Below are positions 1-32,000 of a stretch of DNA of 32,000 nt, piece after piece (position 1 is the stretch's first letter; the number at the start of each line of letters is the position of its first letter). The notes below the pieces were generated by a model. It did not search any database, had not been told where the DNA came from, and was given only the letters and a program-made list of their open reading frames with translations. The position numbers and the translations under genes were made by a program. Source of the DNA: Cylindrospermopsis raciborskii Cr2010 (GTDB lineage Bacteria; Cyanobacteriota; Cyanobacteriia; Cyanobacteriales; Nostocaceae). The stretch is from the NCBI RefSeq assembly GCF_003367075.2, contig NZ_CP065936.1:1740001-1772000 (forward strand). Reading direction: 5' to 3'.

Positions 1-82
1 CTATAGTTAAGAAATAATGCTAGGTCCTCTCAAAATTGCCTATGGAGGTGTAATATCCAACTATTGCCAATTTGACTAAGAT

Positions 83-108
83 TTAGGTTAGGCTAATTGC
101 TAACCTAA
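83..108. other. Perfect 9-bp-stem hairpin (ttaggttag / ctaacctaa, 8-nt loop)
   Basis: Inverted repeat read directly at 83-91 and 100-108. No T-tract on either strand, so its role (terminator of an off-window gene or RNA stability element) is open. Confidence 0.3.
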
Positions 109-212
109 GCATTTATCCAAAACTTTTAGAGATAGAGTACAATAACAAGGGACAGGAAAATCTAAAGAAAATATAAAACATTCTCAAATGACCGTGGTGT
201 CTGGAGGAAAAA

Positions 213-554
213 ATGTTTCTGAGACTAGCATACGAACATAGACAATTTGTGCAAGAGTTGGTAATGAACTTACAAGCTCTGGCCATGGTTCTAGAACGCA
301 AGGGTTACCCAGCTTCTTGCTACACCTGTGGGGATCAAATGAACAGTGCTTCATTTATGGTGGGTTTGGGGAATAATCACCTCATCCGCTTTCTGGTGTC
401 TGACTATGGGATTACCTGGACCGAAATGAGGGATGACCGGGAATTGATGAAGTTAGAAGGAGCGGAAGCAATCCAACAATTACAAGAACTAGCTAATCTG
501 GTTAAACAGTCTATAGAACCTTGTACAAATCAGAAAGCTCTAATTAGGAAGTAA
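213..554 (+). CDS. Hypothetical protein (113 aa; an internal ATG at 264 is an alternative start)
   Basis: Open frame in non-repetitive sequence, same strand as the next gene with an 18-nt spacer. I recognise no family motif. Confidence 0.45.
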   Translation: MFLRLAYEHRQFVQELVMNLQALAMVLERKGYPASCYTCGDQMNSASFMVGLGNNHLIRFLVSDYGITWTEMRDDRELMKLEGAEAIQQLQELANLVKQSIEPCTNQKALIRK

Positions 555-572
555 GGAAGTTATTTTGTATAG

Positions 573-1070
573 ATGAGCAACACAACATCAGGTCAAGGAA
601 CTTTACCACCAGCAAGTGCAATTGACAAGTTAACAAAGAATGAAGTTGATACCTGGTTTGACTATCCCATCAGAGTACAACCTCATCATACGGATTATGC
701 AGGATTAGTTTGGCATGGTACATACTTAACTTGGATGGAGGAGGCACGAGTAGAGTGTTTACGCTCCTTTGGTGTTGATTATGCTGATTTGGTAGCCTTG
801 GGGTGTGATCTACCAGTTGTAGAACTGTCTATACGCTATCATATATCACTACAATTAGGGAATATGGCTTTGGTCAAAACCCGCATGTTAGAAGTTACAG
901 GTGTGCGAATCAACTGGGACTATAAAATTGTCTCCCTTGATAATCAGGAATTATGTGTAACTGCTCAAGTAAGTTTAGTAGCATTAGATAGGGAAAGGGG
1001 TAAAATTATGCGTCAGTTACCCGCCACATTCCAGGAGGTGATCGCTAAAATTGCGGCATCTTATAAGTAG
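573..1070 (+). CDS. Acyl-CoA thioesterase, 4HBT/YbgC hotdog-fold family (possibly the phylloquinone-pathway DHNA-CoA thioesterase type)
   Basis: The motif 'VQPHHTDYAGLVWHGTYLTWMEEARVECLR' matches the 4HBT-type catalytic region (Asp in HxxD, then the hotdog helix). The size of 165 aa fits. The specific DHNA-CoA assignment is inference only. Confidence 0.75.
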   Translation: MSNTTSGQGTLPPASAIDKLTKNEVDTWFDYPIRVQPHHTDYAGLVWHGTYLTWMEEARVECLRSFGVDYADLVALGCDLPVVELSIRYHISLQLGNMALVKTRMLEVTGVRINWDYKIVSLDNQELCVTAQVSLVALDRERGKIMRQLPATFQEVIAKIAASYK

Positions 1071-1099
1071 TTATAAGTTTAAGAAAGTCAAGACACTTG

Positions 1100-1129
1100 C
1101 CTACACCATTTCGCTAAAACTGGTGTAGG
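1100..1129. terminator. Hairpin between convergent genes (cctacacca / tggtgtagg, 12-nt loop)
   Basis: Perfect 9-bp inverted repeat lying between the thioesterase stop (1070) and the dxr stop (1153). There is no clear U-tract, so it may be a stability or bidirectional termination element. Confidence 0.4.
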
Positions 1130-1152
1130 TATATGAGACAGAAATGTTACAG

Positions 1153-2343
1153 TTAGCGGACAGAAATAAATTGTGGTTGTATACTAAAATTTTCAGTGGC
1201 TTTAATTACTTCTTGTCTAGCCCACCTATCTGCTACCAGGATATCCTCTAAAGAAGGATGAGACTGGTTCTGATGGCGATCGCACACCAATTCAATACAG
1301 CGAGCAATATCCAAATAGCCAATTTTTTCTTCTAAAAATAGTGCTACAGCTTGTTCATTAGCTGCATTTAAAACAGCGGGCATAGATCCACCTGCTCTAC
1401 CAGCGGAATAAGCTAAACCCATACAAGGGTATTTGTGATGGTCTGGTTCGCGAAAAGTCAAAGTTCCGCATTTGACTAAATCCAGCCTTTGCCAATTGGT
1501 GTAAATTCTTTCTGGCCAAGACAAAGCATAAAGTAAAGGTAGGCGCATATCTGGCCAACCCAACTGAGCTAAAACAGAGGTATCTTGTAACTCAATTAAA
1601 GAATGAATAATACTTTGGGGATGAATAACAATTTCGATGTCATTGTAGTTCATACCAAATAAATAATGGGCCTCAATAACTTCCAACCCCTTATTCATCA
1701 AAGTTGCTGAATCCACAGTAATTTTTTTACCCATAGACCAGTTAGGATGTTTAAGAGCGTCTGCAACTTTAACTGTAGGTAATTGTTCCACTGGCCAATC
1801 TCTAAAAGCTCCCCCGGAAGCGGTCAACAAAATCTTTTTTAAACCAGCTGGGGGTACACCTTGTAAGCATTGAAAAATAGCGGAATGTTCCGAATCAGCA
1901 GGTAATAACTTGACCCCGTGTTTTTGTACTAGGGGTAAAACCACTGGGCCACCAGCAATTAAAGTTTCTTTATTTGCTAGAGCAATATCCTTACCCGCTT
2001 CAATAGCAGCGATAGTGGGGAGTAAACCCGCACAACCGACGATTCCAGTAACTACCGTTTGGGAGTCACCATAACGAGCGACTTCCACCACACCTGCTTC
2101 CCCGGATAGTAAAATAGGTTGGGGGTAGATATCTTTGATAGCTTCCTCCAGCTCCTGTAACTTATCAGCACAGGAGATAGCAGCTATTTGGGGACGAAAC
2201 TGGCGGATTTGCGCTGCAAATAACTCTACATTACGTCCAGCAGCAAGACCAACTATGCGAAACTTGTCTGGATGCTCAGAAACGATATCTAAGGTCTGAG
2301 TACCAATAGAACCAGTAGAACCTAGAAGAGTTATAGCTTTCAC
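1153..2343 (-). CDS. dxr: 1-deoxy-D-xylulose-5-phosphate reductoisomerase
   Basis: Full-length Dxr signature: '[18 protein letters not shown]' NADPH-binding N-terminus, 'LANKE', '[10 protein letters not shown]' and '[10 protein letters not shown]'. I place the start at GTG 2343 ([14 protein letters not shown]). The longest ORF runs to another GTG at 2400 and adds 19 residues that look non-conserved. Confidence 0.93.
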
Positions 2344-2783
2344 AATGATTGAACAATTTACGGATACTCCTAATTTTAAGCTTCTCCGGTCTAAAGACAC
2401 GGAGATTTCTGAAGAGTCTATAAACGAACTTTCTGAGGCTGGCTTAAACAGCCTCTACTGATTCTGCTAAAATTAATTCTTAGCATTACCGCTACTTTAA
2501 GTTGATTTCGAAAGTATAGCCTCAGATAAGACTTACTTGTCAATAGCAGCCACAAAATAACATAAAGACAACACTGGAATATTGAAGATCCGCATCACGG
2601 TTAAATATCAAGGCGAATAAATTCGCCGTTGGCACTTCCTGTCTAAAGCCAATTCTATAACTGTAGCCACCTGCAAGGATTATAACGCCCATCCAGGAGC
2701 CATATTTTATTAAAAGCAATAAATTCTTTAGTATTTGGTAATATCTAATATGTTTTGTTTATGTTTAATTCTCTTGTTTATAT

Positions 2784-4127
2784 ATGACCAAGGGTCAATT
2801 TGCCGGTTACAAACCAATTAATCACAAGCTGTTTAGTTACAACTTCATTAGTAATTATCTTGGTAGGGATAACATATATTTCCCTGTAGTTGTATGGCTA
2901 TTGAGTCGGCTCATGATTTGGGCAGGAATGTTGCTAATTGCACCTAGCATATCAATAACGGATAACAGCGTTTTTGAGCATGGTACATGGAGTATTTTTG
3001 ACGCTTGGGACAGTGTGCATTATCGGGCGATCGCCACTAGTGGTTACGAGTTTTACCCTGATGGTCAACAATATAATCTAGCTTTTTTTCCTATGTTTCC
3101 CCTAACCATTTGGGTTTTAATGAAACTCGGGTTACCTTTTGAAATAGCTGGTTTATTAATCAACAATTTGTCTTTTTTAGGAGCGGTTTACCTATTATAT
3201 TTTTGGGTTAAAAAACATTGTAGTTTAAGGATAGCGCAATGGACAATTATAGTCATTTGTTGTTGTCCCATGTCCATGTTTACGGGGGTAATTTACACAG
3301 AAGGATTATATTTATTATTCAGCATTGGTTGTTTAAGAGCTTTTGATGAAGAAAAATATAGCTTAACTGCCTTTTGGGGAGCTATGGCAACTGCTACACG
3401 TCCTACGGGAATGGCTTTAATTCCTGCTTTATTGCTGACTGCTTGGAGACAAAGGCGGGGTAAAATAGCCTATTTTACCAGTTTGTTAACTGCTACTGGG
3501 TTAATATTATTTAGCATATATTGTGCGATTAATTTTCATGATCCCTTAGCCTTTATTGCTGCTCAAAAAGGATGGCGACCATCTCTTGGTTTTGATTGGC
3601 AAGGTTGGTTAAATATGTTGATGCAAATTATTTTGGGGAGAAATTGGAATTTTGGGTGGGTATGGAACGATGATGGAGGAATTAGGGATCCTTGGTATCC
3701 CGTATTTTTTGGTTTTATGGTTTATGGCACAGTCACTTTGTGGTTGCGGCAAAAATATTGGCATCCCTTCATGATATATTTGGTTTATACCACATTAGCA
3801 GTGTTATTGATTTTAGTGGATCAGAGGGTGATCAACAATTTGCTCAATGTTTTAATGGTGGTAGGTGGTAGTTATTTAGTGTGGCATTTTCGTCGCAAAC
3901 TCACACCTGTCATGGTCATTTATAGTTTGTGTGGAGTCGGTTTATTATTAGCTTCTGGAGGAACCATCTCTTTAAGTCGTCTAGCTTATGGTATTGTTCC
4001 TTTAAGCATTGCTATTGGTGCTTGGTTGTCCCGATTTCCCCGTCAAGCTTATCTATCTGTCGGTTTATTTGTGGTTTTACTCTTTAGGTTAGCTATAGGA
4101 TTCGCTCAACATCATTGGGTGGGTTAA
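2784..4127 (+). CDS. Polytopic membrane glycosyltransferase, PIG-V / Mannosyl_trans2-like (GT-C fold candidate)
   Basis: 447 aa and highly hydrophobic. The first-loop motif 'FDAWDSVHYRAIATSGYEF...YNLAFFPMFPL' matches the W-D-x-x-x-Y-x-x-I-A-x-x-G-Y ... AFFP(L/M)(Y/F)P pattern of PIG-V-like mannosyltransferases. It is a paralogue of the 5744-7006 gene. Confidence 0.7.
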   Translation: MTKGQFAGYKPINHKLFSYNFISNYLGRDNIYFPVVVWLLSRLMIWAGMLLIAPSISITDNSVFEHGTWSIFDAWDSVHYRAIATSGYEFYPDGQQYNLAFFPMFPLTIWVLMKLGLPFEIAGLLINNLSFLGAVYLLYFWVKKHCSLRIAQWTIIVICCCPMSMFTGVIYTEGLYLLFSIGCLRAFDEEKYSLTAFWGAMATATRPTGMALIPALLLTAWRQRRGKIAYFTSLLTATGLILFSIYCAINFHDPLAFIAAQKGWRPSLGFDWQGWLNMLMQIILGRNWNFGWVWNDDGGIRDPWYPVFFGFMVYGTVTLWLRQKYWHPFMIYLVYTTLAVLLILVDQRVINNLLNVLMVVGGSYLVWHFRRKLTPVMVIYSLCGVGLLLASGGTISLSRLAYGIVPLSIAIGAWLSRFPRQAYLSVGLFVVLLFRLAIGFAQHHWVG

Positions 4128-4181
4128 AGTATGGAAGCTTATTGAAGTTTAATTATTGATTCGAGTGAGTATAAATCAAAC

Positions 4182-5735
4182 ATGAATTTTTTTTGGAATC
4201 TGCTGACTCAGAATAATACTGTATTTGCCAAAATTCTAACAGGGTTATTTTTTATAGTTGGACTACCTGCTATACTTCATCATGCTATGTGGCGTGATGA
4301 ACTGAATGTTTGGTTGATTGTTAGGGAAAGTCAGTCCTTATTGGAATTATTCCATCACATTCATTATGAGGGACATCCTTTTGTTTGGTATGTTTGTTTA
4401 GCGATTTTAAGACAATTTACAACTAATCCTGTAATCATGCAAGTATTTCACTTGTGTTTAGCCACATTGTCAGTCTATGTGTTTACCAGATATTCACCAT
4501 TTAGTTATTTTCAAAAATTGTTGTTTTGCTTGGGCTATATTCCTTTTTATGAATATTTACTAATCAGCAGAAATTATGCTATAGGACTATTACTAGTTTT
4601 TATATTTTGTAGTCTCTATTCTAGTCGTCAACAGAGTTACCTTAAATTGGCAGTGGTTTTATTTTTTATGGCTAATGTTAATGCTTATTGTTTATTATTG
4701 GCAATAGCATTTAGTCTAACGTTGGTAATAGAATATATTTGTAGGCAATTTTTACATCTAAATCTTGTGGCTAAAAAACATGATATAGTTGTAAGTAGTT
4801 TAATAATTTCCCTGGGTATTATTATCTCATTTCTACAGCTGATTCCGCCCCAAGATAGTAACTTGGCTGGAGGGTTATCCGGGTTTGTATTAAACTTTGA
4901 CTTTAACCATTTAACTAAGACTTTAGTTAGATTATGGAATAGTTATATTATTGTTGTTTTAGCTAATGAATCTGAACAATTCAGTCTCATTCTACTTTCT
5001 GTTTTGTCCATAATATTTTTTCTGGTTTTCAGCATTTCTTTCATAGTCAGACCAATTATTTTATTTCTTTACATAGTGGGAACAATGGAGATACTTGTAT
5101 TTACTTATGTTAAATTTTTAGGTAGCCCACGTCATTATGGACATTTATATATTTTGTTAATTGTCTGTATCTGGCTTAGTAGTTATTATCATTCATTATT
5201 TTCCTTATCAAGCGTAACTGTTTTACCAAAAACAGTAGTTCAAGCAGCAAAACTGAAAAAGTCATATTATAATATAGCAATTATGGTAATTTTATATTGC
5301 CAAATGGTAGGGGGAGTATTTGCTTTTAGTCGAGATATTATTATTCCTTTCTCATCTAGTAAGGAAGCATCTGCTTATATCAAAGACCAATATCAAGATA
5401 AATTAAATGACTTGTTTATTGTTGGTAGTAGAGATTATGCCATATCCCCAATTTCTGCATATATTAATCGTCAGATTTATTACCCGGAAATCTCAAAAAT
5501 GGGCAGTTTTGTTTTATTCACCACTAAGAGGAAGGAGATTAATCATATAGAAGTTCTAAGCCAAGTAAATCAAATATGCCAAAAAGAATTAAATCCATTA
5601 CTTTTGATTTTAAATAGACCTTTGGAACTCAACCATGCTAAATTGAAGATTGATTTGATTGAGAAGTTTACTAAGGGGTTTATTTATGATGAGCGATATT
5701 ATTTGTACTCTGTTACAAAACGAACTGTTGAGTAA
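4182..5735 (+). CDS. Polytopic membrane protein with C-terminal soluble domain; divergent GT-C/PMT_2-like glycosyltransferase candidate
   Basis: 517 aa with roughly 12 hydrophobic segments and then about 130 soluble residues. 'MWRDELNVW' in the first loop and 'YEGHPFVWY' resemble the (W)xDE ... HPPLYY pattern of ArnT/PMT_2-type enzymes. The family assignment is tentative. Confidence 0.55.
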   Translation: MNFFWNLLTQNNTVFAKILTGLFFIVGLPAILHHAMWRDELNVWLIVRESQSLLELFHHIHYEGHPFVWYVCLAILRQFTTNPVIMQVFHLCLATLSVYVFTRYSPFSYFQKLLFCLGYIPFYEYLLISRNYAIGLLLVFIFCSLYSSRQQSYLKLAVVLFFMANVNAYCLLLAIAFSLTLVIEYICRQFLHLNLVAKKHDIVVSSLIISLGIIISFLQLIPPQDSNLAGGLSGFVLNFDFNHLTKTLVRLWNSYIIVVLANESEQFSLILLSVLSIIFFLVFSISFIVRPIILFLYIVGTMEILVFTYVKFLGSPRHYGHLYILLIVCIWLSSYYHSLFSLSSVTVLPKTVVQAAKLKKSYYNIAIMVILYCQMVGGVFAFSRDIIIPFSSSKEASAYIKDQYQDKLNDLFIVGSRDYAISPISAYINRQIYYPEISKMGSFVLFTTKRKEINHIEVLSQVNQICQKELNPLLLILNRPLELNHAKLKIDLIEKFTKGFIYDERYYLYSVTKRTVE

Positions 5736-5743
5736 GATTTTTA

Positions 5744-7006
5744 TTAAGCTACCCATAAACCTTGGGCAAATCTAATTGATGAAGTAATTAACATAATTAT
5801 AAACCACAATATAATGAAGTAGTTCAGTTTAACATGACGGGATAAAAATATTCCCCAACATATTGCCAAAGAAACACAACCATAAGCGAATCTGTTAATG
5901 GACATTGTTCTCCCGGTAGCAAAAATAATAAATAAACTAAATATTCCATAAAATAGGATAGTCGGGGAAATTATTTGACGATAATGCCATAATAAATAAG
6001 CACCACCAAAAACTAGTAAAGAATTGAAAAATTCATCACCCGACAAAAGCCATAAAACAATTATCCCAGCAATCATACCATAGCTGAATTTGTAATTACC
6101 TGTCCGCCTAACTTTCCACCAACAATAATAAATTAAACCCACACCAAGAGCAAATATAAGAGGATAGATAATATCAACCAACCTACCTGATTTATAATTT
6201 GCCCAACCGAAAAACATGGGTAAGAATATTTTTAACCACAAATAACCCAACTTTTCCTGTCCTTCTTGAGTCCATGCTTTTTGTACTAATAAAAATGCCA
6301 AAGGTTGATCAAACTTAATTTTTAAATACCCCATATAAAAGATTAAACCTAATCCAGTTAACAGGGCGGCGATATAAGCGGTTAATTTTCTTTTTTCTTG
6401 CCAACAAACAATTAAATATGTAGGAATTATAGCCAAAGAATTTAGTCTAGTTGCTGTTAATAACATTCCAAAAATAGACGACTTTAAAACATCTGGTTTC
6501 GTCCAGTAAGTTAGGGTCAAGGTGCTCAAGCATAAAAATAAACCTTCTGTATAGACCACACTACAATATAATGAAATCGGACAGAAAGATAAAAATGCTA
6601 TAGTCCATTTAGCTATATTTATGTCATGTTTTTTTGCTAAGTAGTGAAATAAAATAATTAGGGCAATTAGAAAAGCTGTATTACTAATTATAATTCCTGC
6701 TATCTTAGGTTCAAAACCTATAAGTTTACTGAAATATATCAGAGTGGGATATAAGGGGAAAAATGCCACATTATAACCTTTTTCATCATTAGCAAATTGG
6801 TAACCATGTTCAACTATATTCAAATAAAAGTTACAATCAAATCTAATAAAAACATCCCAGGAAAAAGTCGCCCTAATGTCTTTAACCGGTTGAGGTAGTA
6901 ATGGTGCTATTCCCAGCATTGATACCCAAATAATTATGCGACTTGATAACCACATAAAGAAGGGAAAATAGGACTTATTCGCTTTGTTGACTAAATACTT
7001 CATCAT
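5744..7006 (-). CDS. Polytopic membrane glycosyltransferase, PIG-V / Mannosyl_trans2-like (second paralogue)
   Basis: 420 aa. 'FDCNFYLNIVEHGYQF...YNVAFFPLYP' and the C-terminal 'RFAYG...RFAQGLWV' run parallel to 'RLAYG...GFAQHHWV' in the 2784-4127 product. Its ATG overlaps the stop of the upstream 535-aa gene (ATGA at 7003-7006), which suggests translational coupling. Confidence 0.7.
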   Translation of the reverse strand: MMKYLVNKANKSYFPFFMWLSSRIIIWVSMLGIAPLLPQPVKDIRATFSWDVFIRFDCNFYLNIVEHGYQFANDEKGYNVAFFPLYPTLIYFSKLIGFEPKIAGIIISNTAFLIALIILFHYLAKKHDINIAKWTIAFLSFCPISLYCSVVYTEGLFLCLSTLTLTYWTKPDVLKSSIFGMLLTATRLNSLAIIPTYLIVCWQEKRKLTAYIAALLTGLGLIFYMGYLKIKFDQPLAFLLVQKAWTQEGQEKLGYLWLKIFLPMFFGWANYKSGRLVDIIYPLIFALGVGLIYYCWWKVRRTGNYKFSYGMIAGIIVLWLLSGDEFFNSLLVFGGAYLLWHYRQIISPTILFYGIFSLFIIFATGRTMSINRFAYGCVSLAICWGIFLSRHVKLNYFIILWFIIMLITSSIRFAQGLWVA

Positions 7007-8610
7007 AGTTTATTGGTAGATGAACTTGGACTCGTTGGCGCAATTAATCTAAATCCTTGGGATTTTCCTAGGACTCGACTATTTTTTAAGTTGATTTTAC
7101 CTAAATCCTCTTCATTCACTAACAAAAAAGAGTGAGAAGAAAACTTATCTACTAAATCCCCAAGAGAGGTGGGGATAATCTGACAATCACTATAGAAATC
7201 CAAACTGGGACGACTATCAGGAAAAGAAGTATATATTTTTTGCCCCGCTGGAATATGTTGACGAATTAAACCTGCTACTGGTTGGACAGGGAATTTTTCA
7301 TTCAATTCCCACACCCAAGATTGGGAAATCATCAGCAGTGTTAAAACCAAATACATTCCCCCAAATAAAACCGGGATAAATTGACGACTGTGCTGAGAAA
7401 TAAACCACGATGTGATAACCATACTGATTGTCAACACCACGCTCATAAGAATCAATGGAACCTGGCGGTCAAATAAACTAAAATAAATACAACCCCCCAC
7501 ACCAGCAACTGATAAAAATATAAAAAATCCTATTAAAAATTTAATTGTTAATGGGGTTTTTAAAAACTTACCAAGACTATGTTCCTCCCAGGTATAACTT
7601 AAATTAACACCAACTGCCAAAGCCAAAAATGGATATATGGGCATGATATACCAAGGTAATTTGGTACTCATTAAAGAAACTATAGTAAAATAAATGACCG
7701 TACCAATAAATACTAAAGATCCCCAAGGAGTTTGACGGTTTTTCCAACTTAAATATAATCCTCCGGGGAAAAATAACAGCCAGGGAAAACCATATTTAAT
7801 TATCTCCAGTAAATAATACCAAACAGGGCCAGTATTACCCTCCACTGCTGTTCCTAGTCTATCAAAAGCCTGATCTTCAAAATGCACCTTGAGAAAGGTA
7901 TCACCATAATGTTGCCATTGGGCTATATACCAACCTAAAGCAGGAAAATTCCCTAAAAATATCCCTATCCAAAAGTATGGGTTTCTCAGTAGATCTAGTT
8001 GTTTATTAGCAATGACAAATGTCCCACTAATTAGCACAAATACCATTACCAACATACCCTTTGTCAGAGTAACTAACCCTAGACAAAATCCTATGCCAAT
8101 AGCATATCTTTTATTATCTCTTGCTTTTAAAACACAGAATAAAAGCATTAGAAAAAAGGAAATTGCCATTCCGTCTAACATTGCCAGTCTACCATGACGT
8201 ACCACTGGTAATAATGTTAAATAAACTAGGCTGGAAAATAAAGCTGGTGGGGTTTTTAAAAACACTAATCTCCCAATTAAGTAGATTAGGGGAACTCCTA
8301 AAGCAGTTAAAAACGCTGCGGGAAATCTGGTTGTAAATTCTCCCACTCCCCCTAGGTGATAACAGATGGCTATTAACCATTGCATTAAAGGGGGTTTGAG
8401 CAAAAAAGGAGACCTCTGTAAGGTGGGATAAAACCAGTTACCAGTACGGTAAATTTCTCTAGCAACTATACCGTATGTTCCCTCATCCCAGTCTCTTAAT
8501 GGTAGGTTCCCTAAACCTACTAGCCATAAGGTCAGTGAGAGGAATAATAATCCTAGCACTATCCATTTGTCACCCATTTCTATTTGAGATTGTCTTGGAA
8601 ATTTTAACAT
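7003..8610 (-). CDS. ArnT/PMT_2-like (GT39/GT83-type) lipid-carrier-dependent glycosyltransferase
   Basis: 535 aa. 'LPLRDWDEGTYGIVAREI' is the first-periplasmic-loop D-E motif. It has about 12 TM segments and a C-terminal soluble region. An internal ATG (MGDKW, 11 codons downstream) is a possible alternative start. Confidence 0.75.
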   Translation of the reverse strand: MLKFPRQSQIEMGDKWIVLGLLFLSLTLWLVGLGNLPLRDWDEGTYGIVAREIYRTGNWFYPTLQRSPFLLKPPLMQWLIAICYHLGGVGEFTTRFPAAFLTALGVPLIYLIGRLVFLKTPPALFSSLVYLTLLPVVRHGRLAMLDGMAISFFLMLLFCVLKARDNKRYAIGIGFCLGLVTLTKGMLVMVFVLISGTFVIANKQLDLLRNPYFWIGIFLGNFPALGWYIAQWQHYGDTFLKVHFEDQAFDRLGTAVEGNTGPVWYYLLEIIKYGFPWLLFFPGGLYLSWKNRQTPWGSLVFIGTVIYFTIVSLMSTKLPWYIMPIYPFLALAVGVNLSYTWEEHSLGKFLKTPLTIKFLIGFFIFLSVAGVGGCIYFSLFDRQVPLILMSVVLTISMVITSWFISQHSRQFIPVLFGGMYLVLTLLMISQSWVWELNEKFPVQPVAGLIRQHIPAGQKIYTSFPDSRPSLDFYSDCQIIPTSLGDLVDKFSSHSFLLVNEEDLGKINLKNSRVLGKSQGFRLIAPTSPSSSTNKL

Positions 8611-8699
8611 TTGATTTAAGTAGATTATTCCATTAGATATATTTGATGGTTGAAATTAGAAATTTCCGTTTCATTAGTTACTTCCCAGTCAATAAATCA
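8575..8699. repeat. Copy A of a duplicated intergenic/gene-end segment (matches 10540-10633 joined directly to 13156-13187)
   Basis: Aligned by eye. 8575-8667 vs 10540-10633 shows 7 substitutions plus 1 indel over about 93 bp. 8668-8699 vs 13156-13187 shows 1 mismatch in 32 bp. On the minus strand, copy A contains 'atgaaacg' joined to 'gaaatttctaa', which are the first 8 nt and last 11 nt of the 846-aa gene. The remaining ORF (8674 down to 8633) is 13 codons. Confidence 0.85.
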
Positions 8700-8774
8700 T
8701 TATAGCAGTTGAAGCAAGAGATTCAGGATAGGATACAACTACACCGTGCTGACTGAACTGGGAAAGGAATTAGA

Positions 8775-10445
8775 GTGAAAATTCATAAATGGGCGATCGC
8801 CATATTATTGTGGGGTTTTGTTTTTCGGATGACTTGTGCGATCTATCTCAATACAGGCCTTGACGAAGCTTACTATTACCTGTATACCCAAAATCTCGAC
8901 TGGAGCTATTTCGATCATCCGCCCCTTGTCGCTTTTACTACAGGAATAGGCGTATGGCTGACAGGTGAAGTGACACCATTTACGATCAGAATTGGTGGAG
9001 TTGTACTGTATACAGGAACCCTAATTTTTTCCTATTTAGCTAGTCGCAAACTATTTGGTGATCGCGTCGCCACATTAACTTTAGTAATTTTGACGACTAT
9101 TCCGATTTTCCAAATTGCCTTTGGGATTCTCACACTACCAGACAACGCCTTAATGTTTTTCTGGAGTATCTGTTTGTGGCTGTGTGCTACTGAATTTTTT
9201 CCCTCTGGTGAGTCCTATGACCCTATTTATGACACAAGGCCCTATAGACCCACTTATAAACTTGCGCTTGTTGGCTTGCTAGTGGGCCTATCATTTTTAG
9301 GGAAGTATCATGGAGCATTGCTAGGCTGCGGCTTAGTTTTGTTTTGCCTGATTAGTAATCGATACCGTTGCGCTCTATTCTCCATCTGGACATTGGTAGC
9401 AGTCGTGCTATTTCTCATTGCCATTTCCCCCGTGCTGTATTGGAACTCACAGCATGAATGGACTTCTTTTCGATTCCAAAGTGGTCGTGCAGTTCCTTCT
9501 GTTGGCTATAATCTGGAACGTCTTTTAGTCACAATTTTAGTGGGGATTGGCTATCTATTTCCTACTTTTGGCTTTCCAATCTGGTGGACAAGTTTCCGTA
9601 CCTTTTGGGAGTGGTTACCCTTCAATAAATCTCAAACCCCTTCTAATTATGCTCATACTAAGAACATAGAACCAGAGGCGATCATGATAAATCAGCTTGC
9701 TCATGATCTAGTGGTTCAAAAGCGCTTGCTGATATTATGTGTGTCGATGCCAATCTTCTTTGGTTTTACCTTTATGGGTGGCTTTATCCAAATCCTTCCC
9801 TCATGGCATATGCCCGGATTTTTTGGGGCCACACTTTTGTTAGGCGAACGTGCAGCATTAGTGCAAGTCAAGCGTCCCAAATTTATCCGCAATTGGCTTT
9901 GGGGTTCGGGAATGGTAATTTTGCCACTGTTGCTCATTAGCTTGCTCCATATCCATTGGGGTATCGCGCAGAAGGGAGGCAATGTGGCGATCGCCGGCGG
10001 ATTCTGGGAAGCTAAGGATGATCCTTCCACGCAAATGATTGATATTGAACAGTTACGACAAGCATTTTTGGATTCACCTGACTTAAAAGCGGAATTAGAA
10101 AAAGCAGATTTTGTCTTTAGCAATAATTTCTTTGTAGCGGGACAAGTGGGTATGGCGATTGAGCCTCTCGGCAAAAAAGTGACCTGTTTCGACGAGGATT
10201 TGAGAGGTTTTGCTTATTGGAGTCAGGCCACAGATTTTGTTGGCAAAACTTCTCTGTATGTCACTTCTGAGCAGTTTATGATGGATGAGCACTTTCCGCA
10301 ACCGCTAGATAAATATAAAGGTTACTTTAAATCCTTAGAAAAGATTGCTGATATCGCCATTAAGCGAGGTGGGCAAGCTGTTCAGATTTTCCCAGTCTAT
10401 CGTGCTTCCCCCATGCTCAAACCCTATCCCAGACCCTATGGTTAA
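8775..10445 (+). CDS. ArnT/PMT_2-like (GT39/GT83-type) lipid-carrier-dependent glycosyltransferase
   Basis: 556 aa with a GTG start. 'GLDEAYYYLYTQNLDWSYFDHPPL' is the classic DE...HPPL signature of the ArnT/PMT_2 family. A polytopic N-terminal two-thirds is followed by a soluble C-terminal domain. It looks more GC-rich than neighbouring GT-C genes and contains two HIP1 sites. Confidence 0.8.
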   Translation: MKIHKWAIAILLWGFVFRMTCAIYLNTGLDEAYYYLYTQNLDWSYFDHPPLVAFTTGIGVWLTGEVTPFTIRIGGVVLYTGTLIFSYLASRKLFGDRVATLTLVILTTIPIFQIAFGILTLPDNALMFFWSICLWLCATEFFPSGESYDPIYDTRPYRPTYKLALVGLLVGLSFLGKYHGALLGCGLVLFCLISNRYRCALFSIWTLVAVVLFLIAISPVLYWNSQHEWTSFRFQSGRAVPSVGYNLERLLVTILVGIGYLFPTFGFPIWWTSFRTFWEWLPFNKSQTPSNYAHTKNIEPEAIMINQLAHDLVVQKRLLILCVSMPIFFGFTFMGGFIQILPSWHMPGFFGATLLLGERAALVQVKRPKFIRNWLWGSGMVILPLLLISLLHIHWGIAQKGGNVAIAGGFWEAKDDPSTQMIDIEQLRQAFLDSPDLKAELEKADFVFSNNFFVAGQVGMAIEPLGKKVTCFDEDLRGFAYWSQATDFVGKTSLYVTSEQFMMDEHFPQPLDKYKGYFKSLEKIADIAIKRGGQAVQIFPVYRASPMLKPYPRPYG

Positions 10446-10470
10446 ATGAAAGCTCTAACTTAACTGGACA

Positions 10471-10490
10471 GGTTCGGAGACCGTTTTTTT
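10471..10490 (+). terminator. Weak intrinsic terminator candidate after the 556-aa gene
   Basis: Short stem (ggtt/gacc with a cgga loop) followed by g plus a 7-T run, 26 nt after the stop codon. The stem is weak. Confidence 0.35.
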
Positions 10491-10497
10491 AATCTGT

Positions 10498-10528
10498 GGT
10501 TGGGTTGAGGAACGAAACCCAACACCCC
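10498..10528 (+). repeat. Short dispersed hairpin repeat, copy 1 (GGTTGGGTTGA-N5-GAAACCCAACACCCC)
   Basis: 8-bp stem gttgggtt/aacccaac with a 9-nt loop. It matches 14743-14773 exactly apart from the five loop bases. Confidence 0.8.
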
Positions 10529-10539
10529 CATGGGTAACT

Positions 10540-10633
10540 CATTTCTATTTGAGATTGTTTTGGAAATTTTAACATGTGATTTTAAGTAGATCATTCCATT
10601 GGATGAATTTGATAGTTGAAATTAGAAATTTCC
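10540..10633. repeat. Copy B of the duplicated segment; carries an orphan 5' fragment of a 535-aa-gene paralogue and overlaps the 3' end of the 846-aa gene
   Basis: The minus strand reads ATG TTA AAA TTT CCA AAA CAA TCT CAA ATA GAA ATG (MLKFPKQSQIEM). The intact gene at 8610 begins MLKFPRQSQIEM. After that the frame runs into the hairpin repeat and stops after 28 codons. Confidence 0.85.
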
Positions 10634-13162
10634 AACAATTGGTAGAAACTTCATGACATTTGTAATTGTTTTTAAAGTTTTTAACTCTGGTATATCTGGT
10701 TGGAGTTTTTCCGCTGTAACTAGATTTTTTTCTGCTTGTCTTGGTTGAAAGTTATAGAGATGCACAAATCCCAAATAAATCCAAGCATAGGGATTTTGGG
10801 AATCGTATTGAGTTATCTGAGTTAAGTTCTGTATTAACTCTGGTACTTGACGCTGCAAAAGTTGTGATAGGGCTAGGGTATACCGCCAATTTAGATTATT
10901 GGGTTCAGCTTGTAAATAATAATTGGCAGCAGTTTTGATCTGCTTGAGGTAATCTTGGGTTGGATCATACTGGTTGAAGTTGTCTATTTGGATAAATAGG
11001 TTCTCTAACTTACCCTGCTGAAATTCCATTGCCAATTGGGACATGCGAGAAACTAAATCCAAAGGTGGGGTTCTGTTTATTTTTTTGGGAGACGTGATAT
11101 CCTTTTGAATGTTCACAGTATAATTGATGTTATTTAGGGGTGTAATTTTTCCACTTTTTCTATCTACATAAAGTGCTGAAAGTTGATATTTTCCGGTTGG
11201 TAATGTTTGAGGAACAAAGGTAGATAGATTCTCTGTGACGCGGAAATTTCCCCCAGGATCACATTTTATACCACAATATAAATTTCCTAGGGCAATTCCG
11301 TGGTCATGATACCATGCTGATTTTCCATTTTGCCATTTTAGCAGTAACACGCCATTTTGTAACTTATCCCATGAACCGGTTATTTTATAGGTTATGGGGT
11401 TATTTTGATTGACAGTAAACTCATCGTTGAAAATGACTGTTTCTAGGTTAACTGGGTTCTGATCAGCTTGATCATAGCCCAGTTTCTCAACGACTATGTG
11501 GGGATTTACGCGATGATACAGTCGTAGTTTATTTCCTTGGGGTAATAGCCAATCGCTCTGCAATTTTAAGTCGGGAGAAGACTCTACCAAAAATTTGAGT
11601 TGACGTTTAGTTTCTCCCCTTTCTCCTGGTTCATCTGGTTCATTTTCCTTAGTTACATACCAGGACAAATACTGTAAATCCTGATCCATTTGAGATAATT
11701 TCATCGTTAGTTTTCTTCCATATACCCGAAAGTCAGCCAAGGTCCCAAAATAATCCAGGGTAAATTCATTAACTTCTGCTGTTGAAACTGGTATTACTCC
11801 CAAGGTGTTTCTTAAATATGGTGTGGTTTGGTTGATTGTTGTAATTAGCTCGCCCAGGGGATACTTTTTACTCTCGTCGCTGGGCAAATGTCTTCCACCC
11901 CAACTCTGAATCAGGGGGAGGGGAAATAAATTATTGATTAAAACAAGACTCCCTAATCCTATAGTTAATAATCTCAATCTATCAAACCATATATTTTGAA
12001 CTAAATTAAAGAAATAAGCAAGAATTACACTAATTACTGGAAGGCAAGGAAGAATAAATCTAATGTCTTTATTTGTACCCAGAGAAGAAATTATATAGCT
12101 GCTAATTAGAAAAATAAGTAACCAATTTACGGATGCTTGATTAAAGGTTAAATGAGATAGGTTAGATAGGTTATTTATAGGATTTTTACTAATATGGTTA
12201 AGGTCATGTTCACCAATCTGTTTGGTGATCTGTTTAATAATAAACACCAAGAAAACACCAATGCTAATAAATAATATGGGATATCCCACGCTTTCAGGAA
12301 TAGTTTGGGGATAATACATCCATCCAGCAATGGTGTTAAAAGTGGGATCTCCTTCGTTTTTACCCACATTGTTGGCATTTAATGCGGAAGTGATAATGGT
12401 TAACCAATTTAATCTGTACCAAAATCCACAAATCAACCAAGCAACTAGCAAAGACAACCCTGCTTGAATCAATTTGGTGATTTTTTCAGGGACTTTTAAT
12501 TTAGGAGCTTTTCTATTCCAAAGAAAACCAGTTAATGTCCAAACACCCGGAACAAAAAGGAAGATAAATCCTGTTGGTTTTGATAACATGATCAATCCTA
12601 TTCCTATCCCCAAAATCACCGTTAGGATCCATGATAAAAATCCAGTATGACGATCTTTCCACAATGTTAAAATCGTAAATGTCAAGATCACAACTGCTGT
12701 TAAACCATAATCTAGTAAATAATCTGTCCGCATGATTCCCAAAATGGGAAATAACAAGCAAAATATACTAGCTGTAATCCCAACTTTCCCATGAGGAAAT
12801 AAATAATTCCCCAAATAATATACGGAAAATATAATTATACCTGTATAGAATAAATTTACTAAAGTAGCTTGGTCATATCCCCTACCAAACAGTAAAAAAA
12901 ATGGTACTGTACAAATATATATAAATGGAGCTCGGTAACTGGGCGTTAACTCCCACAAGGATAACCACCAATTACCTGAGAAAATATTTACATCCTGAAA
13001 GACCCGATAATGATGTAGTGCTGCTGTTAGATGGGCACTTTGATCCCAAGCAGGAATAGACTCGTCTAGTAACAACCATGTTCTGTCTATAATTAATCCT
13101 ATGAACCAAATTGAGAAAAGGATGATATAGTCCTTGTTAGCTTTCAGATACACCCGTTTCAT
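10622..13162 (-). CDS. Large GT-C-type glycosyltransferase fusion: ArnT/PMT_2-like polytopic N-domain, large soluble domain and TPR-like C-terminus
   Basis: 846 aa. '[10 protein letters not shown]' is a first-loop acidic motif. About 410 residues of TM segments are followed by a soluble region of roughly 300 aa. The helical-repeat tail ('[34 protein letters not shown]') is TPR-like. Confidence 0.7.
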
Positions 13163-13187
13163 TACTTACTTCCCAGTCAATAAATCA
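13156..13187. repeat. Upstream-flank repeat of the 846-aa gene (matches 8668-8699)
   Basis: gtttcattaCttacttcccagtcaataaatca vs gtttcattaGttacttcccagtcaataaatca. It covers the ATG of the 846-aa gene and most of the 41-bp divergent spacer to the GT2 gene. Confidence 0.85.
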
Positions 13188-13203
13188 GCAACAATATTTT
13201 AGC

Positions 13204-14166
13204 GTGAATCATCCCATCCACTCCCCCATCTACTCCTTAGTTGTCCCCATTTACAATGAAGAGGAAAACATTGAAGAAATGTACCGCCGTCTGAGCAATG
13301 TAATGGCCCAGTTGCAAGGCGAAGTTGAACTGATTTTAATAGATGATGGTAGTCGAGACCAGTCTTTGACCATGATTCGAAAACTACATCATCATGATAG
13401 TCGAGTTCGCTACTTGAGTCTAGCTAGAAATTTTGGTCATCAGATCGCGGTTACCGCAGGATTGAACTTTGTTCAGGGTCAAGCCATTATTGTTATGGAT
13501 GCTGATCTGCAAGACCCACCTGAATTAATCCTTTCTATGATTGATAAATGGCATGAAGGATATCAGGTGGTTTATGCTCAACGCATATCCCGTCATAAAG
13601 AAACTTGGTTCAAACGTCTCACAGCATACCTATTTTATCGCCTTTTACAACGTCTAGCTAAAGTAACCATTCCTGTAGATACGGGAGACTTTTGCCTAAT
13701 GGATAAACAAGTCGTAGATATTCTCAATGGGATGCCAGAACGTAACCGCTATATTCGTGGTTTACGTGCTTGGGTAGGATTTAAACAAACATCTGTAATG
13801 TTTGAAAGAAGTCCCCGCTATGCAGGAAAAGTTAAATATACCTTTAGTAAGTCCCTCTCTCTAGCAATTGATGGTATTATTTCATTTTCTACTGTTCCAT
13901 TAAGACTCGCAACTTATCTGGGCATTATTTCAGCTACTGTGGCTTTAATCATGATATTCCTGGTTCTATACTGGCGAATCTTTGCTCCTGTTTCCCAATT
14001 AATCGGGTACAGTCTGATTACAATTGCTATATTTTTCCTGGGATCAGTACAGCTGATTTGTATCGGGATTTTGGGAGAATATATTGGTAGGATTTATGAG
14101 GAAGTTAAAGCTCGTCCTTTGTATACCTTAAAAGAAACTGGTGGTTTTGACCCGCTAAATATCTAA
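13204..14166 (+). CDS. GT2 polyprenyl-phosphate glycosyltransferase (ArnC / GtrB / DPM1-like)
   Basis: 320 aa with a GTG start. '[13 protein letters not shown]', 'LIDDGSRD', '[12 protein letters not shown]' and two C-terminal TM helices give the typical architecture of Und-P/Dol-P sugar synthases. The sugar specificity cannot be read from the sequence. Confidence 0.85.
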
Positions 14167-14195
14167 TTCAGTTTATATTAACCCATAAACAATAT

Positions 14196-14579
14196 TTGAG
14201 GATAATTCCTGTGTCACCTCAAGAATTTACTTTACTCCTGTTCTCTGTTCTCATTAGTGTTACCGGACAATTTCTCCTGAAAACAGGAGCCCTGAAACTA
14301 GGTAAGGTTCACGCGGGGAACTTTATTACTCATATTCTCAACATGATTACTGTCCCCGAACTATTGTTGGGACTCGCATGTTATGGTGTGGGAGCAATAG
14401 CATATATTTTACTGCTTACCCGCGTTAATCTCAGTATCGCTGGTCCCGCTGTCTCCGTGGGTTATATTTTTTCAGTAATGATAGGTCTTCTGGTGTTTAA
14501 AGAATCTATGCCTCTTACCCGTATATTAGGATTGGGTTTTATTGTCACAGGAGTAATATTATTGGTTAGACCTAATTGA
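14196..14579 (+). CDS. Small 4-TM EamA/SMR-like membrane protein, ArnE/ArnF-like lipid-linked sugar flippase candidate
   Basis: 127 aa and four hydrophobic helices, 29 nt downstream of the GT2 gene. This matches the arnC...arnE/F and gtrB/gtrA pairing logic. The start is TTG 14196 or GTG 14211. Confidence 0.65.
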   Translation: MRIIPVSPQEFTLLLFSVLISVTGQFLLKTGALKLGKVHAGNFITHILNMITVPELLLGLACYGVGAIAYILLLTRVNLSIAGPAVSVGYIFSVMIGLLVFKESMPLTRILGLGFIVTGVILLVRPN

Positions 14580-14735
14580 TCTTCTTATTAGTAATTTTGC
14601 GGATGGATAGATCAATCTTGTGAAGAATAAGATGTAATCATAAAGAAGGTAATGAAGGGTACAACTTCATCACCAGTTGTTATTGCAAAATATCATTATC
14701 AACATTAAGTAGGTGGGTGAAATTAAATATAAGAT

Positions 14736-14773
14736 GAACGTAGGTTGGGTTGAAGTATGAAACCCAACACCCC
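14736..14773 (+). repeat. Short dispersed hairpin repeat, copy 2 (with left extension gaacgta)
   Basis: The core at 14743-14773 matches copy 1. The left 16 nt (14736-14751, gaacgtaggttgggtt) recur in inverted orientation at 15785-15800. Confidence 0.8.
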
Positions 14774-14848
14774 TATCGCCAACCCATCCTACAAATAATT
14801 GCGCCTCCCTACTTATCAATTTTATTTTAAACACTAAGGAGCTATGGA

Positions 14849-15754
14849 GTGGAAAATAAAAGGATATCTTTTTGTCCACAGGGAGTATTAGTTATATTAC
14901 TGTGCTTAATTGGTGCTTTGGGAAGTGGGTTAGTGTTGTTTTTAAAAACAACTGCTTCTCCACCTCAAAATGATAATAATACTCCTCCCAGAATTTCTTC
15001 TAAGTTTACTAATGGAAAATCTCTGGATAGGTTTAAGACTACCATGCTCACTACTTGGCACAAAGAAGCACAATCTAAGGGGATAATTCCTGACGTACCT
15101 TCCCAGTTCCAAGGAAAAGTTATTAAGTCAGCTATCTTACCTTCTAATACAAAGGTTATAGCGCTTACCTTTGACGATGGTCCCTGGCCCAAAAGTACGG
15201 CCCAGGTTCTGGATATTCTCAACAAAAATGATATTAAGGGCACTTTCTTCGTAGTTGGAAAAAATGTCCAGCGCTATCCCGATTTAACTAGACGTATAGT
15301 TAATGAGGGTCATTCTATAGCTAATCACACTTGGCATCATTGGTATCACGCCATGAATCCTCAAGTTGCTGCATACGAAGTTGCAAGCACTACAGATATT
15401 ATATTCAAAACTACAGGAGTGAAAACAGGACTGTTTCGTCCCCCCGGTGGTGCTATGACTAATGGAGTCGCATCCTATGCTAAAAATAATCAATATGCTG
15501 TTATTATGTGGTCTTCCGATTCCATAGACTACTCTCGTCCTAATCCTAAGAAAATTATTAGTAATGTTTTTAAAACAGCACAATCTGGAGGAATTGTGTT
15601 AATGCATGATGGAGGAGGAGATCGCTCTCATACTGTTAAAGCTTTACCACAAATTATTAATAAGTTTCGCAAGCAGGGCTACAGTTTTGTCACTGTTCCA
15701 CAATTGCTAGAAATGCAGGAGAAACCAAAACAGGTAGTTGCTAAGAAGAAATGA
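14849..15754 (+). CDS. Polysaccharide deacetylase, CE4 / NodB-homology family, with N-terminal membrane anchor or signal
   Basis: 'ALTFDDGPW' (motif 1, catalytic Asp and metal Asp), 'HSIANHTWHH' (motif 2, His-His), 'RPPGG' (motif 3) and 'LMHDGG'. The N-terminal hydrophobic segment is 'GVLVILLCLIGALGSGLVLFL'. GTG start. Confidence 0.85.
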   Translation: MENKRISFCPQGVLVILLCLIGALGSGLVLFLKTTASPPQNDNNTPPRISSKFTNGKSLDRFKTTMLTTWHKEAQSKGIIPDVPSQFQGKVIKSAILPSNTKVIALTFDDGPWPKSTAQVLDILNKNDIKGTFFVVGKNVQRYPDLTRRIVNEGHSIANHTWHHWYHAMNPQVAAYEVASTTDIIFKTTGVKTGLFRPPGGAMTNGVASYAKNNQYAVIMWSSDSIDYSRPNPKKIISNVFKTAQSGGIVLMHDGGGDRSHTVKALPQIINKFRKQGYSFVTVPQLLEMQEKPKQVVAKKK

Positions 15755-15784
15755 ACAGGGGAATCTAACTTCCCCCATGACTTG

Positions 15785-15800
15785 AACCCAACCTACGTTC
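15785..15800 (-). repeat. Partial inverted copy 3 of the hairpin repeat (left arm only)
   Basis: The reverse complement equals gaacgtaggttgggtt, a 16/16 match to 14736-14751. It overlaps the last codons and the TAG stop of the glutamate synthase gene. Confidence 0.65.
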
Positions 15801-18800
15801 TCATTTCTTTTGCATTAGCTTCTAAACTATCTGCTTCCGATGGCGGTACTACTTGCCAGAATTTAGGTAGGTATTCTTCCCATTTATTGAGAATTAATTG
15901 CGCTTTTTGAGATCCCGTGCGATCGCAGTGGGCTCTAATTAGGTCATACAACTGTTTTTTGCCTGCTTCGGTTACTACGGGCTGAAGTTTAACTATTGTC
16001 TTATTCACTAAGTCGGGGAAGCTACCATCTTCGTCTAAGAAGTAGGCCAGTCCTCCAGTCATTCCCGCACCAACGTTACGCCCTACTTTGCCCAAAACTA
16101 CCACTACCCCACCTGTCATATACTCACAACAGTGGTCTCCAGCTCCTTCAATTACTGCTGTACCTTTGGAATTACGCACTGCAAACCTTTCACCAGCTAA
16201 ACCACTAGCAAATAAAGCTCCTCCAGTCGCACCATAAAGACAGGTGTTACCAACAATCACGTTTTTACCTGCATCATAGTTAGCTCCCGCTGGGGGTTTA
16301 ATAATAATTTCCCCACCGTGCATCCCTTTACCTACATAATCATTAGCTTCCCCCTCTAGGGTTAGGGTTATCCCAGGCAAAATAAACGCTCCAAAACTCT
16401 GTCCTACACTACCTTGGAAATTTAAGTTTATCTGCCCTTCAAAACCAGAATCACCGTATTTAGATGCGATCGCACCTGCTAATCTTGATCCTACGGTTCT
16501 ATCGGTGTTTACAACTTTGTAGGTTTTGGTGACTGTAGCTTGATTGGTGATGGTTGTTTGAATATCCTCATCAGCCAAAATTCTGTTGTCTAGAACTTCT
16601 CCATTACTGTGAACTTCTTCATGGGTTAACCAAGTACGATTTGATCTAGTATCTGGTAACTTAGTTAAACAGTCTAAATTGACAGATTGGGTTTTGGTTA
16701 ACTGGACATGGGAACGTTTAGTTAATAGGTCTGCTCTACCAGTCAATTCGTTTAGGGAACGATATCCCAGGTTGGCCAGTAAACTCCGAACCTCTTCTGC
16801 TATAAAATAGAAGAAGTTTACCACATGTTCGGGAATACCCGTAAACCTTTGACGTAGTTCTTCTTTTTGGGTAGCTACACCTTTGGGACATGTGTTTAAA
16901 TGACACACCCGCGCCATAATACAACCCTCGGCAATCATTGCTATAGACCCAAAACCAAATTCTTCTGCACCCATTAAAGCAGCAACTACAACATCCCAAC
17001 CACTTTTGATGCCACCATCAACCCTTAAAACTACGCGATCGCGCAGCCCGTTATCCATCAGTACCCGATGCACTTCGGTTAATCCGAGTTCCCATGGGCT
17101 ACCCGCATGTTTAATAGAACTCAAGGGAGAAGCTCCAGTACCTCCATCATGACCAGAAATTTGGATAACATCAGCATTAGCTTTGGCCACACCTGCTGCA
17201 ATTGTCCCAATACCAATTTCTGCCACCAATTTTACCGAAACCTTTGCTTTGGGATTAATTTGATGCAGGTCAAAAATCAACTGTGCTAAATCCTCAATCG
17301 AATAAATATCATGATGGGGGGGTGGAGAAATCAAAGTTACACCCGGTTTAGAACGTCGCAACATAGCAATGTAAGGACTCACTTTCGGTCCGGGTAGCTG
17401 TCCACCTTCACCGGGTTTTGCACCCTGGGCAATTTTGATTTCTAACTGTTTAGCACTGGCTAAATATCCCGGTGTTACGCCAAAACGACCGGAAGCTATC
17501 TGTTTAATGGCACTGGAAGCCGTATCACCATTTTTCAAGCCATTTAAATGAGGTAAAGTCAGTGAATGCCCATTTTCATCCACATCCTTTAACACCCCAT
17601 AACGCACTGGATCTTCCCCACCTTCCCCAGAATTGGACTTACCACCAATACGATTCATGGCAATGGCTAGATTTTCATGGGCTTCCCGTGATAATGCTCC
17701 TAAAGACATCCCACCAGTACAGAAACGTTTAGCAATATCACTGACACTTTCCACCTCTTCTAAATCTATCTTCGAGCGATCGCTATTAAAGTCCAATAAA
17801 TCTCTCAAAGCGGTAGTTGGTCTGGTTTGCAAGTGGTGTTTATAAACCTGATAATGGTCATACTGCTTACCATCTACAGCTTTATGTAAAGCTTTCACCA
17901 ATTCTGGATTATTACTATGATATTCTCCACCGGGGCGAAACTGAACAAATCCCAGGTTCTCCAACTTCTTCGTTGATAATTCGGGGAAGGCCTTACTGTG
18001 GAAAGAAAGCACCTCCTGAGCTAATTCCCCACAACTGATACCACCAATACGCGATGTAGTGCCTTTAAAACCTAACTTAATTAGATCCTCACCAATACCA
18101 ATGGCTTCAAAAATTTGTGCTGCTTGATAACTAGAAAGCAGGGAAATTCCCATTTTAGAAAGGATCTTCAACAAACCGGACTCCACCGCTTGACGATAAT
18201 TGGCAACTGCTTGCTCCAGGGAAATATCATTTAACTTACCCCGCTCTCGCAACTGCTGGGTTCTAGGATCAAGCCACCAATCACGCACCGTGTCCAAGGC
18301 CATATATGGACAAACCGCACCCGCACCGTAGCCCAACAAACAGGCAAAATGATGGGTACTCCAACACTGGGCGGTGTGCACCACCAAGGAGGTTTTCATT
18401 CTGATTCCCTGGCTAATTAAGTAGTGATGTACCGCACCCACAGCTAATAATGGTGGAATATAACTTAAATTAGCATTAATTCCTTTTTGACCATCCAGAG
18501 CAATTTTATCACTCAGGATTAGGATTTTTGCTCCTGCTCGCACAGACTCTGCTGCTTGTTTTTGCAAAGACTCCACAGCTACCTTTAATCCTTCCGGACC
18601 TCCATCAATAGCAAATAGGGTAGATATTTCAGCTGTACCAAATCCACACAATTTAATTGCTTCCAAATCCCCATCGGTCAAAACGGGTGAGTCTAATCTT
18701 AATCTTTGATCTCCTCCCGATTGAGGATCTAATAAATTTCCCCTTTCCCCTAGTTCCACTGTTAAGGACATCACCAATTTTTCCCGTAGGGGGTCAATGG

Positions 18801-20433
18801 GGGGGTTAGTTACCTGGGCAAAACGCTGCTTAAAATAATCGTAGAGCAGATGGGGTTTGGCCGATAAAACTGCTAGGGGAATATCGTCACCCATACTAAA
18901 AGTTGGTTCCGCTCCCGTATTACCCATGACGTGAATAATCATTTCCACATCTTCACTTGTGTAGCCAAACGCAATCTGGTTTTGCAACAGAGTTTCCCTA
19001 TCTGGTACTTCCCAACTGAGACTCCCATTTGCACTGGATGGTAATAAATCCTTTAAGTCTTGACGGTGTTTTTGTAACCATTTCTTATATGGATGTAACT
19101 TAGCAATCCGCTGTTTAATTTCCCAGTTCTTTAACACCTCATTGCTAATCAAGTCCACCGCAATCATTTGTCCTGGACCGAGTCTACCCTTCTCCACAAT
19201 ACTTGCTTCAGGAAAATCCACCACACCCGCTTCTGAAGCGACCACAATATAATCATCATTGGTAATTACATAACGCGCTGGTCTCAGTCCATTCCTATCT
19301 AAGGTCGCCCCTACACTTTTACCATCACTAAATACTATGAGAGCAGGTCCATCCCAAGCTTCTTGCAGTCCACTGTAATATTCGTAGAAATCCACAATTT
19401 CTGGGTGATCTTTTAAGGAAGGTTGATGTTTATATGCTTCTGGCACCATTATCATCAACGCCTCTAAAGGACTACGCCCAGAGCGTACTAATAACTCTAG
19501 GACGTTATCTAAGTTTGCCGAATCACTACTATCTGAATTAACTAAAGGTTTATATTCTTCATCCCTACCTTGCCAAAGGGGATGTACTAGAATAGATTCC
19601 CTCGCCCTCATCCAGTTAATATTGCCCAGTAGGGTGTTAATTTCCCCATTGTGACCCAGCAACCGCATTGGTTGAGCTAAAGGCCATTTAGGCATAGTAT
19701 TGGTACTAAAACGACGATGATATACGGCAAAAGCAGATTTAAAGGCTGGATTCTTTAAGTCTTGATAAAAACTGCCCAAAACGGCTGAGCGTACCATACC
19801 CTTATAAACTATGGTGCGACTGGAGAGGGAGCAAACATAAAAGTCATCTTCTAATTCTCTTAGCTGTTTTGCAGCTTTCACTATCCGACGACGCACTATA
19901 TACATTTCTCTTTCTAATTCATCCCCGCTTTTATCTGCGGAACGGACAAATACCTGCTCTATATGGGGTTGATTTTCCCGCGATTGTTTTCCTAGAACCT
20001 CTGGAGATACGGGTACTGCTCGCCAACCCAAAACCTCTAACTTTTCTTCAGTGATCACCTGTTCAAATAGTTGTCTGGCTTTTCTGGCGGATTCTTGCTC
20101 TTTGGGTAAGAATATCATTCCTACAGCTATATTACCTGTGTTATCAGTCCATCCTTCTTCTGCTAACAATTGCCAGGGAATAGCTGTTAAAATCCCCGCT
20201 CCATCTCCTGAGTCTTTATCCGCACTACACCCTCCCCGATGCTCTAAACAGGTTAGTGCGTCTAACGCCTTGGTTAAAATTTCATGATTGGCATAGTTTT
20301 TCCTATGGGCAATAAATCCCACTCCACAAGCATCTCGCTCTTCTACCAACCACCTTTGTCCCTGATAAATTTCCCTATTTTCTTCATCCAACATTGTGAT
20401 ATTTTGAGCTTGATTTGATGATTGATCATTCAT
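15793..20433 (-). CDS. glsF: Ferredoxin-dependent glutamate synthase (Fd-GOGAT)
   Basis: 1546 aa single-chain GltS. It has an N-terminal 'CGVGFIA' Ntn-amidotransferase start, a central FMN/3Fe-4S domain ('GEGGE', '[12 protein letters not shown]', '[13 protein letters not shown]') and a C-terminal GXGXG beta-helix. No adjacent small NADPH subunit is present, which is consistent with the Fd type. Confidence 0.95.
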
Positions 20434-20839
20434 ATTTTGGTTCTCGTTCTTTTACTGAGTGTTGTTACCGGAAGTAATGGTAAATTCGTTGACAAAACAT
20501 ATCAATTTTTATATTGATATAAATCTAGCCCTATTTTGGCAGTTTAGTGCTTATATCTACTCACCTATATTAGTTCATACCCGGTTTTTGTTGGTGGTTT
20601 GGGACAGCGAGTGTCTTTCCTGCTAAAGGATAAAACCTGAGCCGGAATATGGTTTTACCTGACATTAGGTTATGGTTTCTATAGGTTGATAGTGAATCCT
20701 TTTTCCGTGGTCAAAAAGTACAAGTATCTATAAGATATAATACCATCCTTGTGGCTAGAAAAGTAATTCTCAAAAATTATTCTCAACTATTTTTTCAATC
20801 TGCCTTCATTATTTTGCTATTCTTCATAATTTAGAGCTT

Positions 20840-22681
20840 ATGAAACTAATCACAGCCAGTAAACAAGCATCCTTATGTTTAATTGTAACCTCAGTTCTGA
20901 TGACAACCGCTAATTTGGGTTTTACCGGTACTGCCCAAGTTGTTCCCCCCACAGGTTCTTCAGGTAATCAAATTACTCTCAATGGTAGTAAGTTGCCAGC
21001 ATCTTGGATGCAATTACGGGAAGGTGACCAAATAATCACATATTTGAGTGATGCGGCTTTGAGCCAATTTGTAGGGGTGGATTTACTAAACACTACCAAT
21101 CCGGAATTACAACCGGTTGATTGGTATTCTAACGTACCTGTGAAACCTCTGAAAGCCACAATTTTAGGGGGATATCGCTATTTAGAAATTTCCCCCCTGG
21201 CGGAAAAAAATAAGTGGCAAATTCAAACCAACGGTGCTAATTTGATGATTTCTACCCCCTCGGTAACAATCAATGATATCCGTCAGGGTAAGGGGTCTTG
21301 GGGAGACCGTTTGGTCATAGATATGGATTATGCTGCACCTTGGAAGGTAAGACCTGGTCAACCTATTAACTCAGGATCCATTGTTCCTAATTCAGCACCG
21401 GGCCAAGCCACTGTACAACCTAATCGGGAATGGATTGTTAGTATAGATGGTAAAGCAAATGACGCACTGGTCAAAAAGTATCTGGCTACATCTAGTCCAA
21501 ATCCCCTCATACGAAAAATTCAGATCACTAACCGGGTGAAAAATACACAGCAGACCAATATACATTTAACTTTACCCTTTGGTTCATCTCCCCGCGTTAC
21601 TACCCTTTCTAACCCTAACCGCTTGGTTATTGATGTGCGTCAGGATGCTTTGGTTCCTAGAGATATTACTTGGAGTAAAGGACTCCGTTGGCAACAAGGA
21701 TTTATTAATCTCGGCAAAGACAGCTTTCCTGTAGTTTGGTTGGAAATTAATCGGAAAACATCACGGTTAAATTTACAACCCATATTACCCAATCCTCAGA
21801 CACAAACAGGCACAGCACCACTAACATTAACTGCACAACGCTACTCAGCTATGGCGGCAATTAATGGTGGTTACTTTAATCGTAATAATCAGCTACCATT
21901 AGGTGCAGTACGCCAAAATGACCAGTGGATTTCAGGACCTATACTCAATCGAGGTGCGATCGCATGGAATGATCAAGGGGAGTTTTATTTTGGTAGGTTG
22001 AGTTTAAACGAAACACTAATTGTCAATCAGGATAATAAACAAACATCTCTCCCAGTTTTGTTTTTGAATAGTGGCTATGTACAAAATGGCATAGCTCGTT
22101 ATACATTTGCTTGGGGACCTAACTATGTACCACTAACCAACAATGAAACTATCATAACAGTTCAAAATGGTAAGATTACTAAACAGTCCCCACCAGGGGG
22201 GGCAATTTCTATACCTGGGGATGGCTATTTACTCATCTTGCGGGGAACTGCTGTGAGTAAAACTTCTCTGTTAAGTGTTGGCACAAAAGTAAATTTGGAA
22301 AGTTCCACCACACCGGGTGAGTTTAATACCTATCCCCACATTATTGGAGCAGGTCCGTTATTAATTCAAAATCAGCGAATTGTTGTTGATGCCAAAGCTG
22401 AAAAATTCAGTCAGGCTTTCATCAAGGAACGAGCGGTTCGTAGTGCTATATGCACCACTAACAATGACAATTTAATTCTTGCTGCAGTTAATAACCGTGT
22501 CGGTGGATGGGGACCAACATTAGAAGAACATGCCCAGCTCATGCAAAAAATAGGTTGTACAAATGCCCTTAATCTAGATGGGGGTAGTTCTACAAGCTTA
22601 TATCTAGGTGGACAATTGCTAGACCGGTTCCCCAACACTGCTGCTCGTGTTCATAATGGCATTGGTGTTTTCTTAAAATAA
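20840..22681 (+). CDS. Secreted protein with C-terminal phosphodiester glycosidase (NAGPA / DUF2233-like) domain and possible AMIN-like N-terminal repeats
   Basis: Signal-peptide-like N-terminus. The C-terminal half has 'AINGGYFN', 'GAGPLLI' and 'ALNLDGGSSTSL', typical of the uncovering-enzyme-like family. Two 'RLVIDxxxxxxP' segments ('DRLVIDMDYAAPWKV' and 'NRLVIDVRQDALVP') resemble AMIN domain strands. Confidence 0.7.
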   Translation: MKLITASKQASLCLIVTSVLMTTANLGFTGTAQVVPPTGSSGNQITLNGSKLPASWMQLREGDQIITYLSDAALSQFVGVDLLNTTNPELQPVDWYSNVPVKPLKATILGGYRYLEISPLAEKNKWQIQTNGANLMISTPSVTINDIRQGKGSWGDRLVIDMDYAAPWKVRPGQPINSGSIVPNSAPGQATVQPNREWIVSIDGKANDALVKKYLATSSPNPLIRKIQITNRVKNTQQTNIHLTLPFGSSPRVTTLSNPNRLVIDVRQDALVPRDITWSKGLRWQQGFINLGKDSFPVVWLEINRKTSRLNLQPILPNPQTQTGTAPLTLTAQRYSAMAAINGGYFNRNNQLPLGAVRQNDQWISGPILNRGAIAWNDQGEFYFGRLSLNETLIVNQDNKQTSLPVLFLNSGYVQNGIARYTFAWGPNYVPLTNNETIITVQNGKITKQSPPGGAISIPGDGYLLILRGTAVSKTSLLSVGTKVNLESSTTPGEFNTYPHIIGAGPLLIQNQRIVVDAKAEKFSQAFIKERAVRSAICTTNNDNLILAAVNNRVGGWGPTLEEHAQLMQKIGCTNALNLDGGSSTSLYLGGQLLDRFPNTAARVHNGIGVFLK

Positions 22682-22760
22682 ATGAATTATGAAGAGTTAA
22701 TGTGGAGCAGGGATTTTTTAGCTCCAGTAGACCATTAGGTTTTAATTTAGTATGGTGATG

Positions 22761-22808
22761 GGAGATTAATTTAGAGATTAGTTTGGAGATTAATTTGGAG
22801 ATTAGTAT
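22761..22808 (+). repeat. 4 x 12-bp (or 2 x 24-bp) tandem repeat, unit GGAGATTARTTT, abutting the cupin start codon
   Basis: The units read ggagattaattt / agagattagttt / ggagattaattt / ggagattagtat. The last unit contains ATG 22807. Units 1, 3 and 4 carry a GGAG Shine-Dalgarno-like core. Confidence 0.85.
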
Positions 22809-23226
22809 GGCTCAATTGACAGAAAAACTTTCCCACAATGCACTTAGTCTCAGCACCACTGCTGACCATAAGGGAATCGTTGCTGGTGAATTACGTCCTT
22901 GGGGATCATTCACCGTTTTAGAGGAAGGAAGAGGCTATAAAATTAAACGTATTGAGGTTAAACCCGGACATCGTCTTAGTTTGCAAATGCACCACCACCG
23001 CAGTGAACACTGGATAGTCGTCTCTGGTACAGCTAAAGTTGTGTGTGGAGATCGGGAAATCCTCCTGAGTAATAATCAGTCCACATACGTGCCTCAATGT
23101 ACAGTGCACCGCTTAGAAAATCCCGGTGTCATTCCCTTAATTTTAATAGAAGTCCAAAATGGAGAATATTTGGGGGAAGATGATATTATTCGTTACCAAG
23201 ATGATTATGCTCGTGATCATCATTGA
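22807..23226 (+). CDS. Cupin-domain protein, type II phosphomannose isomerase C-terminal domain-like
   Basis: 'RPWGSFTVLEEGRGYKIKRIEVKPGHRLSLQMHHHRSEHWIVVSGTAKV' matches the ManC/PMI-GMP cupin core. I place the start at ATG 22807 (MAQLTEKL). The ORF-track TTG at 22783 lies inside the tandem repeat. Confidence 0.8.
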   Translation: MAQLTEKLSHNALSLSTTADHKGIVAGELRPWGSFTVLEEGRGYKIKRIEVKPGHRLSLQMHHHRSEHWIVVSGTAKVVCGDREILLSNNQSTYVPQCTVHRLENPGVIPLILIEVQNGEYLGEDDIIRYQDDYARDHH

Positions 23227-23281
23227 GAATGGTATGGATAAAGCCTTAACCACTTAAACCTTAATTAGCCACTTCCCTGCC

Positions 23282-23608
23282 ATGATTAGCTTGAGTTCAG
23301 CAGCTACCAATGAAATTGGACGCTTAAAATCCAAACATCAGCCCCATAGTTTATTCCGGGTGCGGGTGCAACCAGGTGGTTGCTCCGGGTGGTTATACCA
23401 TATCTCCTTTGACCAGTTAATTAACCCAGAAGATCAAGTGTTTGATATTGACAACCTGCAACTGGTCATGGATCAGGAAACCATAAAGTATATCAACGGT
23501 TTAACCATTGATTATTCTGAAGACCTTATGGGTGGGGGTTTTCGTTTCCACAATCCCCTGGCCACCTCCACCTGTAGCTGCGGTAATTCCTTTTCCATGA
23601 AATCTTAA
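23282..23608 (+). CDS. iscA: Iron-sulfur cluster insertion/assembly protein, HesB/IscA/SufA A-type carrier family
   Basis: 108 aa with 'GGCSG' and the C-terminal 'CSCGNSF' Cys motif. Confidence 0.88.
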   Translation: MISLSSAATNEIGRLKSKHQPHSLFRVRVQPGGCSGWLYHISFDQLINPEDQVFDIDNLQLVMDQETIKYINGLTIDYSEDLMGGGFRFHNPLATSTCSCGNSFSMKS

Positions 23609-23633
23609 CTCACCGTTAATTACAAAAAAATAA

Positions 23634-23663
23634 TTGACGGAAAAACCAAAAAAAAGTTATAAT
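23634..23663 (+). promoter_or_regulatory. Sigma-70-type promoter candidate for the str cluster
   Basis: TTGACG (23634-23639), an 18-nt A-rich spacer, then TATAAT (23658-23663), about 47 nt upstream of the rpsL ATG. Confidence 0.5.
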
Positions 23664-23710
23664 CAGGATTTGTTAAAATAAAAAATAGGCAGCTTAATGC
23701 GCTGTAACTC

Positions 23711-24094
23711 ATGCCAACAATACAGCAGCTAATACGTAGTGAGCGCGAACTAGCGCGTCAGAAAACCAAGTCCCCTGCTCTGAAGCAATGTCCTCAACGT
23801 CGAGGAGTGTGTACCAGGGTATATACAACCACCCCCAAAAAGCCCAACTCAGCTCTGCGGAAAGTGGCAAGGGTGAGACTGACCTCCGGATTTGAGGTGA
23901 CGGCTTATATTCCGGGAATTGGTCACAACTTGCAGGAACACTCGGTGGTGATGATTCGTGGTGGTCGGGTAAAAGATTTGCCTGGGGTCAGATACCACAT
24001 TATCCGTGGCACCCTAGATACAGCTGGAGTGAAAGACCGGAAGCAAGGACGTTCCAAATATGGAACTAAACGCCCGAAACAAACGAAAAAATAG
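23711..24094 (+). CDS. rpsL: 30S ribosomal protein S12
   Basis: 'PTIQQLIR...[31 protein letters not shown]' is a canonical S12 sequence. Confidence 0.98.
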
Positions 24095-24100
24095 GTTTTA

Positions 24101-24130
24101 GGCGATTAATTGTCTTTAGGATTAATCGCC
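24101..24130 (+). promoter_or_regulatory. Strong intercistronic hairpin between rpsL and rpsG (ggcgattaat / attaatcgcc, 10-nt loop)
   Basis: Perfect 10-bp inverted repeat starting 7 nt after the rpsL stop. No U-tract follows it. The role (processing/stability element or S7 feedback target) is inferred. Confidence 0.4.
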
Positions 24131-24249
24131 CTAACTAACACCCTGTGTTATGGAAGAAAGCCTTCTGTGTTTGATAGAGAGTGAAGATGTTCTGATAACA
24201 TATAATCTCGTAGTTTCGTTTACTAAAATTTCCAGTTTAAGGATAAAGT

Positions 24250-24720
24250 ATGTCTCGTCGTGGTGTTAGTCAAAAGCGGCCAGTTCCGCCAGACTCAGTG
24301 TACAATAGCCGCCTTGTCAGTATGATAATGCGGCGGGTAATGCGTCATGGCAAAAAGTCTCTGGCCGCTAGAATAGTTTATGATGCCTTCAAGACAATTG
24401 AAGATAGAACAGGTGGCAGCCCCCTAGAGGTATTTGAGAGGGCAGTGCGCAATGCTACCCCTCTAGTAGAAGTAAAAGCTAGAAGGGTAGGTGGTGCAAC
24501 CTATCAAGTACCAATGGAAGTCCGGGCGGACCGGGGAACAGCTTTAGCTCTAAGATGGTTGGTGCAGTTTTCTAGATCGCGCCCAGGTCGTACCATGGCT
24601 AGTAGACTGGCCAATGAGCTAATGGACGCATCTAACGAAACAGGAAGTGCCATTCGTAAGCGGGAAGAAACTCACCGCATGGCGGAAGCAAATAAAGCAT
24701 TTGCACACTACCGTTATTAA
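24250..24720 (+). CDS. rpsG: 30S ribosomal protein S7
   Basis: 'MSRRG...[12 protein letters not shown]...[19 protein letters not shown]...AFAHYR' is a canonical S7 sequence. Confidence 0.98.
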
Positions 24721-24863
24721 GTGAGATATGCACCGATATATCCTCAGTTTGCGAGGAGTACATCGCTAAATTTCTGCCTAAGACGGTTTTCCGTAAAAGT
24801 ATAGAATCTTAACAAAGAGTAATATACAAGATATCATGGCACTATAATTATTAGGAGGTAAAT

Positions 24864-26942
24864 GTGGCACGCACAAACCCGCTAGAGAAGGTACGCAATA
24901 TCGGTATTGCGGCGCACATAGATGCGGGCAAAACTACAACGACAGAGAGAATACTATTTTACTCTGGGATAATTCATAAAATTGGCGAAGTTCACGAAGG
25001 AACAGCCGTAACCGACTGGATGGAGCAGGAAAGGGAAAGGGGAATTACCATCACCGCTGCTGCTATTAGTACCAGTTGGAAAGATCATCAAATTAACATT
25101 ATTGACACTCCTGGTCACGTAGACTTCACCATAGAAGTGGAACGTTCCATGCGGGTGTTGGATGGGGTGATAGCCGTATTTTGTTCTGTGGGTGGAGTTC
25201 AACCCCAGTCCGAAACCGTATGGCGGCAAGCAGATCGCTATAAAGTGCCTCGTATAGCTTTCATTAACAAGATGGATCGCACAGGAGCGAATTTCTACAA
25301 AGTGCATGAGCAAATGTGCGATCGCCTGCGTGCTAATGCCATAGCCATCCAACTTCCCATAGGTAGCGAGAGCGAGTTCCAAGGTATTGTAGATTTGGTG
25401 CGGATGCGTGCATATATTTACACTAATGACCAAGGGACAGATATTCAGGAAACAGAAATTCCGGCTGAATTAGCAGAGCAAGCGGCAGAGTATCGAGTAA
25501 AGCTGATTGAAGCAGTAGCGGAAACAGAAGATGCTCTGATGGAGAAGTATTTTGCGGGTGAAGATCTCACCGAAGCGGAAATTCGTAGTGCCCTGAGAAA
25601 GGGAACAGTTGCTGGAACAATTGTACCAGTTCTTTGTGGTTCAGCCTTCAAAAACAAAGGCGTACAGTTGATGTTGGATGCAGTGGTAGATTACCTACCA
25701 GCTCCAATAGATGTACCAGCGATTCAAGGTACACTACCCAACGGGGATACAGTAGAGCGGAGAGCTGAGGATAGCCAACCTCTATCAGCTTTAGCCTTCA
25801 AAATTATGGCAGATCCCTATGGAAGACTTACCTTTGTTCGGGTTTACTCTGGCGTGCTGAAGAAAGGTAGTTACGTACTTAATGCTACCAAGGGTAAGAA
25901 AGAACGTATTTCTAGACTGGTGGTGCTAAAAGCGGATGAGCGTCAGGACGTAGAAGAACTGCGTGCTGGTGACCTAGGAGCAGCAGTAGGGTTAAAAGAC
26001 ACCTTGACAGGTGACACCCTATGTGATGAAGGATCCCCAGTAATTCTGGAGTCCCTATTTATTCCTGAGCCAGTGATTTCTGTTGCGGTAGAGCCTAAGA
26101 CCAAAAATGACATGGATAAGCTTTCCAAAGCTTTACAGGCTCTTTCAGAAGAGGATCCCACCTTCCGGGTTAGTGTAGACCCAGAAACCAATCAGACGGT
26201 AATTGCTGGTATGGGGGAACTGCACCTAGAAATTCTGGTAGACCGGATGTTACGGGAATTTAAGGTAGAGGCCAACGTGGGTGCACCCCAGGTAGCCTAC
26301 CGAGAAACCATCCGCAAAGCCGTCAACAGAATCGAGGGCAAATTTATTCGTCAAAGTGGCGGTAAAGGTCAATATGGTCACGTAGTCATTGACCTGGAAC
26401 CGGGTGAACCTGGGACTGGTTTTGAATTCGTCTCCAAAATAGTTGGTGGTGTGGTTCCCAAAGAATACATTGGACCATCGGAGCAGGGTATGAAAGAATG
26501 CTGCGAATCTGGTGTATTAGCTGGATATCCACTCATTGATGTGAAGGCTACCCTAATAGATGGTTCCTACCATGATGTAGACTCTTCAGAAATGGCCTTC
26601 AAAATTGCTGGGTCCATGGCTATGAAAGAAGCTGTGGCAAAAGCCTCACCTGTGCTGTTAGAACCCATGATGAAAGTTGAGGTAGAAGTACCTGAGAACT
26701 TCCTGGGTGATGTAATGGGGGATTTAAACTCCCGTCGCGGACAAATTGAGGGCATGGGTTCGGAGCAGGGACTGGCTAAGGTAACTGCTAAAGTACCCTT
26801 AGCGGAAATGTTTGGCTATGCTACGGATATCCGGTCTAAAACTCAAGGACGGGGTATTTTTTCCATGGAATTTAGCCATTACGATGAAGTACCTCGCAAT
26901 GTGGCTGAGGCAATTATCGCAAAAAGCAAAGGGAACGCATAA
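24864..26942 (+). CDS. fusA: Elongation factor G
   Basis: '[22 protein letters not shown]', 'DTPGHVDF' and 'NKMDR' G-motifs over a full 692 aa. The start is GTG 24864, preceded by AGGAGG (24853-24858). The nearby ATG in another frame terminates after a few codons. Confidence 0.97.
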
Positions 26943-26960
26943 TTAAAAAAGGAGATATAC

Positions 26961-28190
26961 ATGGCACGCGCAAAATTTGAAAGGAACAAACCTCACGTTA
27001 ATATTGGTACTGTTGGCCACGTTGACCACGGTAAAACAACTTTAACAGCAGCTATTACCATGACCTTGGCTGCTTTGGGTCAAGCAGTGGCTAAAGGCTA
27101 TGACCAAATTGATAATGCGCCCGAAGAAAAAGCTCGGGGTATTACCATCAATACTGCCCACGTTGAGTATGAAACAGAAAAACGTCACTACGCCCACGTA
27201 GATTGTCCGGGACACGCTGACTATGTGAAGAATATGATCACTGGTGCTGCACAAATGGATGGGGGTATTTTAGTAGTAGCTGCTACTGATGGACCCATGC
27301 CTCAAACCCGTGAACACATTCTTCTTGCAAAACAGGTGGGTGTTCCTAGCTTGGTTGTCTTCTTAAACAAAGAAGATATGATGGATGACCCCGAATTGTT
27401 GGAACTGGTAGAACTGGAACTGCGGGAATTATTGACCAGTTATGAATTTGATGGCGATAATATCCCCATTATCAAGGGTTCTGGTTTGCAAGCTCTGCAA
27501 GCAATGACTGCTAATCCTAAGACTCAACGAGGCGAAAATCCTTGGGTAGATAAAATCTACGAACTGATGGATGCTGTAGATTCCTATATCCCCACCCCTG
27601 AGCGCGATATAGACAAACCCTTCTTGATGGCAGTAGAGGATGTGTTCTCTATTACTGGTCGTGGTACGGTCGCTACTGGTCGGATTGAACGTGGTAAGGT
27701 GAAGGTTGGTGATAACGTTGAATTAGTAGGTATTAGAGATACTCGCGCTACCACGGTGACCGGGATTGAAATGTTCAAGAAGAGTCTTGACGAAGGTATG
27801 GCTGGTGACAATGCGGGTGTGCTACTACGCGGTATTCAAAAAGCCGACATTGAACGGGGTATGGTAATTGCTAAACCCCAATCTATTACCCCCCACACCC
27901 AATTTGAAGGTGCGGTTTATGTTCTTACCGAAAAGGAAGGTGGTCGGAAAACCCCCTTCTTCGCTGGTTATCGTCCCCAGTTTTATGTACGTACAACCGA
28001 CGTAACGGGTACTATTAAAGCCTTTACTTCTGATGAGGGCACTGATGTAGAAATGGTAATGCCTGGAGACCGGATTAAAGTGACTGTGGAACTGATTAAC
28101 CCTGTGGCCATTGAAGAGGGTATGCGTTTTGCTATTCGTGAGGGTGGTCGGACTATCGGTGCGGGTGTGGTGTCAAAAATTGTAAAATAG
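26961..28190 (+). CDS. tuf: Elongation factor Tu
   Basis: '[19 protein letters not shown]', 'DCPGHADY' and 'NKEDM' over 409 aa. AAGGAG lies upstream of the ATG. Confidence 0.98.
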
Positions 28191-28218
28191 AACTCGCCTT
28201 TTTGCTCTGAAGAAAATG

Positions 28219-28256
28219 GAGCGGAGATGGTTAAAATTCATCTCTGCTCTTTTTTC
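28219..28256 (+). terminator. Intrinsic terminator/attenuator between tuf and rpsJ
   Basis: Stem gagcggagatg (28219-28229) pairs with catctctgctc (28239-28249), including one G-U pair, with a 9-nt loop. It is followed by tttttt. Confidence 0.65.
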
Positions 28257-28304
28257 TTCCCTCAATCTCTAAATTTAAAATTCACAGAACCAGGAAAACT
28301 AAAG

Positions 28305-28622
28305 ATGGCAACTTTACAGCAGCAAAAGATCAGAATCCGCTTACAAGCTTTTGACCGACGTTTATTAGATACATCTTGCGAGAAGATTGTAGATACGGCC
28401 AACCGGACTAACGCTACAGCTATTGGACCTATTCCTTTACCCACAAAACGCAAAATATATTGCGTGCTGCGTTCTCCTCACGTAGACAAGGATTCCCGTG
28501 AACACTTTGAAACCCGTACCCATCGTCGCATTATTGATATTCATCAACCATCTTCTAAAACTATTGATGCCCTGATGAAGTTGGATTTACCATCCGGTGT
28601 GGATATTGAAGTTAAACTATAG
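28305..28622 (+). CDS. rpsJ: 30S ribosomal protein S10
   Basis: '[10 protein letters not shown]...LDTSCEKIV...GPIPLPT...[23 protein letters not shown]' is a canonical S10 sequence. The start is ATG 28305. The longer ORF from 28227 would run through the upstream terminator hairpin. Confidence 0.95.
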
Positions 28623-28637
28623 CCAAAACGCTAAATA

Positions 28638-28686
28638 GTGGAAAAAAGGGGTTGGTAGCTTCCCCTCTTTTCCACTTTTATTTTTG
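28638..28686 (+). terminator. Intrinsic terminator of the str-rpsJ transcription unit
   Basis: Stem gtggaaaaaagggg (28638-28651) pairs with cccctcttttccac (28662-28675) with one mismatch. It is followed by ttttattttt. The IS element is inserted immediately after the T-tract. Confidence 0.8.
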
Positions 28687-29441
28687 GCGTTGCATATTTG
28701 CGGGATGAATCAACTAAACGCGGGTATTACTTCATACTTTAAATAGTGAAGTAATAATTTAATTGAATACCTAAGCATATCTACAGATTTTGAATAGCAT
28801 AGCGTTTTTCTATGTAGTCGCGCTAAGTAGTGACGTAAACGTGTATTTTCACCCTCTACCCTAGTCATATATGTTTTGCTCACAATATGATCCTCTGGCT
28901 GAATAAAACTCGGATAAACCCTCCACCCATCAGTAACATAAAAAAAGCATTGCCAGAGTTTAACGATGTCCCACAAAGGTTGAAATGCTTGTGAGCTGTG
29001 GTCTCCCACAACCCAAGCCAGGATATTTTTACGGAAGTGATTTACTGCTGTCCACAACCATATTTTGTTTTTTTTTGATCCCACAAAGGTCTCCAACTCA
29101 TCAAGCTCACCTACCAAGGGTGTTTCCTCAACTGGTGGAGCATCTGGAAGTATGGAACCAATTTGTTTTAGCCAGTAAATAATAGTTGTATGATGAACGC
29201 CTTTATCGCGTTCAATTGCTCTAAATCCCATACCGTTAACATAAGAGCGCAGGCAACTTTGTTTAACTTCTTCTGAATAGCCTTTAGGTGGACTATAGAC
29301 ATCGATAAATTGACGACCACAATCAACACAAATGTGATTTTGTTTACCTCGACGTTTGCCATTCTTTCTGATTTTGGAAGACCCGCAGTTTGGACAATGC
29401 ACAGTAGATTACCTCAATTCATACCTCTATTATGCAACGCC
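28686..29441 (-). mobile_element. IS1-family insertion sequence (756 bp), apparently intact, with 8-bp target-site duplication
   Basis: Terminal inverted repeats are ggcgttgcata...atgaat (28686-28710) and its imperfect complement ending at 29441; the 11 outermost bp are identical. The flanking direct repeats TTATTTTT lie at 28678-28685 and 29442-29449. The size and an 8-9-bp duplication are typical of IS1. Confidence 0.88.
28710..29402 (-). CDS. IS1-family transposase (single uninterrupted ORF, InsAB-like fusion)
   Basis: N-terminal zinc-finger 'CPNCGS...CVDCGRQF', an HTH region 'GMGFRAIERDKGVHHTTIIYWLKQ', and a C-terminal DDE-type region. No frameshift is needed. The stop codon abuts the left IR. 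Confidence 0.88.
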   Translation of the reverse strand: MHCPNCGSSKIRKNGKRRGKQNHICVDCGRQFIDVYSPPKGYSEEVKQSCLRSYVNGMGFRAIERDKGVHHTTIIYWLKQIGSILPDAPPVEETPLVGELDELETFVGSKKNKIWLWTAVNHFRKNILAWVVGDHSSQAFQPLWDIVKLWQCFFYVTDGWRVYPSFIQPEDHIVSKTYMTRVEGENTRLRHYLARLHRKTLCYSKSVDMLRYSIKLLLHYLKYEVIPAFS

Positions 29442-29575
29442 TTATTTTTCCTGTTTCTGATAGAATATTTTCAAATAATCTCAAGTACAAACTTTCACTC
29501 AGACTTGGGTGTAAAATATCAGTAACATACATAGCCTTTATAGTCTTAACAATATACTTTATCCCCTAACCCAAA

Positions 29576-30226
29576 ATGACATCTTCTCCCAAAATTGCCG
29601 TCCGCGAACTACCCCTTTTCCCCCTACCAGAAGTGGTGCTTTTCCCCACTAGACCTTTACCCCTGCATGTGTTCGAGTTCCGCTACCGAATTATGATGAA
29701 TACTATTTTAGAGAGCGATCGCCGGTTTGGGGTGTTAATGGTAAATCCAATTAATGGTGCTATAGCCAATGTTGGGTGTTGTGCAGAAATAATTCATTAT
29801 CAGCGATTGGAAGATGGCAGAATGGAAATCTTAACTTTAGGACAACAAAGATTTCGAGTGCTTGAATATGTGAGAGAAAAACCCTATCGTGTAGGTTTAG
29901 TGGAATGGATGGAAGAAAATCCACCAGCTTTAGATTTAAGACCTCTAGCTAGGGAAGTAGAGCAGCTGTTGCGGGATGTAGTTCGTCTCTCTTCCAAATT
30001 GACGGACAGAGATATTGAATTGCCAGAAGATTTGCCAGATTTACCACGGGAGCTATCTTATTGGATAGCCAGTAACCTGTACGGTGTAGCCGATGAACAA
30101 CAGGCACTGTTGGAATTACAGGATACCCAAGCCCGATTAAACAGGGAGTCGGAAATCTTGACATCTACTCGTAATCATCTAGCCGCACGTTCAGTCTTAA
30201 AAGATACCTTTGATGATATAAAGTAG
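29576..30226 (+). CDS. LON N-terminal substrate-binding domain protein (no ATPase or protease domains)
   Basis: 'LPLFPLPEVVLFPTRPLPLHVFEFRYRIMM' is the hallmark start of the Lon N-domain. The protein is 216 aa. Confidence 0.85.
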   Translation: MTSSPKIAVRELPLFPLPEVVLFPTRPLPLHVFEFRYRIMMNTILESDRRFGVLMVNPINGAIANVGCCAEIIHYQRLEDGRMEILTLGQQRFRVLEYVREKPYRVGLVEWMEENPPALDLRPLAREVEQLLRDVVRLSSKLTDRDIELPEDLPDLPRELSYWIASNLYGVADEQQALLELQDTQARLNRESEILTSTRNHLAARSVLKDTFDDIK

Positions 30227-30480
30227 TATGTGAACTTGAAATTAAGATGAACGGGTGACGGTGGCAAAATCTGGTTCTCTCTATGAAGTGGGCAATTTTT
30301 TGCATGTACCGTGGGAGGGATTTTTAAGCCATTTTAGGGACTAAAAAGCCAAAACATATTATTTATGACCAAAAACCTCAATATATCAAAACTTTAATCG
30401 TTCTAACTCCAATTATTTAGGGTATAACATGAGAATATGTTTATCAAAAACTTTGGTTTTTGCCTTGGACACCTATTTTT

Positions 30481-30747
30481 ATGGACATTCAGTTAATCAA
30501 CATTGGTTTTGGCAACATAGTTTCTGCTAATCGGGTAATTGCCATTGTTAGTCCCGAATCAGCACCTATTAAGCGAATTATTGGCGATGCCAAAGATAGA
30601 GGACAATTAGTTGACGCCACCTATGGTCGTCGCACTAGGGCGGTAATTATCACTGATTCTAGCCATGTTATTCTCTCAGCAATTCAGCCAGAAACAGTGG
30701 CCAATCGTTTTGTTCTTTCCCGTGACCATCACACAGCTGACAATTGA
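30481..30747 (+). CDS. remA: RemA/DUF370-family protein (putative regulator)
   Basis: '[30 protein letters not shown]...[40 protein letters not shown]' matches the RemA family along its length. The start is ATG 30481. The ORF-track TTG at 30460 adds 7 unsupported residues. Confidence 0.88.
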
Positions 30748-30768
30748 TAATAAGTCCCAAATTAGACA

Positions 30769-31374
30769 ATGCAATTTTTACCTCTTATTTCCAGTGCTAC
30801 TACCCGCCCCGGTAAGCTAATTGTTTTAACAGGTCCTAGTGGAGTTGGTAAGGGAACTTTAATACAAAAACTTTTGGCACAACATCCCCAATTGTATTAT
30901 TCAGTTTCTGCTACTACTCGCTCTCCTCGTCTGGGAGAAATTGATGGCAAAAGTTATTACTTTATCACCCCCAACAGCTTTCAAGAGTTAGTTGCTCAGG
31001 GGGAATTTTTGGAGTGGGCGGAATTTGCTGGTAATTATTATGGAACTCCTCGTGCTGCTGTTCTCCAGCAAATTCAGTTGGGAAGATCGGTGATTTTAGA
31101 AATTGAATTGGCCGGGGCCAGACAAATCAAAGCTTCTTACCCTGACGCCTTAAGCATTTTTATTTTGCCTCCTTCATTTCTAGAATTAGAAAACCGCATC
31201 CGAGCAAGAGGACAAGATTCGGATGAAGCCATCACTCGTCGTCTTAACCGAGCTAAGGAAGAAATTAAAGCCGCTTCAGAATTTGATATTCAAATTGTCA
31301 ATGATGACTTCGCTACAACCTTAAATGAACTGGAAACTATTTTAAAAACTATTTCAAGTTTTTCACAGCTTTGA
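30769..31374 (+). CDS. gmk: Guanylate kinase
   Basis: '[10 protein letters not shown]' P-loop, 'SVSATTR.PR.GE.DG..YYF', 'EWAEF.GN.YGTP'. Confidence 0.93.
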
Positions 31375-31471
31375 GACTTAGATCTTCATCTTTTCCTTCC
31401 ACCTACCCAGATTGTTAAGGTCTGAGTAGGTTTGGGTGGACATTAATAAGCGGGCGCAGAAATTATGGAAA

Positions 31472-31993
31472 TTAACCAATTAAACCTTGGATAATTCCAG
31501 AGTTCAGGGTCAAAAAGAAAGCAACTACAGCACCACCAATACCACCAATTAAGAACGCACTGGTGAAGTTATTCCAACTTTCTTTGGAGTTAAATGCGTC
31601 TCCTGGAACTTTGGTCACAGTTACACTCGCTAGCGCTGGAGCAGGATTGCTATTAGCATACAGAGACAGACATGCGGTAAGAATGATAACTAAACCCACA
31701 CTGCCCAATAATCCAGCTAAATTGGCATTGGCAGAATCACGTAGGGGACCTAACTTATCAAAAGGCCCAAAGAGTAAGTAGCCATGTGCCATACCCACTT
31801 CCAGTCCTCGTCTAAAAGGAGTTAAGCCAGGTCTATAAGCAGGTAAGTTGCCAATAAACCACTTAACCAAAGGGGATGAGTTAATTGGGGTTTCCAAATT
31901 TCCATCCTGGGGATTACCACCAGCTGCTCTTACAGTTTGCTGATTTCTGGGATCACTGGGGAGATTTTTAGATTTATTTGCTGCTTGTGCCAT
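31472..31993 (-). CDS. psaL: Photosystem I reaction centre subunit XI (PsaL)
   Basis: 'NLPAYRPGLTPFRRGLEVGMAHGYLLFGPF' and three C-terminal TM helices. The protein is 173 aa. Confidence 0.93.
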   Translation of the reverse strand: MAQAANKSKNLPSDPRNQQTVRAAGGNPQDGNLETPINSSPLVKWFIGNLPAYRPGLTPFRRGLEVGMAHGYLLFGPFDKLGPLRDSANANLAGLLGSVGLVIILTACLSLYANSNPAPALASVTVTKVPGDAFNSKESWNNFTSAFLIGGIGGAVVAFFLTLNSGIIQGLIG

Positions 31994-32000
31994 GTTTTGT

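Follow-up and report, generated by a model that had tools for sequence, protein, structure and literature searches.

The interval between dxr and glsF in Cylindrospermopsis raciborskii Cr2010 contained one GT2 gene, one small candidate flippase gene, six GT-C genes and one CE4 gene. We consider it fairly probable that this locus is a Gtr-type multi-component transmembrane glycosylation system, set in a variable slot of Nostocales genomes and using its GT-Cs as modular decorators. The six GT-Cs probably decorate the cell envelope. The window analysed was a stretch of 32,000 nt (GCF_003367075.2, contig NZ_CP065936.1, positions 1,740,001-1,772,000), and coordinates count from its start. The species is a bloom-forming cyanobacterium. 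Literature searches found no report of the locus. The features are as follows.

1153-2400, reverse strand: dxr, left anchor of the island (context, from synteny)
2784-4127, forward strand: O1, predicted PIG-V-like (Mannosyl_trans2/GT76-type) GT-C, 447 aa (Pfam PF04188)
4182-5735, forward strand: O2, predicted GT-C of a family without a Pfam model, 517 aa, WRDE...EGHP motif (AF2 model)
5744-7006, reverse strand: O3, second predicted PIG-V-like GT-C, 420 aa (full-length paralog of O1)
7003-8610, reverse strand: O4, predicted ArnT/PMT_2-type GT-C, 535 aa (Pfam PMT_2 and PMT, PDB 5ezm)
8563-8699, reverse strand: chimeric junction upstream of O4 (repeat families D1-D3, three-way alignment)
8775-10445, forward strand: O5, predicted PMT_2-type GT-C, 556 aa, laterally acquired (Pfam PMT_2, 4e-15)
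10528-10621, reverse strand: relic of the ancestral O6-O4 junction, downstream of O6 (repeat families, three-way alignment)
10622-13162, reverse strand: O6, large predicted GT-C, 846 aa (AF2 model and Pfam matches of homologs)
13163-13203, no strand: divergent intergenic region of O6 and GT2, 41 nt, part of it duplicated upstream of O4
13204-14166, forward strand: GT2, predicted GtrB-type polyprenyl-phosphate hexosyltransferase, 320 aa (Glycos_transf_2, 2e-34)
14196-14579, forward strand: small 4-TM candidate flippase, ArnE/F-like, half-size EamA/DMT, 122-127 aa (weak profile matches)
14849-15754, forward strand: CE4 deacetylase, membrane-anchored, 301 aa (Polysacc_deac_1, 3e-35)
15793-20433, reverse strand: glsF, ferredoxin-dependent glutamate synthase, right anchor of the island (context, from synteny)

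The nine island ORFs had the coordinates and strands given in the first-pass annotation, and the absence of sugar-nucleotide tailoring genes recorded there was borne out by Pfam and NCBIfam profile searches of the island ORFs of at least 100 aa. The genes fell into at least five transcription units of alternating orientation.

The GT2 protein has two C-terminal TM helices and matched Synechocystis GtrB over its full length (PDB 5ekp, 8e-98, 47% identity). Matches to ArnC were much weaker (about 1e-49 to 1e-45). Identity to phage GtrB proteins was 42-44%, and the best NCBIfam model was PgfS (4e-88), with ArnC at 9e-54, both under their cut-offs. On these similarities we assign the protein as a GtrB-type polyprenyl-phosphate hexosyltransferase. 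GtrB converts UDP-Glc to UndP-Glc (PMC12698845). The nearest characterised relatives are bactoprenol glucosyltransferases; glucose appears to be the likeliest donor sugar and a HexNAc is possible, sugar specificity not being readable from the GT2 sequence given 47% identity to GtrB together with a similar PgfS score. Mannose, which had been hinted at earlier, is disfavoured. The PMI cupin cited for it lies past glsF and is part of the conserved flanking synteny.

The small ArnE/F-like protein follows GT2 after 29 nt, as noted before, and adjoins it in 12 related loci. Its matches (ArnF 6e-11, ArnE 9e-10, EamA 2.6e-6, TMEM234 2.2e-6) were all at or under the cut-offs. Membership of the GtrA family was rejected by profile searches. 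The CE4 protein has one N-terminal TM helix, confirming the membrane anchor proposed for it, five of five CE4 motifs were legible, and the catalytic domain is predicted to be periplasmic. Its best NCBIfam models were the peptidoglycan deacetylases PdaB (2e-54) and PgdA (3e-48), and no match to ArnD was found in the NCBIfam search. CE4 always adjoined glsF, also in loci without GT2.

The earlier proposal that all six large polytopic proteins are GT-Cs held up in profile, paralogy and structure checks, four being assigned from Pfam matches or paralogy and two (O2 and O6) from high-confidence AlphaFold models; the top PDB matches of these were ArnT, STT3, PMT, ALG12, Emb/AftA and DPY19. O1 has about 10 TM helices and scored 40.1 bits against PF04188 (3.8e-10; gathering cut-off 22.4). 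Its ortholog in other Nostocales is the dxr-proximal PIG-V-like gene (49-56% identity). O3 had no match in the Pfam search and was recognised by its 33% identity to O1 over the full length (1e-76). The O3 and O4 ORFs share 4 nt, forming an O4-O3 operon. O4 matched PMT_2 (6e-16), PMT (7e-10) and the ArnT structure 5ezm (7e-16), its match to the ArnT NCBIfam model (2e-33) being under the cut-off.

Sequence searches with O2 against Pfam, NCBIfam and PDB returned no match. Its AF2 model (pLDDT 87.8, pTM 0.89) was searched against PDB with Foldseek; the best 15 matches were all GT-C enzymes with probability ~1.0, Emb and AftA among its structural neighbours, and the next ones fell below 0.15. The O2 family is large (6482 representatives at E<=1e-3), and one member outside the window carries a YfhO fusion. 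For O6 itself the Pfam search gave nothing significant, and full-length homologs (40% identity) carry PMT_2, PMT or Glyco_transf_22. Its AF2 model (pLDDT 89, pTM 0.89) comprises a membrane domain (residues 1-421), followed by an alpha/beta periplasmic domain, a beta-sandwich (572-686) and a TPR region (703-838). Foldseek placed ArnT first (5f15, 1.8e-7, TM 0.59), then ALG12, Pmt4 and STT3, and the C-terminal region matched TPR and Ig-like folds. O6 orthologs occur across Nostocales (65-73% identity), and homologs of both O2 and O6 bear the UniRef name "RgtA/B/C/D-like domain". The acidic first-loop residues, already remarked on, were conserved across homologs: W37-R38-D39-E40 of O2 was invariant in 57 homolog sequences, as were D33 and D40 of O6 in 54, and W75-D76...Y80 in loop 1 of O1 was kept in 21 island homologs, the PIG-V-like D76 being invariant in 21.

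In Nostocales the dxr-glsF slot was conserved in position and hypervariable in content. As the synteny survey in heterocystous cyanobacteria showed, the genes are inherited together at one locus, where the number of GT-Cs varies. Slots in related genomes held 1-6 GT-C genes from at least eight families, which by genus included PIG-V-like, DUF2079, Glyco_transf_22, PMT_2, O2-type, O6-type and two unclassified polytopic families. Among 65 cyanobacterial GT2 loci, flanking GT-C genes (1-5 of them) were found at 12 of the 12 with a flippase vs 7 of the 53 without one. These counts are not phylogenetically independent, every flippase-bearing locus being one and the same Nostocales island. Calothrix, Nostoc NIES-3756 and Pleurocapsa had GT-C arrays at the locus but neither a GT2 nor a flippase there, so the GT-Cs are not necessarily dependent on the island GT2. 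The GT-C set also differed between species and strains. In conspecific strains O3 was disrupted independently in four ways (an IS, a 47-nt duplication, indels and an ~820-nt deletion), and O2 and O4 were pseudogenes once each.

O5 was 82-83% identical in amino acids to Pseudanabaena proteins vs at most 51% for other Nostocales, and the DNA match to Pseudanabaena (76% over 1688 bp) ended at the gene limits. Its GC content is 0.433 vs 0.30-0.37 for its neighbours, and it was not found in the other Nostocales loci surveyed for synteny. In the source-type genome no GT2 lies beside the gene. These features show lateral gain of O5, as a single gene, from a Pseudanabaena-like donor. In other Nostocales O4 lies directly downstream of O6. 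Here the junction upstream of O4 (8563-8699) joins a duplicate of the O6 5' region and first 3 O6 codons to the last 4 O6 codons with their stop, followed by the O6-O4 spacer and the start of O4. The relic downstream of O6 (10528-10621) comprises the spacer and a dead duplicate of about the first 16 O4 codons. The insertion of O5 broke an older operon, leaving its putative promoter in two copies.

We propose that the GtrB-like GT2 puts a hexose from a UDP-sugar on undecaprenyl phosphate at the cytoplasmic face, and that the small 4-TM protein next to it, which probably works as a homodimer, moves the lipid-linked sugar across to the periplasmic side. The GT-Cs would then add single sugars to glycoconjugates of the envelope, each at its own acceptor site or linkage. 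Acceptors could be the O-antigen or LPS core, the sheath or an exopolysaccharide, or proteins of the periplasm or cell surface. The slot would act as a diversification hot spot, where GT-C genes are gained (O5), rearranged and lost (O3, O2, O4), and this turnover suggests independent, dispensable decorators rather than an obligatory assembly line. Phage or grazer pressure may drive its diversity. The first-pass annotation had offered multi-step building or multi-target glycosylation; modular decoration is favoured over obligatory polymer assembly because of the recurrent gene loss and lateral gain. Supply of all six GT-Cs by a single donor synthase, as it proposed, may not hold, given the arrays lacking a local GT2 or flippase and the at least five transcription units.

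It is possible, if rather unlikely, that unrelated GT-Cs accreted at an insertion or recombination hot spot, using different lipid-linked donors whose synthesis is encoded elsewhere in the genome and serving unrelated pathways. At most one or two GT-Cs would then be fed by the GT2 and flippase of the island, the obvious partner in other genera being the PIG-V-like gene directly downstream of the flippase. That GT2-flippase-PIG-V-like trio is the commonest conserved arrangement elsewhere, and its PIG-V-like subgroup is absent from the window. Accretion would also suit the separate transcription units, the arrival of O5 alone from a genome with no GT2 next to it, and the GT-C arrays that have neither a local GT2 nor a flippase. 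It sits poorly, however, with the GT-C neighbours at every flippase-bearing locus and with the island GT2s, which form their own monophyletic clade that tracks the island. The putative 41-nt control region common to O6 and GT2 was, moreover, copied in front of O4-O3, and a lone laterally gained GT-C would be most readily useful when joining an existing donor pool.

Stepwise assembly of a single oligo- or polysaccharide in the periplasm, each GT-C adding the next residue as in mycobacterial mannan/arabinan or ER-lumen mannosylation, seems improbable. The clustering of distinct GT-C families, PIG-V-like plus ALG9-like in relatives, recalls eukaryotic namesakes that work in ordered pathways, and the beta-sandwich and TPR of O6 could hold a growing polymer. 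However, gene content differs strongly among genera, strains that are otherwise healthy carry single members as pseudogenes, and O5 came in recently from outside; such turnover would not be expected in an obligatory ordered pathway. Modification of lipid A of the Arn type, with an amino sugar (Ara4N or a related one) on undecaprenyl phosphate, deacylation by CE4, flipping by ArnE/F and attachment by ArnT, is very improbable. The nearby deacetylase and the weak matches to ArnC, ArnE/F and ArnT models speak for it, but family scores largely refute it: NCBIfam scores were far under the cut-offs (ArnC 182 vs 529, ArnT 116 vs 567, ArnF 43 vs 99). GT2 is a GtrB homolog by sequence, CE4 resembles PdaB/PgdA rather than ArnD, has a predicted periplasmic catalytic domain and stays beside glsF where GT2 is missing, and ArnA and ArnB are absent; the earlier label "Arn-like" is rejected. 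The earlier view that the sugar is not Ara4N is supported.

The modular reading has several parallels. The island resembles the Gtr modules (GtrA-GtrB-Gtr(type)) of Shigella, Salmonella and their phages in its GtrB-type GT2 with a small 4-TM flippase candidate immediately after it, in periplasmic-side GT-C transfer, and in modular, horizontally mobile, non-essential decoration. The Gtr modules differ in having one GT-C rather than six, a GtrA flippase rather than an ArnE/F/EamA-like candidate, and a prophage location, whereas the island is fixed in the chromosome. The premise that known systems have one GT-C each proved too narrow, since GttA, CflA and RgtE serve several. Listeria GttA, a GT-A, feeds two GT-Cs, and the L. 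lactis flippase CflA is common to three GT-A/GT-C pairs (PMC8035078). The Firmicutes systems (CsbB/GtcA/YfhO; Listeria GttA-GtlB/GttB; L. lactis CsdAB/CD/EF with CflA; S. mutans PgfS/PgfM1/PgfM2) follow the same logic with shared components, and PgfS of S. mutans is the model that best matched the island GT2. They usually have one GT-A per GT-C, whereas the island has one for six, and use different GT-C families; the island lacks YfhO, and its host has a Gram-negative-type envelope. The Arn (PmrF) pathway also combines a GT2, a small flippase and an ArnT-like GT-C, but ArnA, ArnB and ArnD are missing from the island and the pathway is not the same. Mycobacterial PimE/Emb/Aft arrays use many GT-Cs on polyprenyl-phosphate sugars; there the enzymes act in a set sequence on DPA/PPM donors to make an essential polymer, whereas the island is fluid in content and its genes are individually dispensable. 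In Gram-negative Rhizobium one polyprenyl-phosphate-sugar synthase, RgtE, serves several ArnT-like GT-Cs acting at different LPS acceptor sites, RgtA-C among them. RgtE also feeds RgtD/RgtF (PMC7663294). The rgt genes are dispersed, of one family and specific to GalA, whereas the island clusters at least four sequence-unrelated GT-C families beside a GtrB-like GT2.

The locus is most economically read as a Gtr-type multi-component transmembrane glycosylation system, in which the GT2 would make UndP-hexose, the small 4-TM protein would flip it, and several independent GT-C decorators would use the flipped UndP-hexose. All nine ORFs placed by the first-pass annotation were present at exactly its coordinates, and the glycosylation island filled the whole interval between dxr and glsF:

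Features of the island and its boundaries (window positions)
1153-2400, minus strand: dxr, left boundary of the island
2784-4127, plus strand: O1, polytopic protein
4182-5735, plus strand: O2, polytopic protein
5744-7006, minus strand: O3, polytopic protein
7003-8610, minus strand: O4, polytopic protein
8775-10445, plus strand: O5, polytopic protein
10622-13162, minus strand: O6, polytopic protein
13204-14166, plus strand: GT2, Glycos_transf_2 match (2e-34) over residues 11-171, two C-terminal TM helices at about 231-289
14196-14579, plus strand: candidate flippase, 4 TM, 122-127 aa, starting 29 nt after GT2
14849-15754, plus strand: CE4 deacetylase, Polysacc_deac_1 match (3e-35), one N-terminal TM helix, catalytic domain intact
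15793-20433, minus strand: glsF, ferredoxin-dependent glutamate synthase, right boundary of the island

The island comprised at least five transcription units of alternating orientation. It was flanked in the window by typical cyanobacterial genes, namely PsaL, DUF1815 and the str operon (ribosomal proteins, EF-G and EF-Tu), and the proteins of the window matched NCBI entries of Cylindrospermopsis (Raphidiopsis) raciborskii with complete or almost complete identity. An Rfam search of the window detected no RNA family, and a scan for promoters and terminators was uninformative, with promoter-like sites no commoner than in shuffled sequence.

The GT2 had the architecture of a membrane-anchored GT-A enzyme, with an N-terminal catalytic domain, the two C-terminal helices, and DDG and DAD motifs. 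Its nearest solved relative was the Synechocystis GtrB (sll0501; PDB 5ekp), matched over the full length (8e-98, 47% identity), and ArnC structures gave weaker matches (2e-49 to 2e-45). Phage bactoprenol glucosyltransferases, such as GtrB of epsilon34, were 42-44% identical to it across the whole protein. Among the NCBIfam models PgfS ranked top (4e-88) and ArnC lower (9e-54). Given the matches to GtrB and its phage relatives, and since the PgfS and ArnC models both remained under cut-off, the GT2 is classified by sequence as a putative GtrB-family polyprenyl-phosphate hexosyltransferase. GtrB converts UDP-glucose to undecaprenyl-phosphate-glucose (PMC12698845). Glucose is the best guess for the sugar of the GT2, specificity being uncertain at such sequence distance, and PgfS-like enzymes may use sugars other than glucose. 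The weak hint of mannose in the first-pass annotation was unsupported: the GT2 is GtrB-like, an archaeal DPM synthase matched its N-terminal domain only (6e-15), and the PMI-type cupin gene taken as a clue sits beyond glsF, where it is part of the conserved flanking synteny.

The candidate flippase, whose gene adjoined GT2 in 12 loci, gave weak matches to ArnF (6e-11), ArnE (9e-10), EamA (2.6e-6) and also TMEM234, none exceeding the cut-offs, and did not belong to the GtrA family. In the CE4 protein the motifs TFDDG, HTWHH, RPPGG and LMHDGG were legible; its sequence resembles peptidoglycan GlcNAc deacetylases, and its catalytic domain is predicted to face the periplasm. The CE4 gene adjoined glsF both with and without a GT2 at the locus.

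All six large membrane proteins carried the GT-C fold, as judged from Pfam matches, paralogy, and, for O2 and O6, AF2 models whose top matches in the PDB were GT-C enzymes exclusively. Each had a polytopic membrane domain of 8-13 TM helices with the GT-C core. The first-pass annotation had made its reading depend on profile and structure searches not placing most of the six outside this fold, and none fell outside it. A Gtr-type system calls for at least one GT-C linked to the GT2; six were present, and O6 and GT2 point away from each other across a gap of 41 nt. O1 matched Pfam PIG-V (Mannosyl_trans2, GT76) with 40.1 bits against a cut-off of 22.4, over residues 61-214 only (profile positions 48-207 of 443), which implies neither mannose specificity nor a GPI acceptor. 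O3 lacked a Pfam match and owes its PIG-V membership to O1 alone, of which it is a full-length paralog (33% identity, 1e-76). O4 and O5 matched PMT_2, and O4 also matched the sequence of the ArnT crystal structure (7e-16). Direct sequence searches of O1, O2, O5 and O6 against the PDB returned nothing meaningful. Public annotations of the island genes were generic (ArnT family, GT39, mannosyltransferase family, hypothetical).

O6 had no significant Pfam match itself, and its full-length homologs at 40% identity carried PMT_2, PMT and Glyco_transf_22. Its family profile detected in the PDB only a weak ArnT match (0.004) and TPR proteins. The AlphaFold model (pLDDT 89, pTM 0.89) matched ArnT (E 1.8e-7, TM 0.59), followed by ALG12, Pmt4 and STT3, and contained a periplasmic alpha/beta domain, a beta-sandwich and a TPR array. 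For O2 nothing was found in Pfam, NCBIfam or the PDB by sequence, nor in the PDB by family profile. The best fifteen PDB matches of its model (pLDDT 87.8, pTM 0.89) were DPY19, STT3, AftA, EmbA/B/C, ArnT and ALG3, with probability of about 1.0, and the sixteenth fell to 0.08. The O2 and O6 family profiles, compared with each other, showed no similarity, and the two families are related at the level of fold only. The O2-type family comprised 6482 representatives (E<=1e-3, 50% clustering) and lacks a Pfam model. In one of these (P0473, 1324 aa) two GT-C families are naturally joined in a single protein, the partner region being of the YfhO type.

Acidic residues were present in the first loop throughout. 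W37-R38-D39-E40 was invariant in loop 1 of O2 among 57 homologs, and D33 and D40 in the first extracytoplasmic loop of O6 among 54. In the PIG-V-like type of O1 and O3, D76 was invariant in 21 island proteins. O4 had RDWDE and O5 LDE, both read in their own sequences.

The “Arn-like” frame of the first-pass annotation could not be kept. No ArnA- or ArnB-type sugar-nucleotide tailoring ORF was found between dxr and glsF, the CE4 protein had no NCBIfam match to ArnD, and the scores of the remaining Arn models were far under their cut-offs (ArnC 182.5 against 529, ArnT 115.9 against 567, ArnF 42.9 against 99, ArnE 38.7 against 92). Membership of the Ara4N lipid A pathway was accordingly rejected. 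The premise that each such system has one GT-C was too narrow, because sharing of components is documented. Enterobacteria, their phages and Firmicutes provide established examples of the GT-A, flippase and GT-C logic, and RgtA-C are likewise fed by RgtE. Listeria GttA supplies GtlB as well as GttB, and three GT-A/GT-C pairs share one flippase in L. lactis (PMC8035078); rhizobial RgtE supplies several ArnT-like GalA transferases (PMC7663294).

We fetched 80 loci of GT2 relatives, one genome per species, with 10-kb flanks of one match each, and in addition the neighbourhoods of O6, O2 and O5 homologs. In heterocystous cyanobacteria, dxr on one side and CE4-glsF-NAGPA on the other delimited a conserved slot with changing contents:

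Contents of the slot in four genomes
Anabaena WFMT: GT22, DUF2079, O4, O6, GT2, flippase, CE4
Atlanticothrix: PIG-V-like, DUF2079, PMT_2, PIG-V-like, O4, GT2, flippase, CE4
Calothrix NIES-4101: methyltransferase, GT2, flippase, PIG-V-like, two CE4, PIG-V-like, DUF2079
Iningainema: methyltransferase, GT2, flippase, PIG-V-like, DUF2079, unclassified 467-aa 11-TM protein, DUF2079, PIG-V-like, CE4

The slot also hosted two further unclassified polytopic families, one with QDD in the first loop, and its GT-C genes came from eight or more families, of which several have no Pfam model. The flippase was present in 12 of the 65 cyanobacterial GT2 loci and was flanked in all 12 by one to five GT-C genes, so that the co-occurrence of the GT2/flippase pair with variable numbers of GT-Cs, for which the first-pass annotation had proposed a synteny survey, was observed. 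A GT-C lay in the flank of 7 of the 53 flippase-less GT2 loci, three of the seven being the same island ended by a contig end; the loci behind these counts are phylogenetically non-independent. The island GT2s, that of the window among them, formed a clade of 16 in a neighbour-joining tree, and GT2s that stand alone, in Nostoc, Microcystis and others, fell outside it. Counts and tree show the GT-C slot to be accompanied by a GtrB/flippase lineage private to it. In most other Nostocales a class I SAM methyltransferase gene (about 247 aa; 9159-9905 in locus L017, 9173-9913 in the Iningainema locus L074, and equivalents) lay directly upstream of the island-type GT2. It was missing from the window, and hints at methylated sugars in the species that have it.

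At the slot, Calothrix FACHB (locus L007) and Nostoc NIES-3756 (L008) retained CE4 and GT-Cs, O6 and O4 among them, without the GT2-flippase pair. At its position were stretches of 1.2-1.5 kb (L007 8535-10000, L008 8795-9934) with 26-31% GC and no ORF of at least 60 aa, an unusual length of non-coding DNA for a bacterium. When these CE4-O6 gaps were searched for decayed copies of the GT2 or flippase gene, no remnant was detected even at E=10, and the gaps showed no conservation between the two genomes. In Pleurocapsa PCC 7327 (L090 8330-14880) a co-directional array of two O2-type genes, DUF2079 and PMT_2 had no GT2 nearby. As these three arrays lack a local GT2, the GT-Cs are evidently able to work with a donor made elsewhere, which counts against a strict one-donor model, as does the division of the window's island into at least five transcription units. 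The Pleurocapsa array was followed by a gene for an Rce1-like membrane protease.

O5 was 82-83% identical to Pseudanabaena proteins, its best matches outside Cylindrospermopsis, and at most about 51% identical to any other Nostocales protein. Its DNA aligned with Pseudanabaena sp. Chao 1811 at 76% identity over 1688 bp, the limits of the alignment being those of the gene. The GC content of O5 was 0.433, against 0.30-0.37 in its neighbours, and the gene was missing from other Nostocales loci. Taken together, the Pseudanabaena identity, the higher GC and this absence point to lateral acquisition between cyanobacteria that belong to different orders but co-occur and form blooms. No O5 homolog was found in phage genomes, and there is therefore no evidence for carriage of these GT-Cs by cyanophages.

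In other Nostocales loci O4 directly followed O6; in the window O5 lay between them in the opposite orientation. Downstream of O6, at 10528-10621, the O6-O4 spacer and the first 16 or so codons of O4 survive as a dead duplicate. Upstream of the live O4, at 8563-8699, lay a chimeric duplicated junction, in which a second O6 5′ region with the first three O6 codons ran into the last four O6 codons, the O6 stop and the O6-O4 spacer. The footprint comprised three segments (8563-8699, 10528-10633 and 13124-13187). The junctions show that the O5 insertion split an ancestral O6-O4-O3 operon. O4-O3 now have a duplicate of the O6 promoter region in front of them, from which we infer that co-regulation was kept.

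Among conspecific C. raciborskii strains the architecture of the island was constant and several genes were damaged. O3 was wrecked in four ways in sister strains: by an IS (L001 1454-3802), a 47-nt tandem duplication (L093 6922-8231), indels (L095 6979-8232) and the loss of about 820 nt (L097 6008-8181); it was intact in the window and in L094, L096 and L098. O2 in L097 had an insertion of about 170 nt, and O4 was split in strain CS-505. According to the gene calls of six strains, O1, O5, O6, GT2, the flippase gene and CE4 were intact. Both O2 and O3 encode membrane proteins in T-rich sequence with a strong AT skew, and their low GC could be explained by such coding rather than by foreign origin.

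The first-pass annotation had also considered multi-step glycan assembly. Ordered assembly of the mycobacterial type requires a stable GT-C complement, whereas here content varied and members were pseudogenised or laterally added. Since individual GT-Cs were gained, lost and rearranged, dispensable decoration is favoured over an ordered polymer. Candidate acceptors are O-antigen/LPS, sheath or exopolysaccharide, and surface proteins. The extra domains of the O6 model are compatible with polysaccharide handling (a weak PrsT-like TPR match) or with protein substrates; the eukaryotic TMTC O-mannosyltransferases combine TPRs with protein substrates. We regard as tentative, and rather doubtful, the broader proposal that the slot of heterocystous cyanobacteria is a glycan-diversification cassette site, in which decorators served by the private GtrB/flippase donor are swapped in laterally, even from Pseudanabaena, and recurrently knocked out, giving strain glycotypes that govern susceptibility to cyanophages and grazers. 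If true, the slot would set the surface glycotypes of bloom species, as a chromosomal multi-enzyme counterpart to the gtr seroconversion that phages carry.

The mechanism class is already known, and a literature search on the locus, on cyanobacterial ArnT/GT39/GT-C genes and on the function of sll0501 found nothing relevant. What is new is that one synthase stands beside many GT-Cs, that the slot in Nostocales is fixed yet hypervariable, that lateral transfer between orders and recurrent decay are documented, and that the large O2-type family (over 6000 representatives) has a confident, model-based fold assignment. “Three-component” glycosylation has been studied mostly in enterobacteria and Firmicutes, and the concept is here extended to a one-to-many architecture in cyanobacteria. 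Little is known of cyanobacterial envelope glycans, which determine phage adsorption, grazing and aggregation, as well as the properties of the sheath, in harmful-bloom species such as C. raciborskii. The locus offers a genetically tractable handle on these glycans, with one synthase, one candidate flippase and six transferases, with strains with broken O3, O2 or O4 as natural knock-outs, and with an apparently recent lateral gain of O5 between co-occurring bloom genera.

A 613-aa protein with AMIN-like and NAGPA (phosphodiester glycosidase) domains was encoded at 20840-22681. Its gene adjoined glsF in all Nostocales loci examined and forms with CE4 a cell-wall-related pair either side of this nitrogen-assimilation gene. 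An IS1-family transposase (DDE_Tnp_IS1, 1.7e-26) lay at 28710-29402, just past the S10 ribosomal protein gene. Dispersed over three intergenic sites was a short hairpin repeat (GGTTGGGTTGA...GAAACCCAAC), after O5/O6 (10498-10542), in the gap between the flippase gene and CE4 (14743-14787) and in that between CE4 and glsF (15780-15800); it may act as a terminator or be of the REP/MITE type.
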